This document shows positions 1 through 64,000 of a DNA stretch of 64,000 nt, piece by piece. Positions within the stretch are counted from its first letter, which is position 1. Each line of letters begins with the position of its first letter. The notes under the pieces were generated by a model that was not told the DNA's origin, did no database searches, and saw nothing but the letters and a program-made list of their open reading frames with translations. Source of the DNA: Minisyncoccota bacterium. Its GTDB lineage: Bacteria; Patescibacteriota; Minisyncoccia; Phycocordibacterales; Phycocordibacteraceae. The stretch covers positions 64,684 through 128,683 of the forward strand of contig JBAYHD010000002.1 in NCBI GenBank assembly GCA_041666305.1. Reading direction: 5' to 3'. The translations under genes and the position numbers were made by a program.

Positions 1-158
1 TGCACACGAGCAACGGGCGGTCATCCGGTTCCGGCATAGTGCGCGCTCCTTCGTGCACCACCTGCACGAGCTGTTCCGTTGTTTTATGGATGGGCGGTAC
101 GTGAGGGGATGTGTCGCGCGTCAGATCCTCATTCATAACTCAATGATATCAGAAAATA

Positions 159-509
159 TTATTTACAATTCGCTGCCGGGGCATAACCTGCAGCAACTGC
201 TGCTTCAGCTGAAGCGAACCACACTTTATTTGTGGGAGATATGCGATCCGCTCCTGCACACCCCGTCGGATAATATTTTGTTCCGTTCATTGAGGCAACA
301 AATTGTCCTGATTTTGATGGTGTCGCGTCTGCCGAAACCGGCAATGCCTCAAACCCCTCAACAGACACCTGGTGGGCATCCAGACCGGCAAAATATCCCA
401 ATCCAAAACTTGCTGACGAAGCGAGTACGAGAATCCCTATAATGAGCATATCAGGGGGTATTCCGGTCAGGAATCCTTTGCATTTTCCCCGCACTTCTGC
501 TATAGTCAT
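159..509 (-). CDS. membrane-anchored Ada-like Zn-binding domain protein
   Basis: C-terminal 'YYPTGCAGADRISPTNKVWFASAEAAVAAGYAPAANC' matches the Ada metal-binding domain pattern (Y..C....RI...N..F.S...A...GY.PC..C); N-terminal hydrophobic helix. Confidence 0.5.
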   Translation of the reverse strand: MTIAEVRGKCKGFLTGIPPDMLIIGILVLASSASFGLGYFAGLDAHQVSVEGFEALPVSADATPSKSGQFVASMNGTKYYPTGCAGADRISPTNKVWFASAEAAVAAGYAPAANCK

Positions 510-602
510 TAAATAATAGTAACAAAATACAGGCGTTAGGCTTTAGCACAAACATAATTATTGCTACTTCCTAGCGCCTAGAGCCTAATAAGCTAGTTAG
601 AT

Positions 603-875
603 ATGGCATCAACGAAAGCAGGCGGATCAGCGAAAAACCTCAATACTTCAAACCCGAAATACCTCGGCGTGAAGCTTGCTGACGGTGCCGCCGCCCGCCC
701 GGGCATGGTCATCGTCCGCCAGCGCGGCACAAAAGTAGAGGCCGGTAAAAATGTGCGCGTGGGCCGTGATCACACTCTTTTCTCCGTTGCGACCGGTACC
801 GTTTCTTACCGCACGCGCCGCAAGACGAACTTCACCGGCAAAATCATTTCCAAGAAAGTGGCCGACGTCGTCTAA
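603..875 (+). CDS. rpmA: 50S ribosomal protein L27
   Basis: 'GGSAKN...LGVK...G.IIVRQRGTK..AG.NVG.GRDHTLF' L27 signature. Confidence 0.9.
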   Translation: MASTKAGGSAKNLNTSNPKYLGVKLADGAAARPGMVIVRQRGTKVEAGKNVRVGRDHTLFSVATGTVSYRTRRKTNFTGKIISKKVADVV

Positions 876-889
876 CTTCCCTTTCGTAC

Positions 890-927
890 AAAAAATCGCG
901 ACACCTTTTCAGTGTCGCGATTTTTTG
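890..927. terminator. bidirectional rho-independent terminator between convergent rpmA and rplI
   Basis: A-run, hairpin atcgcgacac/gtgtcgcgat, then TTTTTTG. Confidence 0.7.
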
Positions 928-933
928 TTCAGA

Positions 934-1377
934 TCATTCAGCCTCGATGATGATGGAAAACTTTCCGAACGTTTCGCCCGCAGAGACCGGGATATCAAAT
1001 GTGCCGAGCTCCTTGAACGGCTTTTCGAGCTTGATGACGCCTTCCGGCAAGTCGATATGCCCTTGTTCTTTCGCAGCCGAAATGATCTCCGGCTCCCCTA
1101 CCGCATCATACAAATGCCCTTTCTCATTTGCCTTTACGCGTATGACGATGCGCGCATCTGCGAGAGACGCGATGTTTTGCGCGAGGAGCGTGGCGTCGAG
1201 TGCGGAACGGTCCGTTACCTGCTTGCGGCGCGTTTCGGCCTCTTTCTTCGCGACGGTCGTTGCGGCTATGGCGAGCTTCTTCGGGATAAGGAAATTCAGC
1301 GCGTAGCCGTCCGAAGCCTCTATTTCCTCATGAGCACGCCCCACGTCCTTCACGTCTCTGATCAATATAACTTTCAT
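934..1377 (-). CDS. rplI: 50S ribosomal protein L9
   Basis: N-terminal 'MKVILIRDVKDVG...GYALNFLIPKKLA' typical of L9. Confidence 0.85.
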   Translation of the reverse strand: MKVILIRDVKDVGRAHEEIEASDGYALNFLIPKKLAIAATTVAKKEAETRRKQVTDRSALDATLLAQNIASLADARIVIRVKANEKGHLYDAVGEPEIISAAKEQGHIDLPEGVIKLEKPFKELGTFDIPVSAGETFGKFSIIIEAE

Positions 1378-1410
1378 ATCGCATCAGCTTACTGTATCTC
1401 CTCTCATTAA

Positions 1411-4035
1411 TCAACGTTGTCCTATTGTCGCGTGTCTCCGATGGAACATCCATTTCCCGAACTCGACAGCGACGATATTGAACAGACCGACCGCCGCAAC
1501 ACCGAGGAGCCAGATGGACGGCAACGCCACGGTGTCAAATAGGGATTGAAGGAATGGAACATATATCGCCGCGCCCATAAGAATAACGCCCATGCCTACG
1601 CCGATGACCAGATACGGGTTCGAAAAGAGAGGGTAAGACAGAATGCTTTTCTCCAGACTTCTGAGCGAGAAAGAGAGAAAGAGCGTATACGTCCCGAAGC
1701 TAGCGAAGACAAATGTTCTGACGATGTCTTCTGCGAAGCCGGCTTGCAGAAGCCCCCAGTACAGTATGAACAGCAGTGCGCTTGTCGAGAGACCAATGAA
1801 CAACACGAGAAATTTCATCAATGGATTGAAGAGACCAGCACTCCTATCGCGCGAATGCTGGGACAATCCATCGATATTCTTTTCAAAAGCGAACGCGACT
1901 GCGGGGAAACTGTCTGAGAAGAAATTAACCCATAGGATCTGAAGTGCGTTCAGTGGGAGCACCAAGCCGGTAGCAAGCGCTCCCCCGATCAAAATCAGTT
2001 CATCCGCGACGGACGAGAGAAGATAGACTACCACCTTTCGGATATTGTGCATGATCTGCCGGCCTTCTTCTACTGCGGCGACGATCGTCTCGAAATTGTC
2101 ATCGAGTAACACCAGGTCAGCAACATCGCGAGCCACCTCGGTACCCGACCCCATAGCGATGCCGACATCGGCCTGCTTGATGCTCGGAGCATCGTTCACG
2201 CCGTCGCCGGTCATAGCGACTACTTCTCCCATGCTTTGTAGCACCTGCACGATCCTCATCTTATCGAGCGGTGATATCCGAGACACCACGCGCAGTGTCG
2301 GCAGGCGCTTTTTCAAATCATCGTCCGACAGCGTGCGAAGCTCTCGCGCGTCGAGTGCATTGTCAGCATCGATATGCATGCCTACTTCTCTGGCGATCGC
2401 CTCTGCCGTACCGCGATGATCGCCGGTCAGGATCATCGTCCGTATCCCTGCTTGTGCCACCCGGAGTATCGCTTCTCTGGCGCCAGGCCGGACCGGGTCA
2501 TGGAGCGTCAACAGACCTTCGAAACAAAGCTGGGAGAGCTTCAGGTCCGTAGAAAAGGAGAAGTCCTCTCCCGACTCGACCTCTTTCGTCGCGATGCCCA
2601 TCACCAACTCGCCCGACCGAGCCAGGGCGTCTATTTGTCCCAGTGTCTCCTTTTGTCGTATGGGAGAAAGTGTCGAATGCGCGACGAGGATATCAGGCGC
2701 GCCAAAAAATAGCAGCTCATGCTTCCCGCGACTGCGCACAAGCGACACAGAGAATTTATTGACGGCATTGAACGGCATGGAATTCAGCACTGCTCTGTCT
2801 CGAACGGCAGTATCAACCGTGACGCCGCGGAGCGCTGCGGAGCGCACGAGCGCCATTTCCAACACTCGACCGTTCATGCGCCACTCGAGCGGCTGGTCAT
2901 GAGGGTTTTCTACCAGCACGTTCGTATTCAGGAGCGCCAATTCGAGCAGGCTTTCTTCTCCCCTCTCGCCGGCCGGTAAGATCTTGCTAAGGGTCATCTT
3001 CGCTTGCGTGAGCGTCCCGGTTTTGTCGGTCAGGATCACCGTTGTACTTCCGAGCGCTTCAGCGGCGACCAGTTTCCTCACCACCCCCTTACGGCGGGTC
3101 ATGCGCTGTACGCCGATCGCCAGAATAACCGTCATGGCCACCGGCAGGCCCTCCGGAACCGCCGCGACGGCAATCGCTACCGAGGTGAGGAACATTTCCG
3201 CATACGAGTATCCGAGGGCAATGCCGGCGCCGAAGATGCCCAGCGTCAAGATGCCCAGGAACATTCCGAGTTGTACGCTGAACACCTTTATCTTTTTTTG
3301 CAGTGGTGTTTCTTCTCGATGAGAATCAGCGACTAATGCCGCTATCTTCCCGAGTTCCGTAGAAAACCCCGTCCGGCACACTATCGCCGTGCCGATGCCC
3401 TGAGTGATCAACGTCCCGGCAAATACCATCGAACGCTGATCGCCAAGAGCCGCCGTTCCAGCCGACGGCTCGACAGACTTCGACACCGGCAGAGATTCGC
3501 CCGTAAGAATCGCTTCATCGACCTGAAAATCGTTGATGAATACGAGTCGCGCGTCCGCCGGGACTCGATCGCCCTGCATGAGACGCAGGCAGTCCCCCGG
3601 CACGATGTGTGCGGCATCAATCTCGCGCTCGACACCGTTACGGACCGCCCGAGAACGCTGTTTAAGATAGGTTTTCAGTTCTGCAAGAGCTCTTTCCGCC
3701 TTGTATTCTTGATAGAAACCCAAAGTAATGTTGACAAGGACAGCGGCAAAAATAAACAGCGCATCGCGATAATGGCCGATATAAGACATCACGCCGCCCG
3801 CGAAGAACAGGATTACGATAAGAGGACTTTTACATTGGCCGTATAAAATAGAGAGTCCTGACGATTGCTGAATTCTCTCAATCACATTGAGACCATATTC
3901 CTTCAGTCGCCTCCCTGCTTCTTCTTCTGAAATTCCACGCTCGATATCGGTGTGCAGTTCGGCGGCAATCTTCGGTATGGAATATGACCAGAACGGACGC
4001 TCTCTTGATCCGAAGGATGTGCGCCCGAGCGTCAT
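1411..4035 (-). CDS. P-type cation-transporting ATPase (P2/Ca-Mg type)
   Basis: DKTGTLT phosphorylation motif, TGDGVNDAPS hinge motif, 8-10 TM segments; the ORF-track start at 4107 overlaps the upstream gene, so an internal Met (MTLGRTS) is the likely start. Confidence 0.85.
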   Translation of the reverse strand: MTLGRTSFGSRERPFWSYSIPKIAAELHTDIERGISEEEAGRRLKEYGLNVIERIQQSSGLSILYGQCKSPLIVILFFAGGVMSYIGHYRDALFIFAAVLVNITLGFYQEYKAERALAELKTYLKQRSRAVRNGVEREIDAAHIVPGDCLRLMQGDRVPADARLVFINDFQVDEAILTGESLPVSKSVEPSAGTAALGDQRSMVFAGTLITQGIGTAIVCRTGFSTELGKIAALVADSHREETPLQKKIKVFSVQLGMFLGILTLGIFGAGIALGYSYAEMFLTSVAIAVAAVPEGLPVAMTVILAIGVQRMTRRKGVVRKLVAAEALGSTTVILTDKTGTLTQAKMTLSKILPAGERGEESLLELALLNTNVLVENPHDQPLEWRMNGRVLEMALVRSAALRGVTVDTAVRDRAVLNSMPFNAVNKFSVSLVRSRGKHELLFFGAPDILVAHSTLSPIRQKETLGQIDALARSGELVMGIATKEVESGEDFSFSTDLKLSQLCFEGLLTLHDPVRPGAREAILRVAQAGIRTMILTGDHRGTAEAIAREVGMHIDADNALDARELRTLSDDDLKKRLPTLRVVSRISPLDKMRIVQVLQSMGEVVAMTGDGVNDAPSIKQADVGIAMGSGTEVARDVADLVLLDDNFETIVAAVEEGRQIMHNIRKVVVYLLSSVADELILIGGALATGLVLPLNALQILWVNFFSDSFPAVAFAFEKNIDGLSQHSRDRSAGLFNPLMKFLVLFIGLSTSALLFILYWGLLQAGFAEDIVRTFVFASFGTYTLFLSFSLRSLEKSILSYPLFSNPYLVIGVGMGVILMGAAIYVPFLQSLFDTVALPSIWLLGVAAVGLFNIVAVEFGKWMFHRRHATIGQR

Positions 4036-4595
4036 ACTGCTTGCGCGATAAGGCCGATCAACACAATGCCTGCGAAATTGAAGACAAAAGAAAGAGGGAT
4101 GAACCATGCCGTCTGTATCCTTGAAAAACCAAAGAGGCCGATTCCGAGCTCGTCAGGAAGTGGCGAAGCGATGATCAGACCTCCTACAAACAGCGATACC
4201 CAGCGGAACAGCCGCAGTTTGAAGAGCGCTCGGACTCTTTTACCTACGTGTCGATGCCCGAACAGTTCAAGTAAGTGTCCGGAAAATCTGTCCCGAATGA
4301 ACCGGAAGATGATCAGATCGCCCACGACTGCCCCTGCCGCTCCGAAGAGAGCCGCCGGCAATATCGCTTGCACGTGAGCAATCTCGCCGAATGCGGCTAT
4401 CGCGGGCGCTGTGGTGAAAATCGAGGTGAAGAACAGTCCTGCGATAAAGCTTCCGACAAACCCAAATCCTTCCGTCGACGCCAAAATCTCCACAACGATA
4501 CCTGTCCTGACCATGAATGCGGCGAACACGATACTCACGGCAATGATCAGTATGTCATGCAGAAGAAAACCATTCGTGCGGCTCGTGGCATTCAT
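4032..4595 (-). CDS. multi-pass membrane protein (DedA/TVP38-like, tentative)
   Basis: hydrophobic, 5-6 predicted TM helices, R/K-rich loop; family assignment weak. Confidence 0.5.
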   Translation of the reverse strand: MNATSRTNGFLLHDILIIAVSIVFAAFMVRTGIVVEILASTEGFGFVGSFIAGLFFTSIFTTAPAIAAFGEIAHVQAILPAALFGAAGAVVGDLIIFRFIRDRFSGHLLELFGHRHVGKRVRALFKLRLFRWVSLFVGGLIIASPLPDELGIGLFGFSRIQTAWFIPLSFVFNFAGIVLIGLIAQAV

Positions 4596-4626
4596 TCAGA
4601 AAAGTATACCAGCTTGCTGCACCGAT

Positions 4627-5883
4627 TCATTTCCCGGTCGTCAAAAATTGGATGGCACGTGCGGTTTGAGGATCTTTTTTGGCGGTAGCATCCGCTTGGG
4701 TGAACGGCACGCTGATGTCCGGAGAGACTCCGTTACCCATGATCCAATGGCCGGCGGGAGTTATCCAGCGTGCAACCGTGATCTTGAGTGAACCGCCGGC
4801 AAGATCCACAAGCGTCTGTACTGAGCCTTTCCCGAACGATTTCGTGCCGATCAGTGTCGCGGCGTGCGCGTCCTGCAAAGCGCCGGCGAAGATCTCGGAT
4901 GCGGAAGCGGAACCACCGTCAATGAGCACGACGATCTTCGTCCCCGCGGGTACGTCATTGTATCCAAAGCTTGTATGCACATTGTTCGGTTCCTTTTCGC
5001 CGAAGTCCTCAGTCACGATAGTCGCACCCTTCGGAAGAAAATGGCTTGCGATGTCTACTGCCGCATCCAGATACCCGCCCGGATTGCTGCGTAGGTCAAT
5101 AATAAGTTTCTTTGAGCCGGATGCTACAAATCGGTTGAACGCCTGATCAAAAAGACTCGCAGAATTGGAGGTGAATTCGTAGAGCGCGATGTGGTACACA
5201 CCGCTGTCCTTATCAATGCCGTCATCCGTCTCCGGCACCTGGATGGTCTGTCGCACAATAGAAATATCCTGCGCTTTGCCACCGCGTACGATAGTGACGA
5301 TAACGGTCGAGCCAATGGGGCCGCGTATCTCATTCACGGCTTTATCGGTTGAAATGCCATCGGTGGATTTGCCGTCGATGGCGGCGATCTGATCGCCCGC
5401 TTTGATGCCAGCAGCTTCGGCAGGCGTTCCCTTCAGCGGTGCAATGACCGTGAGGATATTATCCTTTATATCAATTTCCATGCCGACGCCGGCGAAGCTT
5501 CCTGAAATGGTGTCTGCAAACGCTTTTGCTTCTTCAGGTGGGAAAAAGACGGTGTACGGATCGCCATACGAGGACGCCAGTCCGGAAATAGCGCCCAAGA
5601 CCCGTTCCCTGCTTGTGGGAAGCGTCGACGAGGCGTGCGTAATGACATAATTAGTATTCAGCGCATTCCATGCTTTCCAGAAATCCGCCAAGTCCACGTT
5701 CTGATTCGGCGTTGCATCAAGACCGTCTCCAATGAGCGGGATGTGCGTGACGATGGCCGCGGTGGTCGTGCCGCTACCGGCGACCGCAAGACCCGCGCCG
5801 AAAGCGATCGCTGCGACGAGCGCGAACGATACGCCACGTGCCGCGATGCTTCGACCGCGGTGATATGCTTCTCGAGCATCCAT
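4627..5883 (-). CDS. ctpA: C-terminal processing peptidase S41 with PDZ domain
   Basis: PDZ 'GVGMEI...GTPAEAAGIKAGDQIAAIDGKS', S41 'IIDLRSNPGGYL' and catalytic-region motifs. Confidence 0.85.
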   Translation of the reverse strand: MDAREAYHRGRSIAARGVSFALVAAIAFGAGLAVAGSGTTTAAIVTHIPLIGDGLDATPNQNVDLADFWKAWNALNTNYVITHASSTLPTSRERVLGAISGLASSYGDPYTVFFPPEEAKAFADTISGSFAGVGMEIDIKDNILTVIAPLKGTPAEAAGIKAGDQIAAIDGKSTDGISTDKAVNEIRGPIGSTVIVTIVRGGKAQDISIVRQTIQVPETDDGIDKDSGVYHIALYEFTSNSASLFDQAFNRFVASGSKKLIIDLRSNPGGYLDAAVDIASHFLPKGATIVTEDFGEKEPNNVHTSFGYNDVPAGTKIVVLIDGGSASASEIFAGALQDAHAATLIGTKSFGKGSVQTLVDLAGGSLKITVARWITPAGHWIMGNGVSPDISVPFTQADATAKKDPQTARAIQFLTTGK

Positions 5884-5920
5884 TTCGTGGAGTGTAGCAC
5901 GGGTATGGTATCCTAGTCAT

Positions 5921-6838
5921 ATGATATTCCGGTACGAGTATCCAGGCGGTGTGTGGGTCGACCTTGAACAACCGAGCGCCGACGAAATACGGCGCGTTGC
6001 GCGGGAATTTTCCATCAATGAGCGGCTTGAGGCTGAACTCTTGTCCCCCACCCCGTCGCCACTTGTCGCCGGCGACGAAACTGTCGCGCTTCTCGTCCTT
6101 CATTTCCCCGTGCAGGAAGACGGTGGCGGGACGCCGAAGAGCCAGGAGATAGATTTCATCGTTGGCAATCGATTCATCGTGACCGTGCGCTATGAGGTCA
6201 TCGTGCCACTCCATCACTTGAAGAAACTTCTCGAGACGGAAAAAATCGTTTCCAATCACGATGGCATTTCCACCGACGTCTTACTCGAGATACTGTTCGC
6301 ACATCTCTACACGTCCGTGCGCGACCATACCGATCACGTAGCAGCGAATCTCGAACGAGTGGAACGGCAGATGTTCGACGGGCGCGAGCGCAACACGGTG
6401 CGGCTTATTTCCAACATCAGCCGAGAATTTCTGCATTTAGAAGCGGCGCTTGCGAATCAAGAGGAGTCACTTGGGCGTTTCCTACACGTTCTCGCTGAGC
6501 GCAGTCTCTTCGGCGCATCTTTTGTCGAACGTTCTATTCGCATTGAGGCAGAACGCGCACAAGTCGCGCACTTTATCAAGACACACCGCGCGATAGCGAG
6601 TGAGATGCGTGAGACCAATATTGCCCTTCTTGAGGCGCGTCAGAATGAGATTATGAAAACACTGACACTTATAACGGTCATCATACTACCTCTTGAACTC
6701 ATTGCCGTCACGCTCGGTATACACGCTCAAGGAGCGCCACTTGAAGAAAACCCTGATGCATTTCTCATCATCATGACCATCATGTTCAGTCTCGTCGTTC
6801 TTATGGTGCTTTTCTTCGCTAAAAAACGCTGGCTCTAG
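5921..6838 (+). CDS. corA: CorA-family Mg2+/Co2+ transporter
   Basis: cytoplasmic alpha/beta domain plus two C-terminal TM helices; GMN-like loop degenerate. Confidence 0.65.
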   Translation: MIFRYEYPGGVWVDLEQPSADEIRRVAREFSINERLEAELLSPTPSPLVAGDETVALLVLHFPVQEDGGGTPKSQEIDFIVGNRFIVTVRYEVIVPLHHLKKLLETEKIVSNHDGISTDVLLEILFAHLYTSVRDHTDHVAANLERVERQMFDGRERNTVRLISNISREFLHLEAALANQEESLGRFLHVLAERSLFGASFVERSIRIEAERAQVAHFIKTHRAIASEMRETNIALLEARQNEIMKTLTLITVIILPLELIAVTLGIHAQGAPLEENPDAFLIIMTIMFSLVVLMVLFFAKKRWL

Positions 6839-6841
6839 TCT

Positions 6842-6982
6842 ATGCCCGGTAGGACAACATGGCATCGTGTCTTTTACTCCAACTGCGATTTGCATGATAT
6901 ACAATGACAATGCACTATGAATTCAATGACTCAATTTGAAAGGCGTGACACAGAGAGTAATGCCATGTTGTCCTAACCGGGT

Positions 6983-6984
<2 letters not shown>
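6842..6984. repeat. ERIC/MITE-like intergenic element copy 1 (21-bp terminal inverted repeats, ~95-bp variable core)
   Basis: left arm cccggtaggacaacatggcat, right arm atgccatgttgtcctaaccggg (reverse complement with 1-nt bulge); second copy near 50305. Confidence 0.8.
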
Positions 6985-8443
<1,459 letters not shown>

Positions 8444-8457
8444 TACACTAGGCAGTA

Positions 8458-9813
8458 ATGGCCGCTGACCGAATTCCTCCCCAATCACTTGAGTCCGAAC
8501 GCGCCCTTCTGGGCGCACTTCTCCTCAAACCCGATGCTATCCACGATGTATCGGACCTTATTCATGCGGATTCTTTTTATGCAGAAAAGCATCGCCTCAT
8601 TTTCGGCGCAATGCGCGAACTTGCCGAGCGCGGTGAGCCGATTGACCAGCTTTCCCTTTCCGCGCGTTTGCAGGACCAGGGATTGCTGGAGCGCAGCGGC
8701 AGCAGAAGCTATCTCGCCGAGCTCGCAGGCTCCGCTCCGGCACCGGGCAATTTTCCTCATTATGCGGAACTTGTCTCGCGCAAGTATCTGATGCGTTCAC
8801 TTATCGATGCTGCATACGGCATCACCGAGTCCGCGTATGACGATGCGAGAGAAACGATGGAAGTGCTTGATGAAGCTGAAAAAAGTATCTATGCGATCGG
8901 CAACGCTTCCGCAGCGCACAAATTTACCGCCATCGGCGATAAGGTTCACGAAGCATGGGAGCGCATTGAAGCACTCTCGCACAAAGAAGACGGTATCCGC
9001 GGAGTGCCGTCCGGCTTCCCTTCCCTCGATAATCTCCTTTCCGGTTTTCATCCTTCCGACCTCGTTATCATCGCTGCACGCCCTTCAATGGGAAAGACGT
9101 CGCTCGCGCTCGACATTGCACGCAATGCCGCCGTGCGCCACAACGTCCCCGTCGGCATCTTCTCGCTTGAAATGAGCTCGGAACAGCTCATTGACCGCAT
9201 GCTTGCGGCGGAATCATTCGTGAACTCGTGGAAGCTTCGCACTGGCCAAGTGCGCGACGAGGAAGATTTCGGCCGCATCCGCGATGCGCTCGAAGTGCTC
9301 TCAAAGGCGCCGATTTATATCGACGACAAGCCGGGCAACAACATTCTCGCCATGCGCGCGGTGGCGCGCCGCCTCAAGCGTGAGCGCGGCATCGGGCTCA
9401 TCGTGGTGGACTATCTCCAGCTTATGTCGCCGACTTCCACGAAAGCCTCCGATTCTCTCGTGCAACAAGTGACCGAAATATCGCGCTCCCTCAAATCGCT
9501 CGCGCGCGAACTTGAAGTACCGGTCATTGCGCTCTCTCAGCTTTCGCGCGCGGTTGAGCAGCGCGGCGGCAAGCCTCGATTGAGCGATTTACGCGACTCC
9601 GGTTCCATTGAACAGGATGCGGACGTGGTGATGTTCATCCACCGCGAGGACAAACGAAATCCCGAGAGCGACCGACCGAACATCGCCGAAATACTTATTG
9701 AGAAGCACCGCAACGGCCCGACCGGAAAAACCGAACTGTACTTCGACGAAAAGCGCGCCACCTTCCAGCCGATGGACACCGCGGGTTACGGCGAGCTCGC
9801 ACAGGAGTTCTAA
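8458..9813 (+). CDS. dnaB: replicative DNA helicase DnaB
   Basis: N-terminal DnaB domain (PPQSLESERALLGALL), RecA-like core with Walker A 'GKTS' and 'DYLQLM'. Confidence 0.9.
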   Translation: MAADRIPPQSLESERALLGALLLKPDAIHDVSDLIHADSFYAEKHRLIFGAMRELAERGEPIDQLSLSARLQDQGLLERSGSRSYLAELAGSAPAPGNFPHYAELVSRKYLMRSLIDAAYGITESAYDDARETMEVLDEAEKSIYAIGNASAAHKFTAIGDKVHEAWERIEALSHKEDGIRGVPSGFPSLDNLLSGFHPSDLVIIAARPSMGKTSLALDIARNAAVRHNVPVGIFSLEMSSEQLIDRMLAAESFVNSWKLRTGQVRDEEDFGRIRDALEVLSKAPIYIDDKPGNNILAMRAVARRLKRERGIGLIVVDYLQLMSPTSTKASDSLVQQVTEISRSLKSLARELEVPVIALSQLSRAVEQRGGKPRLSDLRDSGSIEQDADVVMFIHREDKRNPESDRPNIAEILIEKHRNGPTGKTELYFDEKRATFQPMDTAGYGELAQEF

Positions 9814-9819
9814 ATTTCA

Positions 9820-10440
9820 ATGGATCACATTGACGAACTTGCGACGGCACTTGCTCGACTCCCCGGCATTGGGCCGCGGCAGGCGAAACGCTTTGTTTAT
9901 TTCCTCCTCGCCACACCTGCTAGCGAGCGCACCAAACTAGCGGAGCTTATCGCGTCTCTCGGCAAAGAAGTGCGCCAATGCCCCGACTGTATGCGTTTTT
10001 ATAATGGCAGTACGGCAACGATATGCGGCTACTGTTCCGATACGAAGCGTGATGATGCGTTATTGATGCTGGTGGAAAAAGACCAGGACCTTGCGGCGGT
10101 AGAACGCGCGGGTACCTACAAAGGTCGATACTTCGTACTCGGCGGCGTGCTGATGCTTTCCGGCAAAGGCGCCATCCGAGAAAAAGAATTAGTGCACACC
10201 ATTGAAAAGCGCCTTTCTGATGGACACTCCGTGTCCATCAAATTGCGCGAGGTGGTTTTGGCACTCTCCGCAACGAGTGAGGGCGAACACACGGCAGACC
10301 GCGTGCGCGAACTTCTCGCACCCTTTCGCGACCTTTTGAAGACCTCAGAACTCGGCCGCGGCCTTGCGACCGGAAGCGAGCTCGAATATTCCGACGCCGA
10401 AACGCTCCGCGCCGCGCTCACCAACCGCAAAGAGGCATAG
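9820..10440 (+). CDS. recR: recombination protein RecR
   Basis: C4 zinc finger 'CPDCMRF...CGYC', Toprim domain. Confidence 0.9.
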   Translation: MDHIDELATALARLPGIGPRQAKRFVYFLLATPASERTKLAELIASLGKEVRQCPDCMRFYNGSTATICGYCSDTKRDDALLMLVEKDQDLAAVERAGTYKGRYFVLGGVLMLSGKGAIREKELVHTIEKRLSDGHSVSIKLREVVLALSATSEGEHTADRVRELLAPFRDLLKTSELGRGLATGSELEYSDAETLRAALTNRKEA

Positions 10441-10455
10441 GCACGAAACAGAAAA

Positions 10456-10498
10456 GCCTCACACGAAGGGGCCGTGTAGGCTTTCCCGTGTGAGGCTG
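10456..10498. terminator. hairpin between convergent recR and nucleotidase genes
   Basis: agcctcacacg ... cgtgtgaggct 11-bp stem. Confidence 0.5.
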
Positions 10499-10502
10499 AG
10501 TC

Positions 10503-11087
10503 TCAGATGCTTCTGACAACTTCGAGAATGTCGTTCCATGAATGCACCCTGTGCATGTTTTGCTGACAGAGCACACTATTGTAATTCCATGGAGCATCAA
10601 AGAGCAGGGCCTTACTCACAACCGGCGCGACATTTTCGACATAATGAATAGCATCGTCGACAAACACTTGCACGCCGAGATGGTGACACAGTTGCCTTTT
10701 CGTCATGCTCCCATCTCGATGAGCATCACTTCGCGCAAAACAGATAGAGTCCACAAGCGATGGAAAGTATTTCATAAGGCATGCCCGTGTCTGAGGTTTC
10801 GTGTTACTTGGCCGAGAGGTGATCACAACAACCTCTGCCCTGCTTTGAAGCTCGCGAACTGCCTCAACGGCACCGAGAATAGGAGCAAGCATCTCGTGCT
10901 CGGGCGAAACAAAGAATTCATCAATTCTCTTCGTCATCTCCCTACGGGAACAACTCCATAACATATCAAGACTGTAGGTGTGGACATCATCTCTCGTAAG
11001 TGCCGTGCCATACCGACGGTTATGGAATAGCTGCACCGCGGATTGACAATCCACGAGTACGTCGTCAAAATCAAGGCCAATAATCAT
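10503..11087 (-). CDS. HAD-superfamily 5'(3')-deoxyribonucleotidase-like protein
   Basis: 'IGLDFDDVLVD' DxDxV HAD motif I at the N-terminus; the ORF-track N-terminal extension (to 11204) runs through the REP palindrome and is probably not translated. Confidence 0.55.
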   Translation of the reverse strand: MIIGLDFDDVLVDCQSAVQLFHNRRYGTALTRDDVHTYSLDMLWSCSRREMTKRIDEFFVSPEHEMLAPILGAVEAVRELQSRAEVVVITSRPSNTKPQTRACLMKYFPSLVDSICFARSDAHRDGSMTKRQLCHHLGVQVFVDDAIHYVENVAPVVSKALLFDAPWNYNSVLCQQNMHRVHSWNDILEVVRSI

Positions 11088-11149
11088 GTCAATCCTCCTG
11101 GTGGGTTCAAGTCTGCCGCGACTATACCACGGGTGATTATTCACTCCCA

Positions 11150-11174
11150 ATGAAAGGTTTACGAAACCTTTCAT
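11150..11174. repeat. REP copy 1, 25-bp palindrome atgaaaggtttacgaaacctttcat (inverted orientation)
   Basis: near-perfect palindrome; the asymmetric centre (tacg vs cgta) defines orientation. Confidence 0.85.
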
Positions 11175-11183
11175 GTATACTGG

Positions 11184-11879
11184 TTGTTGATGGAACTCTG
11201 GCACGTTCTTAATCGGGGTGTTGAGGGACGCAATCTATTTCTCGATACGCAGGATTACGCTCGCTTTGTACACGATCTCTATGAATTCAACGACACCGCA
11301 TTGGCTACCAATCGCTGGCGTTCCTTTGACCTGTCAGGAATGAAAGGTTTCGTAAACCTTTCATTCCGAGAAACGCGGAACTTGCTGGTGGATGTTCATG
11401 GGTGGGTGTTGATGAAGAATCACTACCATTTGCTGTTATCAGAACGAGTCGAAGGTGGTATTAGTCTCTTTCTACGCAAGCTGAACGTAGGGTATGCCAA
11501 CTACTTCAATCAAAGATACGGACGGAAAGGAACCCTCTTCCAGGGCCGGACGAAGAAGATTTTGATTAATCGTCAGGCGCACTTTCTGTATATCCTTCAC
11601 TATATTCATCTCAACCCGCTTGATTATCTACCGGGTGCCGATGATTGGCGCATACGGAGTAAAAGCGTCATTAAGAATGCGGGTGAAGCATTCAATTTTC
11701 TTGACTCGTACCGCTGGAGCAGTTATTTAGACTATATCGGGCAAAAGAACTTCCCTTCTATTCTCAAAACTTCCCTCTTCAAAGGATCTCTCGGCGATTA
11801 TCGGGAATCGCTTCATGAGTATCTTAACGACGCCGAACAAGACAGCGATAGTAGTATGGAACAGTCGATTTTGGAATGA
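11184..11879 (+). CDS. REP-associated tyrosine transposase (RAYT, IS200/IS605 Y1 HUH family)
   Basis: 'HVLNRG..GRNLF' N-terminal strand, HUH motif 'NHYHLLL', 'GYANYFNQRYGRKGTLFQGR' catalytic-Tyr helix region, RAYT hallmark 'YRWSSY'. Confidence 0.8.
   Translation: MLMELWHVLNRGVEGRNLFLDTQDYARFVHDLYEFNDTALATNRWRSFDLSGMKGFVNLSFRETRNLLVDVHGWVLMKNHYHLLLSERVEGGISLFLRKLNVGYANYFNQRYGRKGTLFQGRTKKILINRQAHFLYILHYIHLNPLDYLPGADDWRIRSKSVIKNAGEAFNFLDSYRWSSYLDYIGQKNFPSILKTSLFKGSLGDYRESLHEYLNDAEQDSDSSMEQSILE
11340..11364. repeat. REP copy 2 (forward orientation), in-frame inside the RAYT ORF
   Basis: atgaaaggtttcgtaaacctttcat, extended to the 31-bp palindrome ggaatgaaagg...cctttcattcc. Confidence 0.85.
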
Positions 11880-11900
11880 AAGGTTTCGTAAACCTTTCAT
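11876..11900. repeat. REP copy 3 (forward orientation), overlapping the RAYT stop codon
   Basis: atgaaaggtttcgtaaacctttcat; the RAYT TGA stop is the tga of the repeat. Confidence 0.85.
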
Positions 11901-11918
11901 TTCTAGCGGTCTTGAAGG

Positions 11919-13283
11919 CTATCTGTCCTGAACGAATGTGAGCGCTTTGCCCTTCATCGTGGCACGGCCAGTACGGCCGATGCGATGCACATAGTCCTCA
12001 TACGTGGACGGCAAGTCGTAATTGATGACGTGCGAGACGGCGGGAATGTCGATACCGCGGGCGGCGACGTCAGTCGCTACGAGCACGCTCACCTTCCCCG
12101 CTTTGAAGGCCTCCAGGGCGCGCTGACGCGCACCCTGCGTCTTATTGCCGTGAATGCTCTCGGCGTGGATGTGCAGGCGCGAGAGCGCCTTGGCGAGCTT
12201 CTCAACACCGAATTTTGTGCGACCGAACACCAATACGCGGCTGAACTCGCGGTCTTTGAGCATCTCTGCAAGCACGTCAAACTTGTCTTTCCCGCGCGGA
12301 ATGCGAACGACGTCTTGGTCAACGCTTGATGGCGTGTCGCGCGTCTTCACCGATATGATGACCGGACTCGTAAGGAAGTCGCCGATAAGCTTCTCAATAT
12401 CCTTCCCCATCGTTGCAGAGAAGAAAAGGGTGTGACGCTCCTTACGCATCTTCCCGAGGATGGTGCGCATATCGTCAATGAATCCCATGTCGAGCATGCG
12501 ATCCGCCTCGTCGAGGACGACCGTGCCGAAGCCGGAGAGGTTGAGCGCCTTGCGCTCAAGAAGATCTTTCAGGCGGCCGGGGGTGCCAATAACGAATGCC
12601 GGGTCGTGTTTGAGCTGGGAGATTTGCGGGCCGATGTTGGCACCGCCTACCGCGACCATGCCGCGAAAACCGAGCCCCTTCGCCATGCCGGCAAGCTCCT
12701 TTTCTATTTGCACAGCGAGTTCCCGGGTGGGCGCCATGATGAGAACACGCTCGCCTTTTTGCTTCACAACTTTGTCGATAAGCGGGATGAGGAATGCTGC
12801 GGTCTTCCCCGTGCCGGTCTCAGCAAGTCCGACGACGTCCTGACCCAAAAGCGCATGCGGAATAGCCTTGTCCTGAATAGGCGTCGGATTCTCATATTTG
12901 CGCGCGAGAATATTCGCTTTCAAATGCGCGTTGATATCGAAATCGGCGAATTTGTGCTCCGGAACGAATACCGGCTCTTCGGTCGTGACGACCGTCTTGT
13001 TCATAAATTTCGATATCTCGGCTTCGGTCTCGCCGAAGGTCCCGAACCCGCCACGGCGTGCGCCGCCAGAGCGCCCGCGATTGCCTCCGAAGCTCGGTCG
13101 GCCGCCATAACTGCCACTGCCACCACGGGACGGATACCGCGAGGCTCCCCCGCTGCGCGGCGACCTGCCCCGTGAGAAGCCGTCTGCGGCTTTCTCATGA
13201 GGATACGGACGGCTTGAACTGCCGCTTCTTGGCGCTCCTGAGGAGCTACCTCCTGACTGATGATTCCATCTTCCTATTTGCAT
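11919..13283 (-). CDS. DEAD-box ATP-dependent RNA helicase with N-terminal RG/RGG-rich region
   Basis: Q motif, 'AETGTGKT' Walker A, 'VLDEADRML' DEAD box, 'SAT', 'HRIGRTGR' motif VI; first ~80 aa rich in Arg, Gly and Ser. Confidence 0.85.
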   Translation of the reverse strand: MQIGRWNHQSGGSSSGAPRSGSSSRPYPHEKAADGFSRGRSPRSGGASRYPSRGGSGSYGGRPSFGGNRGRSGGARRGGFGTFGETEAEISKFMNKTVVTTEEPVFVPEHKFADFDINAHLKANILARKYENPTPIQDKAIPHALLGQDVVGLAETGTGKTAAFLIPLIDKVVKQKGERVLIMAPTRELAVQIEKELAGMAKGLGFRGMVAVGGANIGPQISQLKHDPAFVIGTPGRLKDLLERKALNLSGFGTVVLDEADRMLDMGFIDDMRTILGKMRKERHTLFFSATMGKDIEKLIGDFLTSPVIISVKTRDTPSSVDQDVVRIPRGKDKFDVLAEMLKDREFSRVLVFGRTKFGVEKLAKALSRLHIHAESIHGNKTQGARQRALEAFKAGKVSVLVATDVAARGIDIPAVSHVINYDLPSTYEDYVHRIGRTGRATMKGKALTFVQDR

Positions 13284-13361
13284 GTGATATATGTGATGAA
13301 TTAATACGAACAGACATAAGGCGGTAAGCCTCTTGGTAGGTCTTGTTCTCGAAAAGCGAAC

Positions 13362-13679
13362 TTACGAAATGGAGTCGATTTTGACCTTCAAAATCGGTTG
13401 GCGATGGCCTTTGCGCTTAAAGTAACGGCTCTTCGGCTTGTACTTCACCACCTCAATCTTTTTATCCAATCCGGCGAGAACAACGGTGCCCTTGACCTCC
13501 GCGCCCTTGATGAGTGGCGCGCCGATGGTCGTGTCCGAGCCGTTGTCCACGAGGAGCACCTCGCCAAAGACAACCGTGTCACCCTTCTTCAAATCCCCCG
13601 GGAGCTTCTCAATAGCGATAGTGTCGCCTTTTGAGACGACATACTGCTTCCCGCCGGTCTTGATTACGGCCACTTCCAT
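13362..13679 (-). CDS. rplU: 50S ribosomal protein L21
   Basis: 'AVIKTGGKQY.VS.GD.I..EKL' L21 N-terminus. Confidence 0.85.
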   Translation of the reverse strand: MEVAVIKTGGKQYVVSKGDTIAIEKLPGDLKKGDTVVFGEVLLVDNGSDTTIGAPLIKGAEVKGTVVLAGLDKKIEVVKYKPKSRYFKRKGHRQPILKVKIDSIS

Positions 13680-13718
13680 AGTCCGTGCAATATAGCACTT
13701 CTCTATATAAAAGACAAG

Positions 13719-14000
13719 TTATGCGGAATAGAACATTTTATATAAAATATAAGGAACGAGAACAAGGCAAACTAAAATAATCAGTACATTATCAAAAATT
13801 TTACTATTCCTTTCTTTTAATCTTGCTCCACCAGAACCAAAAAGAAACAAAAAGATTAGAAAGAAGTATTCTCCTATGATCGCTCGCCCTGGCAATGGTT
13901 CACCGTGGTCAAGAGCTCTCAATGTCGGAAATATGTAAATGATATAAGTAATTCCAGCGACACCCACAATCATCATTATCCAAGCAATTGTTTTGCGCAT
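13719..14000 (-). CDS. small membrane protein, hypothetical
   Basis: ORF with 2-3 hydrophobic helices; no family recognised. Confidence 0.35.
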   Translation of the reverse strand: MRKTIAWIMMIVGVAGITYIIYIFPTLRALDHGEPLPGRAIIGEYFFLIFLFLFGSGGARLKERNSKIFDNVLIILVCLVLVPYILYKMFYSA

Positions 14001-14018
14001 ATGACCTAAGTATACAAC

Positions 14019-15074
14019 CTATTCTTCAGACGCTAGTGGTTTATCTAACAACTCGGGCTCGATGCCGATTTTGCTCTCGGCGATGCGGTAGACATCCTTG
14101 TCTATTTTGCCGAGCTCTTTATAGCCGGCATTGTAGTGGCTAACCGAGGTCCCAAGCGAGACCCCGAGCTTTTTATAGAACTGTTCATACGAGGCGACAT
14201 GCTTCCCCAGCTCCCCCACTCTCTGCTGTATTTCTACCGCTTTCTTCTCTATTTGAAGCGCCTTGAGCCCCTGCATGACCGTCTGGAGGTAGGCGAGGAA
14301 TGAGGTCGGCGACACGATGATAACTTTATATTTGCTCGACGCGCGCTGAATGAGATTCTCTTCCTCCCCACCGCCGACCTGATTGGTCAAAAGATCGTAA
14401 TAAATGCCCTCGGAAGGAATGAACATAAAAGCGAAGTCCATCGTGTTCTCTTCAGGACGAATGTATTTGGCGGTTTCCGCGATGCGGAGCTTGAGGTCAT
14501 TCACGAACGCTTTTTCAGCAGTGACGCGTTCCGGACTGCCCACTTGGGTGCTCACGAAGCGGTTGTAGTTGTCGAGCGAAAATTTGGAGTCTATTGGAAC
14601 GATTTTGTCGTTCACGAAGACGGCGGCGTCCACTATCTCGCCATTCTTGAAGGGGTACTGGATTTGATACATTCCCGGCGGAAGCACATTCTTGAGTACG
14701 GTTTCCAAATAATACTCGCCGAGGATGCCGCGCTGTTTCGGATTTTTCAGCAAGTCTTGGAGCGACTGGAGCTGTTCGGCAAAGCTCTGCGTCTGACGCC
14801 CAATCTCTTTCACCGAGGTCACCTCCTGTGTGATTTCTTTGATAAGCCGCGAAGATTCGGTGAATTGGCGATGAGAATGTTCCTGCATCGCTCGAGACGA
14901 TTCAGTGACGCGTGCATCGAGAGTTCGTTCAAGATTTTGTAGTTGCTGTTGCAAAAGTACCATCGCACCTCCGTCCTCGGATTTGGCTGTTCGTTTGAGC
15001 GTGTACAGCACCCACGCAAATCCGCCGACGAGAACGATAAGCAAAAGCACTATGAGCAGTGTGGCCGATTCCAT
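14019..15074 (-). CDS. rmuC: DNA recombination protein RmuC
   Basis: N-terminal TM, coiled coil, 'VDAAVFVNDKIVPIDSKFSLDNY' RmuC nuclease-like motif; start trimmed to an internal Met (MESATLL). Confidence 0.75.
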   Translation of the reverse strand: MESATLLIVLLLIVLVGGFAWVLYTLKRTAKSEDGGAMVLLQQQLQNLERTLDARVTESSRAMQEHSHRQFTESSRLIKEITQEVTSVKEIGRQTQSFAEQLQSLQDLLKNPKQRGILGEYYLETVLKNVLPPGMYQIQYPFKNGEIVDAAVFVNDKIVPIDSKFSLDNYNRFVSTQVGSPERVTAEKAFVNDLKLRIAETAKYIRPEENTMDFAFMFIPSEGIYYDLLTNQVGGGEEENLIQRASSKYKVIIVSPTSFLAYLQTVMQGLKALQIEKKAVEIQQRVGELGKHVASYEQFYKKLGVSLGTSVSHYNAGYKELGKIDKDVYRIAESKIGIEPELLDKPLASEE

Positions 15075-15323
15075 GTCTGTAGTATACCCTGTACTAGAGC
15101 AAAGCTTCAGTACGGGGATACCTCCTGCTTCTTTATCCACACATGACATTGCAGATGTGATGCTACAATTCATTCGAAGAGGTAGTCGAGTCCTGTTTTA
15201 AGGTTAACAACACTCCTCTCATCAGCGCCCGGGCACCCGTGTGTCCAGAATCCGATTCTGGACACATTTTCGTTTTTTCGACCCGGCATACATTACAATG
15301 TGCGCGTAACTAGAACGACTATG

Positions 15324-15632
15324 ATCGAACGTATTTCAAATTTTTGCCCTCTCCAAGCCACGACGTCAGTTTCATCATACGCAGACCCTCGGAGCGATTT
15401 CGAACGCTTGAGCAAGCTTACCTTCCATGTGGAAAGCGGCGACTACTTCCGCTCTCTCGCGGCGCTTCTTGGATTCGTTGAAGAGACACTCGTATCGGAA
15501 GATACGGATGAGTCTAAACTCATCCAGCTTGAGGCCGTGAGAGCATCGCGAAAAGACCTGCTCTACCTCGATGGTCACTGCTCGATAGAGATACGGCCCC
15601 TGCAATGCTCGTGTGCTACACTTTCTGCATGA
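15324..15632 (+). CDS. hypothetical protein, translationally coupled to the downstream gene
   Basis: its stop TGA overlaps the ATG of the yqeY-like gene (ATGA); no recognisable domain. Confidence 0.35.
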   Translation: MERISNFCPLQATTSVSSYADPRSDFERLSKLTFHVESGDYFRSLAALLGFVEETLVSEDTDESKLIQLEAVRASRKDLLYLDGHCSIEIRPLQCSCATLSA

Positions 15633-16087
15633 GCACTCACGAAACCCTGAAAAAATCCATCCCCGAGGCGCTCCGTGCCCATGACGAAGTGCGGCTCAGA
15701 ACGCTCCGTTCACTGGTCACCGCGATGACCAACGAGGTCGTCGCAAAAAAGCGCAAACCCGACGAATACCTCACCGACGATGAGGCATTGGCGGTACTTA
15801 AGCGCGCTGCCAGCCAGCGCAAAGACTCTATCGAGCAATTTGAAAAGGCTTCCCGTAATGACCTTGCCGAACCCGAGAAGCTCGAGCTCGCTATCATCGA
15901 ATCGTATCTCCCCCAAATGATGAGCCGGGAGGAAATTATGCCTATCGCTCAGGCGAAAATGGCTGAAATGGGCATCACCTCCAAAGCCGATGCCGGCAAA
16001 TTCACCGGTACGCTCATGAAAGAACTCAAAGGCAGGGCCGATGGCGGGGACGTCAAGGCGGTTGTGGATTTCCTTTTTGCGCAGTGA
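15629..16087 (+). CDS. GatB/YqeY-domain protein
   Basis: YqeY-like pattern (R....LRS...A..N.E..K......DE....V....K.R..S). Confidence 0.7.
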   Translation: MSTHETLKKSIPEALRAHDEVRLRTLRSLVTAMTNEVVAKKRKPDEYLTDDEALAVLKRAASQRKDSIEQFEKASRNDLAEPEKLELAIIESYLPQMMSREEIMPIAQAKMAEMGITSKADAGKFTGTLMKELKGRADGGDVKAVVDFLFAQ

Positions 16088-16156
16088 GGGCTGTTGACGG
16101 GATAGCTAAATCTCTGTCATACTCTAGCTATGTCCAACCCTTTTGAAGGAGCACAC

Positions 16157-16402
16157 ATGGACAAAGGCAAACAACCAGACCTACAAGAGGTCCTGAAAAG
16201 AGCCGCTGCGTCCCGAGAAGCATTCAAGCAGAGGCATCCGGAGTTTATCGTTGAAAAAAAACCGGATATCATGCCGCCTCCACCGACTACCGAAGCGGCT
16301 TCTCGACAAGTCAGCAAAGCGGAAAAGAAAAAACGAGTTGATCCCGATGCGGCAGCGCATGATTTCCATCAGCGCCGCCTGCTCGGCAAAGACTTCGAGT
16401 GA
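16157..16402 (+). CDS. hypothetical small charged protein
   Basis: GAAGGAG Shine-Dalgarno 7 nt upstream of ATG 16157; TTGACG-17-TCATAC promoter-like upstream. Confidence 0.4.
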   Translation: MDKGKQPDLQEVLKRAAASREAFKQRHPEFIVEKKPDIMPPPPTTEAASRQVSKAEKKKRVDPDAAAHDFHQRRLLGKDFE

Positions 16403-16422
16403 CTTCCCTGCAAAAGGGACAA

Positions 16423-16451
16423 GGCCGGTACTCGTACCGGCCTTTTTTATT
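16423..16451. terminator. bidirectional rho-independent terminator
   Basis: ggccggtac-tcg-taccggcc hairpin followed by TTTTTTATT. Confidence 0.7.
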
Positions 16452-16459
16452 GCATTCTT

Positions 16460-16876
16460 TTATGGACAGGGAACTTTTCCGGCGTTGAGTATTTCCAAAA
16501 CCTTATCTACCACTCCTTCCACCTTCCAATCCGCTTTCACCATAAAAAATGAAGGGCCGAGTTCGGCGATGTGCTTTATCTGCGCATCTTCATCCGCGCT
16601 CAAATTAGTGAGGATGACCACCGGCACGCATTTTCCCCAGTCGTCTTTCTGGCGCAACTGCTCAAGCATTTCCCAGCCATCCATCATCGGCATCAAAATA
16701 TCGAGCAATATAAGGTCGGGGCGCTCCTGAAGTGCGATGACGATGCCGCTGACGCCGTTTTTCGCCTCCAGCACCGTGAGACCGGCGCCGGTGAGCACAG
16801 TATTAAGCGCTTTGAGCGTCGCTTCGTCATCTTCCACCACGAGCACTTTTTTCTTTGCAGGTTCTAGTGTTGGCAT
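16460..16876 (-). CDS. single-domain response regulator (CheY-like receiver)
   Basis: 'VLVVEDDE', phospho-acceptor Asp in 'LILLDILMP', conserved T/K positions. Confidence 0.8.
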   Translation of the reverse strand: MPTLEPAKKKVLVVEDDEATLKALNTVLTGAGLTVLEAKNGVSGIVIALQERPDLILLDILMPMMDGWEMLEQLRQKDDWGKCVPVVILTNLSADEDAQIKHIAELGPSFFMVKADWKVEGVVDKVLEILNAGKVPCP

Positions 16877-16883
16877 AGGACTA

Positions 16884-19238
16884 TTATACCAGCCTTTTCC
16901 CGTCCATTGGAAGCATCACATAGAACGTTGTCCCTTTGCCTTCCTTCGAAATGAACCAGATCGAGCCGCCGATGATATCCACCATAATTTGAGACATGTA
17001 GAGACCGAGTCCGTTGCCATTGGGGTCTAGCTTTTTTGCATTTTCGGAACGGAAAAATTTCGTGAATATCTTATCCTGATCCGCTGCTGGTATACCGATA
17101 CCGTTGTCTTGCACAGAGACCAAGAGAGAATCCGCGTGTGCGGTTTTCCCGGCAACAACGCTTCCTTTGTCTACGGTTTCAAGTGCAACGAGTATCTGAC
17201 CGCCCTTTGATGAATATTTGATGGCATTACTGACGAAGTTCTGAGTGATGACCCGTACGAGATCCGCATCGGTGGTAACGGCCGGTATAGACTTCTGATA
17301 CCGCTCTATGACCCGAATATCTTTTTTCTCCGCATTCAGATGTAGTTCCGCCAGCACTGATTTTGCAACAAGGGTGAGATCGGTAGAGACAAGATTTTTT
17401 GTTTGTGTGCCCGATTCGATGCGCAGAATGTGCAGGAAGGATTTGATAATCTCGTTCATTTGTCGGCCGGCTTGATATATCTCATCGAAATATTCTTTCT
17501 GCTTCTTGTTTAGTTTCCCTGCGTCATCGTCAAGAAGCATCTCCGCGTACCAATTAACGACGGTCAGCGGGGTGCGCAATTGGTGCGACGCGAGCGATAT
17601 GAACTCGCTCTTCGCCGTATCTATCTCTTTTTCTCGCGTGATGTCCCGCTCCAGACCGACGAAGAAGATGATGTTCCCAGCGTCATCCATCACCGGCGAC
17701 ACGTTTATCATCGCGGTGTAGATCTCGCCATTTTTCCGTTTATTTTGTATTTCGCCGATAAAGGTCGTCTTGAGGTCCTTAATGGTATGCCAGAAGTTCT
17801 GATAATACTCTTTCGGCATCGGCTGTTTCCACAACGCTCCGGCCTTCTTCCCGAGAGCATCTTCTGCCCTATAGCCGGTAATTCGTTCCACGGCCGCGTT
17901 TGCATACACCACCATTCCCTCAGGATCAGAAATGATAACTTGATCTGAGGTGTCGTCCAGCGCCAATTTAAATTTCTTAAGATCGTTCGCGAGTGATTCA
18001 GCCCTTGTTTTTTCTTCGGCGAGCTTTTCTTCCTCCGTTTTCAGGTCTGCCGCGATATTGAGCGCAGCTTTTTCGCTATTTTTTGCCTCCTCCGTCTTTT
18101 CCGTGAGCGCCTTGGTCCGCTCCAAGACCTTCTTTTCAAGCGTCGCATACGCATCCTGAAGCCGCTCGATCATCGTATTCAGCGTGGCGGCAAGTATCCC
18201 CACCTCGTCTTTAGACGTCACCACGATGCTTTGTTGCGTGGCTCCTTGTGAGATTTTGCTCGCAAATTCAGTGACCTTGTTGATGGGACCGGTAATGGAG
18301 CGCGACATAGAAATGCCGATGAACACCATGAGCACGCCGACCATTGCTATAATAAAGAAGAATAACTCGCGCAATCTGACCACCGGCGCAAATGCTTCTG
18401 ACTTGTCTATTTTGACGACGATGCCCCAGCCGACGCTCGGGATGTATCGCGTTGCCGCAAACACTTTCACTCCGCGATAGTCCACAACATTATTGAAAAC
18501 GGCTTCCTCTCCTGCAACCGCATGTACTGAAGGAACATTTGTCTTGTCCGCGGTGACTACCCGCTCGAGCGCCGCACTGGGATCATAGCGGGTTGAGGTG
18601 AGAAATAGCGCGTTATTCCCACTCATCTTTTGCACGATGAGCGTCTCGCCGGTCTTACCCAACCCGGTAAAGTCATGCGCAACATCAACGATGTCATTGG
18701 CATCCGTCACCACTGCCATCACCCCTTCGGTCTTCCCGTTTGAAATGAGCGGACCGACAAGGTATTGCGACACGATGCCGGCGGCATCCTTCTCCAAAAT
18801 CGATTCGTCATTCGCGAGTACGCCGCGCTTGAAATAATCTTCATTCTCCTTATCAGTGCCTAGAAGCGCCGAGTCGGTTGAAGCGATAACGGCACCATCG
18901 AGCGTCATCACAAAGAGCTTCTTGATGCCCAAGGACCTCCCTGGTGCTTCAATCAAATCTTGGATTCTTTTTTTATTCGCGAGCGTCGGTTGCGCGTTAT
19001 AATCCCGCACATATGCGGTCAGCCAGGGGCTCTTGGTAAATAATTGTAAGATATCCAGCTTGTTCTGAAGGGTGTCCTGTAATCGATTCTTTTGTATAGC
19101 GGCGATTGCATCCAAATTTGAATACGTTTGACTGTTGATCTGCTCCTGCGAACTAAGGTACGCCAGGAAGCCGCCCAGTGCCCAGGGTATGAGCGATACT
19201 TGCAAGATGGTGAGGACGATCTTGGTGTTCAGTTTCAT
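16884..19238 (-). CDS. sensor histidine kinase (TM, periplasmic Cache-like, HAMP, PAS, HisKA, HATPase_c)
   Basis: 'SLASHQLRTPLT' H-box, PAS 'ISDPEGMVVYANAAVERITGY', G2 box 'GNGLGLYMS'. Confidence 0.85.
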   Translation of the reverse strand: MKLNTKIVLTILQVSLIPWALGGFLAYLSSQEQINSQTYSNLDAIAAIQKNRLQDTLQNKLDILQLFTKSPWLTAYVRDYNAQPTLANKKRIQDLIEAPGRSLGIKKLFVMTLDGAVIASTDSALLGTDKENEDYFKRGVLANDESILEKDAAGIVSQYLVGPLISNGKTEGVMAVVTDANDIVDVAHDFTGLGKTGETLIVQKMSGNNALFLTSTRYDPSAALERVVTADKTNVPSVHAVAGEEAVFNNVVDYRGVKVFAATRYIPSVGWGIVVKIDKSEAFAPVVRLRELFFFIIAMVGVLMVFIGISMSRSITGPINKVTEFASKISQGATQQSIVVTSKDEVGILAATLNTMIERLQDAYATLEKKVLERTKALTEKTEEAKNSEKAALNIAADLKTEEEKLAEEKTRAESLANDLKKFKLALDDTSDQVIISDPEGMVVYANAAVERITGYRAEDALGKKAGALWKQPMPKEYYQNFWHTIKDLKTTFIGEIQNKRKNGEIYTAMINVSPVMDDAGNIIFFVGLERDITREKEIDTAKSEFISLASHQLRTPLTVVNWYAEMLLDDDAGKLNKKQKEYFDEIYQAGRQMNEIIKSFLHILRIESGTQTKNLVSTDLTLVAKSVLAELHLNAEKKDIRVIERYQKSIPAVTTDADLVRVITQNFVSNAIKYSSKGGQILVALETVDKGSVVAGKTAHADSLLVSVQDNGIGIPAADQDKIFTKFFRSENAKKLDPNGNGLGLYMSQIMVDIIGGSIWFISKEGKGTTFYVMLPMDGKRLV

Positions 19239-19876
19239 TGGCTTTCTTCAGGATTCAGTATCCTCGTCAGGCCAAACCCGAGTACGATGAAACACGCCGC
19301 GGTGTTGAACGCCATCGGCACCGAATTGGCTGTGAATTCGTAATAGAGCTCGGGCAAGCTGAACATATATCCGATCACCGCAAAGCATCCGGTGAGGAGA
19401 ATGAAATATCCGGCGTAGCGGATGGACCGTTCGCGAAAGGCGCCAGCAAACAGCGCATCAATGCCCAGCAAAGCGAAAAGTGCGAAGCCAAACAATGTCG
19501 GCAAAGATGGCCAGCCCTCTATGGAAACAGCATTAGATAAATTGATGGGGCCAGCGGATTGAACAAATAACTCCTCTATCCCCGTCGGAGTACCGAGGAT
19601 CCAACTGACGAGAAGGGTCATCGTAATGAGGAAAATGACAAGAGCAATGCCCGGCAGCATCACGCGCGCGAGCTCATTTTCCTTTTCAATAGATAACGCC
19701 ATGGCATGCAAGCCCAGCGCACTGAAAAAGAAAAGAACGGCAGTGATGAATTTCATATTGATGCCGATCGGTATCAGTCGCGTCATCCACTCTACACCGA
19801 AGATCCAACCCGTCATCACAACGACGGATTCCGTGATGAGCACTCCTGCTACGATCTTCGTGGTGAGGTAGCGCAT
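19235..19876 (-). CDS. polytopic membrane protein (possible detached sensor membrane module)
   Basis: 5-6 TM helices; ATGA overlap with the kinase gene. Confidence 0.5.
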   Translation of the reverse strand: MRYLTTKIVAGVLITESVVVMTGWIFGVEWMTRLIPIGINMKFITAVLFFFSALGLHAMALSIEKENELARVMLPGIALVIFLITMTLLVSWILGTPTGIEELFVQSAGPINLSNAVSIEGWPSLPTLFGFALFALLGIDALFAGAFRERSIRYAGYFILLTGCFAVIGYMFSLPELYYEFTANSVPMAFNTAACFIVLGFGLTRILNPEESQ

Positions 19877-19883
19877 AGGTGCA

Positions 19884-20651
19884 TTATCGCACAGATGCCT
19901 CAAGTTTTTGCTTTAATTCTTCTATTTCATCCTTCAATTCCACCATCTTCAATTCGCGCCCTATCATTAATTCGTTGGCCCGTTCGAGATCGGTGACTTT
20001 TTCCTGCAATTCTCGTTCCCTCCTCTTGCGTTCAGTAATGTCTCTTGACACGCCGATAACACCCGTGATCTCTCCGGTATCACTCCGTATCGGTGTCACT
20101 ATTTCAAAGCAATATTCATTCACCGACCCCTCTTTGGTGTGGTGTACTTCTATAGAAACAGTCTTTCCATTCAGCGCCGAGTTGAACGCTTCTTTAAATT
20201 CAGTCTGGCTTTCAGGAGCGAGAGCTTCAATGAAGTTATGCCGCTTGGCATCCTCAACATCCTTGTAATGATGCTCCGCGAGCCCTCCTTTGTTTATGAA
20301 CGAGAGATTTCCTTTTGTGTCAAAAAGTTTGATGCAGTCGGGCGAGTTTTGCGCTAGTGCGGTGAACAATACATTTTCAACGGACAACACTTTATTTCTT
20401 TCAGATTCTTCCATATTTTTCCGGACCAGCGGCTTGAAAGCGAAGTAGTATAAGATCGGATACTCAATGAGCGTTAGCAACAGTGCATCAATGAAATTTT
20501 CCAGTGGTTGTATCGGCGGCAGATAGAACTGTATCAAAAACATAATGCCGAACTCCACAACGAAAATACTGACCAAAAGGACTATCAATAATCTGACAGG
20601 ATCAGAACTGAAAGGGACTCGTATCTTTTTTTCTTTTGGCGCCTCGTCCAT
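19884..20651 (-). CDS. membrane-anchored PAS-domain sensor protein without an output domain
   Basis: two TM helices, PAS fold, C-terminal coiled coil. Confidence 0.65.
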   Translation of the reverse strand: MDEAPKEKKIRVPFSSDPVRLLIVLLVSIFVVEFGIMFLIQFYLPPIQPLENFIDALLLTLIEYPILYYFAFKPLVRKNMEESERNKVLSVENVLFTALAQNSPDCIKLFDTKGNLSFINKGGLAEHHYKDVEDAKRHNFIEALAPESQTEFKEAFNSALNGKTVSIEVHHTKEGSVNEYCFEIVTPIRSDTGEITGVIGVSRDITERKRRERELQEKVTDLERANELMIGRELKMVELKDEIEELKQKLEASVR

Positions 20652-20665
20652 AGTGCGGGAGGCGC

Positions 20666-21037
20666 TTACTTGGCCTGCAGAAGAACGTTCTTTATTTTCT
20701 CAATGATCTCGTTGATAGGATGCTCTGACTTCACATAATAGTCGGCGGCGCCGAGCTGAAGCGAGCGTTTGATGTCGCTGTCTTCACCCAAATTGGAGAC
20801 GACGATGACCGGTATCACTTTCAGCTCCTCATCCTTCTTCAGCGCCTCAAGAACCTCAAAGCCGTTTTTCTTAGGTAACAGAAGGTCAAGTACTATGACA
20901 TCGGGCTTGAAACTTGCGGTAGAAACGAGGGCAGCTTCGCCGTCGCTCGCTACCTGAACTTCATAGCCGGATTTTTCCAATTTCTCTTGAAAAACTTTTG
21001 CGAGCACCTCCTCGTCTTCAACAATTAGGACTTTCAT
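20666..21037 (-). CDS. single-domain response regulator (receiver only)
   Basis: 'KVLIVEDEE', 'VIVLDLLLP', 'VSNLG..SD'. Confidence 0.8.
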   Translation of the reverse strand: MKVLIVEDEEVLAKVFQEKLEKSGYEVQVASDGEAALVSTASFKPDVIVLDLLLPKKNGFEVLEALKKDEELKVIPVIVVSNLGEDSDIKRSLQLGAADYYVKSEHPINEIIEKIKNVLLQAK

Positions 21038-21093
21038 ACTATTGACTATAGCAATGAATGGATAGCGTGCGCAAGCGGACCGTGGGGGGTATT

Positions 21094-23388
21094 CTAGCCC
21101 TTAGCTTGCTTCCTGATCTTGGCCAATACGGCCTTTGATTTCTTGTTTTCAGCGTCTGTCGCTTTCCTCCTCGCCTGTTCCTTGGCCAGCTTTTCTTTCG
21201 CCGTCTTTCTTTGCTTTGCGAGCGCAATTTCTGCCCTGTGTTTTTCAGCGAAAACAGTGCGTTCGATCATCTTCCTTCTCGCGGAGAGCGCGGTCCGCGT
21301 CTGACTGTTCTTTTTTTGCACGGCGTGCTCTTTCGCCCGTTTCTTCCGTAGGGTCGACTGCAATTTTTTCTTTTCTGCTATGACGATTCTCATCCGCTCT
21401 TTTTCACGGCGTATCGTTTCCTCTTCTTTTTTCTTACGAGCTGCGAGAGCAGTCTCAACTTGTTTGGCTTTAGCCCGAATTGCTTTCTCTTTTTCTCGCT
21501 CCTTACGAAGAGCTGTTTGCACTCTCCTTTTCGCATCAGCAACCAGTTTCTTTGCGCGCGTCTTTTCCTTCAGGAGAGCTCTTGCCTTCTTTCGTTTTTC
21601 CGCAGCGAGTGCTTTTTCTGCTTTCTTTTTCTCATTCGCGACGACTTTATCGGCGGCTTTTTTGCTTATCAGTGATGCGCTTGGCGCAGAATGTGCTTCT
21701 TTTTTATTTTCAAAAAATTCCGTCAATCCGCGGATTGCGTCCGCGTGCTTTATGCGTTCAGTTGCCATTACCTCTTCCGCAAGTTTTCGTTCTTCAACAA
21801 CGACCTCTTCCCTTTTTTGTTTTTCTATCTGTAGGGCCTTCGCTTCTTTTCTTTTTTCTTTGGCGAGAGCTGCCTCAGCTTGTCTCTTCAAAAGCCTCAA
21901 TCCTTCTGACTGATCCTTCGCTGAAAGGACCGCGTCGGCAAGACGTTTCTTCTCGGCGATGACTGCCTCGAATTTATTTTTTTCTGCCATGAGCTTTGCT
22001 TGGAAACGCTGCTTCTCACGAGCCAGTGCTGTTTCCGCAGCTTTGGCGCGACGCAATTCATCTTTCAGAGCAGTTTCCGCTTGATCCTTCAAAAGAAAAG
22101 CCTCGTCCGCTTGTTTTTTCTCCGAGAAAGCTTGTTCAGCAAATTGTTCTTTCTTTACGACCGCGCTGGCTGTTTTCGATTTTTCCTCGACTATCTTTGC
22201 GTTAACGCGTTTCTTTTCCCTCACCAGCGCTGCTTCGGCAGTCTCGGCGCGCTTCTTTTCTTCTGCGAGCTCTGCTTCCTTTATTTTTTCTTCGGCGAGC
22301 ACGGCGTCTGTGCGTTTCTTTTCCTTCGCGAGCGCCGCCTCAACCTCGCTCTTTAGGCGAAGCGCTTCCTCGGTTTGTTTCTTTGCCACGAGCACCTCCT
22401 CCGTCGTTTGCTTTTGTGCCGCTGTGGCCACGTCCGCCTCAGCGTATTGCCTCTTGATATCGGAAATAGCAGCTTTGGCCTTACTCTTTTCTTCAGCCAG
22501 TGCGACTTCCGCGTCCTCTGCACGCTTTTTTGTGTCCACAAGCGCTGCTTCGGCCTCGCTTTTCATGCGAAGAGCTTCTTCCGCTTGCTTTTTTGCTGCA
22601 AGGAACTCTTCTTCTGCACTGATTTTTGATGCAACAGTCTCCTCTTGAGATGGCTTCTTTTTAAGGTCGGAAATTATGGATTCAGACCGGTTCTTCTCCT
22701 CGGCCAACGCCGCTTCCGCGGCTTCTACATGCTTTCGTTCTAGAGCGAGTTCGTCCTCCGCTTGCTGTTTTTCCTTTTGGAGCTCGGCTTCCTTCTTTTC
22801 TTCTTCAGCAAGAGCATTTTCCGCTCGTTTCTTTTCCTCTTCAAGCGCCGCTTCTGCTTCGCTTTTCAGACGAAGAACTTCTTCCGCTTGCTTCGCCGCC
22901 GCGGAAACCTCTTCCGTTTGCTGTTTTTCTGTTGTCGCAGCCTCAGTTCCGACGGTTTCTTCCAACGGAACGGGAGTCGGCTCTTCTTTCGTTTCTGCGA
23001 CGGTAGTCGATATATCGATGCCTTTTTCCTCAAAATACGATTTAATCTTTGCGATCACTTCCTCGAACGGATGATCTGCTTTTACAAAATAATCCTTGGC
23101 ACCAAGCGACAACGCTGTCTTAATATCCTCGTCGCCTTGAAGATTCGACGTCACAAAAACGGGTATGTCCTGCAATGTCGGGCTTTCCTTCATTGCCTTC
23201 AACACGCCGAAGCCGTCCAGACGGGGCATCACGAGGTCCAATATCACCAGATCGATCTCGTGTTGCCGCAGTATGTTCAGCGCCTCCTCGCCGTCACCTG
23301 CCGTGAGAACATCCCACATTTGCGCCTCCAGCTTGCCCTGTTCTATGTGACGCAGGCTTTCATCATCTTCGGCGACGAGTATTCTCAT
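21094..23388 (-). CDS. response-regulator receiver domain fused to a ~640-aa K/E/A-rich repetitive coiled-coil tail (FrzS-like architecture)
   Basis: N-terminal REC ('ILVAEDDESL', 'LVILDLVMP'); remainder is a low-complexity Ala/Glu/Lys heptad-like repeat ('AKKQAEEALRMKSEAEAAL..KKRAEDAE.ALAEEK'). Confidence 0.75.
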   Translation of the reverse strand: MRILVAEDDESLRHIEQGKLEAQMWDVLTAGDGEEALNILRQHEIDLVILDLVMPRLDGFGVLKAMKESPTLQDIPVFVTSNLQGDEDIKTALSLGAKDYFVKADHPFEEVIAKIKSYFEEKGIDISTTVAETKEEPTPVPLEETVGTEAATTEKQQTEEVSAAAKQAEEVLRLKSEAEAALEEEKKRAENALAEEEKKEAELQKEKQQAEDELALERKHVEAAEAALAEEKNRSESIISDLKKKPSQEETVASKISAEEEFLAAKKQAEEALRMKSEAEAALVDTKKRAEDAEVALAEEKSKAKAAISDIKRQYAEADVATAAQKQTTEEVLVAKKQTEEALRLKSEVEAALAKEKKRTDAVLAEEKIKEAELAEEKKRAETAEAALVREKKRVNAKIVEEKSKTASAVVKKEQFAEQAFSEKKQADEAFLLKDQAETALKDELRRAKAAETALAREKQRFQAKLMAEKNKFEAVIAEKKRLADAVLSAKDQSEGLRLLKRQAEAALAKEKRKEAKALQIEKQKREEVVVEERKLAEEVMATERIKHADAIRGLTEFFENKKEAHSAPSASLISKKAADKVVANEKKKAEKALAAEKRKKARALLKEKTRAKKLVADAKRRVQTALRKEREKEKAIRAKAKQVETALAARKKKEEETIRREKERMRIVIAEKKKLQSTLRKKRAKEHAVQKKNSQTRTALSARRKMIERTVFAEKHRAEIALAKQRKTAKEKLAKEQARRKATDAENKKSKAVLAKIRKQAKG

Positions 23389-23412
23389 AAGGTATGCGTT
23401 CGATCGGGGTTG

Positions 23413-24876
23413 CTATGACTCTATCTCTTCCATGTTTTCGACTATATATTGCTTGTTCTTCGTTATACTGTCTGAAATGCGCGTGAGTACGATCTTCATT
23501 TCGTGCACTACTTGAGCGGTCAGGCCCGTATCATCCATTCGCGCCAATAGGTTGCCGACCTCTTTCTGAATGGCATCAAACGAGGTACGCACATCCCGTT
23601 GTGCGATAACAAGACGCCGCAATCGCTGTTCCTTTTGTTTCCGTCCTAAGTACCAGCCAAGCGCGCCGCTCGCAATGATCGCAAAAATGAGGATGAGGAT
23701 GAATGATGATTTGGTGACGCCGATGCCTCCGATCATGATGAGCGGGACTTCCGTAATATCCAACGTTACGCGGTTCTCGGTCGTATTCCCCGCCTTGTCT
23801 ACCGCTTGCACAACGAGACTATGCTTTCCCGCTTGCTGAGGAGAAAGCGTGTACTGCGTAAGCGTCGTCGTCGTCGCCAGATTGTTGTCGATCAGCACTT
23901 TGTAATTCAGTATGCCGGACGGTTGATCATTCGTCACAAAACGGATCGTCGGAGCGACATTCGCGGTCGTCAGACCATCGGGCGACGTAACCGCAAAGCC
24001 CAAGGGCGGAGTGGTGTCGATACCGATGCGATAATGCGCGGTCGAGCTCCACCCGAGAGAATTCTTGAATCGCACGTGCAGATACCATATGCCGTCGGAA
24101 AGAGGACTAAAGGTTTTATTGTTGAACAATCCTTCCGAGACCGTCGGATCAAATGCCGGCTGTTGGTTCACTGCCGTTGCGACATCGGTCACATCTCTGG
24201 GCAGGTCCCACTGCACGATGAATTTAGATACATCCGCATACCACGCTGTTGGATCGGGGTAGAGCGGAACGGTGAGAGTCGTTTTTGTCGGAAGCACCTT
24301 CGCTTCCACCACAGGACGCACGATCTGCTGAGGAGGCTTGATGACCGTAGGAGTTTGTGAGGTGGAGCTGGTGAGCTGCAGGCCGTTCATCGCTTTGAGC
24401 ACATTGGTTCCGCTGCCGTCGGAGGCCGTGACCGCACCATCGGTGAAGATGATGCTGACCGGACCCGCGCCGAGCACCTTGAATGCGATGCGAACCACTT
24501 CGAGCGCTTTGCCGGATATGCCGCTCTGGCTTCCGCCGATGAACGTAACCTGGCCGCTGTCATTTGAGAACGAGGGCCCCTGGAGCCAGAAATCAAACGC
24601 AGATGTGCTTTTGTCGATACCGGTCACTTGCACGGTCCCCTTCGGAAACGAGATAGTTCCCTGCGCGGCATTGACACCGACATCCGTGCTGTCGATCTTT
24701 ACGTCCACATTGAATGTGCTCCCCGCCGCAAACGTTTCTTTGTCAGTGGTGAGATTGTACGACGCAGCGAGCGCGTGGCTCGGTGCGGACGCGATGAACG
24801 CGATTGCGAGTAAGCTTCCGAGCACGAGCGTGCGTTTCGTGTATGTCATAGGTGAATTATACATCGACATTCCCAA
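23413..24876 (-). CDS. secreted/membrane-anchored surface protein with cohesin-like beta-sandwich domain (tentative), Ig-like region, C-terminal TM anchor
   Basis: signal peptide, alternating-hydrophobic beta-strand pattern 'FNVDVKIDS..GVNAAQGTISF', TM 'FILILIFAIIASGALGWYL' near the C-terminus. Confidence 0.55.
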   Translation of the reverse strand: MGMSMYNSPMTYTKRTLVLGSLLAIAFIASAPSHALAASYNLTTDKETFAAGSTFNVDVKIDSTDVGVNAAQGTISFPKGTVQVTGIDKSTSAFDFWLQGPSFSNDSGQVTFIGGSQSGISGKALEVVRIAFKVLGAGPVSIIFTDGAVTASDGSGTNVLKAMNGLQLTSSTSQTPTVIKPPQQIVRPVVEAKVLPTKTTLTVPLYPDPTAWYADVSKFIVQWDLPRDVTDVATAVNQQPAFDPTVSEGLFNNKTFSPLSDGIWYLHVRFKNSLGWSSTAHYRIGIDTTPPLGFAVTSPDGLTTANVAPTIRFVTNDQPSGILNYKVLIDNNLATTTTLTQYTLSPQQAGKHSLVVQAVDKAGNTTENRVTLDITEVPLIMIGGIGVTKSSFILILIFAIIASGALGWYLGRKQKEQRLRRLVIAQRDVRTSFDAIQKEVGNLLARMDDTGLTAQVVHEMKIVLTRISDSITKNKQYIVENMEEIES

Positions 24877-24878
24877 CG

Positions 24879-27800
24879 TTATTGTTTGAGAGTGCGGACA
24901 AAGATGCTCAAGTCGGTGACATCAACTTTTCCGTCGCCGTTGAGGTCGTCAAGTATGCGAACGGCCGTATCGGACGAAGAGAAACGCGAGAGGAAAATAC
25001 TCCAGTCCTGCACATTGATCACGCCGTCCTGATTGAAGTCGGTTTGCGGGGTGAGCAGTGTCGTCACATTGAACACCTTTTGGGGAGTATAATCGCTCTT
25101 CGCTCCAATGGGAGAAATTTGGCGTACACGGACGGTATGACTGCCGAGCGCGAGCGTACCGGTCGGGAGGAGCATTTTGTACGAACCGTCAGATTCGACG
25201 GGCGTTTCTGTAGGAATGGAAGTGCCATCAATTTCAGCTTCGACAGAATACCCGGGAATCGCCATTCCTACGAAACCAACCACATCATTTTGGCGGACGG
25301 TCGGATGCACGAGGCCCAAGGTCGGCGAAAGGAGACCGGCATCGAGATGGATGACCGGATTATTGCCTGAGTAACCCGCGTTGAACACTACGGTCTGGGT
25401 CGTGCGGCCGAGCGAGTCAATTCCAACAACGCCGTACGAACCGAGTCCGACCTGAATGTTTTTCAGCAACATCGAGAAGGCGCCGTTCGCTGCAGCGGTC
25501 GTCTGCGCCTGCAGTATCGACCCTTTCGGCGATACAGAGAGAACTTGTATTTTCGCGCCCGGAAATGCCAATCCCGAAAGTTGCTCGCCAATAACAATCG
25601 TTATTCCGGGAGCAACGGCGGTGGCGCTTACGCCCGACGACGGTGCGACAGGAGTTGCCGAGAATGTGATCTCCTGCGTCGAAGACACGTCGAGGTTCGT
25701 CCCTTCACTGTCAGACAGCGAGAGAGTCACTGTTTCGGGAGAAGTGTCCTGTAAGGACGCCGTTCCAACGCCGTTAACCATGGTCACGAGTCCGGCGCCG
25801 GTCGCCGAGCCAGTCACCAGGAGCGTCACGCCGGATTGGATCGTGGTGTCCACATTGCCGGAATTATCTTGCGCTTCGATGGTCACTGTTGCCGGCGTTC
25901 CGACCTGAACGGTCGAAGGTGGCAGAATGACGAAACGAGTGGCGACGATTGGTATCGTGCTCACCGTCACTGAATCAACAGCATCGAGGATGCCGGTGGA
26001 ACCATTCGGCGCGCCCGAACTGTCAGAAGCAGTGACCAGCCAGGTGCCGGGCTCTGCGTCGTAATACCAGAAATCGCCTGACGAATTGCCGTCATTGATA
26101 GTAGCGAAGGCTGTCGGTGCTCCGCCGACTGCCGCTGAATAAAATGCGGTTGTCGTCCCCGTCGAAGATGAACACAGGTACGCGAGCGTCACGCCCGCGG
26201 TAGTGGGATTATTGAACTGATCTTCGCGGGTCACGGTGTATCCGAGGCGCGTGCTGACTGTCATATTGCCGGGATCATTCAAGAGGAATTTCGCGACAGC
26301 GGCCGGCTGAATAGTAATCGCATCACTCGCATCGGCTACGCCCGCGCTATCCGGCGCGCTCGAGCTATCAGACACCGTTATGTACCAGTCGCCCGCTTTC
26401 TCATCGTATGCCCAGAAGCTGATTGCTGAAACGCCATCCGGAATGACAATGGATGTAATTGCGCTGCCACCGCTCGCGGCGTCATAGAATTTTTTGTTGA
26501 CGCCATCGGAGGTGCTATAGAGATACGCCGTTGTTGCGCCGGCCGTGACCAAATTTCCGTACTGATCTTTACGACTGACGGTGTATCCGATCCTCGCTCC
26601 CGCCGCCACGTCTCCGGGATTATTAAGCGCGAATTGCGCGACCGCTCCGGCAGCGAAGGTCACTCCTTGAGTCGAAGACACGTTAAGATTTGTCGTTTGA
26701 CTGTCAACAAGTGACAGCGTGACGACTTCAGGAACCGTATCGGATATCGGGATCGTTCCGACACCGCTTGCAATGGTCACGAGCCCTCCGCCAGTCGCCG
26801 TGCCGCTTGTGTTGAGCGTCACTCCGATATTTTGAGTGGTGTCCACATTGCCGGAATTATCTTGTGCCTGCACCGTAACGGTAATCGGCGCGTCAACGGT
26901 ACCACTCGTCGGAGGAAGTATCACAATGCGTGTCGCGACAATAGGAGCCGCGGTAACCCCCACCGAGTCGGTAGCGTCAGCGACGCCGCTCAATCCATCT
27001 GGGACGGATGGATTATCAGAAGCGGTCACGGTCCATGTCCCGAGATTTGAATCGGCATACCACACTTGGGCAGATGACTGGCCGTCCGGAATGGTGATTG
27101 AAGTGATCACCGTGCCGTTCGTATCAGCGTCATAGAACGCAGGAGTATCGACTCCGGTCGAATTGCTATACATATATACCGTTGTAGCGCCGTCAGTAAC
27201 TAGGTTATTGAATTGGTCCTTTCGAGTCACGGTGTAGCCAAGGCGCGTATCGGCAGTCATGTCGCCCGGATTATTGAGCGAGAAAGAGGCAACCGAACCT
27301 GCAGTCACCACAAGAGAGTCGGTGGCATCGTTGATGCCGGTGTTGCCGTCCGGTGCAGATATATTATCGGAAGCGGTCACAGTCCATGTTCCCGGCAACT
27401 CGTCGTAATACCAGACATCCGCCGTTGATTGACCGTCACTTATGGTGATTGAAGTTATTTCAGTGCCGTTTATCGCGGCATTATAAAATTTCTTATTCAC
27501 ACCGGTCGATGAACTGTAGAGATACACGACATTTGAACCGAGAGAACTCACATTGCCGTATTGGTCTTTGCGCGTAATCGTGTATGCCGCACGCTCGCCC
27601 GCAGCCAATGTTGCTGGGTGATTGAGCGTGAACTGTGAGACCGTTCCGCCGGCAAACACAACTGACTGCGTCGACGAAACATCCAAGCCGGTACTCTGTG
27701 AGTCAGTCAAAGAGAGATCCACGGTCTCGGCAACCGTATCTGAAATGGATAGTGTTCCAACACCGTTGATGATATCTACCAATCCTCCGCCGGTAGCGGA

Positions 27801-30326
27801 ACCGGTCGTGTCCAAGGTCACGTCATTTTGATAATTCGTGTCCACACTGTTGTCGGGCTTTTGTGCCTGCACAGTGACCGTGATAGAAGCATCCACCGTG
27901 CCATTCGTCGGCGGTAGTATGACGAATTTCGTAGCGACCGGGTTTACGACCACAGAATCGGTCGCGTCAGCAATGCCGGTATTACCGTCAGCATTCGGAG
28001 TGGCATCAGACGCCGTAATGGTGTAGGTCCCCGGCGTCTCATCGTAGTACCAGAAGTTGGCTGTCGAGTAGCCGGGAGCAATATCGATGTAGGTAATCTC
28101 CGAGCCGGCGAGAGAATCATCGTAGAATTTTTTCGTACCGCTTGAGGAGTTGGAATAGAGATAGACTCTGTTTGTTCCCGTACCAACCGCGTTCCCTGAA
28201 AAATCGTTTCTACTCACGGTATACCCGAGCCGGGTTCGGGCGTACATATCTCCCGGATTATTGAGCGAAAAGGACGTAACGACTCCACCGGTCACGGTAA
28301 AGGCGGCAGAGGTACCGGTCTTCGTCCCTCCGTTGTCGGTTGCGGTGATGGTCTTGCCGGAACCAGCTGTTGTCACCGTCACACTTTCCGTGCGTTCACC
28401 TGATACGAAGGCGCCGGACTCCGTGGGCGCGATGGTGCCTGCGGTTGTAGAAAGATCAACAGTGCCTGAATATCCGGTCACGGTGTTGTTGTTCACGTCC
28501 TGCGCCATAATCGTTATGTTGAACGGGGTACCGGCTGCTTGGGTGGTGATTGCCGCGAAAGAGAAATGATCAAGAGCACCGGGATTCACGGTGAACGTCG
28601 AGGAGGTGCCGGTCTTCGTTCCTCCATTATCGGTAGCGGTGATGGTTTGAAGAGTGCCGGCCTGCGTAACGGTCACGCTTTCGGTACGCACACCGGAGCT
28701 GAAGGCACTCGATTGCGTCGGCGCGATGGTGCCTGCAGTCGTCGAGAGATCAACGGTGCCCGAATAGCTGGCCAGTGTGTTGTTATTCACATCCTGCGCT
28801 GTGATGGTGATGTTGAAAGCGGTACCGGCGGTCTGTGTTCCGATAGCGGCGATGGCAAAGTGATCAAGGGTGCCGGCAGTAACGGTGAATGACTGATCCA
28901 CATCTGCAGCGGCGTTGTAGTTGCTGTTGCCGGATTGCGAGGCGCGAATGGTGCAAGTGCCCGTAGAGACAAGGTGGACGGTTGCGGTACTCACAGTACA
29001 GACGCCGGTCGTTTGCGACGAGAAGGTGACCGTGAGGCCGGATGAGGCTGTTGCGCTGACCGCGAAGTCGGGATCACTGAGCGTCTTGTCCGAAAGTGCA
29101 CCAAACGTGATGGTCTGATTCGCCGTATTGATGACGAAGTTCCCTGCCGAGGCGCCCGTCAAACTTTTATAACTCGTGGTGTCGGTCGGCGTGAAGTTGG
29201 CGGTGACGGCATAGGTGCCGACGTTGGTCTGCGTTGCAACGCCACCCGTAAGGATATTGCTTGCCGTACCCGGTACAGAACCCGAGACTGTGGCAGCTTG
29301 TCCGGAGCCATTGTAGGTGACAGGAGAATTCGTCACCGAAAGAGTCGGTGTCGCGCGAGTATCGTTCGTAACACTCAACATGCCAGTCGTTGCTGCGAAA
29401 TAGGTGTTGTTTTGATGAGTTGCCGTGGAGCTTGTTGAACCCCATGTGCCATTGATGCGGCCGAGACCGCCGAGCGTCAGATTTGCTACCGTCAGTGTAA
29501 GCCCGGCCCCGACACTTGCAGTCACCGAGCCCGTCGGTGCAATGCTCATCGTGCCGCTAACCGAAGTTCCAGTTACCATCGTCGCCGCACCGCTTCCAGA
29601 GAGCGTGAGATTCACATAACTGGCGGGCTCGATCGCTTGCGCTGAACCGTTATAATTAATTGTGTTTCCGGCTCCGGTTGCGGTGAGCGTGACATTAGCA
29701 GATGGCGTAAATGCCCCATTGATATTGAGCACAGAACTCGCACCTTGCACCCATATGGCAGTGCCGCTCGTTCGTGCGTAATTGCCATTCAGAGTAACGG
29801 TCCCATTGTTTGTAACTGTTTTCCCCGGAGAATTAATATTGTTGTTGATCGTTATATTTGCGGTGGAAGAAAAGGAGAAATTTTGGGTTACCAATATACT
29901 CGTATCTATCACTCCACTCCCATCGATAGTTTTTCCAGCGGAGTTCGATTTAAGAATCCCCGATGTCCCAGTAATTGATCCGTTGACCACAACGTTTCCG
30001 TTTTCCGTAAGCGTAAACGCACCGGCAAAGTTCAAAATAGCGCCAGAGTTTACGGTAAGACCGGCATTTGTTTTATTCGCACTGATAGTCACATTATTTC
30101 CGCCGGTCGTCGCAATAATGACACTGTCGGCATTTGCGGGAACCACGCCACCAATCCATGTTGACGCCGTAGCCCAATTGCCTCCGGTCGCAGTACTTGT
30201 CCTTACTGCAGCAAATGCGGTGCTTGCACCACCGAGCGTCATCAGCATCGTTAATGCGAATACAAAACTATACCTGCCGACTCTTGCGAACAAGGAGAAG
30301 AATGCGAGGCGGTGGTTGGTAGTCAT
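24879..30326 (-). CDS. giant surface adhesin-like protein with beta-helix N-terminus, ~6 tandem ~100-aa Ig-like modules and C-terminal dockerin
   Basis: signal peptide; Thr/Gly/Asn-rich beta-helix repeats; repeated module '...VYLYS.S.G..K.FYD....G..ITSI.I.DG.S.A..WYYD..PGTW.VTASD'; C-terminal 'DFNQDGVINVQD...DLNGDGKVDVTD' duplicated Ca-binding dockerin segments. Confidence 0.8.
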   Translation of the reverse strand: MTTNHRLAFFSLFARVGRYSFVFALTMLMTLGGASTAFAAVRTSTATGGNWATASTWIGGVVPANADSVIIATTGGNNVTISANKTNAGLTVNSGAILNFAGAFTLTENGNVVVNGSITGTSGILKSNSAGKTIDGSGVIDTSILVTQNFSFSSTANITINNNINSPGKTVTNNGTVTLNGNYARTSGTAIWVQGASSVLNINGAFTPSANVTLTATGAGNTINYNGSAQAIEPASYVNLTLSGSGAATMVTGTSVSGTMSIAPTGSVTASVGAGLTLTVANLTLGGLGRINGTWGSTSSTATHQNNTYFAATTGMLSVTNDTRATPTLSVTNSPVTYNGSGQAATVSGSVPGTASNILTGGVATQTNVGTYAVTANFTPTDTTSYKSLTGASAGNFVINTANQTITFGALSDKTLSDPDFAVSATASSGLTVTFSSQTTGVCTVSTATVHLVSTGTCTIRASQSGNSNYNAAADVDQSFTVTAGTLDHFAIAAIGTQTAGTAFNITITAQDVNNNTLASYSGTVDLSTTAGTIAPTQSSAFSSGVRTESVTVTQAGTLQTITATDNGGTKTGTSSTFTVNPGALDHFSFAAITTQAAGTPFNITIMAQDVNNNTVTGYSGTVDLSTTAGTIAPTESGAFVSGERTESVTVTTAGSGKTITATDNGGTKTGTSAAFTVTGGVVTSFSLNNPGDMYARTRLGYTVSRNDFSGNAVGTGTNRVYLYSNSSSGTKKFYDDSLAGSEITYIDIAPGYSTANFWYYDETPGTYTITASDATPNADGNTGIADATDSVVVNPVATKFVILPPTNGTVDASITVTVQAQKPDNSVDTNYQNDVTLDTTGSATGGGLVDIINGVGTLSISDTVAETVDLSLTDSQSTGLDVSSTQSVVFAGGTVSQFTLNHPATLAAGERAAYTITRKDQYGNVSSLGSNVVYLYSSSTGVNKKFYNAAINGTEITSITISDGQSTADVWYYDELPGTWTVTASDNISAPDGNTGINDATDSLVVTAGSVASFSLNNPGDMTADTRLGYTVTRKDQFNNLVTDGATTVYMYSNSTGVDTPAFYDADTNGTVITSITIPDGQSSAQVWYADSNLGTWTVTASDNPSVPDGLSGVADATDSVGVTAAPIVATRIVILPPTSGTVDAPITVTVQAQDNSGNVDTTQNIGVTLNTSGTATGGGLVTIASGVGTIPISDTVPEVVTLSLVDSQTTNLNVSSTQGVTFAAGAVAQFALNNPGDVAAGARIGYTVSRKDQYGNLVTAGATTAYLYSTSDGVNKKFYDAASGGSAITSIVIPDGVSAISFWAYDEKAGDWYITVSDSSSAPDSAGVADASDAITIQPAAVAKFLLNDPGNMTVSTRLGYTVTREDQFNNPTTAGVTLAYLCSSSTGTTTAFYSAAVGGAPTAFATINDGNSSGDFWYYDAEPGTWLVTASDSSGAPNGSTGILDAVDSVTVSTIPIVATRFVILPPSTVQVGTPATVTIEAQDNSGNVDTTIQSGVTLLVTGSATGAGLVTMVNGVGTASLQDTSPETVTLSLSDSEGTNLDVSSTQEITFSATPVAPSSGVSATAVAPGITIVIGEQLSGLAFPGAKIQVLSVSPKGSILQAQTTAAANGAFSMLLKNIQVGLGSYGVVGIDSLGRTTQTVVFNAGYSGNNPVIHLDAGLLSPTLGLVHPTVRQNDVVGFVGMAIPGYSVEAEIDGTSIPTETPVESDGSYKMLLPTGTLALGSHTVRVRQISPIGAKSDYTPQKVFNVTTLLTPQTDFNQDGVINVQDWSIFLSRFSSSDTAVRILDDLNGDGKVDVTDLSIFVRTLKQ

Positions 30327-30476
30327 GAGGGTGTAAAAATAATGGTATCTGCATATAATATAGAGCAATTCAGCCATTGTTTTTGCCATTTCGTAAAATA
30401 TGTGTGGATAGTAAGGATGGAATGCGCATGCTCATGTATGGCATGACGGGCGAAAGTCTGGTATAAAAATAGGTAC

Positions 30477-30549
30477 GGCCTCATCGTCTAACGGCTAGGA
30501 CAGATCCCTCTCACGGATCAAATCGGGGTTCGATTCCCCGTGAGGTCAC
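30477..30549 (+). tRNA. tRNA-Glu (anticodon CUC)
   Basis: cloverleaf folded by hand: acceptor GGCCUCA/UGAGGUC, D arm GUC..GAC, anticodon stem GAUCC/GGAUC with loop CUCUCAC, T arm CGGGG-UUCGAUU-CCCCG, discriminator A. Confidence 0.85.
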
Positions 30550-30556
30550 CCGCAAG

Positions 30557-30581
30557 TAAAAACCGCCCTAGAGCGGTTTTT
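30557..30581. terminator. bidirectional terminator between tRNA-Glu and murF
   Basis: aaaaaccgc-cctaga-gcggttttt. Confidence 0.6.
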
Positions 30582-30621
30582 ACTTTACAAAATATGACTT
30601 TCTCGTCTCGGATACGCAAGA

Positions 30622-31896
30622 TTATGAGCGTTCGCGCCACTTTTTTTCTTGCCGGACGAGCTTCACGACGTCGCTTTTTTTTGCGAGCAATGCCTCAACA
30701 ATGCGTTCAGTACGAACGGATTGTGAGCCCTTCACGAGAATAACGTCGCCTTCTCGAATGAGCTCTGCAAGCGCAGACGCGGCACTGCGAGAATTATCAA
30801 ATTGCATCACTTCGGCTCCATTTGACGCGATGGTGAAGGCACGTGCACGTATGCCAACGGTGACGATGACGTCGGCAGACGCCCCTGCAAGTACCGCAAT
30901 GCGTTCATGTTCCATGACCGAATAGCGGCCGAGTTCAAGCATATCGCCAAGAACGGCAATGCGGCGTTTCGCGTGCGGAAACATCTTTAGCGTATTCAAC
31001 GCTTCTTCAACTGCTGCAGGCGAAGCATTGTACGAATCATCAATGATGGTCGCTCCATTTCTACCAACAAGAAGTTTTCCTCTGCCCGATGGTGCTTCAT
31101 AGTTCTCCAGTGCGAGCAATGCTTCTTGCAATGGTATTTCAAAAGCGTTTGCAATAGCAATTGCAGCGGCTATCGGCGATACTTGCGTTGTGCCAACCGA
31201 TCCTTTAACGATGCACTGCCCGTGTTCGCCACGCACACTGACTGTTGTTTGCATACCCTCGACCTTGTCGTCGATTTCATAAAAATTGGTGTCACGCATG
31301 CGCACCGTTGCGTTCTCCGTATAACCATACGAAATAATGCGCGCCGGTGTGCGTATCGCGCTCTCAAGCGTGTACTCGTCATCGACGGGCACGATGAGCG
31401 GTGCGCCCGCCCTAAGTGCATGCGCCGGAGAAAATTCTTCTTCGCGCACCGCATCTGGTGACGGATATGCTTCCACGTGCACTGGGATCTCCGGCAATCG
31501 CGTCACCACGACCGCATCCGGCGTGGCGAATCGCAATATGCGCGCCAAATCACCCGGTTTGTCTGCACCGACTTCAAGCACGAGCATATTCGGATAGTGG
31601 TTCGGTAGGATCATGAGTGCGACCGCACTCCTCAATACCGACAACCATGCAAAGGGGTCGTTCCACGGGTTCCCCACGCCAAGTATGGTGAACGGCACGC
31701 CGAATTCGCTATTAAAACTCTTTTCGCTCTTCCGCACATAAAATCGCGTCGCAAGCGCAGCCGCTACGGCATCCTTCGTGGAAGTCTTCCCTACTGAGCC
31801 GGTGACCATAATAATGCGCGGCTGGTATCGGTGCAGCACGGATCGTGCGAAAAAGGCGAGGAAGAATACCGCTATGGCTTTCAGGATGTTTTTCAT
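30622..31896 (-). CDS. murF: UDP-N-acetylmuramoyl-tripeptide--D-alanyl-D-alanine ligase
   Basis: Mur ligase P-loop 'GSVGKTSTK', central and C-terminal Mur ligase domains; ATGA overlap with ftsI. Confidence 0.85.
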   Translation of the reverse strand: MKNILKAIAVFFLAFFARSVLHRYQPRIIMVTGSVGKTSTKDAVAAALATRFYVRKSEKSFNSEFGVPFTILGVGNPWNDPFAWLSVLRSAVALMILPNHYPNMLVLEVGADKPGDLARILRFATPDAVVVTRLPEIPVHVEAYPSPDAVREEEFSPAHALRAGAPLIVPVDDEYTLESAIRTPARIISYGYTENATVRMRDTNFYEIDDKVEGMQTTVSVRGEHGQCIVKGSVGTTQVSPIAAAIAIANAFEIPLQEALLALENYEAPSGRGKLLVGRNGATIIDDSYNASPAAVEEALNTLKMFPHAKRRIAVLGDMLELGRYSVMEHERIAVLAGASADVIVTVGIRARAFTIASNGAEVMQFDNSRSAASALAELIREGDVILVKGSQSVRTERIVEALLAKKSDVVKLVRQEKKWRERS

Positions 31897-33650
31897 GGAG
31901 TGGTGGCTTGCGATGCGGTACTGGTACTCGTAGTAAAGCCGCGATCAGGGGGCACCGCGTAATAGTCTATGAGGAAATGGACAAGGTCAAGGAAGCTCGA
32001 GGAAAGCGTGTCGGAAGCGTAGGTAACGTGCTGGGGATCATTGGTATAGAGCAGAATGATAAAGCGCGGATTGTAGGACGGGAAGAATCCGACGAAAGAG
32101 TGGAAATAACGGTCGGTATAGTACCCGCCCTGACCGTTCGTGAGCTGGGCGGTTCCGGTCTTCGCCGCAACCGACATCGTGGGGATCATCGCTTTGCCGT
32201 TCTGGAGTTTTTCATCAACGACCGCCGTCATCATCTCGGTCGTCTCACGTGCGGCTGTTGCGGAAAATACCGGCGTCGTCTGACCCCAATCAATAGCGCG
32301 TTCAATGCCGGAATTCAGGCGCACGGCGCTTGCAAGATGTGGTTCCACCATCACTCCGCCGTTCGCTATCGCGCCCAGGGCACGGATCATTTGCAACGGC
32401 GTCACGGCAATGCCCTGTCCGTATGCCGCAGTATCGTAGCCGACCTGCTGGGGCTTCGTGAGGTTACTGAGCAAGGCGCCGCTTTCGTTCGGCAGATCAA
32501 TGCCGGTCTTCTGACCGAAGAGTTTGGTGAAATACGCCCGAAAATTATCCTGCCCCAACTGCGTCGCCACCCACGCGGCGCCGATGTTGAGCGATTGCAC
32601 GATGATCTGCTTCATAGGAATGACGCCGCGCGGTTTAAGATCCCAATTGCAGATCGTCGCCGTGTTGACCGTGATGCACCCAGTATCTTTGTACGTCGTT
32701 TGCGGCGTAATGACTCCCGCATCAAGCCCCGACGTCATAGTGAGCGGCTTCATGATGGAACCGAATTCGTGCACGTGCTCCACAAATGGATTCCCAAGGA
32801 TTGCAGGATCGACATTTTGCAGGACGTTCGCGTCGTAAGACGGATTGCTGGCAATAGCAAGGATAGCGCCCGTACGGGGATCCATGATGATCCCGCCTGA
32901 TTCTTTGCTGGCATATTTCTGGCTCACCTTCGCGAGGTCGTCTTCAAGATGCGTCTGCACCTCCGGTTCGATAGTCGTCACGATATCGCCCTCGCGCGCA
33001 TCTTTCGCCGCGACGAGCATATTGCCGACATTGGAAAAAAGCTCCGCGAAGAAATTCCTATACAGCGAATCCCCGGAACGCAGAAGGGTCTCATCATAGG
33101 TAGCCTCAAGCCCCGTCTGCCCCGCAAGCGTATCGCCCAAGCCATAAGACACGATGCCGATGGATTGCGCCGCAAGCGTTCTTCCCGGGTACTGCCGCCA
33201 ACGTTCCCGAAGCACCTGCACGCCGGTTATATTTTTATCCGAAAGGGACTGCCCTGCTTCTTCGGAAAGATGGTGCGCAACTTCAATGTACACCTGGTTC
33301 TTTTTTGCGGCCGCCGTAAGAAATGCGTCGCGCGAGATCGCATCGGGAGCGACGTTCGTTATGGCCGCATACGCGTTTTCAGGATTCCCAAGCGTTTGCG
33401 GATTTATGGCAACAAGGAATCCGGTGGAGAGCGTCGCCGCAGATATGAGCGTTTCGTCCTTTCGCGTAAAATAAATAGCGCCTCGATCAAAGAGACCGCC
33501 GCCGCCGGAAGCGAATTGTTTATCCGCTTTTTGCGCATACTCGTCCCCATGAATGATTTGTATAAAATAGAGGCGCACAATGATCATGAGCGCCACGAGT
33601 ATGACGAACGCGAGAACGAGGCGTATACGTGAGCGGAACTGCGCGCGCAT
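31893..33650 (-). CDS. ftsI: penicillin-binding protein / peptidoglycan D,D-transpeptidase FtsI-like
   Basis: N-terminal TM, dimerisation domain, transpeptidase motifs 'SIMK', 'KTGTAQ'. Confidence 0.85.
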   Translation of the reverse strand: MRAQFRSRIRLVLAFVILVALMIIVRLYFIQIIHGDEYAQKADKQFASGGGGLFDRGAIYFTRKDETLISAATLSTGFLVAINPQTLGNPENAYAAITNVAPDAISRDAFLTAAAKKNQVYIEVAHHLSEEAGQSLSDKNITGVQVLRERWRQYPGRTLAAQSIGIVSYGLGDTLAGQTGLEATYDETLLRSGDSLYRNFFAELFSNVGNMLVAAKDAREGDIVTTIEPEVQTHLEDDLAKVSQKYASKESGGIIMDPRTGAILAIASNPSYDANVLQNVDPAILGNPFVEHVHEFGSIMKPLTMTSGLDAGVITPQTTYKDTGCITVNTATICNWDLKPRGVIPMKQIIVQSLNIGAAWVATQLGQDNFRAYFTKLFGQKTGIDLPNESGALLSNLTKPQQVGYDTAAYGQGIAVTPLQMIRALGAIANGGVMVEPHLASAVRLNSGIERAIDWGQTTPVFSATAARETTEMMTAVVDEKLQNGKAMIPTMSVAAKTGTAQLTNGQGGYYTDRYFHSFVGFFPSYNPRFIILLYTNDPQHVTYASDTLSSSFLDLVHFLIDYYAVPPDRGFTTSTSTASQATTP

Positions 33651-33656
33651 GGCCCG

Positions 33657-33998
33657 TTACCGCAGCGCGGTCGCACTTTCCGCTCTGACAAATACTGTCG
33701 CGGTTGGTTTCGCGTATCCCTCTGCGACAAAATTTGTACCGGTCACTTGCGCGACGCCGGCGAGATATTGTCCTTCAAGCGTTGCCACGGCGGCCTCATC
33801 ATTCTTCACCGATTGTGAGAACTCCACTGTAAGAGCCGCGTAACTCATGACCACGGCGATAAGTCCGATATAGGTGACCAAAAGGACGCCGAATATGCCG
33901 TAGCACAGCGAGAGCGGGGAAAATGAAAGGGTCGGGCGCCTCTGCATATTCTGCTGGAGAGCCGAATTGCGCGCGGAGCGAGGAAGATCCATGTGCAT
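33657..33998 (-). CDS. ftsL: FtsL-like cell-division protein
   Basis: small bitopic protein between rsmH and ftsI in the dcw-cluster position; start uncertain. Confidence 0.5.
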   Translation of the reverse strand: MHMDLPRSARNSALQQNMQRRPTLSFSPLSLCYGIFGVLLVTYIGLIAVVMSYAALTVEFSQSVKNDEAAVATLEGQYLAGVAQVTGTNFVAEGYAKPTATVFVRAESATALR

Positions 33999-34005
33999 AG
34001 CAACG

Positions 34006-34959
34006 TTACGCGGCATATGAAAGTACGGTTTCCGCCGGTTTTGCGGTTTCTGCATGCGACAAAACGGCCGCACGTTCGAAAATGCGCAATTTCGCGCTTC
34101 GGGCGCGGCGATTACGGAGGACTTCCGCTCGCGATGGTACGATGGGCTTTTTTGTCACCGTTCCGAACCCCTCCTGCGCCGCATCACGCAGCATATTTTT
34201 TACGACGCGATCTTCAATGCTGTGGAATGAAATGATCGCGAGGCGGCCGCCTGCAGAAAGAGCGCCGAGCGCCGCCGTGAGCCCTTCGCGCAGTGCGCCA
34301 AGCTCGTCATTGACCGCGATGCGAAGCGCTTGGAACGTTTTCGTCGCCGGATTAATCTTGCGCGCACGGTACCACGCTGGCACGCCGGCTTCGACCGCGC
34401 GAACCAGTTGCCCGGTCGTCAGTATCCGCTCCTTTGCACGCGCAGTAACTATTGCCCGGGCGATGCCACGCGAGAAATGCTCCTCGCCGTACGTGAAGAT
34501 GAGGTCGGCGAGTGCCTCTTCGGAAAAACCGTTGACAATGTCAGCAGCCGTTTCGCCTCCTTCGCCATAGGTCATGAGAAGCGGTTCATCCTGCTGAAAA
34601 GAAAAGCCGCGCGGCGCCGCGATTTGATACCCGCTCCACCCGAGATCAAAGAGGATCTTGCCGACGGGAGCGATATTGAGACGCTCTAAAATGCGCGCGA
34701 GATTGCGGAAGTTATCATTCACCAAATGCGCGACCGGCCGTCCGGGCCGACGATCAAGCGCATAGGCTTCGCGTCCGCGCTCCACCGCCGCGGGATCCGC
34801 GTCGATACCCACGATGACACCGCCTTCTCCGAGCTGTAGAAGTAAAGCGGCGAAGTGCCCTCCGCCGCCGATGGTCGCATCAACGACCGTGTCGCTTGAT
34901 TGCACATCGAGCGCTTCAAGCACTTCTTTCATCAACACGCTTTCATGCAGTGTTTCCAT
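34006..34959 (-). CDS. rsmH: 16S rRNA (cytosine1402-N4)-methyltransferase
   Basis: 'HESVLMKEVLEAL....VVDATIGGGGH' MraW/RsmH N-terminus; SAM-binding fold. Confidence 0.85.
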   Translation of the reverse strand: METLHESVLMKEVLEALDVQSSDTVVDATIGGGGHFAALLLQLGEGGVIVGIDADPAAVERGREAYALDRRPGRPVAHLVNDNFRNLARILERLNIAPVGKILFDLGWSGYQIAAPRGFSFQQDEPLLMTYGEGGETAADIVNGFSEEALADLIFTYGEEHFSRGIARAIVTARAKERILTTGQLVRAVEAGVPAWYRARKINPATKTFQALRIAVNDELGALREGLTAALGALSAGGRLAIISFHSIEDRVVKNMLRDAAQEGFGTVTKKPIVPSRAEVLRNRRARSAKLRIFERAAVLSHAETAKPAETVLSYAA

Positions 34960-34960
34960 A

Positions 34961-35386
34961 TCAGTTTTTATTGCCGACTTTTTCGGCAAAAGCATCGGCA
35001 TCGCGCTCGATCGCCTTCGTGTATTTCTTCCACGAATCTTCTTGCCAAATTTCGACTCGGTCGGCGACGCCTGCAATAACCGCTTTCTCTTTGATCGAGG
35101 CAAAAGACTTCAAGTGTTCGGGAATGAGTACGCGACCGGAACGATCGACCTCAGCTTCGGATGAGCCCGCAAGGAAAAGACGTGCGAGACCGCGGCGCGC
35201 GGCATTTCCGCTTGCTTCAGCCGCATAGGCGCGCGCCTCTTTCTCCCACGCTTTGCGCGAATACACATACAGACAATGATCAAGGCCGCGCGTCACCACG
35301 ACGACACGGCCCAAATCCTTCCGGAATTTCGACGGAATCGAAATCCGATTTTTAGAATCGAATATGTGTAGGTATTCTCCGAGGAA
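34961..35386 (-). CDS. mraZ: transcriptional regulator MraZ
   Basis: 'MFLGEY...DSKNRISIP..FR' duplicated MraZ/SpoVT-AbrB domain. Confidence 0.85.
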   Translation of the reverse strand, partial: FLGEYLHIFDSKNRISIPSKFRKDLGRVVVVTRGLDHCLYVYSRKAWEKEARAYAAEASGNAARRGLARLFLAGSSEAEVDRSGRVLIPEHLKSFASIKEKAVIAGVADRVEIWQEDSWKKYTKAIERDADAFAEKVGNKN

Positions 35387-35420
35387 CATAGCAAAATGTG
35401 GTTGGCTGAGAAGGAAACAG

Positions 35421-35490
35421 GCCACCACTCCCGTTTCCCACTCGACTCAACCATCAGTGGATTATATCCCACTCCTCCCCACTCCCCTAA
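35421..35490 (-). promoter_or_regulatory. candidate MraZ operator: direct repeats GAGTGG(G) with ~10-bp period upstream of mraZ
   Basis: gene-strand 'agtggggagg agtgggatat' plus a second pair ~35 bp away; MraZ binds GTGG(G)-type direct repeats in model bacteria. Confidence 0.35.
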
Positions 35491-35568
35491 TCGAAGGTTA
35501 TCCACAGGTCAGACAGAAACGAATAAACCGGCGCGGCTCACGCCGCGCCGGAATGACTCGTTTGCTTG

Positions 35569-37026
35569 CTATCGCGGGCGCAGGAGGGGGAAGATCTGTC
35601 CTTCGCGCACGGAAACGCCTTCGAGGAAGCTGAAAAGCCGCTCGGAGACGCCGAAGCCGAAAGCCGGCGGCATGCCGTATTCAAGCGCTTCCACGAACTC
35701 GGCGTCCGGCATTTGCGCTTCTTCATCGCCCGCCTCGCGCAACTGCTGCTGACGCTTGAATCGTTCCTCCTGATCTACTGGGTCGTTCAATTCACTGAAA
35801 CCCTTTCCTATTTCCGAACCGGCGATCATCACTTGAAAACGCTCCACGACGCGCGGATCTTTTATACTTTTCTTTGCAAGCGGCTCCATGTAGACCGGCA
35901 CATTGATAAGGAATCCGGGACCTGCCAATGTTTTTCGGATCTGTTTCCACGCAATATCGACGAGCCGTTCGATGCTCGCGCCTTTTTCAAACGGAATATC
36001 TTTTTCCGCGAGTATCGATGCCCAATCGGCTCCTTCATCGAGCGGATCAAGGCCGTATGCTTCTTGCATCAATGCGCAGAAGTCGTAGGTTTGCCATTCT
36101 TTGCCTAAGTCAACGTCGAGACCTTTTATTGAGAACACTTGCGTGCCGTACACTTTGTCGGCAATAGTGCGATACAGATCGGTGACCATTTCCATTCCGG
36201 CTTCATAGTCCTTGAACGCTTCATAAAATTCCACCTGCGTGTAGTCCTGCGCGTGTTCCGCCGACATGCCTTCGTTGCGGAAGATGCGGCCTATCTCAAA
36301 TGTCTTCGGCAGGCCGGCGATGAGCAGTCTTTTCTGCCAAAGTTCTCCCGCGGAGATGCGCAGATACACGTCCATATCAAGCGCATTGTGATGCGTCACG
36401 AACGGACGCGCCTCGGCGCCGCCGGTCGTCGTCTCGAGCACTGGTGTTTCCACTTCCACGAAGTCTCGTTCCAAAAGGTACGAACGGATGACATTCCAAA
36501 AACGAGAGCGCCGTTTGATGCGTTCAGCGAGATCTTTGGTGAGCAAAATATCCAGATAGCGCTTCCGAAATCGTTCGTCTTCATCTTTAATGCCGAACCA
36601 CTCATCCGGCAAAGGGCGGAGCGACTTTGCAAGCATGCGCCAGCCTGTCACATCCAGAGAAGGCATGCCGCGTTTCGTCGTGAACGCGAGACCGGAGAAT
36701 TCAATGATGTCGCCGGTGTCAACCGTGCCGACGAATAGGTCGTATGCTGCTTCGCCGAGCTTTTCGCGTTGTACGAAACACTGCCCTTTCGTCCCGTCAA
36801 AAATATCGGCGAACAAGGAACCTCCGTGCTCTCGAAGCGAGATGACACGCCCTGCGAGCGCTACTTGCTCGCTATTTTTCTCCAGCGTTCCGTGATTCTC
36901 AAGAAAATCATCAACGGTATGCGTCCGACCGGTCTGAGCCGGATAGGCGTCCATGCCGGCCTCAGCGAGGCGCGCGATTTTCGCCAGCCGTTCCGCCCGC
37001 ACCGTTTCAAGCAAAGCCATACGCAC
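35569..37026 (-). CDS. lysS: lysyl-tRNA synthetase (class II)
   Basis: N-terminal OB anticodon-binding domain; class II motifs 1-3 ('FRNEG', 'GGGIGIDR'-like end). Confidence 0.9.
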   Translation of the reverse strand: MRMALLETVRAERLAKIARLAEAGMDAYPAQTGRTHTVDDFLENHGTLEKNSEQVALAGRVISLREHGGSLFADIFDGTKGQCFVQREKLGEAAYDLFVGTVDTGDIIEFSGLAFTTKRGMPSLDVTGWRMLAKSLRPLPDEWFGIKDEDERFRKRYLDILLTKDLAERIKRRSRFWNVIRSYLLERDFVEVETPVLETTTGGAEARPFVTHHNALDMDVYLRISAGELWQKRLLIAGLPKTFEIGRIFRNEGMSAEHAQDYTQVEFYEAFKDYEAGMEMVTDLYRTIADKVYGTQVFSIKGLDVDLGKEWQTYDFCALMQEAYGLDPLDEGADWASILAEKDIPFEKGASIERLVDIAWKQIRKTLAGPGFLINVPVYMEPLAKKSIKDPRVVERFQVMIAGSEIGKGFSELNDPVDQEERFKRQQQLREAGDEEAQMPDAEFVEALEYGMPPAFGFGVSERLFSFLEGVSVREGQIFPLLRPR

Positions 37027-37045
37027 TACTATACCACCCGTTCCG

Positions 37046-37519
37046 CTATGCTACTTTCTCGATAGTATAGGTCTGCTTCCCTGCCGGAGTTTCGAACGTA
37101 AAGACGTCGCCCTTCTTCTTTCCCATGAGCGCGGCACCGAGCGGAGACACGTGTGAGAGCTTTTTAATGCGCATATCGGCTTCCTCGCTTCCGACGATGG
37201 TGTATTCGTGCACTTCGTCGCTGCCGTCTCTTTTTATGGACACTTTTGAATTGAATCCGACTTCGCTCTTCTTCTTGCCGTCGGTGTGTATCTTCGTGTA
37301 CTTCACGAGTTCCTCGAGTTTCTTGATGCGCTCTTCAGTGGCCGCCTGCAGATCGCGCGCTTCTTGGTACTCGGCATTTTCCGAGAGGTCGCCGAGCGAA
37401 CGAGCGTACTCGAGATTCTTGGCAATCTCGGTTCGACGCACGGTCTTCAAATTTTCAAGCTCTTTTATCATTTCATCGAACTTCTCCTGCGAGACGACGA
37501 TATCTTGTGCATCAATCAT
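37046..37519 (-). CDS. greA: transcription elongation factor GreA
   Basis: N-terminal coiled coil with 'LGDLSENAEY', C-terminal FKBP-like domain; conserved greA-lysS linkage. Confidence 0.85.
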   Translation of the reverse strand: MIDAQDIVVSQEKFDEMIKELENLKTVRRTEIAKNLEYARSLGDLSENAEYQEARDLQAATEERIKKLEELVKYTKIHTDGKKKSEVGFNSKVSIKRDGSDEVHEYTIVGSEEADMRIKKLSHVSPLGAALMGKKKGDVFTFETPAGKQTYTIEKVA

Positions 37520-37772
37520 GGTAGTGCGCGCATTGTACTTGCCCCGTACCAACTTGCAAGTTTTTGGACGAACCTCCACCTGCAAATATCCTTATCTGCA
37601 TCCGGTCGGAAATAATAAGAACATTTGGGAAAGTTGGTTCTGGTGCTTGAGTCGCGCCAGAGCGCAACTACTACCAAGCGAGCCGAGTAACGAGTGTATT
37701 CTTATACATTCGTTCGAGGCAAGCGTAGGGAGGAAGCTTTGTCCTCAAAGCTTATTGCGCAAGCGCAAATTT

Positions 37773-37820
37773 GGCGGAGAGACAAAAACCTCCATATATG
37801 GAGGTTTTTGTCTCTCCGCC
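37773..37820. terminator. 48-bp perfect palindrome (24-bp stem) immediately downstream of mrdA
   Basis: ggcggagagacaaaaacctccata|tatggaggtttttgtctctccgcc, exact reverse complement halves. Confidence 0.5.
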
Positions 37821-37823
37821 AAG

Positions 37824-39509
37824 TTAATTTGTGATTGTGGCGGTGCCTCCGATGTACGGGGAATTCGCGATATACAACGAATCAAAAAAATCCCGCATGA
37901 CGTTCACCGCCTGCTCGCCGGCGCCCTCCGGTCCCCTCTCAAGCACGACTGCAAACGCATACCGCGGATGCTCGTACGGAAAGAATCCGACGACCCATGA
38001 ATTGTCATATTGATTGCGCGTGCCCGTCTGCGCGGTGCCGGTTTTCGCGGCAACGTTTATATACGGCAGATTAATGGCGCTTGCGAGAGCGCCCGTGACG
38101 CTCTGCCGCATACCGGAGCGCACCACGGCGAGCGCGCTCGGATTTGCAGGAACAAGCGTAAAACTGGAAGTTTGGTTCGCAAGCAAAGTCGGCGTAAGTA
38201 ATTTTCCGCCATTCGCCACTGCCGCGATGGCACACACCATCTGTATTGGCGTCACCTGCACTGAGTATTGTCCTATTGCGGTGAAATACGTGTCGCCGAG
38301 ATACCACGGTTCATTAAAAGTCTCTTTCTTCCATGCTGGCGTCGGGATGAGGCCGCTCGCCTCTCCGGAAAGAGTAATACCGGTCGGACTGCCGAGTCCG
38401 AACTGTCGATACCAATACTCAAGTCGGTCAATGCCGAGCCCCTTTTGGCTTTTGAACCCGCCGCCGACCGTATAGAAAAAGATGTCGGACGACCATGCGA
38501 TGGCTTTCTTCACATCCACCGGGCCGAGCGCACGCCACCCTTTATAAATAAATTCCTTGCCGGGATGATACGGGTCCGGAATGGAGATAAAACCGAGATC
38601 ATCGATGATGGTGTCTGGCGTGATGATGCCGTCAGTGAGTGCCCCAGAGGCTACGAGCGGCTTCACAATGGAGCCCGGTGCATAGACTCCTTGAATAGCG
38701 TGATCAAGGAATGGGCGCCCCGGATTCGCATTATACGCATCAATGATGCTCGCCGGCCCGCCGTTGCTCATCACGTTCGGATCGTAGCTCGGATAGGATG
38801 AAATGGCGCGCACAGCCCCGGAATCGACATCCAAAATAACGCCGGCCCCGGCGATAAAGCGATGGTCGCTCGCCACATTTGCGATGGCGCGCGAAAATAG
38901 TTCTTGCAGATTCGCGTCAATGGATAATTGAAGCGTGCTGCCGCTCTCCGCAGGCACGACGAGCCCTTCGGAACGAACTCTGCCAAGCGCATCGGTTTCG
39001 GTCAAAAGCTGTCCGTTTGTACCCGTGAGAAGCGTGTCGTACTCGGCTTCAAGGCCGCTGACGCCGGTCTCACTGGTGTCGTAATAGATACCGTTACTAT
39101 CTTTTTTCGGATATGAAACGTATCCGATGATCTGGCTCAAAGACGGGAGCGGGTAATTGCGCAAAATGCTTCCGTCTTCTTTCTCGGCGTTCTCTGCAAC
39201 CACGACACCATTGATATCCGTAATAATGCCGCGCAGTGCAAAGAGCGTTCTCACTTCAAGACTGTTATGCGCACTCTCCGCGGCATACTCGGAACCGTTC
39301 GCGACCTGCAGATCCCATGAGCGAGAAATGAGCACAACGAACAGCAGGCCGAGCATCGCGGCAAGATACAAAAACGTTCCGTGCGAAAGAGGTTTTTCGA
39401 GCCGGCCCTCAAAACGCGCGCGGTCGAACGCCGGGGCGTTGCTAGCATCAAGAAATATTTCATCGGGAGCTATTTCCGGATCCTGCCGTCTTGCGCGCTT
39501 CCAGTTCAT
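37824..39509 (-). CDS. mrdA: penicillin-binding protein 2 (elongasome transpeptidase)
   Basis: 'SIVKP' SxxK motif, 'KTGTAQ'; follows mreBCD. Confidence 0.8.
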   Translation of the reverse strand: MNWKRARRQDPEIAPDEIFLDASNAPAFDRARFEGRLEKPLSHGTFLYLAAMLGLLFVVLISRSWDLQVANGSEYAAESAHNSLEVRTLFALRGIITDINGVVVAENAEKEDGSILRNYPLPSLSQIIGYVSYPKKDSNGIYYDTSETGVSGLEAEYDTLLTGTNGQLLTETDALGRVRSEGLVVPAESGSTLQLSIDANLQELFSRAIANVASDHRFIAGAGVILDVDSGAVRAISSYPSYDPNVMSNGGPASIIDAYNANPGRPFLDHAIQGVYAPGSIVKPLVASGALTDGIITPDTIIDDLGFISIPDPYHPGKEFIYKGWRALGPVDVKKAIAWSSDIFFYTVGGGFKSQKGLGIDRLEYWYRQFGLGSPTGITLSGEASGLIPTPAWKKETFNEPWYLGDTYFTAIGQYSVQVTPIQMVCAIAAVANGGKLLTPTLLANQTSSFTLVPANPSALAVVRSGMRQSVTGALASAINLPYINVAAKTGTAQTGTRNQYDNSWVVGFFPYEHPRYAFAVVLERGPEGAGEQAVNVMRDFFDSLYIANSPYIGGTATITN

Positions 39510-39829
39510 CTCCCGATGATACTCGCCGAAAGCCGACTGCGCACGAAAACGGCGATAATCGACAACACGAGTCCATACAGCGTGAAGACCGGCAGCGTTC
39601 CCGCCTGCGGCGCCCAGTAGAGCGTATCGGCAAATACGCCGGCGGCAAAAGGCACCAAAGGCTCGAAGAACGACGTGGCGACCGCAAGCAAAACCGACAA
39701 CGGCCACGGGAAAAGCAGTACCGAAATGAACGTCGTGATGGTAAGTATGCCGTTTCGTATCATAGCGTTGAGGTCGCGAGGGAGAAGGCGCTGCGAAACG
39801 AAGCGCCGGTATCGCGCAATAGAACCCAT
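39506..39829 (-). CDS. mreD: rod shape-determining protein MreD (tentative)
   Basis: small polytopic membrane protein between mreC and mrdA. Confidence 0.5.
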   Translation of the reverse strand: MGSIARYRRFVSQRLLPRDLNAMIRNGILTITTFISVLLFPWPLSVLLAVATSFFEPLVPFAAGVFADTLYWAPQAGTLPVFTLYGLVLSIIAVFVRSRLSASIIGR

Positions 39830-40599
39830 GTAAGCGAGGACGGATTCATCGTCGGCATGATGCGAAGCGTAATACCCGGTGCAGACGGATCACTGTCAAT
39901 GCGCACGACCGTACCGATCGGCAACATGCCGGGCCCCGGAGCAAAGACCGTGTCTCCGACGGTAACCCCTGCGGAGCGCGACAATGACGCGCTCATTGCG
40001 CCCCCTCCCGCGCCAAAAATGTTAAGCGGCATATCCGCACTTTTCACCCAGCCGTGCGTCACGGTGCCGAATGAAGAAAAGAGCGTCGCACGAGAATACT
40101 CTGCCGTGACCGACGTGACGGCGCCGAGCGGCACACCGCCTTCACCGAAGACTTCCTGACCGAGCATAACGCCGGAACTTGAGCCGACGGAAAGTACGAT
40201 AGTGTCGTACGGACTCACGGGCGGATGCGCCACAACACCGGCGAGGATTCCGGGGTTTGCGGTTTTTTGCGAAGCCGAGGCGCCGATGAGCGCATTCACG
40301 CTTGCTTCCTTTTGCAGAAGTGCTTGATTCTCGCTCGCAAGCGCGCTGTTCTCTTCCGTCAGCCGTTCATTCCTCGCGGCAAGCGCCGCTACGTCGCTAA
40401 AACTATTGAAAAATGTGTGGCTCTTCAGGGCGATGACATTTGAAACGCTGAATGCCGGAGCGAACGCCTGCAAAAAAAAGTTCGGCGCAACGAGCCGCAC
40501 AAGAAGCACAAGCGCGGCGAATACGAGCGCACCAGTGCCCCACGAGATGCTCGCGGACGATAAGAGCGCGTTACGCTTCGCTAAGAATGTCTTCTTCAT
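39760..40599 (-). CDS. mreC: rod shape-determining protein MreC
   Basis: N-terminal TM, coiled coil 'ERLTEENSALASENQALLQKEA', beta-rich C-terminal domains. Confidence 0.75.
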   Translation of the reverse strand: MKKTFLAKRNALLSSASISWGTGALVFAALVLLVRLVAPNFFLQAFAPAFSVSNVIALKSHTFFNSFSDVAALAARNERLTEENSALASENQALLQKEASVNALIGASASQKTANPGILAGVVAHPPVSPYDTIVLSVGSSSGVMLGQEVFGEGGVPLGAVTSVTAEYSRATLFSSFGTVTHGWVKSADMPLNIFGAGGGAMSASLSRSAGVTVGDTVFAPGPGMLPIGTVVRIDSDPSAPGITLRIMPTMNPSSLTWVLLRDTGASFRSAFSLATSTL

Positions 40600-41623
40600 C
40601 AACAAAGAAATCCGAGAAGGGTTCCGGGTCCTCGGTGACGATGCCTGCACCGCGCACCACTGCGGTGAGCGGGTCCGGTGCGACTCTCACCGGTACGCCA
40701 AGCATCTTTGCAAGTATTTGCGGCAGACCGCGCAGCAGGGCTCCGCCGCCAAAAACGGTGACTCCCTGCTGAAGCACGTCCGAGAGAAGTTCCGGCGGCG
40801 TCGCTTCAATGACTTCTTTCATGGAGTCCATAAGTGCGTCCAAGGACGGCGCGATGGCTTCGCGAATGTGAGAATCGGTGAGTGTTATTTCTCGCGGGAG
40901 TCCGGTCGCAAAATCGCGGCCGCGTACGGTCCGCGACAAGGTCTCATGAAGCGGTATCACGGCGCCTATCGCTATCTTCACGTCTTCTGCGGTACGCTCG
41001 CCGATACCGAGCTTGAACTCGCTCCGCACATATTCAATGATGTTGTCATTAAAGCGATCCCCGGCAACATGCGAGCTCTTTGACGCAACGACACCCTTGA
41101 GCGCGATGACCGCGATATCGGTGGTGCCACCGCCGATATCGAGCACCATCGTGCCGACCGCCTCATGCACCGGCAGTTTTGCACCAATGGCGCCTGCGAC
41201 TGGCTCTTCCAGGATGATGGCCTCGCGTGCACCGGCATTCTTCGCGGCATCGCGTACGGCGCGGCTCTGCACGTTGGTAACGCCGGTCGGCACGCCGATG
41301 ACGACGCGCGGACCGAAAAGCCGCACGCGTCCGTTCTGCGCTTTGTTGATGAGATAGGTCAGTAATTCCTCGGTCACTTCGAAATCCGAAATGACGCCGT
41401 GGCTCAAGGGGCGCACCACGCGGATGTGCGCGGGAGTCTTGCCGAGCATCGTCTTCGCTTCCTTCCCCACCGCCACGACCTGATGCGTCTTATCGTTCAC
41501 GGCGACCGCCGAGGGTTCGTTGATGACGACACCCTTCCCGCGCACGTATACGAGCGTGTTAGTCGTCCCGAGGTCTATTGCGATGTCGTTACTGAAGAGC
41601 AGATTTTTTGAAAACCGGGCCAT
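40571..41623 (-). CDS. mreB: rod shape-determining actin homologue MreB
   Basis: 'IAIDLGTTNTLVYV', 'DIGGGTTDIA' actin-fold phosphate motifs. Confidence 0.9.
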   Translation of the reverse strand: MARFSKNLLFSNDIAIDLGTTNTLVYVRGKGVVINEPSAVAVNDKTHQVVAVGKEAKTMLGKTPAHIRVVRPLSHGVISDFEVTEELLTYLINKAQNGRVRLFGPRVVIGVPTGVTNVQSRAVRDAAKNAGAREAIILEEPVAGAIGAKLPVHEAVGTMVLDIGGGTTDIAVIALKGVVASKSSHVAGDRFNDNIIEYVRSEFKLGIGERTAEDVKIAIGAVIPLHETLSRTVRGRDFATGLPREITLTDSHIREAIAPSLDALMDSMKEVIEATPPELLSDVLQQGVTVFGGGALLRGLPQILAKMLGVPVRVAPDPLTAVVRGAGIVTEDPEPFSDFFVDEEDILSEA

Positions 41624-41634
41624 GGGGATAGGCG

Positions 41635-42885
41635 CTAGGCGCTAGGCGCTAGGCGGGACAAGAGTTCGGAACGTGGTTTTTTCTGCACCGTGCCGGTCGC
41701 GCGATTCACCACCTCGAACTCGCCAGTGGCGACGGCGTCCTTCCCCACCACGATGCGCTTCGGAACGCCGAGTAGGTCGCTATCCGCGAATTTCTCGCCG
41801 GCACGAGCATCGCGATCGTCATACAAAACTTCCACGCCGGTTTTTATCAAATCATCGTAAAGAACATCCGCTGTTTTAGAAATTTCGTCGCCGTCTTTCC
41901 CAAGCGACACGAGGTGCACCGAAAATGGCGCGACGCTCTCGGGCCACACCAGCCCTTTTGCATCGGAGAGCACCTCCACAATAGCGCCGACGAGGCGCGA
42001 GGGGCCGATGCCGTAGCAGCCCATCACGACCGGATGTTTCTTCCCCTCCTTGTCCAGATATGAGAGACCGAGCGGTTCAGAAAAACGCGTTCCGAGCTTG
42101 AAAATATTTCCGACTTCCACGGCCGTTTCCTCTTTGAGTTCGCCGCGGTCTATCTCAAGGTCCGCAAGGACCTCATCGGTTAGCACTTCTTTATTGATAG
42201 CAACACCCTTTGCGCGGGAGACATAAATCGTATCCTCGCCACTCTCGCAGAGTGTCTGAAATTCGTGGCTGTATTTGGAAAAAGCGCCACCTGAAGCGAA
42301 TGTCATGAAGGTGCGGTCACCGAGTCCGACGCGCGCGAAGACATTCTTATATGCCTGTGCCGCCTGTTCATAAAAGGTATCCAGATCGGCCTGGTCAGCG
42401 TGGAACGAATACATGTCCTTCATCAAGAATTCCCGTCCGCGCATCACGCCGGACTTCGCGCGTTCTTCGTTCCTGAATTTCGTTTGTATCTGATACGTGG
42501 AGAACGGAAGGTCGCGGTATGAACTCACATTCTGAGAAGCAAGGTTTGTGATGGGCTCTTCGTGCGTCCACCCGAGACCCGTCTCGCCCGCCGTCTTGAG
42601 CATCGTCTTGAACCAAACATCCTGCTCCCAACGATTTGTCTTTTTCCAGAGTTCGGCATTCTGGAGCGCCGACATGAGAAGTTCCTGTCCGCCGATTGCG
42701 TTCATCTCTTCTCGAATGACGCGAACGACATTGTTCAGTACGCGGAGCCCGAGCGGGAGAAATGAATACACGCCGGCCGCTTCTTTATGCACGAAGCCGG
42801 CACGAATCAGGAGCTGGGCGTTCTTCGCGACCTCGTCGGCCGGCGCCTCGCGGCGAGTTTTGGTGAAGAGCTGGGACTGTCTCAT
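41635..42885 (-). CDS. proS: prolyl-tRNA synthetase (short form without editing insertion)
   Basis: N-terminus aligns with ProRS 'M..SQL...T.RE.PADAE..S..L..RAG...K...G.Y..LP.G.RV'; class II core and anticodon-binding domain; 416 aa. Confidence 0.8.
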   Translation of the reverse strand: MRQSQLFTKTRREAPADEVAKNAQLLIRAGFVHKEAAGVYSFLPLGLRVLNNVVRVIREEMNAIGGQELLMSALQNAELWKKTNRWEQDVWFKTMLKTAGETGLGWTHEEPITNLASQNVSSYRDLPFSTYQIQTKFRNEERAKSGVMRGREFLMKDMYSFHADQADLDTFYEQAAQAYKNVFARVGLGDRTFMTFASGGAFSKYSHEFQTLCESGEDTIYVSRAKGVAINKEVLTDEVLADLEIDRGELKEETAVEVGNIFKLGTRFSEPLGLSYLDKEGKKHPVVMGCYGIGPSRLVGAIVEVLSDAKGLVWPESVAPFSVHLVSLGKDGDEISKTADVLYDDLIKTGVEVLYDDRDARAGEKFADSDLLGVPKRIVVGKDAVATGEFEVVNRATGTVQKKPRSELLSRLAPSA

Positions 42886-42964
42886 AGGCGACAGTATACC
42901 CTGTACTGAAGCAGAGCTCTAGTACGGGGTATATGCCCACCCCACCCACTCGGCAAAAGGGCGC

Positions 42965-43426
42965 TTAGTTCAGGGCATTCGAGTACGGGCACTCGACCCG
43001 GCCTTCGGGGTTGTTCTGTACATCCGCGCCATATCCGAAGTCGATGGACTTCGCCTCTTCAACTTTCCCATTGCAATACAGAATGCGAGCGAGCAGATGC
43101 ACCTTCCTCTCCTGTTCCTCATAGGGTAACGCCGCTATGCCCCATTTCTCGAGCAGTCTTCGCCATTGGTCGAATGTGTCCTTATAATCCAGGGGATCGA
43201 CGCGCTCATCGACACCCCGCGCCCACAAACAATCCTGCGTCAATTTCATCCCATCTTCGTCAAAAACAGAAAGGACAATACCCCCATCTCTTTTGCGTCT
43301 AAGGATCCGATCGAGATCAACGGTGATTGCATTTATATTCACTTTCGGCCCGAGCAGTTGTTCGATGGTTAATATTCCTCCCTCGTTGTGCGAATGATGT
43401 TCTTGCTGTTCGATGTTGTGCGTCAT
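42965..43426 (-). CDS. hypothetical protein
   Basis: 153-aa ORF, no recognisable motifs. Confidence 0.35.
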   Translation of the reverse strand: MTHNIEQQEHHSHNEGGILTIEQLLGPKVNINAITVDLDRILRRKRDGGIVLSVFDEDGMKLTQDCLWARGVDERVDPLDYKDTFDQWRRLLEKWGIAALPYEEQERKVHLLARILYCNGKVEEAKSIDFGYGADVQNNPEGRVECPYSNALN

Positions 43427-43536
43427 ATGTCCCTAGCGTAACGCCGCTGGCGGCAGAGTCAACATCTCAAATAGTGTCCTAAAAAGTAAGAAGATCTGAC
43501 CTCTGGAACTACATAGGGCAGCCCTATGTAGGTGAG

Positions 43537-43565
43537 TTACCCGACGATGCGAAAGATGTCGTGAG
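43537..43565. repeat. 29-bp direct repeat copy 1 (orphan duplicate of the rseP 3' end)
   Basis: ttacccgacgatgcgaaagatgtcgtgag, identical to 44119..44147. Confidence 0.85.
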
Positions 43566-43676
43566 TAGCAAGGGTTACCCTTGCTACTTTTTTTTAGATG
43601 TCTCAATTTTCGTCCTATAGGACAGAAATTGAGACAAAACAAAAGCCCGCGAGAAGCACGGGCTCCTGCGGGCTAG

Positions 43677-44018
43677 CTATGCCGGCTTCTTGGTCAGCTC
43701 CTTTCCTTCTGCCTCAATCACATCGGGGTATACCTGGGCAATTGTCTCGAGCCGTTCCTTCCAGCACTCGCGTTCCTTGGAGTCGGAGAGGACCCAAAGG
43801 CGGTTCTCATAGTGGCGAATTTCTTTCAACCGAGTTCTCGCAATTTCTGCAGAGATTGGCCATTCAAAAGGATCATCAAACCCCTCGTCGATGTACTGCA
43901 GCGCCCGAGTAAGCACAGGTATGAGATGTTCCTTTCTGAGCCATCTCCACGCCGTATCCAATGCGACAGCAAAGCAAGAAATAAGCATGATAACCGGTAT
44001 TGCGTTCAGTGCATTCAT
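43677..44018 (-). CDS. hypothetical small membrane-anchored protein inside the repeat-bounded insert
   Basis: 113-aa ORF with N-terminal TM; own terminator hairpin gcccg..cgggc + TTTTGTTTT downstream. Confidence 0.4.
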   Translation of the reverse strand: MNALNAIPVIMLISCFAVALDTAWRWLRKEHLIPVLTRALQYIDEGFDDPFEWPISAEIARTRLKEIRHYENRLWVLSDSKERECWKERLETIAQVYPDVIEAEGKELTKKPA

Positions 44019-44118
44019 TTATTCCTCCCCATGTGTTGAGAAATTGGTTTTGAGCCAACGGGCTCTCCGGGGATACCTTACTATTTTGTCTTGAAGAATC
44101 AAGGGTCGCGAATTCCTC

Positions 44119-44147
44119 TTACCCGACGATGCGAAAGATGTCGTGAG
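44119..44147. repeat. 29-bp direct repeat copy 2 (the last 9 codons + stop of rseP)
   Basis: encodes ...AHDIFRIVG* on the minus strand. Confidence 0.85.
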
Positions 44148-45240
44148 CAGTCACGACAAGCATGAGCAAAATGAGGAAAATGAAACCGATAGCGTTCAGC
44201 GCCTGCGCAACGCTCGGTTTTATGGGCCGGCGAATAACGCTCTCAATAATCACGAAAAGAAGACGGCCTCCGTCGAGCGCAGGAACGGGAATAAGATTGA
44301 TGAGCGCGAGGTTAATGGAAATGATCGCCATGATGGAGAAGAGATAGCCGATGCCTTGGAGTGACGCCGTGCCGACTGCGCCCGCGATGCCAACGGGACC
44401 CGCGACCTGCGAGAGATCAGCCGAGAGCGTGAATATGCCGTAGAAGAAATGCCACAAGCCGATCGCGGTGAGCTTCGTCGCTTCCCACGTAAGGAATGCG
44501 CCTTCAGTCAGTGCGGAGCCGAGCGAGACCGGTACCACGCCGACCGTCGCGACTTCGATGCCAAGCACATACCGAGCGGGGTCGCTCACGGAGAGGCCCG
44601 TTGCGGCCGTCGCGGTGATGCTTCGCTCTGTTCCGTTACGCTTAATGTTGAGCGTAATCGCTTCCCCACGACTTGCCGAGACAAACGCTGAAAAACTTTT
44701 CGGGTCCACCGCTTTCCATTCCCCTGCCACATCTTTTGCGCTCAGGATGGAATCGCCCGGAAGTAATCCCGCGAGCGCCGCCGGCGAGGCCGGAAGCACG
44801 CCCGCAATCGCGAGTTCCGTGTTGTGAGCCACCGCCACCTCGTTTTCCGAGAGAGCTCGCGGCGTGCCGGTCATGAGCGCGCCGGTGATGAGCACATACG
44901 CGAACAACAGATTCATCGTGATGCCCGCCACAAGCACGAGCGCCTGCAAAAATCTATTTTTATTATGGAAAGCACGTTTGTTCGCCGCTTGCCCCGTACC
45001 AACGCCGTCCGCGGCTTTGGTATCGGGGTCTTCGCCATATATCTTCACGAAACCGCCGAACGGCAGCCAATTGAGCGTGTAGAGCGTTTCTCCTTTTTTC
45101 GCTATGACCATGGCGCGCGGAGGATACCCGAGCCCGAATTCATCCACGCGCATGCCCGATAATTTCGCCACGACGAAATGCCCGAACTCGTGCACCACAA
45201 TGAGTGCGACGATGACGAGTATGAAAATAAGGATGTTCAC
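44119..45240 (-). CDS. rseP: RIP metalloprotease RseP (M50 site-2 protease) with PDZ domain
   Basis: 'HEFGHFVVA' HExxH in TM1, PDZ, C-terminal 'LD' motif region. Confidence 0.85.
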   Translation of the reverse strand: MNILIFILVIVALIVVHEFGHFVVAKLSGMRVDEFGLGYPPRAMVIAKKGETLYTLNWLPFGGFVKIYGEDPDTKAADGVGTGQAANKRAFHNKNRFLQALVLVAGITMNLLFAYVLITGALMTGTPRALSENEVAVAHNTELAIAGVLPASPAALAGLLPGDSILSAKDVAGEWKAVDPKSFSAFVSASRGEAITLNIKRNGTERSITATAATGLSVSDPARYVLGIEVATVGVVPVSLGSALTEGAFLTWEATKLTAIGLWHFFYGIFTLSADLSQVAGPVGIAGAVGTASLQGIGYLFSIMAIISINLALINLIPVPALDGGRLLFVIIESVIRRPIKPSVAQALNAIGFIFLILLMLVVTAHDIFRIVG

Positions 45241-45253
45241 GAAAATAGTATAT

Positions 45254-45416
45254 CAGTAATGCGATGTGAGGATTTTGGAGACTCTCGGAGGCGGAGCAGC
45301 ATGGCGAATTGCGGCGCCGGAGGGCAGCTGCGCCGCAATTTGCGACGCCGAGAGTGAGCGCGTCCCGCGGCAGGGCGGGACGACGCGTGCTCCAAAATTC
45401 TTACATCGCATTACTG
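45254..45416. repeat. ~160-bp multi-hairpin palindromic intergenic element between frr and rseP
   Basis: outer arms cagtaatgcgatgtgaggattttggag / ctccaaaattcttacatcgcattactg enclosing two perfect hairpins (attgcggcgc..gcgccgcaat; cgtcccgc..gcgggacg). Confidence 0.6.
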
Positions 45417-45448
45417 TCAACGCGAGGAGGAAGCCGTTCTTACGGCTT

Positions 45449-46000
45449 TTATTGCGCTATTTCTTCCTCTTTGCGCTCAAGCGCCTTCGCGAGCGCATCA
45501 TTACCGGCATCGATGAGTTTTTGTATTTCAAGCTTCATTCGTGCTACTTCGTCCTTTCCCATCCCGCCCGCCTTTTCTGCGGCATCGAGCGCCTTGAGCG
45601 CATCGGTGCGGTGCGAGCGAAGCGTCACCTTCGCCTGTTCGGTTTTGTCACCCGCGATCTTTGACAGCTGCGTGCGGCGCTCGCTTGTGAGTTCTGGGAA
45701 GGACACGCGCAACCCTTGGTCATCGGTGGCGACACCCACACCAAGATCAGCGTCCGTAATACCCTTTTCAATATTTTTCGTTATGGATTTGTCCCAGGGA
45801 ATAACGCGCAACGTACGTGCATCTTCCGTTGAAATGGACGCCAGTTCGCGGAGCGCAGTGCGTGTGCCGTATACTTCGGGCTTCACGCCGTCAAGAAGGG
45901 TCGGTGTCGCACGGCCGGTGCGCACGCCGGAAAGCTCGCGCGCAAGCCACTCTTCCGTTTCTTTGATATTCGTTTTGAGTTTTGAAAAGTCGTATGCCAT
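45449..46000 (-). CDS. frr: ribosome recycling factor
   Basis: full-length RRF pattern, 'LSGVRTGRA' and a C-terminal long helix. Confidence 0.9.
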   Translation of the reverse strand: MAYDFSKLKTNIKETEEWLARELSGVRTGRATPTLLDGVKPEVYGTRTALRELASISTEDARTLRVIPWDKSITKNIEKGITDADLGVGVATDDQGLRVSFPELTSERRTQLSKIAGDKTEQAKVTLRSHRTDALKALDAAEKAGGMGKDEVARMKLEIQKLIDAGNDALAKALERKEEEIAQ

Positions 46001-46007
46001 GCGTTAA

Positions 46008-46685
46008 CTATACCAAACCTTTCGGAATGACGAGCGATAGGTGTTCCAGGATCATGCGCACGGGCGCGCTACGGTCGTAGAGATGTCCACGCAGAACTTG
46101 AATATCTCGTAACAATTCCGCAATGTGGGACTTCGTAAGTCCCACATTGCGATAAGCTGCTGCTTCGATACCATTCACGATACTGATCGCTTCGTCACGC
46201 AATTCCCGCCGTTCTTCCTCGTCCTTCCCGCTCGTGAGTTTCTTTATCATCGCACTCCGCTTCTCCTTACTCGCCTTCATAAACTCCTCCGCCGCTTCAG
46301 AAATTAAGGGTTTACGAAATCCATAATTCGTATCAAGGATTTGGACGCGGGAGCGGAGGGTTGGAAGAAGACCGCCGAGAGATGGCAGTATGAAAAACAG
46401 ATACGTCCCAGCAGGCGGTTCTTCAAAAAGTTTTAAGAGCGCATTCTGTGCTTCGTGATACGCACGAATCGCCGCGATGATGACGACCTTTGTTGTGCCG
46501 GCAAATGCAGCGCCCGCGGCGAGCTCAGACACTCGTCGCGCATCCTCGACCGAGAACAGACCATACCGCATCACGGCAACATCGGGATTGCCCTGTATCT
46601 TCATCTGCAACTCCTTCTCCACCCAAGCCTGCGCGGCCATAACACCCTCCTCGGCCTCCGCCTCTATCACAAACGCATGGTGCAT
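46008..46685 (-). CDS. holB: DNA polymerase III delta'-like subunit (short, degenerate P-loop)
   Basis: 'NALLKLFEEPP' clamp-loader box, 'LPTLRSRVQIL' sensor-2-like motif. Confidence 0.6.
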   Translation of the reverse strand: MHHAFVIEAEAEEGVMAAQAWVEKELQMKIQGNPDVAVMRYGLFSVEDARRVSELAAGAAFAGTTKVVIIAAIRAYHEAQNALLKLFEEPPAGTYLFFILPSLGGLLPTLRSRVQILDTNYGFRKPLISEAAEEFMKASKEKRSAMIKKLTSGKDEEERRELRDEAISIVNGIEAAAYRNVGLTKSHIAELLRDIQVLRGHLYDRSAPVRMILEHLSLVIPKGLV

Positions 46686-46717
46686 AACAAGCAGTATACC
46701 CCTGTTATAGTGTTGGT

Positions 46718-47071
46718 ATGAATATACCCATTCCGCTTAGAGAACGTATTGCCGATATTGTGATATACGTTTTTGCAATTATTCCTATTGTGGGAATCGC
46801 CATGGGAGGGTTTATATGCACCCCTGAGGGATTTGGCGTACATAGCTGCGTTATGGGGCCCGCAGTAGATTCGATTATGAATTTTTTCTTGAGCTACGGT
46901 TTCTTGATTGTTTTTGGCGGATTCTTTGTTTGGATACCTGTGATAATTGTTGCGTCAGTGATTTCGATTAAATCACGAAGAAAAGCTGGACGTAAAATTA
47001 TTTATTCACCTCCCTTTATACTGCTCTATCTGTTTGTAGTGAGTGTGCTGCAGGGTATTATCGCTGATTAA
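46718..47071 (+). CDS. small polytopic membrane protein, hypothetical (locally AT-rich)
   Basis: 117-aa ORF with three hydrophobic helices; lower GC than surroundings. Confidence 0.4.
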   Translation: MNIPIPLRERIADIVIYVFAIIPIVGIAMGGFICTPEGFGVHSCVMGPAVDSIMNFFLSYGFLIVFGGFFVWIPVIIVASVISIKSRRKAGRKIIYSPPFILLYLFVVSVLQGIIAD

Positions 47072-47074
47072 AAA

Positions 47075-48100
47075 TTACTGCTTCGCGAGGATGCTTTTCT
47101 GATACGTATCCAAATGCTTCAGCGCGATGCCGGTGCCGCGCGCAACACAAAAATAGGGATCTTGACCCAATTTCGCGACGACACCAGTGCGGCGATACAC
47201 GAGCTCGGGCATCTGCCGGAGCTGGCTCGTGCCGCCGGTCAGGATGATGCCGTTGTCGATGATGTCGGCGGCGAGTTCGGGCGGCGTGTCCTGGAGCACC
47301 TTGCGGATCGCCTGCGTCATTTCGCGCAATTCACGCGCCATCGCGGTTACGAGGTCGTTGGTGGAAAGGTCTACCGTGCGCGGGAGCCCGCTCATCAGAT
47401 CGCGCCCTTTCACCGGCATGGTGAGCTCCTCGTTCAGCGGAACTGCGGCGCCGATTCGTATTTTAATTTCTTCCGCGGTCTTATCGCCGATGGAAAGATT
47501 ATGCTGTTTTTTCACATGATCTATAACCGCGCGATCCAAGCGGTCGCCCGCGCACTTCACCGAGGTGGACGCGACGATGCCGCCGAGAGAGATCACCGCC
47601 ACGTCTATCGTGCCGCCACCAATGTCCGCGACCATGCGCCCCATCGGTTCGTGAATAGGAATACCCGCGCCGATGGCGGCAAGTATCGGCTCCTTCACCA
47701 CATACGCATTCTTTGCGCCGGCTTTGAGCGCGGCCTCAATGACCGCGCGCTTCTCGGTGCTCGTGACACCCGCGGGAACCGAGACCAGCACCGTCGGCTT
47801 GAACGGATTTCGTCCGAGCGCTTTTTTCATAAAATAGCGGAGCATCGCTTCGGTCACTCGATAATCCGCAATGACGCCGTCTTTCATCGGGCGGTACGCA
47901 ATGATGTCGTCGGGCGTGCGGCCGATCATTTGCTTAGCCTCCGCGCCGATGGCGAGAATTTTATTGCCGCCGAATTTGCCGTGCGCCTTCCCCACCGCGA
48001 CGACCGACGGCTCATTGATGACCACTCCCTTGCCTGGCACAAAAACCAATACGTTGGTGGTCCCGAGGTCTATGCCGAGTTTGGGAGAAAAGAAGGACAT
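47075..48100 (-). CDS. second MreB/Mbl-like actin homologue
   Basis: 'LGIDLGTTNVLVFV', 'DIGGGTIDVAV'; the ORF-track N-terminal extension overlaps murA and is discarded. Confidence 0.8.
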   Translation of the reverse strand: MSFFSPKLGIDLGTTNVLVFVPGKGVVINEPSVVAVGKAHGKFGGNKILAIGAEAKQMIGRTPDDIIAYRPMKDGVIADYRVTEAMLRYFMKKALGRNPFKPTVLVSVPAGVTSTEKRAVIEAALKAGAKNAYVVKEPILAAIGAGIPIHEPMGRMVADIGGGTIDVAVISLGGIVASTSVKCAGDRLDRAVIDHVKKQHNLSIGDKTAEEIKIRIGAAVPLNEELTMPVKGRDLMSGLPRTVDLSTNDLVTAMARELREMTQAIRKVLQDTPPELAADIIDNGIILTGGTSQLRQMPELVYRRTGVVAKLGQDPYFCVARGTGIALKHLDTYQKSILAKQ

Positions 48101-48101
48101 A

Positions 48102-49412
48102 TTAGGAAAGCTTTTCGCGTCGAATGTTCGCACCGAGTTGTTGCAAACGTTCTTCGAGACGTTCATATCCGCGATCAATGTAATAAATATTGTCGATAGT
48201 CGAGGTACCACGCGCGACGAGCGCTGCGATGACGTAGGCGAGTCCAGCGCGAATATCAGGACCTTCAAGCTCCCGATCTTTAAGTAGTGATGGTCCTTTA
48301 ATAGATACTTTGTTTGGATTCCACATCGTGATGTTCGCACCCATCTTCACAAGATCTTCAACATAGTTAAGTCGCGCTTCAAAAATAGTTTCAAAGACAG
48401 TGCTCTCGCCCATCACTTGAGTGAGAAAGACGACCATCGGCGCTTGCAGGTCAGTCGCGAAGCCGGGATACTCATGTGTCTTCACATTCACCCCCTTCCA
48501 CTCGCTCGACGGCTTCGTATTTTGTACGATTTTAAGAAAATCCTTACCACGGGAAATAGAGACTCCGGAGAGCTGAAGCAGATTGATGAGCGCATCGACG
48601 TGTTCTGGCACACAACCTTCTATCGTAAGCTCGCGCGCGGTAAGTGCACCGAGGATAAGAAAACTTCCCGTCTCAATACGATCAGGAAGCGTATGGTAGA
48701 CCCGACCGCCCGTAGAAAGAACTTCTCCACCCTCGATAGTAATGATTGACGTACCTGCACCCGTAATATGTGCGCCACAGGCATTCAGAAATTCAGCGAT
48801 GCTCCCGATCTCGGGTTCCATCGCCGCATTGCGGAGCGTTGTTGTGCCCTCAGCGAGCACTGCCGCCATCATCATCGTTTCAGTCGCCGTCACTGACACT
48901 TGAGAAAAGAAAATATCAGCGCCATGAAGCTTCTTGTCCGTGACATTCAAACGGAAAATGTCATCCTCACCATCTTTCTCTTCTTTCACTTCTGCACCCA
49001 AAGCACGAAAACTCTGGAGAAATAAATCGATTGAACGCTGACCAAGTACGCATCCCCCCGGATACGGGAATGTCGCTGAGCCATATCTCGCGAGCAAAGG
49101 GCCCGTGAGAATAATAGACGCGCGCAGACGCTTCGCTACAGCTCTATCAAATTCTGTCTTCGTAACAGTTGCTGCATCTATGGTCAGGCTTCGATTCGAT
49201 TTCTCCGCTACAACTACTCCAAACCCCTCAAGAAGTTCCGTGAGCCGCTTCACATCCTCAATACCCGGAATATTCTCAATGGTGAGAGTATCCTTGAAGA
49301 GCAGTGCGGATGCCATGGCGGGAAGCACCGCATTCTTCGCCCCGTGAATAGACACAGTACCTGAAAGGGTTTTCTCCCCGCCAAGACCCTCTATCACGAA
49401 TCGTTCCTTCAT
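48102..49412 (-). CDS. murA: UDP-N-acetylglucosamine 1-carboxyvinyltransferase
   Basis: 'IHGAKNAVLP' and EPSP-synthase-like fold motifs; start set at the internal Met MKERFVIEG. Confidence 0.9.
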   Translation of the reverse strand: MKERFVIEGLGGEKTLSGTVSIHGAKNAVLPAMASALLFKDTLTIENIPGIEDVKRLTELLEGFGVVVAEKSNRSLTIDAATVTKTEFDRAVAKRLRASIILTGPLLARYGSATFPYPGGCVLGQRSIDLFLQSFRALGAEVKEEKDGEDDIFRLNVTDKKLHGADIFFSQVSVTATETMMMAAVLAEGTTTLRNAAMEPEIGSIAEFLNACGAHITGAGTSIITIEGGEVLSTGGRVYHTLPDRIETGSFLILGALTARELTIEGCVPEHVDALINLLQLSGVSISRGKDFLKIVQNTKPSSEWKGVNVKTHEYPGFATDLQAPMVVFLTQVMGESTVFETIFEARLNYVEDLVKMGANITMWNPNKVSIKGPSLLKDRELEGPDIRAGLAYVIAALVARGTSTIDNIYYIDRGYERLEERLQQLGANIRREKLS

Positions 49413-49781
49413 AGTTCGCTTATTGTACGCCGACTTCGCCAAATCATCAAAAAAGGTAGAATAGGCATAATGAAATCCATCGGCGAGATGCTTCCTGAAT
49501 TCCGAAAAAAGGCGGATGCCGCGCCCAAAGGAAGGAAGCGCCAAACGGAACGAGGTGAGCTGATGCGATTTTTTCTGCGGCACCTGAATTATTCCCGCAA
49601 ACAGGATGGTCTCGCGCCAATGACGATGGCACACCTCGGTACGGTGCTGGAGAAAATCCCGACACAAGACCTGTATTATCTCAAAAGCATCTGCAGTCAG
49701 GCGAAGAATTTCAGCAAGAAATTCTGGTGGGAGCTCGACCCGACCAAACACGAACCGAAATAATTTGGTATACTGCGCCAC

Positions 49782-50315
49782 ATGAAAGAAATCGTGCAAG
49801 ACGGCGCGAAGGTGCTCCGCGATATCGCTAAGCCGGTGCCGAAGGAACTGTTCGGCTCAGTGAAGCTCGCACGCATAATTGTCGACATGACCGAGGCGCT
49901 CGACCAAGAACTCGAGGGCGTCGCGCTCGCTGCGCCACAGATCGATGTTCCCCTTCGGATTTTCATCGTGCGCAAAGATCGTACTCTGCCTCCTCCGGCA
50001 CAGGTTCCGGAAGGGGCGCCGCTTCCTCCTCCCCTGCCGGCGGAAGTGGAGGTATATATCAATCCGGAGATTGTTAAGACGTCTCGCCGACGCGCACGCG
50101 CGGACGAGGGCTGCCTTTCGGTTCGCGGTGTCTATGGCACCACGAAACGGCATGAGCGCGTTACCGTTCGCGCGCAACACCCGGACGGTAAATCATTTCA
50201 GCGCGGCGGCGGCGGCATCATGGCGCAAATCTTTGAGCATGAAATTGACCACTTGAATGGCATTCTTTTCATAGACCACGCCGAGCACCTCATCGAGATA
50301 CATCATGCCCAGTAG
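49782..50315 (+). CDS. def: peptide deformylase (with ~30-aa Pro-rich insertion)
   Basis: motifs 'GVALAAPQI', 'EGCLSV', 'HEIDHLNG'. Confidence 0.9.
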   Translation: MKEIVQDGAKVLRDIAKPVPKELFGSVKLARIIVDMTEALDQELEGVALAAPQIDVPLRIFIVRKDRTLPPPAQVPEGAPLPPPLPAEVEVYINPEIVKTSRRRARADEGCLSVRGVYGTTKRHERVTVRAQHPDGKSFQRGGGGIMAQIFEHEIDHLNGILFIDHAEHLIEIHHAQ

Positions 50316-50445
50316 GACAACATGGCATCATGTCTTTGCCGCTTATAAACGGACGCGGTACAACTAGAATTATGAACACAACGAGGCAACCGCAGGCAAC
50401 TACCTCGGACACGCAGGGCAATGCCATGTTGTCCTCACTGGGCAT
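50305..50445. repeat. ERIC/MITE-like intergenic element copy 2
   Basis: arms gcccagtaggacaacatggcat / atgccatgttgtcctcactgggc; the def stop TAG lies in the left arm and the candidate fmt ATG abuts the right arm. Confidence 0.8.
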
Positions 50446-51307
50446 GCCCCAACCGCATAACCCAGAACATTCGCAGACGAATGAACGGGCGCAGAGCCGT
50501 TTCGCATACTTCGGCACGCCGAACGTTGCAAGCGAAACGCTTGCAAGGCTCATTGAGCATGGTTTCATTCCCGAACTCGTCGTGACGTCACCGGACGCGC
50601 CGAGGGACCGCGGCCACGTGCTCACGCCATCGCCCACGAAAACGCTTGCGCTCTCGCGCGGCATCAAGGTGCTCACGCCGGCGCGTCTCGACACAGAGAC
50701 GATAGCAGAGATACGCGCGTGCAAATGCGATTACGCGGTCGTCGTTGCGTACGGCAAAATATTTCCTGAAGAATTGATCCAATCATTTCCGCTCGGCGTG
50801 CTGAATGTGCATTACTCGCTCTTGCCAAAATATCGCGGCGCAACGCCGCTTGAAGCCGCACTCCTCGCAGGAGAAAAAGAGACCGGCGTGACCATACAAA
50901 AGATGGTGAAAGAATTGGACGCTGGCGACATCATTGAGCAGAAAGCGACCGAAATAGAATCCGACGAAACCGCGCGCGAACTGAGGCCTCGACTTATCAT
51001 CATAGGCGCTGAACTATTGGCTGAGGCACTTCCTCGTTTCGCGGGCGGTTTTATAACACCGGTCCCGCAAGATGATTCAAAAGCGACGCGCGCGGGAAAA
51101 TTAAAAAAGGAAGACGGTCTCCTCTCATTCGACGCACCGGCCGAAGAGAATTGGAACAAATATCGCGCCTATGCCGACAGTATCGGTACGTATTTTTTTG
51201 AGAATGGAAAACGAAAGAAAATAACAAAAGCGTCGTTTACGAACGGAAAGTTCGTCGTTGAACGCGTCATTCCCGAGGGAAGAAACGAAACGGATTATCG
51301 CGGCTAG
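50443..51307 (+). CDS. fmt: methionyl-tRNA formyltransferase
   Basis: 'RFAYFGTPNVA' N-terminus, 'HYSLLPKYRGA' formyltransferase motif, C-terminal domain; the ORF-track start at 50330 lies inside the repeat and is probably too long. Confidence 0.85.
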
Positions 51308-51666
51308 CGGCCGAAACGAAGCATTCTCTTGACTGCAGAGTGACCCCGCTTCCAAAGCGTATGGGCACGCCCGCGCGAATGGCGTATCTCCGCTTCAAGC
51401 TCGCTGCGCACTTTATCTGCCGCACTTTCAGGATTGGGCTTCACCGCCTCGGCATGATACACGTTGCCGTCGAGTGCGAGTCGCGCCACAACCCGGCACG
51501 GCTCGGATGAGCGCCCTTCCGCCGGCGCCTGCTCTACTTCTATCTCAAGCAATGCCCTATCACTTTCGTTTCCAAGAAGACGGAGCGGCGCCGCAAGCTT
51601 CTCTTCTATCAATGCCTCCGTTTCGGGACTGAGCGTATATTTTGTCGCCTTGATAGTGATATTCAT
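51304..51666 (-). CDS. hpf: ribosome hibernation-promoting factor / RaiA family
   Basis: 'MNITIKATKYTLSPETEALIEEKL' S30AE-family N-terminus. Confidence 0.8.
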   Translation of the reverse strand: MNITIKATKYTLSPETEALIEEKLAAPLRLLGNESDRALLEIEVEQAPAEGRSSEPCRVVARLALDGNVYHAEAVKPNPESAADKVRSELEAEIRHSRGRAHTLWKRGHSAVKRMLRFGR

Positions 51667-51677
51667 GGTGAGAAAGG

Positions 51678-51899
51678 TCAGCTAGTAGTGACACTTATCA
51701 TTTTAGCCCGAGAACGGTGTCCTGTCAGGATGCGCACCTTGCCGAGCGGCGCCTTGAAGCGCTCTGCGACGAGCTCGCGCACGCGGGTATTGGCGAGATT
51801 TTGCGTAGCTGGCTCTCGCACTGAAATCCGTAAGGTATCACCTTTTTCTTCAATCTTTTCTTTCTTTGCGCCCGGAGTGACGAATACCTTGATGAACAT
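51678..51899 (-). CDS. DUF167/YggU-family small protein
   Basis: 'VFVTPGAKKEKI.....LRISV.EPA..N.AN' pattern. Confidence 0.55.
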   Translation of the reverse strand: MFIKVFVTPGAKKEKIEEKGDTLRISVREPATQNLANTRVRELVAERFKAPLGKVRILTGHRSRAKMISVTTS

Positions 51900-52169
51900 T
51901 TAGAAAGGATTGCACACGCCGGAGGTCTTCGGTGCATTTTCTTTTCCGCTTCGCAGATAGGCGACGATATCATCCGATTCATACATCTCCACGCCTTTCT
52001 CGCCGTCCACAAGATACGGCACTTGGCGCTTCCCGCCGCGTTTTATGAGTTCCTCTGCGACATTCGGCTCCGCAATATTTTTTTGGTCGAACGAAATGCC
52101 GAGCTCTTCGCCAGCGGCAAGCACCTTATGGCAGAACGGGCATCCGGTTTTTACATAGAGAGTCAGCAT
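51900..52169 (-). CDS. glutaredoxin-like protein
   Basis: 'LTLYVKTGCPFCHKV' CPFC active site and 'VPYLVDGEKGV' of the thioredoxin fold; start set at the internal Met, ORF-track extension reads through the tandem repeat. Confidence 0.7.
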   Translation of the reverse strand: MLTLYVKTGCPFCHKVLAAGEELGISFDQKNIAEPNVAEELIKRGGKRQVPYLVDGEKGVEMYESDDIVAYLRSGKENAPKTSGVCNPF

Positions 52170-52199
52170 GCTTTTAGGATAGCATTCTTTGCTCCGCGG

Positions 52200-52373
52200 G
52201 TAAGCGTTTCTTGCACGCTTTCCCGCGTTCGCCTCGCTCGAAAACAGAAGCCGTGGGTGCCCCGCTTGTAAGCGTTGCTTGCACGCTTTCCCGCGTTCGC
52301 CTCGCTCGAAAACAGAAGCCGTGGGTGCCCCGCTTGTAAGCGTTGCTTGCACGCTTTCCCGCGTTCGCCTCGG
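52200..52373. repeat. 68-bp tandem direct repeat, 2.6 copies (1 mismatch)
   Basis: unit gtaagcgttgcttgcacgctttcccgcgttcgcctcgctcgaaaacagaagccgtgggtgccccgctt. Confidence 0.9.
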
Positions 52374-52380
52374 ATAAAAA

Positions 52381-52411
52381 GAAACCGCCCTCAGAAGGGC
52401 GTTTCTTTTTG
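52381..52411. terminator. bidirectional rho-independent terminator downstream of tRNA-Asn
   Basis: gaaaccgccct-caga-agggcgtttc flanked by A-run and T-run. Confidence 0.7.
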
Positions 52412-52419
52412 ATCCTCGG

Positions 52420-52714
52420 CTCCGCGGGTAGGATTCGAACCTACGACCAACTCGTTACATCTTGTCCGCTATTACTAACGGGATGGACTATATCATCACC
52501 GGTTCTCGGTGCGAGGCGCTTCGACCTCTCGGTCTACTCCCTTGCGGGATAGTCTCTGAACCTTTCTCGAAACATTTCGGGACTTGGCTGCTGATTGCCC
52601 GCGTCTTTCTCGTTTGGGTTTCCAGCAATTCACCTCGTTCTTCATTCCCGAATTCCTTCGGGAAGCTGCGTTTCTTGGCCACAGCGAGCCGCTCTACCAC
52701 TGAGCTACCGCGGA
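52420..52714 (-). tRNA. tRNA-Asn (anticodon GUU) interrupted by a group I intron in the anticodon loop
   Basis: exons 52681..52714 and 52420..52457 join to UCCGCGGUAGCUCAGUGGUAGAGCGGCUCGCUGU|UAACGAGUUGGUCGUAGGUUCGAAUCCUACCCGCGGAG, a complete cloverleaf that parallels E. coli tRNA-Asn and has discriminator G. Confidence 0.8.
52458..52680 (-). ncRNA. group I intron (223 nt, ORF-less)
   Basis: conserved elements in order: P 'aauugcuggaaa', Q 'aaucagcag', R 'guucagagacua', S 'auauagucc'; 5' exon ends in U pairing with an internal guide GCAGC (P1); terminal omega-G. Confidence 0.8.
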
Positions 52715-52766
52715 AGGTAAACACCGATTAATGTAACCGGCTTATGATCAGTATACACAGACATAT

Positions 52767-53147
52767 GTGGAAAACAACATTAACACTAAGTGTTATACTG
52801 TGAGCGTGGAGAAAATTTGCAAGATTCATGGATTAACAAAGTTCTTCCCTAGAACAGAAGGGTGGTATCGCTGTGGAAAGTGCGCCTCGGTAGCCGTCAT
52901 ACAAAATCGCAGACGTAAAAAAGAAAAATTGGTCGAATTATTTGGTGGGAAGTGTTCAATCTGTGGATATAGGAGGTATGTGGGGTCATTAGATTTTCAT
53001 CATATGGATCCGAAAAACAAATCCTTTGCTCTCAGTGTCAAAGGTCTGTGCTATTCATGGGGTTCAATTCTCAAGGAAGCTGAAAAGTGTGTTTTAGTTT
53101 GTAAGAATTGTCATGCAGAAATTGAAGGCGGCATTACAAAGTTATAG
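52767..53147 (+). CDS. free-standing HNH endonuclease (AT-rich, likely homing-endonuclease-like)
   Basis: Zn-ribbon 'CGKC...CSICG', 'LDFHHMDPKNK', 'CKNCH' HNH motif; ~38% GC against a ~57% background. Confidence 0.7.
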   Translation: MENNINTKCYTVSVEKICKIHGLTKFFPRTEGWYRCGKCASVAVIQNRRRKKEKLVELFGGKCSICGYRRYVGSLDFHHMDPKNKSFALSVKGLCYSWGSILKEAEKCVLVCKNCHAEIEGGITKL

Positions 53148-53156
53148 TATAAAAAC

Positions 53157-53702
53157 ATGGCCTTCACTCTCACCAGTCCTGCATTTGAAAACAACGGGAT
53201 GATACCCGCGAAATACACGTGCGACGGCAACCGCGAACTTTCGCCGCCCCTCATCATTTCCGACGTACCCGAGATGGCGAAATCACTCGTGCTCATCATG
53301 GACGATCCAGACATTCCAGAAGTGAAAAAAGAGGAATTCGGAATTTCTGCGTTTGACCATTGGACTCTTTTCAACATTCCTCCGGAAACACGCGAGATAC
53401 CCGAAGGAGGAACGGTGGGAACACCGGGAGCCACCACTGGAGGCGAGTTGCGGTACACGGGTCCCTGTCCACCGCCGAGATTTTCAAGGAGTGCAACGAC
53501 TATGAAAATCCAAGTGGGGTCATGTACTCATGAGCCCCCGCCGGAGCACGAACCAAGCGAACATCGCTATATCTTCAAGCTTTATGCGCTCATTGCTCCG
53601 CTTGAACTTCCGACCGGCGCAAGAAAAGAACAGGTGCTTGACGCACTTGCTCCGCTTTTGCTGGCGGAAACGGAACTCATCGGCCGTTATTCCAGAAAAT
53701 AA
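53157..53702 (+). CDS. PEBP/YbhB-YbcL family protein
   Basis: 'FENNGMIPAKYTCDGNRELSPPL', 'LIMDDPDIP', 'HRYIFKLYAL'. Confidence 0.7.
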   Translation: MAFTLTSPAFENNGMIPAKYTCDGNRELSPPLIISDVPEMAKSLVLIMDDPDIPEVKKEEFGISAFDHWTLFNIPPETREIPEGGTVGTPGATTGGELRYTGPCPPPRFSRSATTMKIQVGSCTHEPPPEHEPSEHRYIFKLYALIAPLELPTGARKEQVLDALAPLLLAETELIGRYSRK

Positions 53703-53705
53703 CGC

Positions 53706-53987
53706 CTACTTATCCATCAATTTTTTAAATCCGAAGAACACGAGAAGCATGCCGGTGAGCAGGACAAGACGATGGACGAAATGAACGACTCCCTCAACGC
53801 CCATGTCTGAGCTTAAGAAATAGAGACCGATCGTCTCAATGAACTGAGACAGTCCAACAATGATTATCCCGTAACCGACCATAGTTAACGCTTCGCCTAT
53901 AACTCCTCCGTATCCGGTCAATTTCAAGAGAACCCAAATTGATAGTATGGCGATCAATACGTCGAACGAAAGAGTTATCATGTCCAT
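53706..53987 (-). CDS. small membrane protein, hypothetical
   Basis: 93-aa ORF with three hydrophobic helices. Confidence 0.35.
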   Translation of the reverse strand: MDMITLSFDVLIAILSIWVLLKLTGYGGVIGEALTMVGYGIIIVGLSQFIETIGLYFLSSDMGVEGVVHFVHRLVLLTGMLLVFFGFKKLMDK

Positions 53988-54035
53988 GCGATTAGTATAT
54001 ATGAGACTCTATGGTCAAAGTAAATCTATCCCCTG

Positions 54036-54413
54036 CTAGTCTTTTGGGTCAATCTTCCTCAGACGCATGCCGAAACGCGTAATGAGCACAAAACCGAGCC
54101 CCCACGCAATGGGAAGCCAATACGGCACGCCAAAAAGTGATGCCTCCGCCCATACTTGCTGATATCCAACGACGCGAAGTCCTATCTCTATAAAACTTCC
54201 GACGAGTATGCCTATGATAAAAAGGTACCTTTCGTTCTTATGGTCCTTCATGAGAAAGATAAGGAAACTGACCACAACGATGAACGCTGTGAGCGCAAGT
54301 TCGCTGAACCTGCCTGACGATTGCGAGACCAGAAATATGAACGACGCGATGATTGGTATGCCGAATTCCGCTGGTACATCTGACTTCATGTGTTTCAGTA
54401 TATACTCCGGCAT
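54036..54413 (-). CDS. membrane protein, hypothetical
   Basis: 125-aa ORF with four hydrophobic helices. Confidence 0.4.
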   Translation of the reverse strand: MPEYILKHMKSDVPAEFGIPIIASFIFLVSQSSGRFSELALTAFIVVVSFLIFLMKDHKNERYLFIIGILVGSFIEIGLRVVGYQQVWAEASLFGVPYWLPIAWGLGFVLITRFGMRLRKIDPKD

Positions 54414-54484
54414 CGCAAAATGCGATTGACGTATCCGAGCTTTTATGATTATATTTGTTCGTCCTAACCTGAAAGGAGAACGTA

Positions 54485-54691
54485 ATGGTCACAGCGTGGA
54501 CACCGCGACAAAAGCACCTTATGAGCCTTGTGGATGCCTACAACCGCACGCTACCGGTAGGCTACATACCGCCTCTGATAGCTAAAGCGAATGGCACACT
54601 CCACATCGTTGCCGAACAGATCGATGTTCCTCTCGAGGAGCTCGACTCGTTCCTCACGATGGTGAACGCCGAACTTCCGCCGGTCGACTGA
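54485..54691 (+). CDS. hypothetical small protein
   Basis: 68-aa ORF followed by a terminator. Confidence 0.3.
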   Translation: MVTAWTPRQKHLMSLVDAYNRTLPVGYIPPLIAKANGTLHIVAEQIDVPLEELDSFLTMVNAELPPVD

Positions 54692-54726
54692 TGTAGGAGC
54701 CGAAAAACGATGCGGACCGCAACTAA

Positions 54727-54768
54727 CGAACCGCCCGATGACATTACTCGGGCGGTCTTTTTTACTTG
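54727..54768 (+). terminator. rho-independent terminator
   Basis: accgcccg-(loop)-cgggcggt followed by CTTTTTTAC. Confidence 0.65.
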
Positions 54769-54866
54769 TGAAAGCACATAAAACTCTAAATTGACTTCCT
54801 TTTTCTAGGAGGGTAGCGTTGCCCTAGGACAGCGATTGGCCCTTTGCCATCGCTGAATTTCGGTCT

Positions 54867-55103
54867 TTGCAGGAGCTTGCTATGAAATATTGGTCCGTTG
54901 ATACGTGGGTCATGATCATTACCATCGCTTTCTTTGGTAAAGGATTGGGAGTCTCTTCTATATTCGTTCTCTTCTCCATCCTCGGTGGTATCGTCTTCTT
55001 CGGACCGCTGGGGTTCGTGCTCGGCCCGCTGGTTCTCTCCGTATTCCTCTCGGTTGTTCGCGTATACGGCGGCGTTGAGCGGGAAAGAGCTAGCTCGTCA
55101 TAA
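54867..55103 (+). pseudogene. possible C-terminal remnant of an AI-2E/PerM-family permease
   Basis: 78-aa ORF 'GGIVFFGPLGFVLGPLVLSV' resembles the last TM segments of AI-2E transporters; no upstream remainder. Confidence 0.25.
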
Positions 55104-55114
55104 GTACCGGAATA

Positions 55115-55384
55115 TTGATTTCCTCAGCGATTTGTGGTATTGTTGCCCCAATGAAGAAATACAGCGAGGAACTGCTCATAAGCGAGATGAGGATATCTCT
55201 TGCCGAATTTCTTACGTCCTATAACAAAAACTTACCGACGGGATTCCCGAAGGCTACAACCGTTCTGCTCAAAAAATTCAAAGAGACGCATCCTCTTTTT
55301 TTCAAGCACGGCGATCTGTGGTCGCTCGACGAACATCGAAAAAAGATCATCGATTGGCTCCCTCCGCGCGATCAGGCGTCCTAA
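55115..55384 (+). CDS. hypothetical protein
   Basis: 89-aa ORF, no motifs. Confidence 0.3.
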   Translation: MISSAICGIVAPMKKYSEELLISEMRISLAEFLTSYNKNLPTGFPKATTVLLKKFKETHPLFFKHGDLWSLDEHRKKIIDWLPPRDQAS

Positions 55385-55450
55385 TTGCTTTTTTTATAAT
55401 ATGTGGTAGTCTACTTCTACCAACATAGTGCTTGGAGAAAGGAGGTGGCC

Positions 55451-55615
55451 ATGAAGCAGTATTGCGAATGCAAAAACAGGGTCCTGTATCCTCGCAACAA
55501 GAAAGGAAAGAAAAAATGGGTTGCTCCTTCAAAAAACGACCACGAACTTTGTACGCGTTGTAGTACGCCGTACGTCCCTACCCGCCCGCATTGGCGGCGA
55601 AAGACTGTCCCGTGA
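55451..55615 (+). CDS. small zinc-ribbon protein
   Basis: 'CECKNR...CTRC' paired Cys motifs; hairpin + T-run after the stop. Confidence 0.35.
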   Translation: MKQYCECKNRVLYPRNKKGKKKWVAPSKNDHELCTRCSTPYVPTRPHWRRKTVP

Positions 55616-55666
55616 GCCCGCTCGATATGAGCGGGCTCTATTCTTTATGCACGTGTCGCTATCTCA

Positions 55667-55701
55667 ATTGACACGCGACATTGTGTGCGATATGGTCTCG
55701 A
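55667..55701 (+). promoter_or_regulatory. sigma70-like promoter (TTGACA-17-TATGGT) upstream of the L,D-transpeptidase gene
   Basis: exact -35 hexamer, 17-bp spacer, -10-like hexamer. Confidence 0.4.
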
Positions 55702-55750
55702 ACGGACCAATTCGAGCGATTTGCTCATTGGCACACAAAGGAGGAACGCC

Positions 55751-56188
55751 ATGCATATGCAACCCGGAAGATGGTTGTACGGGCTTATCGCGAGTGTACT
55801 CTGCAGTATCGCACCGACGGCTACGGCACAAATCGTCGTCGCACGAGTCAGTATCACCGACCAAGAAATGATGGTGTATGTGGACAACGCACTTGAGCAC
55901 GTGTGGAAAGTGTCAACCGCGCGGCGCGGTTACAAAACACCACCCGGCTCGTACACGCCTTACTGGTTGAGCAAAAACCACCGCTCACGGAAATATGACA
56001 ACGCGCCGATGCCCTATGCCGTTTTCTTCCATGGCGGCTATGCCGTCCACGGAACGACGGAGATAAAAAGGCTCGGCCAGCGCGCTTCACACGGATGCGT
56101 TCGCCTCATGACCGAAAACGCCCGAACGTTGTACACGCTCGTTCAGCAATACGGCAAACAGAATGTGGCTATTGTCATTCTGCCGTGA
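55751..56188 (+). CDS. L,D-transpeptidase (YkuD domain), secreted
   Basis: signal peptide; catalytic 'HGTTEIKRLGQRASHGCVRL'. Confidence 0.75.
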   Translation: MHMQPGRWLYGLIASVLCSIAPTATAQIVVARVSITDQEMMVYVDNALEHVWKVSTARRGYKTPPGSYTPYWLSKNHRSRKYDNAPMPYAVFFHGGYAVHGTTEIKRLGQRASHGCVRLMTENARTLYTLVQQYGKQNVAIVILP

Positions 56189-56302
56189 AGGAGTCCTTTT
56201 TGGGAATGCTCTGTAATTCGTTTTGCAGGGCATTTTTCTTTCTCTGCAAGGGTTGTTCACTACTATCCGGTTTCAGGCCTTGGCTGGTGCTACCATACGG
56301 TC

Positions 56303-57121
56303 ATGGCAAATACGTTTGACCGATTTTTGAACGCGTACTCGCTCCTTATCATTAACCTCCTCATCATCGTGCTTGCGCTGACCGTGGGCGGCGGGCTCTA
56401 TTTCTTCGAGACCGGCCTCATACATCTCATCGCGCTCATTTTCATCGCGCTTGCGGTGCTGCGCATCATCTATCATCACTACACGTACGACCCGATATTG
56501 GAGAAATTCGTGCACGCGAGCTTATTCGCCCTCATCGTTTTCGCGGGTTCACACATCATCGAATACATCAGCATGATGTTCCTCAATCGATATCAAGACG
56601 CCGTCTTCGCGAATGTCGGAAATTTCTATCTCATCGGCACGTTCTCCATCATCATTGGTGCTACCTATTTCTCCGGCATAAATCATCGGACCTATGCTTC
56701 TTTTCTGAGGATGCTGTCGTACGCATTCATAGCCGGGTTCTTCCTTTTCTCCGTCTTTTTATTCGCTAATGACCGAGCGATCGGTCTCGAGGTGGAGGAT
56801 CCGGCTCCGTTCCTTTATGCTCTTATGCTCGTCATTGCAGGCGTGCTCGCGGTCATAGAAATAGTAAAAATTCGCCGTCTCACCCCAATCATGCACGGTT
56901 TTACGACCTACCTGCTCGGCGGTCTGGTATTGCTACTTATCGCTATTCTTCCAAATATTTTCTACGACTTTTTGGCGATCGCCGGCGTGCCAAGTTATAT
57001 GTCCATATATTCGAGCCATTTCTTGTTCTATGCGGCATTGAGTTTGTTCTTCCTCGCATTCAAGAAATTGTCATACATGGGCGGCGTATATGAGGACTTG
57101 AAAGCGGTCGACGTGCACTAA
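56303..57121 (+). CDS. polytopic membrane protein, hypothetical
   Basis: 272 aa, ~8 hydrophobic helices. Confidence 0.5.
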   Translation: MANTFDRFLNAYSLLIINLLIIVLALTVGGGLYFFETGLIHLIALIFIALAVLRIIYHHYTYDPILEKFVHASLFALIVFAGSHIIEYISMMFLNRYQDAVFANVGNFYLIGTFSIIIGATYFSGINHRTYASFLRMLSYAFIAGFFLFSVFLFANDRAIGLEVEDPAPFLYALMLVIAGVLAVIEIVKIRRLTPIMHGFTTYLLGGLVLLLIAILPNIFYDFLAIAGVPSYMSIYSSHFLFYAALSLFFLAFKKLSYMGGVYEDLKAVDVH

Positions 57122-57122
57122 C

Positions 57123-57581
57123 ATGGAACAACCTCCTTCAACTGAAACCGCGAGCAAGAAACGACCGTGGTGGCAGTGGGCCATCATATACCTCATCCCT
57201 GCCCTGCTCGTATACGGACTGGTGCAGTACGGCATGCAGTCAAACAAAGACGGCTCGTCGTTGCCCGTACTCACTCTTCCTTCAAAGGGGCAAGTGGTCA
57301 CGTTCACCGATTCCGGGTTTTCTCCGGGCGTACTCGACATTACGAAGGGAACGGTCGTTGAATTCAAAAATGCCTCGTCAAAGAGTATGCGAGTCGCATC
57401 CAATCCTCATCCCATACACGACGAATATCCCGCGCGCGGCGGATGCATCTCGAGCACATTCGATTCTTGTACCAACATTCCGCCGGGCGGAACATGGCTA
57501 TTCCAGTTCGATTTCACCGGCACCTGGGGATACCACGATCACCTGAATTCCACCGACATGGGTACCATCGTCGTTCAATAG
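57123..57581 (+). CDS. membrane-anchored cupredoxin-like protein (tentative)
   Basis: N-terminal TM; 'NPHPIHDEY', 'GGC', 'YHDHLNSTDMGTIVV' resemble His/Cys/His/Met type-1 copper ligands and the terminal cupredoxin strand. Confidence 0.4.
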   Translation: MEQPPSTETASKKRPWWQWAIIYLIPALLVYGLVQYGMQSNKDGSSLPVLTLPSKGQVVTFTDSGFSPGVLDITKGTVVEFKNASSKSMRVASNPHPIHDEYPARGGCISSTFDSCTNIPPGGTWLFQFDFTGTWGYHDHLNSTDMGTIVVQ

Positions 57582-57593
57582 ACTCTTTGTATG

Positions 57594-57627
57594 AAAAAAC
57601 AGCCCCCACGGGCTGTTTTTTCATTTC
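57594..57627. terminator. bidirectional rho-independent terminator
   Basis: aaaaaacagccc-ccac-gggctgttttttc. Confidence 0.75.
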
Positions 57628-57646
57628 TCTCACTTACGAGTAGCGA

Positions 57647-57973
57647 CTATTTTTTCGTCGTCGTTGCTCCCGGAGCTGCGGTGTAGGCCCAGTTGCTCAT
57701 CATGCCCGGTCCGCTAACGTAATAGGTTTGTGCCCTATTGCCGGCGTATCCGCTCATCATGCCGTATCCATAACCGCCGCCGTAATACGCATTGCGGATA
57801 GCGCTTTTCAACTCTCCGAACTGGACGCCACACCAGAAAATGAAAAGTGCGACCGCTATCTTGATGATGATGTGCATCCAGTGATGCTGTGCGCACATCC
57901 CTCCTCCCATCCAACCTTTCTCACACATCGAACATCCTCCCTTCATGTCTTTATCCATACATTTTTTGTTCAT
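57647..57973 (-). CDS. small Cys/His/Met-rich membrane protein with Gly/Tyr/Met-rich tail
   Basis: 'CMDKDMKGGCSMCEKGWMGGGMCAQHHWMH' then a TM helix then 'GGGYGYGMMSGYAGN'. Confidence 0.45.
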   Translation of the reverse strand: MNKKCMDKDMKGGCSMCEKGWMGGGMCAQHHWMHIIIKIAVALFIFWCGVQFGELKSAIRNAYYGGGYGYGMMSGYAGNRAQTYYVSGPGMMSNWAYTAAPGATTTKK

Positions 57974-58065
57974 TACATTTTATGTTTTCAGTATACTCTA
58001 TCCCACATGCATAAGAAAAACCCCGGTCAGTTGAGACCGGGGCTGTCACACGTAATCCGTGTCAA

Positions 58066-59787
58066 TTACTTGGCGGATTGGGTCCGCTTCCGTAAGTTGA
58101 ACGCCGGGGAGACGTGGAACAAGAACGAGAGGGGGCGCAAAGCTTCATCGAAGGCATATCGCAGTACGTCTTCGTTTTCGGCCGGCATCGCTTTGAGCGT
58201 GAGCACATACACCGCAACCGTCTCCTGCAATTGCATGACCTTGCGGTCCGACACATCGCAGGCGACCCAGATGGGATGATTGACGTTGAAGTGCAAGATA
58301 CCCTGACGGGCATCGAGTTCCCAAAGCCTATCGGAGCCATCCATCGCAATGTACGAGAACTGCAGCCCGACGCTGTCGTTCTTCACCAGCATCCGCTGCT
58401 TGCCGCGAGGGCCGGCAACGGTATACGGGTGGTGATTGGGTTTATCCTCGCGCGGCTTTTTGTGCTCGCCAGAACTCCCACCGCCTCCTTCTTCTCCCTT
58501 CGGGGTAAACCCTTCATGGGTGGAGATAGAGGATTCGGTCTGTTGACCGGTCACACTGCCCCTTACAGGCTTCGTGTGACCGATACCCACCGTGCCGAGT
58601 TTGAAGTCCTGCAGCACCAAACGGATGTCGTTGAAAGCCGGGTCGCGCAGCATCGCTTCGATCTCTCGTAGCGACTGTGTGCCGAGCTCCTGATACCGCT
58701 GGTCGCGCCGGGCCTCTTTCACGTCCTTAAGGTGATCGGCTCCGTGTTTATGGAACCATGCCTCAAGTGCGGTACAGAAGCCGACGAATGCATCGTCCTT
58801 CTCGAACGTTTTACGCGTCGAATGGAGCTTCACCTTCTCGCCGACGATCTCGCCTTCGAACATGCCGGAGCGTAATGCAGCCGACACTTCGTCCGAGAGC
58901 AAGCTGTCAGCCGAGCGAGCGAATAGTCCAAAACTGAAGCGGTAGTCGTTATCGAGCTCGCCGACGATGACCTTGCCGTTCTGGCCTTTAGTCGTCTTCG
59001 GTGCAAGATACATGCGGAAGACGACATTGCCGGCATCGCGGTCGGTAATGACCGTTTCGCCGAGCGAACGCCCGGTGAAGAGCTTCGCACGAATACCGTC
59101 GCGTTCTTCGAGTGTGCCGTCCTCATTGGTGAACCTGATGCTGAGGACAGTCTTGTTGCGGCGCATGGCTGCGCCGAAACGCTCGAGAATAGCATCCACA
59201 AGCGCGTCGATCGACGTGACTCTCGAGATGATCCTGTCGCTCGAATAGCGGACAATATTCACCTCAGTGCGCCATGCGATGCTCGTCATTCCCCGCTTCA
59301 CGTTCAACCCTTTGCGGGAAAACACGAGGTCTGGCCGAGGCCGCCGCGGAACGAAGACGCTCTGTTGCTGCCTCCGGATATCCTCGGTGACAAAAGTCCA
59401 TTCCATGTACCCATCCTCGATGCCACGCGCACAAGAGATGAAAGTGGAGGAATGGCATTTGTCGAGCGGAGAGATGAGTCCGATGCCGAAGCGACCGAGC
59501 TTGTTCAGCTCCTTCTGCGACAGGCAGACCTGTTGCAGCGCTTCTTCGAATTTCTCACGGCTCACGCCGTCGCCGTCATCGCGGATAGCGATGTGGCGGG
59601 TCTTGCGGTTAAGCACGACCGAGATGTTCTTTGCGTTCGCGTCGATCGCGTTCTGGACCTGTTCCAGGATGACGTCGAGTACGGTCGGATAATCCGATGC
59701 AACTCGACAGAATGCTTCTCCCATGTGGAACCCGAGAAGCGAATGCGTGCTCTTCGGCGGTCTTGCGTTGAGTATTGCGTTCATCAC
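58066..59787 (-). CDS. GHKL (Bergerat-fold, HATPase_c_3-like) ATPase with ~420-aa uncharacterised C-terminal region
   Basis: N box 'EQVQNAIDA', G1 'IRDDGDGVS', G2 'GRFGIGL'; not MutL, GyrB, Hsp90 or a histidine kinase (no H-box, no dimerisation domain). Confidence 0.7.
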   Translation of the reverse strand: MMNAILNARPPKSTHSLLGFHMGEAFCRVASDYPTVLDVILEQVQNAIDANAKNISVVLNRKTRHIAIRDDGDGVSREKFEEALQQVCLSQKELNKLGRFGIGLISPLDKCHSSTFISCARGIEDGYMEWTFVTEDIRRQQQSVFVPRRPRPDLVFSRKGLNVKRGMTSIAWRTEVNIVRYSSDRIISRVTSIDALVDAILERFGAAMRRNKTVLSIRFTNEDGTLEERDGIRAKLFTGRSLGETVITDRDAGNVVFRMYLAPKTTKGQNGKVIVGELDNDYRFSFGLFARSADSLLSDEVSAALRSGMFEGEIVGEKVKLHSTRKTFEKDDAFVGFCTALEAWFHKHGADHLKDVKEARRDQRYQELGTQSLREIEAMLRDPAFNDIRLVLQDFKLGTVGIGHTKPVRGSVTGQQTESSISTHEGFTPKGEEGGGGSSGEHKKPREDKPNHHPYTVAGPRGKQRMLVKNDSVGLQFSYIAMDGSDRLWELDARQGILHFNVNHPIWVACDVSDRKVMQLQETVAVYVLTLKAMPAENEDVLRYAFDEALRPLSFLFHVSPAFNLRKRTQSAK

Positions 59788-60590
59788 TATCTCCCTTTCT
59801 GGTTGCTGGTTGCTGCTGGATTTGAGTGCATCTCGCGCGCCCGCTCACCGCATAAACGGTAGAGCAGGTTCGCCAGGGTGAACACGCTATTGTTGCCCGC
59901 CAATTCGCGAACCTGCGTTCGCTCTTCGGCAGTGAACCCGTCGGAGCTGACCATCTGCGCGAGCGGTATCAGCGCCTTCACCGACCCCGCGAGGGATGCG
60001 ATGATCGCTTCATGCTCGCTTTGCGAAGACTTCTTCTGCAAAGGAGCCGCCGCACGCACGGGAACGTTCGCTTCTACGCGCGCCGGAGGCGCTTGCAGTT
60101 TGTGGTCGCTCGTACTTCCGGTGATGTTGACCCGAACCGTACCCCGTTGTTTCTCGGGAATCTGATCTTTGTAGAGCTCAGCGAGTGTCGCAAACTTCTG
60201 CATTCTTTTATTCGGGACACTCTGCTTGCCGTGGAATACACGGTACAGTGAGTCGGTACCGACCCTTCCTTCTTTCGGATAGCCAACGAGGTCGACTATC
60301 TCGGTAAGAGAAAGGATGCGGAATGCATATATTTGCGCGACGTCACGTATCGGCGGCGATAACACCTCAAGCTCCGTGATCTCATAACCATGGAGTTCGA
60401 GATAGAACATCAGCCGCGTGAGCGATTCTCCCATGGGCTTCACTCTCCCGTTAAACCAGCGACGCACCGTTTGTTCCCCGACGCCGGTAAATGCGGCAAC
60501 TTTCTTGTGCTTGTCGGTTGGGGCTTCCCCGGGCACTTGTGCGAAATGCGTGAGGCATTTCGCAAAGCTTCCTTCGAAGATTGTTGTCAT
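59787..60590 (-). CDS. XRE-like helix-turn-helix protein, partner of the GHKL ATPase
   Basis: 'VAAFTGVGEQTVRRWFNGRVKPMGESLTRLMFYL' HTH; 1-nt overlap with the downstream gene. Confidence 0.6.
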   Translation of the reverse strand: MTTIFEGSFAKCLTHFAQVPGEAPTDKHKKVAAFTGVGEQTVRRWFNGRVKPMGESLTRLMFYLELHGYEITELEVLSPPIRDVAQIYAFRILSLTEIVDLVGYPKEGRVGTDSLYRVFHGKQSVPNKRMQKFATLAELYKDQIPEKQRGTVRVNITGSTSDHKLQAPPARVEANVPVRAAAPLQKKSSQSEHEAIIASLAGSVKALIPLAQMVSSDGFTAEERTQVRELAGNNSVFTLANLLYRLCGERAREMHSNPAATSNQKGR

Positions 60591-60886
60591 GGCGTGTTCC
60601 TTTCTATGTGCTGTTTGCTCGTGGGTATGACCGGAAAAGCCAAAGTGGCCCGCCAGCCATGTCGGAAAAGTGCAACATTGCGAAGCTCAACAACTTGACC
60701 GTGATTCAATCTCTGACCTTTGCCATGCCAGTTAGACAAGGAAAAGGTGATGCTGTCGCTTTTTTTGAGCTCGCCGTAATCTTCTGTCGAATAGGCAACG
60801 GCGTAGCTCCCCTCCGCTGATTGGCGATTGACGATGTTTTTGACCGTCGCACGCACAGGCGGATTTGAACCTTGCTTTTTACTCAT
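60587..60886 (-). CDS. small protein, first gene of the three-gene operon
   Basis: 99-aa ORF with 4-nt (ATGA-type) overlap with the HTH gene. Confidence 0.4.
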   Translation of the reverse strand: MSKKQGSNPPVRATVKNIVNRQSAEGSYAVAYSTEDYGELKKSDSITFSLSNWHGKGQRLNHGQVVELRNVALFRHGWRATLAFPVIPTSKQHIERNTP

Positions 60887-60951
60887 TGCTATTTCCCTCT
60901 CGTTATCAAGGAACGGGCTGTTCCGCGGGATAGAATAGCACGATAAGATGA

Positions 60952-61626
60952 TTATGTCAATCGGTGTTCGGCCTGTTGGATAAGAGCGTAATCACGCGGG
61001 AATAGGCGCTTACTGATACCGAAAATGCCGTATGCCATGAACGGCGCGGCAAGCACATCAATGGAGTAATGGATGTGGGCGAGGAGCACGGCAACACCGA
61101 ACACGACAGACAAAGAAAGAAACACCATCCGCGCGGTACGGTGGTCCCAGAAAACGAGCGCCATCAAGAATGGCAAGCCGGTATGCCCGGAAAAGAAGAA
61201 CCCGAGCTGGAAATTAAGATAGGAATAGATGTCAGCAAAGAATCCGGAACCCGGGTCGATATGGGTGGGATAGACGCCCACGTGCGTGAGAGAGATGAAT
61301 AGCGCCCGGATTATGATAAAAAGGGCCAGTGCCTTGAGCGCAAAGAGAATGTGTCGCGGTTTGGAGAGCACATAGAGCGTGCCGAGGACAATGGAGAGGA
61401 ACGCTCCCTCAATGATAATGAGATTCAGGTCGACTGCCGGGAGATTGTCGAGAAAAAGATCGCCGACATATGACGAGGTGGGGCGCTCCGAATATGCGAA
61501 CGCGTATATATTGGCGTAGTGCTCGAATACATATGCAGAACCGAGCATGAAGAACGCGGTCAGGAGCGAATACAATTCGCCGTCGCAAAATATGTCCTTG
61601 TAGCTGAACGAGTCTCGTTGAGGCAT
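60952..61626 (-). CDS. PAP2-family membrane phosphatase
   Basis: 'SGHTG' and 'HYSIDVLAA' PAP2 motifs 2 and 3, six TM helices. Confidence 0.7.
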   Translation of the reverse strand: MPQRDSFSYKDIFCDGELYSLLTAFFMLGSAYVFEHYANIYAFAYSERPTSSYVGDLFLDNLPAVDLNLIIIEGAFLSIVLGTLYVLSKPRHILFALKALALFIIIRALFISLTHVGVYPTHIDPGSGFFADIYSYLNFQLGFFFSGHTGLPFLMALVFWDHRTARMVFLSLSVVFGVAVLLAHIHYSIDVLAAPFMAYGIFGISKRLFPRDYALIQQAEHRLT

Positions 61627-61937
61627 GTTGCTGTCATGTATACTAGCAGAAGTGGGAACCTGAGTATCCCCATTGGCTTTTACCGGCCTGTGCGCTTCGT
61701 AAGAAATGCATAACTCCTTCTGCCTTCGGCGCTCGTCAGAGAAGTGAATACACGATGATCGCCCACGGACCGCTGGCTCACGCTGGCGGTTTCGCGTTTG
61801 AGATGCGCTTGACAACAAACAGCGGACCTGCTATTCTGTGCCTATCAACCAGCGGCTTAATCCAGAGAAGTGGGATCGAGCTTCTATCTTTTGCTTCTGA
61901 TTTGATACCAATTAGTCACACAATATCTATCTGCAGT

Positions 61938-62147
61938 ATGCAAAATGGTACCGTAATCAAAAAGAACGAGAAGGGCTTCGGCTTCATCAAAGTCGACGGA
62001 GCACCAGAAGGTTCTAAGGACCTTTTCTTCCATTCCAACGAGCTCAAGAACATTTCGTTCGACGAGCTCCAGGAGGGAGCAAAGGTTACGTTTGAGATCG
62101 GCGACAGCCCGAAAGGCCCGAACGCTCTCAACGTCAGCACTATCTAA
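61938..62147 (+). CDS. cspA: cold-shock protein
   Basis: '[28 protein letters not shown]' RNP1/RNP2 cold-shock domain; long 5' leader. Confidence 0.85.
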
Positions 62148-62163
62148 GCAATTAGATAAGGCA

Positions 62164-62203
62164 AAGAAATCGCCCCGCTAAAAGCGGGGCGATTTCTTTT
62201 GCT
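62164..62203. terminator. bidirectional rho-independent terminator
   Basis: gaaatcgccccgc-taaaa-gcggggcgatttc then TTTTG. Confidence 0.75.
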
Positions 62204-62600
62204 CGGCGCATTTTGCGCAACGGCAACCGAACGGCTTGATGTGTTCATCAACATATTCCTTGCCGTAGTCGTAGGTGAATTCTTCGCCTGGTTTGATGGC
62301 TTTGGTGGCGTCGATGTAAATATGCCCGCGCTCAATTTCCGGCTCGCAGTTCGGCCGGCAGGAATGGTTGATGTAGCCGGCGATGTTCATCTTCGGCTTG
62401 CCATCAATCGTTTTCCTCTTATTCACCTCAAACAGATACTTGCTCTTGCTTGAATATTCTTCTGCGGTTGGTATGACGCGGCCGACATACTCAATAACTC
62501 GTTCTCCCTTCTTGTAGGCGCGCGTCGCGAAAAGGCCGAGTCCGGCGCTCGACCTCCCCACCCGAACTCCCTCGGGGTATTTTGATTTCTTTGTGTTCAT
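62178..62600 (-). CDS. SET-domain protein (putative lysine methyltransferase) with post-SET Cys cluster
   Basis: 'GLGLFATRAYKKGERVIEYVG', 'NIAGYINHSCRPNCE', 'FTYDYG', 'CRCAKC'. Confidence 0.75.
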   Translation of the reverse strand: MNTKKSKYPEGVRVGRSSAGLGLFATRAYKKGERVIEYVGRVIPTAEEYSSKSKYLFEVNKRKTIDGKPKMNIAGYINHSCRPNCEPEIERGHIYIDATKAIKPGEEFTYDYGKEYVDEHIKPFGCRCAKCAEQKKSPRF

Positions 62601-62702
62601 ATAGGCCTGCCCCGTTTCACTTCTCCTCAATATGGAAAATATACGTTAGCGAAACTCGAACGCTGGTATTCTGAAAGTGATACGGGGTATACTAGATATA
62701 TC

Positions 62703-63416
62703 ATGCTTGCCGAACTCGCGCCAAATAAAGGAAAGGTACTTGAGGCTTCGGTAGCCGGTGTCGAGTATCTGCGGCTCCCGATCAAGACGCGACTCATTGA
62801 GTTCGGCGATGACCTCTTCGAGCTTCTGGTGGAATATGTGGAGCCGCACCTGAAAAAAGGTGACACCTTATTCATCAGCGAGAAAGTCGTCTGTATTACG
62901 CAGGGGCGTATCATTCATCGCGATAACGTGCAAACGTCATGGCTTGCGCGCTTTCTTTCCGGCAAAGTGCGCAATCATGTCGGTACAGAAAAATTCCGCG
63001 GCTTCGGGCACGGCACGCCGCCGGCGATGCAATTGCTCATCGAAGAAGCCGGGATTCCGAGAGTCCTTTTTGCCGCGTTTGTTTCCGCGCTCACGCGCCC
63101 CTTGGGCATTAAGGGCGCCTTTTATTATCTGGTGGGCAAACAGGCGAAATCGATTGATTGCCCGATGTCTTTCACGCTGGAGAAATACAAAGACTATGCG
63201 AAAATGGCGCCCTTGGACCCGAACCACGTTGCGCGCAAGCTCAAAGAGCGATTCGGCGTTGAGGCCGTCATCGTGGACGCCAACTACCGCGGCGCCTTCT
63301 CGCTCGGAAAATCCACGCGCGCTATCACCGAAAAATTCATCCAGGAACTCCTGCGCGACAATCCCGCTGGCCAGGACAGCGAGATGACGCCGTTCTTCCT
63401 TGTTCGTAAAGCCTAA
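62703..63416 (+). CDS. CofE-like (F420-0:gamma-glutamyl ligase family) protein, tentative
   Basis: 'GDTLFISEKVVCITQGRI' resembles the CofE/FbiB N-terminal motif. Confidence 0.45.
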   Translation: MLAELAPNKGKVLEASVAGVEYLRLPIKTRLIEFGDDLFELLVEYVEPHLKKGDTLFISEKVVCITQGRIIHRDNVQTSWLARFLSGKVRNHVGTEKFRGFGHGTPPAMQLLIEEAGIPRVLFAAFVSALTRPLGIKGAFYYLVGKQAKSIDCPMSFTLEKYKDYAKMAPLDPNHVARKLKERFGVEAVIVDANYRGAFSLGKSTRAITEKFIQELLRDNPAGQDSEMTPFFLVRKA

Positions 63417-63429
63417 TTCCGAAAAACCC

Positions 63430-63468
63430 GCTAGGTGACACCTTTCCGAAAGGTGTCACCTAGCGGTA
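63430..63468. terminator. 17-bp-stem hairpin between convergent genes
   Basis: cgctaggtgacaccttt-ccgaa-aggtgtcacctagcg. Confidence 0.7.
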
Positions 63469-63469
63469 G

Positions 63470-63985
63470 TTAGGTACGGGGATCGGATTTCGACCATTCG
63501 ATCAGTTTTCCGGCTTTGATTTCCATAGGATCGGCTTTGCGGACGTAACGCCAATTCCCTTTCGGCACGAAATAATAGTGCGGGAGTTCACTCAAGACGT
63601 CGGCGACTTCCCACAAGTCTTTTTCTGTCGCAAGCCAGTCGGCGCCGAATCGCCGCAGATCAAGCGGCTTAGAATAACATTCAAGAAGCTTTTTGCCGGT
63701 TGTGTTCAGAAACCATTCATGGAAATACGAGAGCACGAGCTCGCGCGGCGTGCGATAGATGGGATCGCGAAATCGGAGCACCGCGTGATTCGTCTTGCTG
63801 ATGGCACCGAAGCGTCCTTCGCGTTTGTAGAGCGTAACCACATGATCGTCATCGCCCTTTCCGAGCTGCGGCGAGACGTTCATGATGAGCGGCCGTTCGC
63901 CATTGATCCAGAGCGCGGAGGCAGCGAGTATCGCGCCTTCTAGGCAATTCGCTTTCTTTGCCGCGAGCGCGCGGCGAGGCGACAT
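63470..63985 (-). CDS. transglutaminase-like / papain-fold cysteine peptidase-like protein (tentative, N-terminus may lie beyond the window)
   Basis: 'ANCLEGAILAASAL' putative catalytic Cys on a helix N-terminus, downstream His/Asp candidates. Confidence 0.35.
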   Translation of the reverse strand: MSPRRALAAKKANCLEGAILAASALWINGERPLIMNVSPQLGKGDDDHVVTLYKREGRFGAISKTNHAVLRFRDPIYRTPRELVLSYFHEWFLNTTGKKLLECYSKPLDLRRFGADWLATEKDLWEVADVLSELPHYYFVPKGNWRYVRKADPMEIKAGKLIEWSKSDPRT

Positions 63986-64000
63986 GAGCGTGTCACCGTT

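Follow-up and report, generated by a model that had tools for sequence, protein, structure and literature searches.

Small mobile elements of the Correia, ERIC, RUP and Nezha families consist of terminal inverted repeats (TIRs) around a short core, duplicate their target, form RNA stem-loops, occupy transcribed intergenic sites and show filled/empty polymorphism (PMC3184786). The element described here, which was found at the corA/cysS and def/fmt junctions, has the TIRs, the short core, the duplication, the stem-loop and the filled and empty sites in common with them. However, Correia elements duplicate TA instead of YATG, ERIC is found in either orientation, whereas the element has only one, and none of the four families has been reported exclusively on start codons or with an open reading frame (ORF) running through it. 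ERIC is an enterobacterial element with a consensus of about 127 bp, and the designation ERIC-like, under which the initial annotation had filed the element, could not be upheld as a family assignment: none of the 5,426 complete E. coli genomes searched by blastn (word size 11) contained a match, nor did plasmids or phages, and no Rfam family was assigned. The REP2 repeats of Neisseria abut genes and supply initiation signals including the ATG (PMC3184786). The element also abuts a gene and supplies an ATG; REP2, however, lacks TIRs and is equipped with a promoter and a ribosome-binding site, whereas the element provides neither a promoter nor a usable Shine-Dalgarno site and relies on the upstream initiation context.

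Two other groups come closer in their relation to translation. MIRUs (mycobacterial interspersed repetitive units) lie between the cistrons of polycistronic operons in the orientation of the genes; their sites are found both filled and empty, they have direct repeats of four nucleotides, and they contain small ORFs that reach into the stop codon of the preceding gene and the start codon of the next (Supply et al. 1997, as summarised in PMC3184786). The element shares the intercistronic position, the orientation, the filled and empty sites, the 4-nt repeats and small ORFs near the stop and start codons, but the resemblance is a functional one: MIRU units have 40-100 bp, are often arranged in tandem and possess imperfect terminal repeats, whereas the element is a single unit of about 135 bp with near-perfect TIRs of 21-22 nt, belongs to another phylum, appears to be unrelated in sequence and has a defined bulge codon and a duplication that comprises the start codon. 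RPEs, the palindromic elements of Rickettsia, are likewise mobile, have about 100-150 bp and keep a frame open; it is their translation that makes them tolerable (Ogata et al. 2000, summarised in PMC10969869). Similar in-frame N-terminal fusions are formed by those copies of the element in which the bulged base is a C (def-fmt, mraZ-rsmH and rsmH-ftsL). In contrast to RPEs, which lie at many positions inside coding sequences and encode a conserved peptide, the element is restricted to start codons, mostly has its own stop just before the AUG and encodes no peptide that is conserved outside the arms.

The fixed orientation of the element relative to an asymmetric YATG on its left recalls the strand-specific insertion of IS200/IS605 elements 3' of a tetranucleotide; however, IS200/IS605 and REP/RAYT elements have neither end-to-end TIRs nor a target duplication, and the element has the former and very probably the latter. 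A RAYT/IS200-like gene with REP-like hairpins is present in the window (Pfam Y1_Tnp, E = 3e-4, below the cut-off). It is unlikely to be the mobiliser: its REP palindrome shows no relation to the arms, and neither a homologue nor a REP palindrome is found in the other element loci. Integron attC sites were dismissed, since no RYYYAAC/GTTRRRY pair is present at the arm ends and the neighbours are housekeeping genes and not cassettes; a retron msr/msd was dismissed for the same neighbourhood and the lack of a reverse transcriptase or integrase context, and a riboswitch or ribozyme for the lack of a covariance-model match. At the gathering threshold, Rfam recognized only a group I intron and tRNA in the whole window, both elsewhere. 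A permissive Rfam scan yielded nothing for the def/fmt copy and only Guanidine-III for the corA/cysS copy, with 18 bits against a cut-off of 36 and on the opposite strand.

The two copies in the window

The window, i.e., the whole 64-kb stretch of DNA that was analysed, belongs to a Patescibacteria metagenome contig (Kaiserbacteria/Paceibacteria-like) and contains two copies of the element, copy 1 at 6841-6985 (corA/cysS) and copy 2 at 50304-50446 (def/fmt), the flanking genes of which are assigned by Pfam as CorA, CysS, Def and Fmt. The core 16-mer of the arms occurs four times in the window compared to 0.27 expected occurrences, and none of 100 shuffles reached four. As the initial annotation had described, the corA-cysS junction carries an element of about 140 bp with 21-bp inverted repeats and a bulged A; the arms (6845-6865 and 6960-6980, 21 nt) are 90% complementary and separated by 94 nt. 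Its distances to the genes had to be corrected. The element was said to start 4 nt after the corA stop, but with this stop at 6836-6838 the element proper begins at 6845, and TATG at 6841-6844 is the target duplicate; the cysS ATG, placed 2 nt after the right arm, follows it by 1 nt and belongs to the right TATG copy. The features of both copies are as follows:

6841-6844, + strand: left target duplicate TATG of copy 1; a single YATG is present at empty orthologous junctions
6842-6907, + strand: short ORF 1 of copy 1, from the left ATG, encoding MPGRTTWHRVFYSNCDLHDIQ and a stop
6845-6865, + strand: left TIR of copy 1, CCCGGTAGGACAACATGGCAT, the 5' strand of S1 and S2
6867-6880, + strand: 5' strands of the inner helices of copy 1, S3 GTGTC (6867-6871) and S4 TACTCC (6875-6880), from the alignment and pair counts
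6917-6976, + strand: short ORF 2 of copy 1, in frame R, encoding MNSMTQFERRDTESNAMLS and a stop
6947-6959, + strand: 3' strands of the inner helices of copy 1, S3 GACAC (6947-6951) and the purine-rich S4 AGAGTA (6954-6959)
6960-6981, + strand: right TIR of copy 1, ATGCCATGTTGTCCT-A-ACCGGG, with the bulged A at 6975
6982-6985, + strand: right TATG duplicate of copy 1; the ATG at 6983-6985 is the cysS start
50304-50307, + strand: left CATG duplicate of copy 2
50308-50328, + strand: left arm of copy 2, CCCAGTAGGACAACATGGCAT
50330-50443, + strand: frame R of copy 2, open from the ATG at 50330 through the whole element
50421-50442, + strand: right arm of copy 2, ATGCCATGTTGTCCT-C-ACTGGG, with the bulged C at 50436
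50443-50446, + strand: right CATG duplicate of copy 2; the ATG at 50444-50446 is the fmt start

In copy 1, the ATG at 6842-6844 occupies the original start position of cysS, 3 nt past the corA stop, and within the left TIR there is a TAG at 6850-6852 and another ATG at 6859-6861. ORF 2 ends with the bulge codon TAA (6974-6976), which is followed by 6 nt (CCGGGT) and the cysS ATG; its frame and peptide pattern are also found in the loci L020, L004, L009, L010 and L011. The N-terminus of CysS behind the element, MxWLARIFGKR, is conserved in the L020 orthologue. In copy 2, the element proper spans 50308-50442, and the stop codon of def (TAG, 50313-50315) comes from the left arm. Frame R is here in frame with fmt, since the bulged C results in TCA instead of TAA, and ACTGGG in the right arm compensates a G-to-A change in the left arm. 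The N-terminus of Fmt, M[PQ]QPH, is conserved in L019. Together with the flanks, the stem has about 26 bp, consisting of YAUG, CCCRGU, a 1-nt bulge on the 3' side and 15 bp; the minimum free energies of copies 1 and 2 are -58.6 and -63.1 kcal/mol (z = -6.9 each). That the def-fmt copy combines similar arms with a different core was correctly recognized from the start: the cores of the two window copies show little conservation, and the core type of copy 1 is found at another site in other genomes.

Mobility and location at start codons

In public data, 20 unique copies at about 14 sites could be identified in relatives among the Patescibacteria; the near-identical strains L022-L024 carry an identical element and contribute nothing extra. 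The condition under which the initial annotation would have been refuted, i.e., arms at the two junctions of the window only and no conservation in relatives, thus clearly does not apply; between orthologous copies, the arms are 97% conserved. The element usually has 133-137 bp (83-137 bp including a short derivative) and contains only short ORFs. Its ends can be written as CCCRGTAGGACAACATGGCAT, and all 20 unique copies possess TIRs of 21-22 nt, which are 90-100% complementary and contain one asymmetric bulged base. The junctions mraZ-rsmH, rsmH-ftsL and x-mreB carry the element in only part of the genomes, and the difference between a filled and an empty orthologous junction is the element plus one extra YATG, i.e., a 4-bp duplication that includes the downstream start codon. 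Empty targets are also found in the window:

34955-34966, - strand: mraZ stop TGA-T-ATG rsmH start, a junction filled in L005, L006, L008, L014 and L015
41620-41627, - strand: mreB start (CCCCATGG), a junction filled in L003

Among the unique copies, the flank pairs are T/T in 16, C/C in two and C/T in one. A non-duplicative insertion 3' of YATG retains a small probability; the CATG/CATG flanks at def-fmt fit better with a true duplication. Judged from these comparative data, the element is mobile, non-autonomous and MITE-like: it has TIRs at both ends, a target duplication, a small size, dispersed copies and insertion polymorphism. The filled and empty orthologous sites and the 4-bp duplication bear out the earlier suggestion of a small non-autonomous transposon of tight gene junctions. 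One core type was found at different sites, L017 contains two near-identical copies 785 bp apart, and none of the 24 sense copies is part of a tandem array. Scans of species-representative genomes, metagenomes and viral contigs with the arm pattern did not reveal a transposase or a full-length parent with matching ends; the arms that they detected came in pairs at a distance of about 100 nt, never as the ends of a long element, with 0 matches in viral contigs. A Caulobacter match (L001) was a single arm within a coding sequence and was discarded as a chance match, and a scan of the collected DNA for further families of YATG-flanked inverted repeats returned only the known one.

All 14 sites, gathered by arm pattern and kept only with an ATG on both flanks (which was the case for every copy found), are start codons of real genes, and the element always has the same orientation; the initial annotation had asked whether the arms always abut start codons, which is the case in the relatives. 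Since 27% of the non-coding YATG sites of the window are start codons, the probability of 14 out of 14 is about 9e-9, calculated over sites that may represent some 8-10 related genomes and are only partly independent. The upstream gene stops between -12 and +8 nt relative to the left arm. After insertion, the left ATG retains the native initiation context of the gene, and the ATG of the displaced gene at the right end has no Shine-Dalgarno site and, judging from the sequence, also lacks a separate 5' end.

The element has what is typical of a classic MITE, namely TIRs, a 4-bp duplication, sites that are either filled or empty, and cores that recur at different sites, and it might be purely selfish without any role at the RNA level, its location and reading frame reflecting survivorship because other insertions are lethal. 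We regard this as rather unlikely in view of the conservation of resident copies.

Conservation and RNA structure

Orthologous copies are 97% identical in the arms, 88% in the inner helices and 75% in the core, with 63-71% identity in the flanking coding DNA. A purely selfish MITE could account for identical arms by ongoing transposase activity, i.e., by re-insertion or gene conversion instead of host selection, and 14 out of 25 arm pairs never vary, as would be expected of a protein recognition site. Moreover, the mismatches in the arms are mostly A.C and not G.U on the sense strand, which is not the pattern predicted for selection on a sense-strand RNA stem. However, where the cores of orthologous copies have diverged in step with the flanking genes, the arms have remained 97% identical, and helix S4 shows compensatory changes at five of six pairs, some of them among orthologous copies at one site (L004, L009, L010 and L011). 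Both observations point to selection on resident copies, by which the arms and an inner covarying helix are maintained in place.

Both inner helices, S3 (GUGUC/GACAC) and S4 (UGCUCC/GGAGCA), are conserved. Their order is crossed, and they are therefore predicted not to coexist with S2. A pseudoknot containing S3 and S4 together was rejected on geometric grounds; the two helices are taken as alternatives because the 5' strand of S3 lies 1 nt from S2, the 3' strand of S4 directly adjoins S2 and linkers of 1-3 nt are too short for stacked helices. The right arm contains no outward promoter, since a TAnnnT box at the spacing of this genome is missing. A GGAG is found 7 nt before AUG-UUG in the right arm; however, an element-borne Shine-Dalgarno sequence is unlikely to be the main signal, because the GGAG box of S4 is not strictly conserved (GAAG, GGAA, GAG and GGG variants occur) and the genome hardly uses Shine-Dalgarno sites.

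In the window, 49 out of 53 genes lack a Shine-Dalgarno site, and many genes have a TGGTATAnT -10 box 6-8 nt upstream of the ATG, which suggests that the host uses leaderless mRNAs and stop/start coupling. Mycobacteria likewise rely heavily on leaderless and coupled translation. At three element sites (L016/L018, L013 and L012), a -10 box of the TGGTATAnT type is located directly upstream of the left ATG. Termination-reinitiation is reduced by 40-80% at a distance of 13-14 nt and abolished at about 20-38 nt (PMC10666635). Given these limits, an untranslated insert of 135 nt should break the coupling of the genes.

An open frame and a possible translational relay

The main new result of the analysis is that one reading frame, frame R, is kept open across unrelated cores. 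It ends either at the bulge codon UAA or UGA 7 nt before the AUG of the gene or, if the bulged base is a C, in an in-frame fusion. Frame R is fully open in 16 of the 20 unique copies, whereas this is true of just three of the 40 remaining sense frames and of 14 of the 60 antisense ones; through the core, it is open at 12 of 14 sites, which again are not fully independent, with 3.9 expected from shuffled cores (P = 2.9e-6). The left arm provides one start codon per frame (AUG at +1, AUG at +18 and GUG or AUG at +26); the in-frame start for frame R is always located there, and which of the three is in frame matches the length class. An ATG-ORF-stop-N5-7-ATG design is also present in the short derivative (L007, 2337-2427) and has been retained in an element with divergent arms (L012, 925-1074). 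In some copies, two short ORFs are joined through an AUGA stop/start overlap. Copy 1 and its orthologue in L020 have no single through-ORF and would need a relay of two ORFs, which are separated by a 9-nt gap in the window copy, and in L018_700 frame R is closed. The initial annotation had regarded the ORFs of the element as spurious; its MPCCP frame is indeed not the relevant one, but frame R is open far beyond chance. For the same reason, translation through the element is favoured over simple sequestration of the start codon or attenuation, which had been proposed earlier, whereas the general idea of a link to translational coupling is probably correct.

Based on the absence of stops and the geometry of the codons, the element is probably translated, and we consider it fairly probable that it is a MITE-like element of Patescibacteria that sits on start codons and is tolerated, and possibly exploited, as a translational relay. 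According to this model, the element would insert at the YATG of a gene start and duplicate it, leaving the left ATG in its native context. Ribosomes would initiate in the left arm, where a start codon is available in each of the three frames, and translation in frame R would unwind the long stem. With a bulged A or G, they would terminate at the UAA or UGA 7 nt ahead of the AUG and reinitiate, whereas with a bulged C they would continue into the gene, which thereby would receive a short N-terminal extension; in some copies, the two short ORFs with the AUGA overlap would act as the relay. The element would thus be a translated bridge, which preserves translational coupling in a genome nearly without Shine-Dalgarno sites, and insertions unable to bridge translation would not be seen among the copies. 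The RNA stem probably has a further role; for example, it may hide the downstream AUG as long as no ribosomes translate the bridge. It counts against the relay that a stem of 26 bp would be expected to impede initiation at the left AUG, and a bridging ORF alone would not account for a near-invariant arm sequence where pairing would suffice. As for the purely selfish MITE, survivorship would also require translation through the element, so that its mechanism overlaps with that of the relay.

It is also conceivable, if doubtful, that a strand-specific transposition system targets start codons and/or that copies have been domesticated as translational gates. In the latter case, the 26-bp stem and the mutually exclusive S3 and S4 would make downstream translation dependent on, and tunable by, the traffic of ribosomes on the bridge ORF. 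With such a gate, Patescibacteria with leaderless mRNAs and no Shine-Dalgarno sites would have a portable means of adjusting how strongly the genes of an operon are expressed relative to one another.

The very stable fold (z = -6.9), the conserved and alternative helices S3 and S4 with the strong covariation of S4, and a third GGAG copy, which in some core types can pair locally with the CUCC strand, would suit a cis-regulatory RNA switch, in which the stem masks the AUG, S3 and S4 toggle and S4 hides the GGAG. Typical substrates of RNase III are duplexes of at least 20 bp, and the stem could instead be a processing site, at which RNase III cuts the duplex of about 26 bp, uncouples the cistrons and generates a near-leaderless downstream mRNA. 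However, both versions leave unexplained why frame R is open, why the left arm supplies in-frame starts and why a stop is placed 7 nt before the AUG; a motif that binds a ligand or a protein is not known, Rfam gave no match, and the variable GGAG box in a genome that hardly uses such sites argues against a switch, so that we consider these explanations improbable. That the element encodes a functional protein of about 43 amino acids (MPGRTTWHRVF...DTxSNAMLS) is hardly credible: an intact 43-codon ORF crosses the element in eight unique copies at seven sites, but the conserved ends of the peptide are no more than the arms in translation, its middle part has nothing in common from one core type to another, the length classes use different frames with three N-termini and no conserved peptide, and a profile search with the 43-aa ORFs in 5.8 billion proteins found nothing.

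If the relay is correct, a transposable element could colonise an extremely compact genome with hardly any intergenic DNA and without Shine-Dalgarno initiation, here that of groundwater Patescibacteria with tiny genomes: because it inserts at a start codon, makes a second copy of this codon and can itself be translated, ribosomes would continue to pass from one gene to the next. It would also provide independent evidence, from sequence only, that operon-internal genes of uncultivated Patescibacteria rely on termination-reinitiation and leaderless initiation. The bulge codon, at which one base would decide between stop-and-reinitiate and in-frame fusion, could serve in synthetic coupling elements, and the family offers insertion-polymorphism markers for populations of Kaiserbacteria and Paceibacteria. 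Finally, gene callers misplace starts at these junctions: in identical DNA, fmt is annotated with 325 or 311 residues, and Def gains a C-terminus that is encoded by the element.

The palindromic element and its relatives

The element is a MITE-like family of Patescibacteria, which is specialised on start codons and whose design would allow ribosomes to translate across it. The inverted repeat that the initial annotation placed between corA and cysS is confirmed there by the arm coordinates, the complementarity of the arms and the fold, and a second copy lies between def and fmt (CorA, CysS, Def and Fmt assigned by Pfam).

6845-6865 and 6960-6980: arms of copy 1 (corA-cysS), 21 nt each, 94 nt apart, 90% complementary
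50308-50442: copy 2 (def-fmt)
50313-50315: def stop codon TAG, inside the left arm of copy 2

The window contains the 16-nt core of the arms four times, where 0.27 occurrences would be expected. When the flanks are included, the stem formed by each copy is about 26 bp long and consists of YAUG, CCCRGU, one base bulged out on the 3' side and 15 invariant pairs (AGGACAACAUGGCAU/AUGCCAUGUUGUCCU), with minimum free energies of -58.6 kcal/mol for copy 1 and -63.1 kcal/mol for copy 2 (z = -6.9 each). A G-to-A exchange in the left arm between the two copies is matched by a compensating C-to-T exchange in the right arm.

A single arm pattern, which allowed for the bulge and the covarying position, was used for every scan. 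It revealed three genuine copies in species-representative genomes, every one in a Patescibacteria MAG (a Candidatus Kaiserbacteria bacterium, a Paceibacterota bacterium and a 'Patescibacteria group' bacterium), 17 metagenome loci and zero matches in viral contigs; a match in a Caulobacter species-representative genome was set aside as chance. A 104-kb ENA metagenome contig matches the window, and identical copies were found in two further samples. Orientation and deduplication left 24 sense copies, 20 of them unique. A covariance model built from the collected copies produced two additional matches among the loci from other genomes and metagenomes (L001-L024). The match of 91 nt at L007 2337-2427 (+) comprises a deletion derivative of about 83 bp and its YATG flanks (both TATG). 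A full-length copy precedes it by one gene; the derivative itself occupies the start codon of an ftsI-like gene, and its ORF of 26 codons is intact and closes with the bulge TAA. At L012 925-1074 (-), the arms differ (CCCGACACACTAAAAAGACAT / ATGCCTTTTAGTGTGACGGG) and the model score is just 16 bits; the layout is that of the family (TATG, an ORF of 47 codons that starts with the left ATG, then TGA, 5 nt and the ATG of the next gene), and this element possibly represents a second subfamily.

The element matched no Rfam family, neither in the window scan nor in permissive scans of both copies, and comparison with complete E. coli genomes, with plasmids and with phages likewise gave no similarity; the element is therefore not ERIC. 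ERIC, Correia, attC and any Rfam family were all rejected as its identity. Of the initial ERIC/MITE-like interpretation, the mobile MITE-like part is retained on the basis of filled and empty junctions, and the element agrees with the structural definition of a MITE, an identified parent IS excepted. In function, it is closest to the mycobacterial MIRUs, which lie between cistrons, show direct repeats of four nucleotides and contain small ORFs that overlap the neighbouring genes (PMC3184786). It also resembles the RPEs of Rickettsia, palindromic elements that are tolerated through in-frame translation (PMC10969869); however, it falls outside both groups by sequence, architecture and host. A full-text literature search of incomplete coverage brought up neither an account of start-codon MITEs nor one of comparable elements in Patescibacteria.

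Pairing and covariation were counted in an alignment of 20 sequences (A2). The arms (helices S1 and S2) are 98% paired, with 14 of 25 pairs invariant and compensatory changes at two; the inner helix S3 (GUGUC/GACAC) reaches 94% pairing and shows a compensatory change at one pair, and the inner helix S4 (UGCUCC/GGAGCA) has both-side changes at five of six pairs (variants ACUCC/GGAGU, AUUCC/GGAAU, GCUUC/GAAGC and AGCUC/GAGCU). The observed covariation was reached by none of 500 shuffles, all slid controls were far lower, and RNAalifold independently recovered the arms and S3. S3 and S4 stand in crossed order; by geometry, they could not form jointly atop S2, so they would be alternative continuations of the stem. 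Among orthologous copies, identity amounts to 97% in the arms, 88% in the S3/S4 zones, 75% in the core and 63-71% in the flanking coding DNA, and S4 variants differ between orthologous copies at one site (L004, L009, L010, L011), which indicates that resident copies are selected in place. Arm mismatches are mostly A.C on the sense strand, corresponding to G.U on the antisense strand, in a sample too small to interpret.

Insertion at start codons

The state of orthologous junctions was determined by tblastn of the flanking proteins against the window and the collected loci, which revealed that one and the same junction can be occupied in one genome and empty in another. The mraZ-rsmH junction is empty in the window and filled in L005, L006, L008, L014 and L015; the rsmH-ftsL junction is empty in the window, L006, L008 and L015; L007 has an empty mraZ-rsmH and a filled rsmH-ftsL junction; and the mreB start is empty in the window and filled in L003. 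At this same junction, the window carries four tandem repeats of the heptamer GCGCCTA directly upstream of the mreB start (41624-41660, minus strand).

Empty and filled junctions at base level
mraZ-rsmH, empty: ...AAC TGA TATG GAA...
mraZ-rsmH, filled: ...AAC TGA TATG[CCCGG...CCGGG TATG]GAA...
rsmH-ftsL, empty: ...CC TATG CATAA...
rsmH-ftsL, filled: ...CC TATG[CCCAGT...ACTGGG TATG]CATAA...

The ends are clean in this comparison, and an insertion therefore consists of the element and a second YATG. The flank pairs among the unique copies are T/T (16), C/C (2, the def-fmt orthologues) and C/T (1). Core type A is common to the unrelated corA-cysS and 3'-5' exonuclease-like gene sites, and core type D to L013 and L016. 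In L017, a 1.1-kb contig, near-identical copies 785 bp apart (144-285 and 929-1070, minus strand) bracket a single 214-aa gene.

A real downstream gene starts with the right-hand ATG at 14 of 14 sites; these genes include cysS, fmt, rsmH, ftsL-like, mreB, ftsX and exonuclease-like genes, and their N-termini are conserved in orthologues, including those at empty sites. Start codons account for 39 of the 147 YATG outside coding sequence in the window, which gives P ~9e-9 for 14 of 14 if any non-coding YATG is equally acceptable. The orientation is constant in every copy, with the unbulged arm upstream and the bulged arm beside the gene. It is highly probable that the element is mobile and start-codon specific.

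Two transposition mechanisms are candidates for moving the element, and the arm-pattern scans of species-representative genomes, metagenomes and viral contigs revealed no long element that carries these ends. The end-to-end terminal inverted repeats and the C/C flanks at def-fmt agree better with a DDE-type duplication. An orientation fixed relative to an asymmetric tetranucleotide would be a natural outcome of single-strand (HUH, IS200/IS605-like) transposition, and the window encodes a RAYT/IS200-like protein flanked by REP-like palindromes, but these hairpins are unrelated to the element arms, and no RAYT-like homologue is located near other element copies.

11190-11879 (within 11147-11904): RAYT/IS200-like HUH transposase ORF with the motifs NHYHLL and YIHLNP and a below-cut-off Pfam match to Y1_Tnp (E = 3e-4)
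11150-11174: REP-like palindrome, overlaps the ATG of a divergent NT5C-like gene
11340-11364: REP-like palindrome, in frame within the transposase ORF
11876-11900: REP-like palindrome, includes the transposase stop codon

The three copies accompanying this ORF are perfect palindromes, (GGA)ATGAAAGGTTTCGTAAACCTTTCAT(TCC), and constitute a further palindromic repeat on gene boundaries in the window.

Proposed translation through the element

The frame of the codon that holds the bulged base (U-N-A), termed frame R, is the frame of the downstream gene in every copy. The bulge is A in 12 unique copies and G in one, which places a UAA or UGA codon 7 nt before the AUG of the gene; in the seven unique copies with C, the codon is UCA and frame R continues into the gene. 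Frame R is open over the full element in 16 of 20 unique copies, compared with 3 of 40 other sense frames and 14 of 60 antisense frames, and its openness persists although cores of different types are unalignable. Counted by site, it is open at 12 of 14, with 3.9 expected from shuffled cores (Poisson-binomial P = 2.9e-6). The left arm offers one start per frame, namely AUG +1 (the duplicated start codon), AUG +18 and GUG +26 (ATG in copy 2), and which of them falls in frame R tracks the length class.

Frame-R starts and junctions
142-nt class: AUG +1, 43-codon ORF MPGRTTWHRVF...DTxSNAMLS*
141- and 144-nt classes: AUG +18
143-nt class: GUG/AUG +26
AUGA junction, type A: CUAUGAAC
AUGA junction, type C: CCAUGACA/UCAUGAUG

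Where the left AUG lies outside frame R, its short ORF typically ends at a UGA overlapping a frame-R AUG. In L007, the left-AUG ORF crosses the element and stops at the very UAA with which rsmH ends when the site is empty (UAUGCAUAA). Copy 1 belongs to the less regular copies: a gap of 9 nt separates the end of ORF 1 (6842-6907) from ORF 2 (6917-6976, MNSMTQFERRDTESNAMLS*), which terminates at the bulge TAA. Copy 2 is of the fusion type, frame R being open from ATG 50330 into fmt. Because the open frame runs through the element, public gene calls for fmt differ on identical DNA (325 residues at L022 10549-11526, 311 at L023 685-1620), and elements of this family lead to start-site mis-annotation. 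The peptides are not conserved outside the translated arms, and a profile search of 5.8 billion proteins yielded no match to them; given both results, selection appears to act on being translatable rather than on the product.

No GGAG/GAGG Shine-Dalgarno motif is found upstream in 49 of 53 crude gene calls of the window, and many first genes have a TGGTATAnT-type extended -10 box whose end is 6-8 nt upstream of the ATG, a promoter geometry which implies that leaderless mRNAs would be widespread in this genome. Junctions of internal window genes are overlapping or very short. At insertion sites, the upstream stop lies -12 to +8 nt from the left arm, and three sites are leaderless-promoter contexts with the -10 box directly before the left ATG (ggTATGATagagaTATG in L016/L018, TGcTAGCCTttgaaTATG in L013, cTATACTttacccaTATG in L012). 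With a stop or -10 box adjoining it, the left ATG therefore retains its native initiation context after insertion; the gene's own ATG at the right end has none.

These sequence statistics make it fairly likely that translation through the element hands ribosomes to the displaced gene. Termination-reinitiation or leaderless initiation would bring ribosomes to the left ATG, from where they would translate the bridge and melt the stem. In copies with the stop, which lies 7 nt upstream of the AUG of the gene, they would terminate and reinitiate; in the others, they would continue into the gene. The asymmetric bulge both sets frame R into the frame of the gene and creates the stop, which would explain the single orientation, whether through selection or the insertion mechanism. 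Published measurements speak for such a bridge, in that reinitiation is reduced by 40-80% at 13-14 nt and essentially lost at ~20-38 nt (PMC10666635; review PMC12548453); coupling of the genes should thus survive a 7-nt gap but be broken by an untranslated insert of 135 nt. More speculatively, the stem may mask the downstream AUG when the bridge is untranslated, and S3 and S4 may play a part.

Other repeats in the window

A 37-nt cassette, 86% identical at its two sites (15081-15117 and 42893-42929), combines a hairpin (CCCCGTACTGAAGC...) with GGGTATACT after it, lies shortly before a leaderless-type start and looks like a portable terminator-plus-promoter module. Among minus-strand genes at 45254-45416, a TTGACA box is separated from a TGATATACT -10 box, the latter 7 nt before the GTG start of an M50 peptidase gene, by an inserted, unrelated MITE-like inverted repeat, whose 27-nt arms (CAGTAATGCGATGT...) enclose 109 nt and which may split or rebuild the promoter. 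A group I intron (52465-52732, minus strand; Rfam RF00028, 78.5 bits) is adjoined by three copies of a 68-nt tandem repeat (52190-52393). Two large minus-strand ORFs of 764 aa (21094-23388) and 1836 aa (24879-30389) contain internal direct repeats (families D1-D3, D5 and D8), and the A/T composition of the former is strongly skewed (AT skew ~-0.28).

Follow-up and report, generated by a model that had tools for sequence, protein, structure and literature searches.

The window, i.e. the whole 64-kb stretch of DNA analysed here, comes from a Candidatus Paceibacterota (CPR) genome and probably includes the home locus of a RAYT-type (TnpAREP) HUH-Y1 nuclease/transposase that is domesticated and single-copy, along with three cognate hairpins of 25 nt. 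These predicted hairpins are shown to occupy fixed places, one abutting a -10-like box, one in frame in a putatively disordered protein loop and one over the stop codon. The host organisms have genomes of ~1 Mb with next to no intergenic DNA. RAYTs are textbook cases of domesticated transposases, and their benefit to the host is not established.

The Y1 gene lies on the forward strand and codes for a protein of 229 residues (positions 11190 to 11879 from the ATG; a TTG at 11184 is an alternative start). The earlier note had described an ORF at 11184..11879 with NHYHLLL and WSSY motifs, and this ORF indeed exists. The NCBI record of the protein is MFA6519473.1, with the product name 'MAG: transposase [Candidatus Paceibacterota bacterium]'. 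Its HUH motif, H78-Y79-H80 (11421-11429, forward strand), lies within NHYH. Its Y motif, YIHLNP (11601-11618, forward strand), contains the catalytic Y138 (11601-11603); this assignment was made against the family motifs tabulated in Table 1 of PMC6006769. The segment GYANYFNQRYGRKGTLFQGR, mistaken earlier for the catalytic Tyr region, holds the FQ motif instead, which reads LFQGR, and the protein also has an SS motif, RWSSY. H78, H80 and Y138 are invariant across 69 sequences. More than 4500 homologues of the Y1 protein were found, and among the matches listed the identities are 65-88% and the lengths mostly ~226 residues; a search for relatives in viral contigs gave no matches.

In Foldseek analyses of the AF2 model of the Y1 protein (pLDDT 74.5), the best PDB match was 4er8_A (E 1.3e-5), which is the E. 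coli RAYT in complex with a REP hairpin; the ISDra2 and IS608 TnpA structures came next. A narrow-profile sequence search of the PDB yielded nothing relevant. The Pfam Y1_Tnp profile (PF01797), which the earlier note had proposed as a check, does match the protein, at 21.3 bits, but below the cut-off of 23; precomputed PF01797 matches are present on relatives of the second clade described below. The score with the NCBIfam profile REP_Tyr_transpos (NF047646), 34.4 bits, is far under its cut-off of 80, and Pfam searches with E values up to 0.1 revealed no helix-turn-helix domain. The predicted fold and the motifs, which are those of REP-associated Y1 enzymes, support the identification of the gene product as a RAYT/TnpAREP-like HUH-Y1 protein.

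The hairpin unit of 25 nt comprises a perfect 11-bp stem, a 3-nt loop (ACG or CGT) and an ATG/CAT foot. The upstream hairpin, ATGAAAGGTTT-ACG-AAACCTTTCAT (11150..11174, loop ACG on the forward strand), fills the place of a -35 element and ends 1 nt short of a putative -10-like box, TATACT (11176..11181, forward strand), that was read from the sequence 8 nt 5' of the ATG. This spacing suggests a near-leaderless or leaderless transcript. The box was not called in a consensus promoter scan because a -35 match is absent. The predicted DNA fold of the upstream hairpin has an energy of -9.4 kcal/mol (z -7.4). The internal hairpin (11337..11367, forward strand) contains the exact 25-mer at 11340-11364, with its stem lengthened to 14 bp, and folds at -13.9 kcal/mol as DNA and -18.9 kcal/mol as RNA. 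Its in-frame translation is G-MKGFVNLS-FR (residues 50-60), the 25-mer itself coding for MKGFVNLS. In the AF2 model this peptide is a low-confidence loop leading from helix 1 to strand 2, with pLDDT values <50 at residues 39-48 and 50-58. Finally, the downstream hairpin (11875..11901, forward strand) comprises the exact 25-mer, ATGAAAGGTTT-CGT-AAACCTTTCAT, at 11876-11900 in a 12-bp stem, with an RNA fold of -15.8 kcal/mol. It carries the TGA stop codon (11877-11879) in its 5' arm, as the earlier note had recognized, and separates two convergent genes, Y1 and that of a DEAD-box helicase (ends 11919).

The near-palindromes reported earlier at 11150-11174 and 11876-11900 are thus present, and the exact 25-mer occurs three times at the locus vs 0 matches in dinucleotide-preserving shuffles. 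They had been taken for the only local copies in the window. This was right insofar as none occurs elsewhere in the window with up to five mismatches, but the third exact copy at 11340-11364 had been overlooked, as had two related, non-identical hairpins at 46119-46151 and 46302-46328. Likewise, the two flanking copies had been called oppositely oriented. Their loops do differ (ACG vs CGT), but orientation can be read only from the loop because the 11-bp stem is perfect, and it varies freely among relatives. A chance palindrome, or a generic terminator common to unrelated genes, has a negligible likelihood and is already refuted. Strong hairpins are indeed numerous in the window, and several look like terminators. 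Nevertheless, no T-run follows any of the three copies, three exact 25-mers stand against none in the shuffles, the same three hairpin places are conserved in all relatives, and Rfam returned only a chance miRNA match (22 bits vs a cut-off of 75).

Related genomes were compared, as the earlier note had suggested, and the three-hairpin layout was found in all 11 distinct close homologue loci. The centre of the upstream hairpin is at -26 to -32 from the ATG (about -28) at each of the 11 loci; that of the internal hairpin is at +153 in L143 and at +162 in each of the other 10 relatives; and that of the downstream hairpin lies 9 nt after the stop in eight of the 11, the remaining three having it at +13 or +19. 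All combinations of loops are seen, loop orientation being free among relatives. Stem sequences vary between genomes with covariation: 93% of the cells pair, and double-sided changes affect seven of the 11 stem pairs, counts that overstate the number of events because a single genome contributes several non-independent sequences. The observed score was reached by none of 500 shuffles. At the peptide level, the pairing potential of 120 homologues averages 10.16 of 11 pairs vs 9.74 ± 0.07 when shuffled. In addition, stem identity within a genome is 0.905, compared with 0.781 with permuted genome labels, and none of 10000 permutations reached 0.905. The predicted hairpin copies of one genome are shown by these comparisons to change in concert. 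The non-Watson-Crick cells of the stems (A.C 10, G.T 11) display no bias, and since A.C is as frequent as G.T, they do not distinguish the folding strand or the molecule, RNA vs DNA.

A second CPR clade (L144-L148), at 46% identity, has the identical layout and uses the homologous codon, with hairpins of unrelated sequence. These are TTACGAAGT-TGA-ACTTCGTAA or TTACGAGGC-TAA-GCCTCGTAA at the three sites. L146 contains two tandem paralogues, and each of them has a separate hairpin type, present at all three of its sites. Directly 3' of the upstream hairpin, both clades have a TATA(A/C)T-like box. We also considered that the invariant C-terminal '..LE*' might be dictated by the downstream hairpin. 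This was rejected, as the second-clade downstream hairpin begins 3' of the stop codon and has a different sequence, yet LE is retained.

Two other explanations of the palindromes were weighed against these data. They might be double-stranded operators for a symmetric dimer, in a lac-like multi-operator autoregulation involving neither extrusion nor cutting. A perfect palindrome is equally expected of a symmetric double-stranded operator, jointly changing symmetric half-sites would mimic compensatory covariation, 750 bp holds three sites, and the upstream copy abuts a -10-like box at every locus. We nevertheless regard this explanation as quite improbable. The solved relatives of the Y1 fold have single-stranded hairpins as ligands, Pfam found no helix-turn-helix domain, asymmetric mismatches recur in the stems, and the same or related hairpins lie in the middle of the coding sequences of folD, atpG, trmD, holB and gltX, distant from promoters. 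Slightly better placed, and still unlikely, is the idea that they are enzyme-independent RNA elements for mRNA stability or translation, REP-like relics in the Y1 gene, with ribosomes slowed by the internal hairpin and the 3' end stalled or protected by the one at the stop codon. Transcription of the gene includes two of the three copies, which give the strong RNA folds noted above, and REPs near 3' ends, as well as stop codons derived from REP ends, are known (PMC3733652). In contrast, the upstream copy is 5' of the -10-like box and so probably outside the mRNA, G.U is no commoner than A.C, and the occurrence of a separate hairpin type for each paralogue at all three sites points to a protein-specific partner. 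This explanation is compatible with a RAYT-type locus, and both can hold.

The Y1 gene is present in one copy in the window. It is found downstream of recR in four genomes with 67-76% protein identity, and the DEAD helicase-L21-rmuC side is also retained in three of these four. The recR-...-DEAD helicase-L21-rmuC neighbourhood is syntenic in relatives, and synteny was observed in L123, L125 and L143. With its single copy in the window and a syntenic neighbourhood in relatives, the gene looks domesticated. These observations bear on the possibility that the locus is an autonomous single-copy IS200/IS605 insertion sequence, in which the two outer hairpins would serve as left and right subterminal ends of a unit of ~750 bp that moves as a whole. 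The likeness to IS200/IS605 elements such as IS608 and ISDra2 resides in the Y1 HUH enzyme and in hairpins near both gene ends, and the hairpin-gene-hairpin unit measures ~751 bp. The stems of L140, L141 and L143 contain an asymmetric T.T mismatch on the same strand in all copies, like IS ends, and the GC content of the Y1 gene is 7-12 points lower than that of the surrounding locus in every genome checked. The gene neighbourhoods also differ in L140-L142, and in the second clade there are the tandem paralogues, with the contigs of L147 and L148 breaking 1-1.6 kb upstream of the Y1 gene. However, the single copy in the window and the synteny do not fit an insertion sequence, and neither do the Y motif (YIHLNP is REP-type, vs Y[IV]ENQ in IS200 transposases) and the protein length (229 vs ~150 residues). 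Furthermore, the conserved third, intragenic hairpin has no role in IS200/IS605 transposition. We thus consider a mobile element of this kind to be a poor candidate.

The locus resembles REPtrons of the E. coli yafM type (PDB 4er8; Nunvar 2010; Ton-Hoang 2012; PMC6006769) in several respects. The HUH-Y1 fold and the Y...NP and SS motifs are common to both, as are the gene's own short hairpin on both sides and a specific hairpin type for each paralogue; a stably placed single-copy gene, with one copy in the window, may be a further shared feature. In contrast, the locus hairpins have an ATG/CAT foot and a loop of 3 nt (CGT or ACG), and neither a GT[AG]G foot nor GTAG was found beside any of the three copies. 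In the E. coli RAYT, W, Q and R residues read the GT[AG]G foot, whereas the Y1 protein has an FQ-type motif; for subclasses 2.6 and 3, atypical REPs devoid of GTAG are recognized (PMC6006769). In addition, flank orientation at the Y1 locus is not conserved, the CPR gene has a fixed third copy in frame, and in the DNA searched the CPR hairpins are few and mostly intragenic, with no high-copy intergenic REP population. Of the REPtron/REPIN architecture proposed in the earlier note, the RAYT-like gene flanked by its own hairpin stands, but not a conserved inverted pair.

Among the subclasses of Table 1 in PMC6006769, TnpAY1 subclass 2.1 of Quentin et al. 2018 alone fits the Y1 protein, with the motif triplet NH[YF]H / FQ / Y[IV]HLNP and ~238 residues. 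Subclass 2.1 is reported to lack REP-like sequences near the gene and to have C-terminal HTH domains (Bac_DnaA_C, HTH_23 or HTH_28) and flanking TIRs with GGGG[AT][CG]A[CG] (PMC6006769). The Y1 locus differs in having cognate hairpins, no Pfam HTH and no such TIR. Subclass 2.1 is Bertels group 1, and it probably corresponds to the TIRYTs of Di Nocera 2013. TIRYT/TIRtron systems have long terminal inverted repeats, often with GGGGWSAS (Di Nocera 2013), whereas the Y1 flanks carry only the 25-nt hairpin. Subclass 2.4 has REPs lying in frame inside tnpAREP (PMC6006769), which resembles the present case in that the gene's own REP lies inside the coding sequence, with the frame intact, in a peripheral loop. 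The present case differs in that the internal hairpin of Y1 precedes the HuH motif and occupies one homologous codon in two clades at 46% identity with unrelated hairpins. The recurrence of the layout across CPR relatives sets the locus apart as an unusual form of the REP/RAYT system already known, and in-frame REPs in tnpAREP genes have been described for another subclass. What distinguishes the locus is the copy translated within the gene, the three sites at fixed positions and the presence of related hairpins in housekeeping genes. No published description of a three-hairpin RAYT/REPIN arrangement in CPR, Patescibacteria or Paceibacteria was found in the literature searched.

We also looked for hairpins beyond the locus. 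The 64-kb window, and ±10 kb flanks in six other genomes, contained no further copies of the 25-mer with up to five mismatches, and a further 9 kb of upstream DNA on this contig contained none of its type with at least nine of 11 pairs. Among 241 million metagenome records there are only 13 exact 25-mer sites. In other CPR contigs, the exact 25-mer is in frame in folD, trmD and atpG, spans the tyrS stop codon and adjoins groEL. At one atpG site in two genomes, the stems differ, with the ATG/CAT foot and the ACG loop the same. In the 73 kb of the source genome that were searched, there are related ATGTGGGACTT-type hairpins, three of type B and a degenerate one, in frame in two genes: holB, inside the window, and gltX, which lies a short way upstream. 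Of these, the type B hairpin CGCAATGTGGGACTT-CGT-AAGTCCCACATTGCG (46119..46151, reverse strand) has a perfect 15-bp stem and codes for RNVGLTKSHIA in the holB-like gene (46008-46685, reverse strand). The degenerate hairpin AATTAAGGGTTT-ACG-AAATCCATAATT (46302..46328, reverse strand; nine of 11 pairs) is in frame in the same gene, as NYGFRKPLI, with a stem similar to the L143 type. The gltX gene (L150) contains a doublet of the type B stem, and this stem type recurs in atpG of a different genome (L149). As their stems differ from the locus hairpin, those in holB and gltX may belong to another Y1 paralogue located elsewhere in the genome. A scan of genome contigs with an 18-base core yielded at least 119 loci, mostly a longer REP, AGACCYGAAAGGTTTT..AAAACCTTTCRGGTCT, which belongs to Bacteroidota and Anaerolineae and is distinct from the locus hairpin; the core common to the two partly reflects ascertainment through the query.

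Palindromes in frame in housekeeping genes, often those for replication and tRNA synthetases, are known as intragenic REPs and Rickettsia palindromic elements (PMC3733652). The CPR hairpins resemble them in their in-frame translation in such genes and in that repeat ends may give stop codons (PMC3733652). Unlike Rickettsia palindromic elements, they are far shorter (25 nt, eight codons) and their hosts are Patescibacteria, and at an orthologous atpG site the stem changes between CPR genomes while the foot and loop are retained.

By analogy with E. coli TnpAREP and its REPs, the Y1 protein may bind the hairpins in single-stranded DNA and cut and rejoin the DNA beside them. Either this activity or local gene conversion would keep the copies alike, and would give rise to, or sustain, a small set of related hairpins found for the most part within housekeeping genes or at their ends. 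Candidate members are those of holB and gltX here and of atpG, folD, trmD, tyrS and groEL in other CPR genomes. The hairpins probably also repress the expression of their own gene, since one copy overlaps the promoter and two lie in the mRNA. Counter to a RAYT-type home locus, the curated thresholds are missed, the GT[AG]G foot is absent and there is no additional copy of the exact hairpin in the 73 kb of the source genome. Of the domesticated REP-dispersal system envisaged earlier, domestication is in line with the single copy in the window and the synteny, but no dispersal of the 25-mer was found in the searched DNA.

More tentatively, and with clearly less confidence than in the home locus itself, we envisage a Patescibacteria-wide, self-referential module composed of Y1 and three hairpins, the internal one being an obligatory cis element, with the enzyme sustaining a small hairpin population within essential coding sequences and not between genes. 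The internal hairpin would be fixed at one codon, with its sequence turning over jointly with the flanking copies. If true, the three-hairpin module would amount to a REP system suited to ultra-compact genomes, with possible roles in feedback control of the enzyme or in programmed single-stranded DNA cutting at replication and translation genes.

The locus would represent a stripped-down version of RAYT systems, with few hairpins, fixed positions and a very conserved enzyme, and it would provide cognate hairpins for a subclass reported as REP-less. The enzyme-hairpin pair appears to have been retained over a deep divergence of Patescibacteria, including Kaiser-, Wolfe-, Azam-, Colwell- and Liptonbacteria and Paceibacterota. 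Being small and well defined, it lends itself to in vitro tests, and the in-frame copies in holB, gltX, atpG and folD may serve as natural reporters of enzyme-dependent hairpin maintenance.

The 25-mer found at the gene of the RAYT/TnpAREP-like HUH-Y1 protein (Y1 gene, ORF 11190-11879, + strand) forms a perfect 11-bp stem with a 3-nt loop (ATGAAAGGTTT-CGT-AAACCTTTCAT), and the 64-kb window has three exact copies of it. The upstream copy (11150-11174) has an ACG loop on the + strand. The downstream copy (11876-11900) has a CGT loop and holds the TGA stop codon (11877-11879) in its 5' arm, as an earlier note had recognised; that note counted two local copies only and overlooked the internal one (11340-11364, loop CGT), which is in frame, codes for the peptide MKGFVNLS and has a stem that reaches 14 bp (11337-11367). 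Chance is one rival explanation for these repeats; shuffled windows gave no match to the 25-mer. As single strands, all three copies fold far better than shuffled controls, with energies for the upstream, internal and downstream copies of -9.4, -13.9 and -10.4 kcal/mol as DNA and of -11.5, -18.9 and -15.8 kcal/mol as RNA. A pure RNA element is a further rival reading; Rfam has no family for the three copies, no T-run follows any of them and a terminator scan calls none. The ATG/CAT foot of the upstream hairpin supplies an ATG on either strand, and one gene call for the neighbouring NT5C gene (ORF 10503-11204, - strand) starts there (MKGFVNLS...). A Pfam match and an AGGAGG site make the ATG at 11088 the more likely start.

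The Y1 gene codes for 229 residues and could also start at a TTG at 11184, and its product is named 'MAG: transposase [Candidatus Paceibacterota bacterium]' at NCBI. The Pfam Y1_Tnp profile, proposed as a check in the earlier note, recognises it weakly, at 21.3 bits, which is below the cut-off of 23; similarly, NCBIfam REP_Tyr_transpos scores 34 bits, under its cut-off of 80. The motifs are NHYH (H78, H80), LFQGR, YIHLNP (Y138, nt 11601-11603) and RWSSY; in the scheme of Quentin et al. (PMC6006769), subclass 2.1 (Bertels group 1) is the one subclass that this set fits. The stretch initially taken for the catalytic-Tyr helix carries the FQ motif, and the Y motif lies further downstream. The enzyme is conserved and, in an AlphaFold model built with 69 homologues (pLDDT 74.5), has the hairpin-binding Y1 fold. 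The top match of the model among solved structures is 4er8_A, the E. coli REP-associated tyrosine transposase with a bound REP hairpin, followed by the ISDra2, IS608 and IS200 transposases. The GC content of the Y1 gene is 7-12 percentage points under that of the surrounding locus in 9/9 genomes (window, L123, L125, L140-L145; 0.455 versus 0.530 in the window). Every sequence of the close clade ends in '..L-E-stop' (alignments A1 and A2), an ending also common among distant relatives despite the variability of the 10-15 residues before it, and one that the downstream hairpin leaves unexplained.

The Y1 protein has >4500 homologues, and those among the matches listed (65-88% identity, mostly ~226 residues) are from Kaiserbacteria, Paceibacterota and other CPR lineages. 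We compared the DNA of 11 distinct homologue loci, and all 11 have three hairpins in the same layout. The upstream hairpin is centred 26-32 nt 5' of the ATG, and the internal one at CDS position +162 in ten loci (+153 in locus L143). The downstream centre is at stop+9 in eight of the 11, the remaining three having it at +13 or +19. In every case a TATA(A/C)T-like box directly follows the upstream hairpin, 4-9 nt before the ATG, and no Shine-Dalgarno sequence precedes the ATG; these features suggest a leaderless Y1 transcript, with the hairpin occupying the -35 region. A single-copy insertion sequence is another rival reading. The window holds one Y1 gene, and in loci L140-L142 the gene lies in other neighbourhoods; the order recR-(variable gene)-Y1 gene-DEAD helicase-L21-rmuC is conserved in L123 and L143, and its recR side also in L125, these loci having a protein identity of 67-76%.

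Between genomes the ATG/CAT foot, the T.A closing pairs and the CGT/ACG loop are constant while the stems vary, as in L125 (ATGATGGACCT / AGGTCCATCAT), L142 (ATGAGCGGTTT / AAACCGCTCAT), L143 (ATATGGGTTT / AAACCCTTAT) and L140 (ATGATGGGTTT-CGG-AAACCCTTCAT). As judged from the alignments, the hairpins show covariation and concerted change. In 33 aligned hairpins, 93% of cells are paired, two-sided changes occur at 7 of the 11 pairs, and slid registers lower the pairing to 34-58%; none of 500 shuffles matched the observed covariation score, for which same-genome copies and related genomes are not independent. Stem identity within a genome is 0.905, a value equalled in 0/10000 permutations, versus 0.781 for the same position across genomes. 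In 120 homologues there are 45 different internal 9-mers (e.g. MRDFVNPS, MKGLRNLS and MSGLRNRS), and these peptides allow a mean of 10.16 of 11 pairs, as against 9.74 +- 0.07 with shuffled 3' halves. A symmetric double-stranded operator, also among the rival readings, would produce an equal covariation signal. A T.T mismatch recurs at stem position 5 in L140, L141 and L143, on a constant strand across the flanking copies of the first two and across all three copies of L143. All combinations of loop orientation are present among relatives, so the opposite flanking loops of the window, reported earlier as oppositely oriented REPs, are not a conserved feature. The recR gene (window 10218-10240) contains a possibly related in-frame 10-bp hairpin (TGATGGACAC-TCC-GTGTCCATCA, peptide SDGHSVSIK) with an L125-type outer stem (TGATGGAC..GTCCATCA) and a different loop.

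The internal copy corresponds to residues 51-58, which the model places with low confidence (pLDDT <50 at residues 39-48 and 50-58) in the loop from helix 1 to strand 2, a loop that is hypervariable in length and sequence among distant relatives (37-50% identity). A second CPR clade at 46% identity, which includes Azam-, Wolfe-, Colwell- and Liptonbacteria, has an unrelated hairpin at the same three sites, of the form (AATC)TTACGAAGT-TGA/TCA-ACTTCGTAA(GATT) or TTACGAGGC-TAA-GCCTCGTAA. Its internal copy (peptide QSYEVELRKIG) is at the homologous codon, 19-20 residues past the FEFND motif. The internal hairpin may be ancient, its sequence having changed in step with that of the flanking copies, or else the loop may be a repeated landing site. 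Cognate hairpins occupy three fixed sites and their types are paralogue-specific: two tandem Y1 paralogues in a contig of the second clade (L146, 3274-5116) each have their own type, in agreement with the one enzyme-one repeat rule known for REPtrons (PMC6006769). Contigs L147 and L148, from the L146 population, end 1-1.6 kb upstream of the Y1 gene, a pattern that points to assembly breaks caused by repeats or to a higher copy number in this clade.

The exact hairpin sequence is hardly dispersed. Neither the window nor the +-10 kb flanks of six other genomes hold a further copy with up to five mismatches, and a scan through all of 241 million metagenome records yielded 13 sites. Homologous Y1 genes account for four of the 13, at their 3' ends, and two sites differ in the loop. 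The remaining seven are in frame in folD (three), a trmD-like gene (one) and atpG (one), across the tyrS stop codon (one), and where groEL and a phosphatase gene face each other with their 3' ends (one). Among the matches listed, a genome-collection scan gave additional copies of the folD and groEL sites, from Saccharibacteria. In atpG, the MKGLRNLS peptide is present in 1/120 homologues, and in most of those aligned the loop at this site is shorter by 5-7 residues. The nearest homologue (82% identity) has CCCCATGTGGGACAT-ACG-ATGTCCCACATGGGG there, with foot and loop unchanged and a different stem (type B). Type B hairpins are also present in frame in a holB-like gene of the window (Pfam DNA_pol3_delta2; 46119-46151, perfect 15-bp stem), which has a degenerate hairpin at 46302-46328 as well, and in gltX of the same contig, ~3.7 kb upstream of the window start (L150, 15002-15054). 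The latter is an inverted doublet, GTGTGGGACTT-ACG-AAGTCCCACAT ctg ATGTGGGACTT-CGT-AAGTCCCACAA (peptide VWDLRSPTSDVGLRKSHN), that looks like a REPIN-type doublet within a tRNA synthetase gene. By chance, ~1 match in 291 kb would be expected from a generic scan for 11-nt arms around an ACG/CGT loop with at least 9 pairs. Given the holB and gltX copies, there is a low-copy hairpin population inside housekeeping genes of this genome, whose partner enzyme would be either the Y1 gene product of the window or another paralogue.

A longer palindrome, AGACC[CT]GAAAGGTTTT..AAAACCTTTC[AG]GGTCT, found in loci L001-L119 (e.g. L067 at 5622, 5797 and 6422; L023; L024; L027), has its core in common with the window hairpin. 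Dispersed copies of it occur in numerous contigs of Bacteroidota, Anaerolineae, Calditrichota and other MAGs, and it flanks distant Y1 homologues (24-29% identity) in classical REPtron style. The common core may reflect ascertainment, as it was the search pattern. Other repeats of the window include a perfect 24-bp palindrome with a 4-nt loop (37771-37822, TTGGCGGAGAGACAAAAACCTCCA-TATA-TGGAGG...) in a long ORF (37125-38000) and a 68-nt unit repeated three times in tandem (52190-52393; copies 94% and 74% identical to the first). Strong hairpins with T.A closing pairs between divergent genes (15240-15266, TGTGTCCAGAAT-CCG-ATTCTGGACACA) and between convergent ORFs (63428-63466, 18-bp stem, CCG loop) may belong to the hairpin superfamily as well, or be ordinary terminators. 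A long coding stretch (21773-22917) with many imperfect direct repeats of ~26-95 nt, rich in CTTC/GCTT, looks like the gene of a repetitive, coiled-coil-like protein on the - strand.

REPtrons are established systems. Stop codons supplied by the ends of REPs are known, as are REPs translated within housekeeping genes (PMC3733652). Unlike in described REP systems, the GTAG foot is absent here, the three-site layout is fixed, the internal copy precedes the HuH motif and has the homologous codon as its site in both of two deep clades, and the repeats are nearly confined to the Y1 gene itself and to coding sequences. Our literature search found no paper tying RAYTs or REPINs to CPR bacteria, and one preprint merely mentions a K07491 match in an archaeon.

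E. coli TnpAREP and IS608 are established precedents for enzyme action on hairpins. By analogy, the dimeric enzyme would bind the hairpins on single-stranded DNA, and cut and rejoin beside them. Its activity, or local gene conversion, would homogenise the copies and occasionally place or renew copies elsewhere. Since one copy overlaps the promoter and two are in the mRNA, one of them with the stop codon, the hairpins may additionally exert feedback on the expression of the Y1 gene.

Follow-up and report, generated by a model that had tools for sequence, protein, structure and literature searches.

A central open question is by what means CPR/Patescibacteria attach to host cells; to our knowledge, almost nothing is known of it outside Saccharibacteria. 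Among the closest described systems, the OlpA and OlpC cohesin anchors of Clostridium thermocellum are held to the wall by SLH domains and capture enzymes, and in Ruminococcus flavefaciens the cohesin of ScaE, which is sortase-anchored to peptidoglycan and part of a large cellulosome system with many dockerins, binds the XDoc of the adhesin CttA. Non-cellulosomal cohesin and dockerin modules are listed from Clostridium perfringens glycosidase and toxin complexes (2jh2, 2vo8 and 2w1n), from Archaeoglobus fulgidus and from ANME archaea (survey of such modules: Peer et al. 2009, cited in PMC9012536). Within the CPR, SEML1_0315 is an essential dockerin-domain envelope protein of the cultivated Saccharibacterium Southlakia epibionticum, for which a role in host adhesion was speculated and no cohesin partner was named (PMC10633639). 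Among the papers of the literature collection searched, none ties cohesin or dockerin to Parcubacteria/Paceibacteria.

The locus described here lies in a window of 64,000 nucleotides (the whole stretch of DNA that was analysed) from the MAG of an uncultured ultra-small Paceibacterota (CPR) organism, an affiliation that fits the idea of an epibiont. Positions 23413-30389 hold two co-oriented genes (ORF list and translations) on the minus strand, as are all features below unless stated otherwise. The first, at 24879..30389, encodes a giant secreted protein of 1836 aa (ORF list and translation; the JGI record also calls an 1836-aa gene), and the second, at 23413..24876, encodes a cohesin anchor of 487 aa from a TTG (ORF list, NCBI and JGI); both ORFs lie where the preliminary description had placed them. 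The NCBI version of the anchor starts at the ATG at 24849 (residue 10), giving a 478-aa protein named 'cohesin domain-containing', and the spacing between the two genes is 29 nt. The pair is read here, with a probability of about 0.75, as a dedicated, membrane-anchored, non-cellulosomal cohesin-dockerin anchoring module for a variable surface fibre.

The giant protein, whose true start could alternatively be M22 (30326), carries a probable Sec signal peptide (aa 22-60, 30210..30326), read from the translation as ending TLGGASTAFA before AV. This is followed by a Gly/Asn/Thr-rich N-terminal head (aa 61-345, 29355..30209), which has no Pfam family and is common to the closest relatives only (8-10 of 80 loci); the beta-helix-like N-terminus proposed earlier is backed solely by a beta-helical antifreeze protein that it matches weakly (E 0.07). 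Two Ig-like modules (aa 346-507, 28869..29354; read from the translation, with no family above threshold) then lead into the repeats, which had been counted as about six tandem modules of about 100 aa and are instead ten, in three families, spanning aa 508-698 (A) and 700-1577 (B and C). They were found with searches using seed fragments, full-length self-BLAST having given the identity match alone. The two 'A' repeats (aa 508-600 and 606-698, 28296..28868) are 80% identical, weakly invasin/Big_1-like (Invasin_D3 E 0.004) and visible as a TRF period of 294 at 28309-28889. The eight B/C modules of about 105-120 aa each (25659..28292), found by BLAST of repeat seeds as were the 'A' repeats, comprise five B modules (aa 700-820, 914-1028, 1029-1143, 1248-1364 and 1365-1479) and three C modules (aa 820-925, 1153-1258 and 1484-1577), and also occur in about half of related loci. 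The resulting order, AA-BC-BBC-BBC, is closed by two beta-sandwich domains ahead of the dockerin (aa 1578-1782, 25044..25658; Big_6 E 1.7e-5, CarboxypepD_reg E 2.4e-4), which are kept in 61-76 of 80 loci, the C-terminal 270 aa being kept in about 75 of 80.

Against Pfam and PDB, the giant body gave nothing above threshold, with weak matches to Invasin_D3, Big_1, Big_6 and the antifreeze beta-helix, and the profile searches identified no catalytic domain and no ligand-binding domain in the protein. A homologue search with the C-terminal 260 aa returned eight proteins, mostly fragments, and therefore gave no useful census of dockerin proteins. From the Ig-like repeat architecture alone we infer an adhesin role, and the giant protein is most plausibly a fibre for attaching to a host cell or surface.

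The duplicated Ca-binding dockerin that had been proposed for the C-terminus of the giant protein is borne out by its tail. Residues 1783-1836 (24882..25043) form two Ca-loop plus helix segments, DFNQDGVINVQDWSIFL and DLNGDGKVDVTDLSIFV, whose 12-residue loops, DFNQDGVINVQD (25005-25040) and DLNGDGKVDVTD (24912-24947), are the sole matches of the DxNxDGxxxxxD type when the six reading frames of the window (64 kb) are scanned. The segments run as DFNQDGVINVQD-WSIFLSRF and DLNGDGKVDVTD-LSIFVRTL at the extreme C-terminus, 31 residues apart start to start, in the two-segment layout of type I dockerins (a 12-residue loop with D1, N/D3, D5 and D12, then a helix), and D1, N3, D5, G6, D12, S14 and F16 are conserved symmetrically over 73 orthologous tails. 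The isolated 65-aa tail passes Pfam Dockerin_1 (PF00404) with 29.0 bits (E 1.3e-6) against a gathering score of 22.9. Matched over model positions 2-56 of 57, the full-length protein stays below that score with 18.3 bits, and the NCBIfam model dockerin_GC yields 21.6 where 29 would be required. The best PDB sequence matches of the tail are the dockerins 2y3n_B, 4fl4_A, 1daq and 2mte (E 3e-4 to 6e-3), and precomputed PF00404 assignments are present on its relatives.

The N-terminal domain of the anchor (aa 38-172, 24361..24765) had been described as cohesin-like, and the preliminary description had named the absence of a Cohesin profile match as part of what would refute its reading. Taken literally, the window copy has none: PF00963 gave no match to the protein or to its isolated N-domain even at E <= 10, and sequence searches against Pfam, NCBIfam and PDB found no cohesin match. 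This result is overturned, however, by the orthologues and by the fold. PF00963 is matched by 22 of 39 full-length orthologues (42-75% identical) at E <= 0.01, with a best E of 1.2e-9, precomputed PF00963 assignments are present on many anchor homologues, and the anchor family profile gives weak cohesin matches in PDB (E 0.04-0.8). The AF2 model of the domain is all-beta (pLDDT 94.3, pTM 0.87), and its top 50 PDB matches in Foldseek are all cohesins, of types I, II and III as well as non-cellulosomal (E 3e-8 to 3e-6, TM 0.63-0.77), pointing to a predicted jelly-roll beta-sandwich of the cohesin fold.

Both proteins bear predicted Sec-type signal sequences, that of the anchor being an N-terminal signal-like segment that ends ALA before AS in the translation. 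Beyond the cohesin domain, the anchor has a tandem FN3/Ig-like stalk (aa ~206-376, 23749..24261; AF2 model pLDDT ~80), with Foldseek matches to FnIII tandems, SiiE and the Fn3 of CbhA and a Pfam match to Big_13 (E 4e-8). The first stalk domain bears the most conserved motifs of the anchor, LYPD..WY, WYLHVRFKN and IDTxPP, with invariant columns. A TM helix (aa ~390-411, 23644..23709), read from the translation and continuous in the AF2 model, is directly followed by RKQKEQRLRR, in a positive-inside arrangement, and by a 76-aa cytoplasmic tail (aa 412-487, 23416..23643; translation and AF2 model), in which a long helix and a return helix form a hairpin with the conserved motifs IAQRDV and Y..EN.EEIE; profile searches of this tail against PDB and Pfam found nothing. 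The secreted anchor with a C-terminal TM segment and a cytoplasmic tail that had been suggested earlier holds, and it has a type I topology: the cohesin and the two FN3/Ig domains face outwards, and a single TM helix connects them to the helical hairpin in the cytoplasm.

The same two genes are found together in at least 74 related species; complete genomes with the module include CP011209.1 and OZ246416.1. Among 80 related Patescibacteria loci, a two-loop dockerin ends the ORF upstream of the cohesin gene in 74, the upstream ORF being one whose end lies -20 to +180 nt ahead of the cohesin gene; loci L001-L005 have the same pairing of a dockerin gene with a cohesin gene. The dockerin-ended protein ranges from 447 to >3,300 aa across these loci, and most anchor representatives are single-cohesin proteins of 470-610 aa. 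Divergence of cohesin and dockerin is coupled (r 0.62, against 0.55 for cohesin and stalk within one polypeptide; partial Mantel r 0.48 and 0.45, p <= 0.001), a coupling of distance matrices that is confounded by shared phylogeny and by the two coding segments lying side by side in the DNA. In one divergent clade both partners differ together: the dockerins are of a long-linker type, that of L014 and L037, and the cohesins bear a TAGDGTGANIL motif.

These comparisons bear on whether the two genes are coincidental neighbours, with an EF-hand-like tail whose Ca2+ would do no more than stabilise the giant protein and a cohesin fold that would bind something else, such as a glycan or wall polymer. 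EF-hand models do score on the tail (21-26 bits), EF-hand proteins are also among its PDB matches and the window cohesin is without a Pfam match, but an adjacency that persists although the remainder of the upstream protein turns over completely, the coupled divergence and the two-segment dockerin layout with symmetric helix residues leave such a coincidence very improbable. A minimal cellulosome-like complex for polysaccharide degradation would be in line with cohesin and dockerin being the hallmark modules of cellulosomes, and a multi-cohesin scaffoldin beside a GH44 gene (P0132) did surface in the profile search; yet each anchor has a single cohesin, and Pfam and profile searches of the giant protein and its neighbours found no GH, CBM or CE domain. 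With one cohesin and no enzymes, a cellulosome at the window locus is effectively refuted, and an enzyme complex of any such kind has hardly any likelihood. P0132 and a second multi-cohesin match, P0140, are a different system, scoring high only by summed domain scores (nine domains in P0132), and the gene context of P0132 differs.

The minimal anchoring pair without a cellulosome that was first proposed is upheld by the single cohesin, the lack of a catalytic domain, the adjacency and the coupled divergence, and, as far as sequence comparison goes, these cells probably use this cohesin-dockerin pair to keep a variable surface fibre attached to the envelope. Further partners for either module are possible, the pairing having been counted at loci rather than genome-wide. 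In the anchoring module so read, the C-terminal dockerin of the giant protein would, after export, plug into the cohesin in a Ca2+-dependent manner, the FN3 stalk would hold the cohesin out from the membrane through the wall, and the ~1,700-aa chain of Ig-like modules would stand out from the cell as a fibre tipped by the variable N-terminal head. The conserved C-terminal cassette of two beta-sandwiches and the dockerin would let fibres differing over the whole length range share one anchor.

Along the direction of transcription, the order of genes is PBP, Mur ligase, giant protein and cohesin anchor, followed by a response regulator with a coiled coil, a second response regulator, a PAS protein, a membrane protein and a histidine kinase, with a terminator and a plus-strand tRNA-Glu between the Mur ligase and the giant protein. 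In the window and its nearest relatives, the module comes after the dcw genes mraZ, rsmH, ftsL, PBP and Mur ligase. This position would suit a structural envelope component, that is, a surface layer or spacer with a housekeeping role, resembling an S-layer or tied to cell division, in place of a host-attachment adhesin, as would the occurrence of the module in 153 species genomes within the class, a spread suggestive of a core function, and the generic Ig-like body without a recognisable ligand-binding domain. However, the dcw adjacency belongs to the closest relatives only (3 of 80 loci), and the module is set apart from the upstream dcw genes by a terminator-like hairpin and T run just 3' of the Mur ligase stop (sequence read) and by the tRNA-Glu(CTC) on the opposite strand (30477..30550, plus strand; ARAGORN and sequence read). 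A promoter and terminator scan of 16.5-31 kb was uninformative, as it counted no more sites than expected from shuffled sequence. The head and total length of the giant protein also vary enormously, and such variability, which a lattice protein would not typically show, is characteristic of proteins diversifying under pressure at an interface, so that a purely structural role seems unlikely.

The preliminary description placed the pair downstream of a two-component cluster; by transcription, the two-component genes are instead downstream (3') of the pair. The first of them, starting 24 nt downstream of the anchor gene, encodes a receiver domain with a Lys/Glu/Ala-rich coiled coil of ~640 aa (21094..23388; Response_reg E 2e-19, translation). 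It is followed by a single-domain CheY-like response regulator of 123 aa (20666..21037; Response_reg E 2.5e-24), whose translation shows an acidic cluster near the N-terminus (VEDEE), the acceptor Asp within VLDLLLP, and the Ser and Lys of VVSNL and YYVKS, and by a PAS protein, a small membrane protein and a dCache-HAMP-PAS histidine kinase (16884..20651; Pfam). The nearest relative, L001, has the same two-component cluster. Across 71 loci, a receiver-only gene adjoins the pair on the same strand, on either side, in 60, a genetic linkage stronger than the regulatory link that had been guessed, and at the window locus this conserved linkage involves a regulator with intact phospho-acceptor residues. 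Judged by gene order, the CheY-like regulator is the conserved third member of the module, and it is probably functionally linked to the pair.

Among the five modules compared, the cytoplasmic tail and the regulator show the strongest coupling of divergence (partial Mantel r 0.61, p 0.001, 41 loci). The coupling stays where the regulator gene is kilobases from the tail DNA (r 0.41, p 0.0025, 21 loci), where that of dockerin and regulator is ~0. These values, the adjoining receiver genes and the conserved motifs of a tail that belongs to no known family are in line with an anchor that also signals, which is compatible with anchoring: fibre load or ligand would be passed via the TM helix to a hairpin that binds the CheY-like regulator, or, in the reverse direction, the phosphorylated regulator could alter the anchor from inside. 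Mirror-tree statistics are indirect, however, the stalk-regulator coupling is also 0.36 in the control set, 11 of the 71 loci have no adjoining regulator, and the tail evolves fast (mean p-distance 0.71-0.75), so that alignment error and saturation matter. A signalling role for the anchor is on this balance a tentative possibility. That the anchor is the transmembrane element of an adhesion-sensing device, integrin-like by analogy, with a hairpin directly engaging the CheY-like regulator, is doubtful. The surface-fibre anchor itself is possibly tied to signalling.

As an anchoring module for a variable fibre, the locus is a concrete candidate for a host-attachment cassette conserved across a class, in which the distal end and length of the fibre change rapidly between species, as expected of a host-recognition structure. 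Should the coupling of tail and regulator prove genuine, surface attachment and signalling would be connected in bacteria whose genomes are very small, and a true adhesion-sensing device would be the first cohesin-dockerin system wired to signal transduction, in an ultra-small epibiotic bacterium. The conserved pair could also be a handle for pulling down or labelling the surface fibres of uncultured Paceibacteria.

The layout of the anchor, with a binding domain, an FN3 tandem, one TM helix and a cytoplasmic segment, recalls that of single-pass receptors that have FN3 stalks; the analogy is confined to architecture, and the fold matches of the anchor stalk include ectodomains of cytokine and insulin receptors. 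As in OlpA/OlpC (3ul4 and 4dh2, both among the fold matches of the window cohesin model), one envelope-anchored cohesin would directly capture a dockerin protein; unlike them, the window anchor has a TM helix and a conserved cytoplasmic tail, its cargo would be a repeat fibre rather than an enzyme, and the two genes keep a fixed syntenic arrangement as a pair. By analogy with ScaE/CttA, the cohesin-dockerin link would hold an adhesion protein rather than an enzyme at the cell surface, although no X-module was identified in the giant protein, in which two beta-sandwich domains precede the dockerin. The resemblance to SEML1_0315, from a different CPR class, is that of a dockerin-bearing envelope protein in the CPR, likened by description only. 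By fold, the window cohesin is matched best by 2jh2, a cohesin-like module of C. perfringens (E 2.9e-8), and also by A. fulgidus 2xdh. Shared with the C. perfringens, A. fulgidus and ANME modules is the use of cohesin and dockerin outside cellulose degradation, but those modules are scattered and found on enzymes or of unknown pairing, whereas here an operon conserved throughout the class combines a 1:1 pair with a membrane anchor and an adjoining response regulator, which extends cohesin-dockerin use to a TM-anchored, genetically fixed pair.

The giant protein and its cohesin anchor are encoded by co-oriented ORFs on the minus strand within 23413-30389, one of 1836 aa (24879..30389) and one of 487 aa from a TTG start (23413..24876). 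In NCBI and JGI the smaller protein has 478 aa, starting at an ATG at 24849, 29 nt from the stop of the giant gene, and is named 'cohesin domain-containing protein', from a Candidatus Paceibacterota MAG. The pair is best read, with a probability of about three in four, as a dedicated, non-cellulosomal, membrane-anchored cohesin–dockerin system predicted to hold a variable fibre of Ig repeats on the cell surface, in which the anchor would bind the dockerin of the giant protein by its cohesin. What the analysis establishes directly is which domains the proteins carry, their topology, the conserved gene order and the coupled divergence.

The giant protein consists of a probable signal peptide (...ASTAFA/AV), a head of ~285 aa rich in Gly, Asn and Thr that has no family match (its single match, at E 0.07, is to a beta-helical antifreeze protein), two Ig-like modules, ten repeat modules of three families in the order AA-BC-BBC-BBC (TRF period 294), two beta-sandwich domains (Big_6, E 1.7e-5) and the dockerin. 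Its C-terminal end, DFNQDGVINVQDWSIFLSRF...DLNGDGKVDVTDLSIFVRTLKQ, contains the sole two Ca-loop pattern matches in all six frames of the 64-kb window. The full-length protein scores 18.3 bits against Pfam Dockerin_1 (cutoff 22.9), covering model positions 2-56 of 57, and a search with the 65-aa tail alone gives 29.0 bits (E 1.3e-6), slightly more than EF-hand models reach on that tail. The top PDB sequence matches of the tail are the solved dockerins 2y3n_B, 4fl4_A, 1daq, 2mte, 3ul4_B and 6kgc_B, interspersed with EF-hand proteins. Among 73 orthologous tails, D1, N3, D5, G6 and D12 and the helix residues S14 and F16 are kept in both halves, a pattern that corresponds to the symmetric duplicated layout of dockerins. 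The score of the isolated tail, the PDB matches and this symmetry support the duplicated Ca-binding dockerin of the preliminary description; binding to the cohesin may depend on Ca2+, and the fibre may serve in adhesion.

The same description had proposed a cohesin-like domain at the N-terminus of the anchor and had named the lack of a Cohesin profile match, together with the lack of a predicted interface between the two domains, as evidence against it. The window copy indeed has no Cohesin match by sequence in Pfam, NCBIfam or PDB, but this objection is overturned by its relatives and by its predicted fold. Many of the 532 homologues in the family carry precomputed PF00963 assignments, and of 39 aligned orthologues, 22 matched the Cohesin profile at E <= 0.01 (best 1.2e-9). 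For residues 37-172, AF2 gave a model with a pLDDT of 94.3 from an alignment of 23 sequences, and the top 50 Foldseek matches of this model in PDB were all cohesins (E 3e-8 to 3e-6, TM 0.63-0.77), spanning type I, II and III cellulosomal modules and non-cellulosomal modules of C. perfringens and A. fulgidus. The orthologue matches, the model and the Foldseek results thus identify the domain as a divergent cohesin. A cellulosome is highly improbable here; searches of the giant protein revealed neither a catalytic nor a carbohydrate-binding domain.

The remainder of the anchor (residues 186-487, pLDDT 80) was modelled as two beta-sandwiches, a TM helix running into a long cytoplasmic helix, and a return helix. 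The sandwiches of this stalk (23749-24261, minus strand) resemble FnIII tandems, SiiE and CbhA Fn3 modules, and the first carries the most conserved motifs of the anchor (LYPD..WY, WYLHVRFKN and IDTxPP). This FN3/Ig-like domain (aa ~206-290), in which W212, F219, W223, G249, F251, G262, L266, F270, G275, D287 and PP290-291 are invariant, is better conserved than the cohesin, which suggests that it has a separate binding role, perhaps towards the wall or in oligomerisation. The 76-aa cytoplasmic tail has no family match and contains the conserved motifs IAQRDV and Y..EN.EEIE.

Three orthologue contigs (42-72% identity) share the order giant protein (1307, 1553 or 3360 aa), cohesin anchor and single-domain response regulator, and all their giant proteins end in a two-sandwich-plus-dockerin cassette like that of the window. 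With one genome scanned per species, relatives of the anchor were present in 153 genomes, apparently Patescibacteria MAGs with a few other automated labels, and 80 loci were kept. In 74 of these 80, a dockerin ends the plus-strand ORF upstream of the cohesin gene (counted when ending -20 to +180 nt before it), in proteins of 447 to over 3,300 aa; that the two genes are coincidental neighbours is very unlikely. Among the exceptions, L063, L079 and L085 have a receiver-domain gene immediately upstream, L029 has an ORF of only 85 aa, which may be a dockerin gene that has decayed or suffered a frameshift, and in L038 a masked N run interrupts the dockerin. In tblastn against the 80 loci, the C-terminal ~270 aa of the window's giant protein were conserved in about 75, the B/C repeats in about half and the N-terminal ~500 aa in 8-10, indicating a constant anchoring cassette with a rapidly changing distal part. 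Records including L017, L018, L037, L045, L064 and L070 are labelled 'uncultured Candidatus Saccharibacteria' or 'uncultured Gammaproteobacteria' despite a Paceibacteria-type module, probably reflecting coarse or wrong automated taxonomy.

A profile search of 1.84 billion representatives recovered mainly single-cohesin anchors of 470-610 aa; some variants had two cohesins, and multi-cohesin scaffoldins, which are unrelated, scored high by summation. The two-cohesin variants comprise the representative P0136 and about 20 others (650-900 aa); P0136 aligns twice to the window's anchor (signal-like segment, cohesin and Ig, then a second signal-like segment, cohesin and FN3 tandem) and resembles two tandem paralogues that have fused or been merged in gene calling. 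P0132, a scaffoldin-like protein of 2276 aa (L087, 4650-11480), combines nine cohesins with Big_7 and fn3 modules and ends in a dockerin. It is flanked by a GH44 gene, by genes for two small cohesin proteins and by two cupredoxin genes, a genuine cellulosome-like locus, and appeared only because domain scores sum.

Pairwise distance matrices for cohesin, dockerin, stalk, tail and response regulator revealed coupled divergence of the two partners, with a correlation of 0.62 for cohesin–dockerin against 0.55 for cohesin–stalk, which share one polypeptide. With the other modules controlled, the partial Mantel r for cohesin–dockerin was 0.48 (p 0.001, 41 loci) and 0.45 (p 0.0005, 21 loci), consistent with a co-evolving interface, as indirect evidence that is confounded by shared phylogeny and physical adjacency of the coding segments. 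In a divergent clade (L014, L017, L018, L037 and L039), long-linker dockerins with ~25 residues between segments and the helices DISIYLSYL and DLSILLHAAG accompany cohesins in which TASDGSGTNVL is replaced by TAGDGTGANIL and FWLQ by IWAQ (IWAQEP), providing a natural specificity-swap pair for binding tests.

Of the 71 determinable loci, 60 have a receiver-only gene as an immediate neighbour on the same strand: 42 have one downstream of the cohesin gene and 24 upstream of the dockerin gene, six of these both. In the window, 24 nt separate the anchor gene from the downstream gene for a 764-aa protein (21094-23388, minus strand), in which an N-terminal receiver domain precedes about 640 aa of repetitive, coiled-coil-like sequence rich in Lys, Glu and Ala; next come the conserved 123-aa regulator (20666..21037, minus strand) and then PAS, membrane and histidine kinase genes. 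The gene for the 764-aa protein coincides with a stretch of strongly negative AT skew (-0.27 to -0.29, 20-24 kb); L007 and L033 have a comparable long receiver ORF after the anchor gene (742 and 573 aa), and the nearest relative, L001, has none. Unexpectedly, the strongest residual coupling of all module pairs was between anchor tail and regulator (partial r 0.61, p 0.001). In the 21 loci where the regulator gene precedes the dockerin gene and the tail is encoded kilobases away, this coupling was 0.41 (p 0.0025) and that of dockerin and regulator about 0. These correlations hint at, and do not prove, contact between tail and regulator; a signalling role for the anchor, compatible with anchoring, is possible but doubtful.

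Upstream of the module are dcw-type genes encoding a PBP transpeptidase and a Mur ligase. In the window (30622-33650, minus strand) and in L001-L003 they belong to a compact cluster of mraZ, rsmH, a small ftsL-like ORF, PBP transpeptidase and Mur ligase directly before the module. A housekeeping envelope fibre is an unlikely alternative to a surface-held variable one; the dcw adjacency is confined to the closest relatives and missing in more distant ones. The dcw-type genes are set apart from the giant gene by a hairpin with a T run, AAAACCGCTCTAGGGCGGTTTTT (~30560-30582), immediately after the Mur ligase stop, and by a tRNA-Glu(CTC) (30477-30550, plus strand) opposite to all flanking genes, so the module probably has its own promoter; a scan for consensus promoters and terminators gave no useful signal.

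Single-cohesin anchors (OlpA, OlpC) and cohesin-held adhesins (ScaE–CttA) exist, and the domain names are already in public annotation; a literature search found no paper describing this module. Non-cellulosomal cohesins and dockerins are well known, one example being Peer et al. 2009, cited in PMC9012536, and a cultivated Saccharibacterium has an essential dockerin-domain protein (PMC10633639). ANME archaea supply further non-cellulosomal examples, as do C. perfringens and A. fulgidus, whose structures were matched by the fold of the window's cohesin. The present module is a variant of this known cohesin–dockerin use, differing in being anchored by a TM helix with a conserved cytoplasmic tail rather than through SLH domains or sortase, and in its fixed 1:1 operon kept across a CPR class, its hypervariable, non-enzymatic cargo and the response regulator at its flank.
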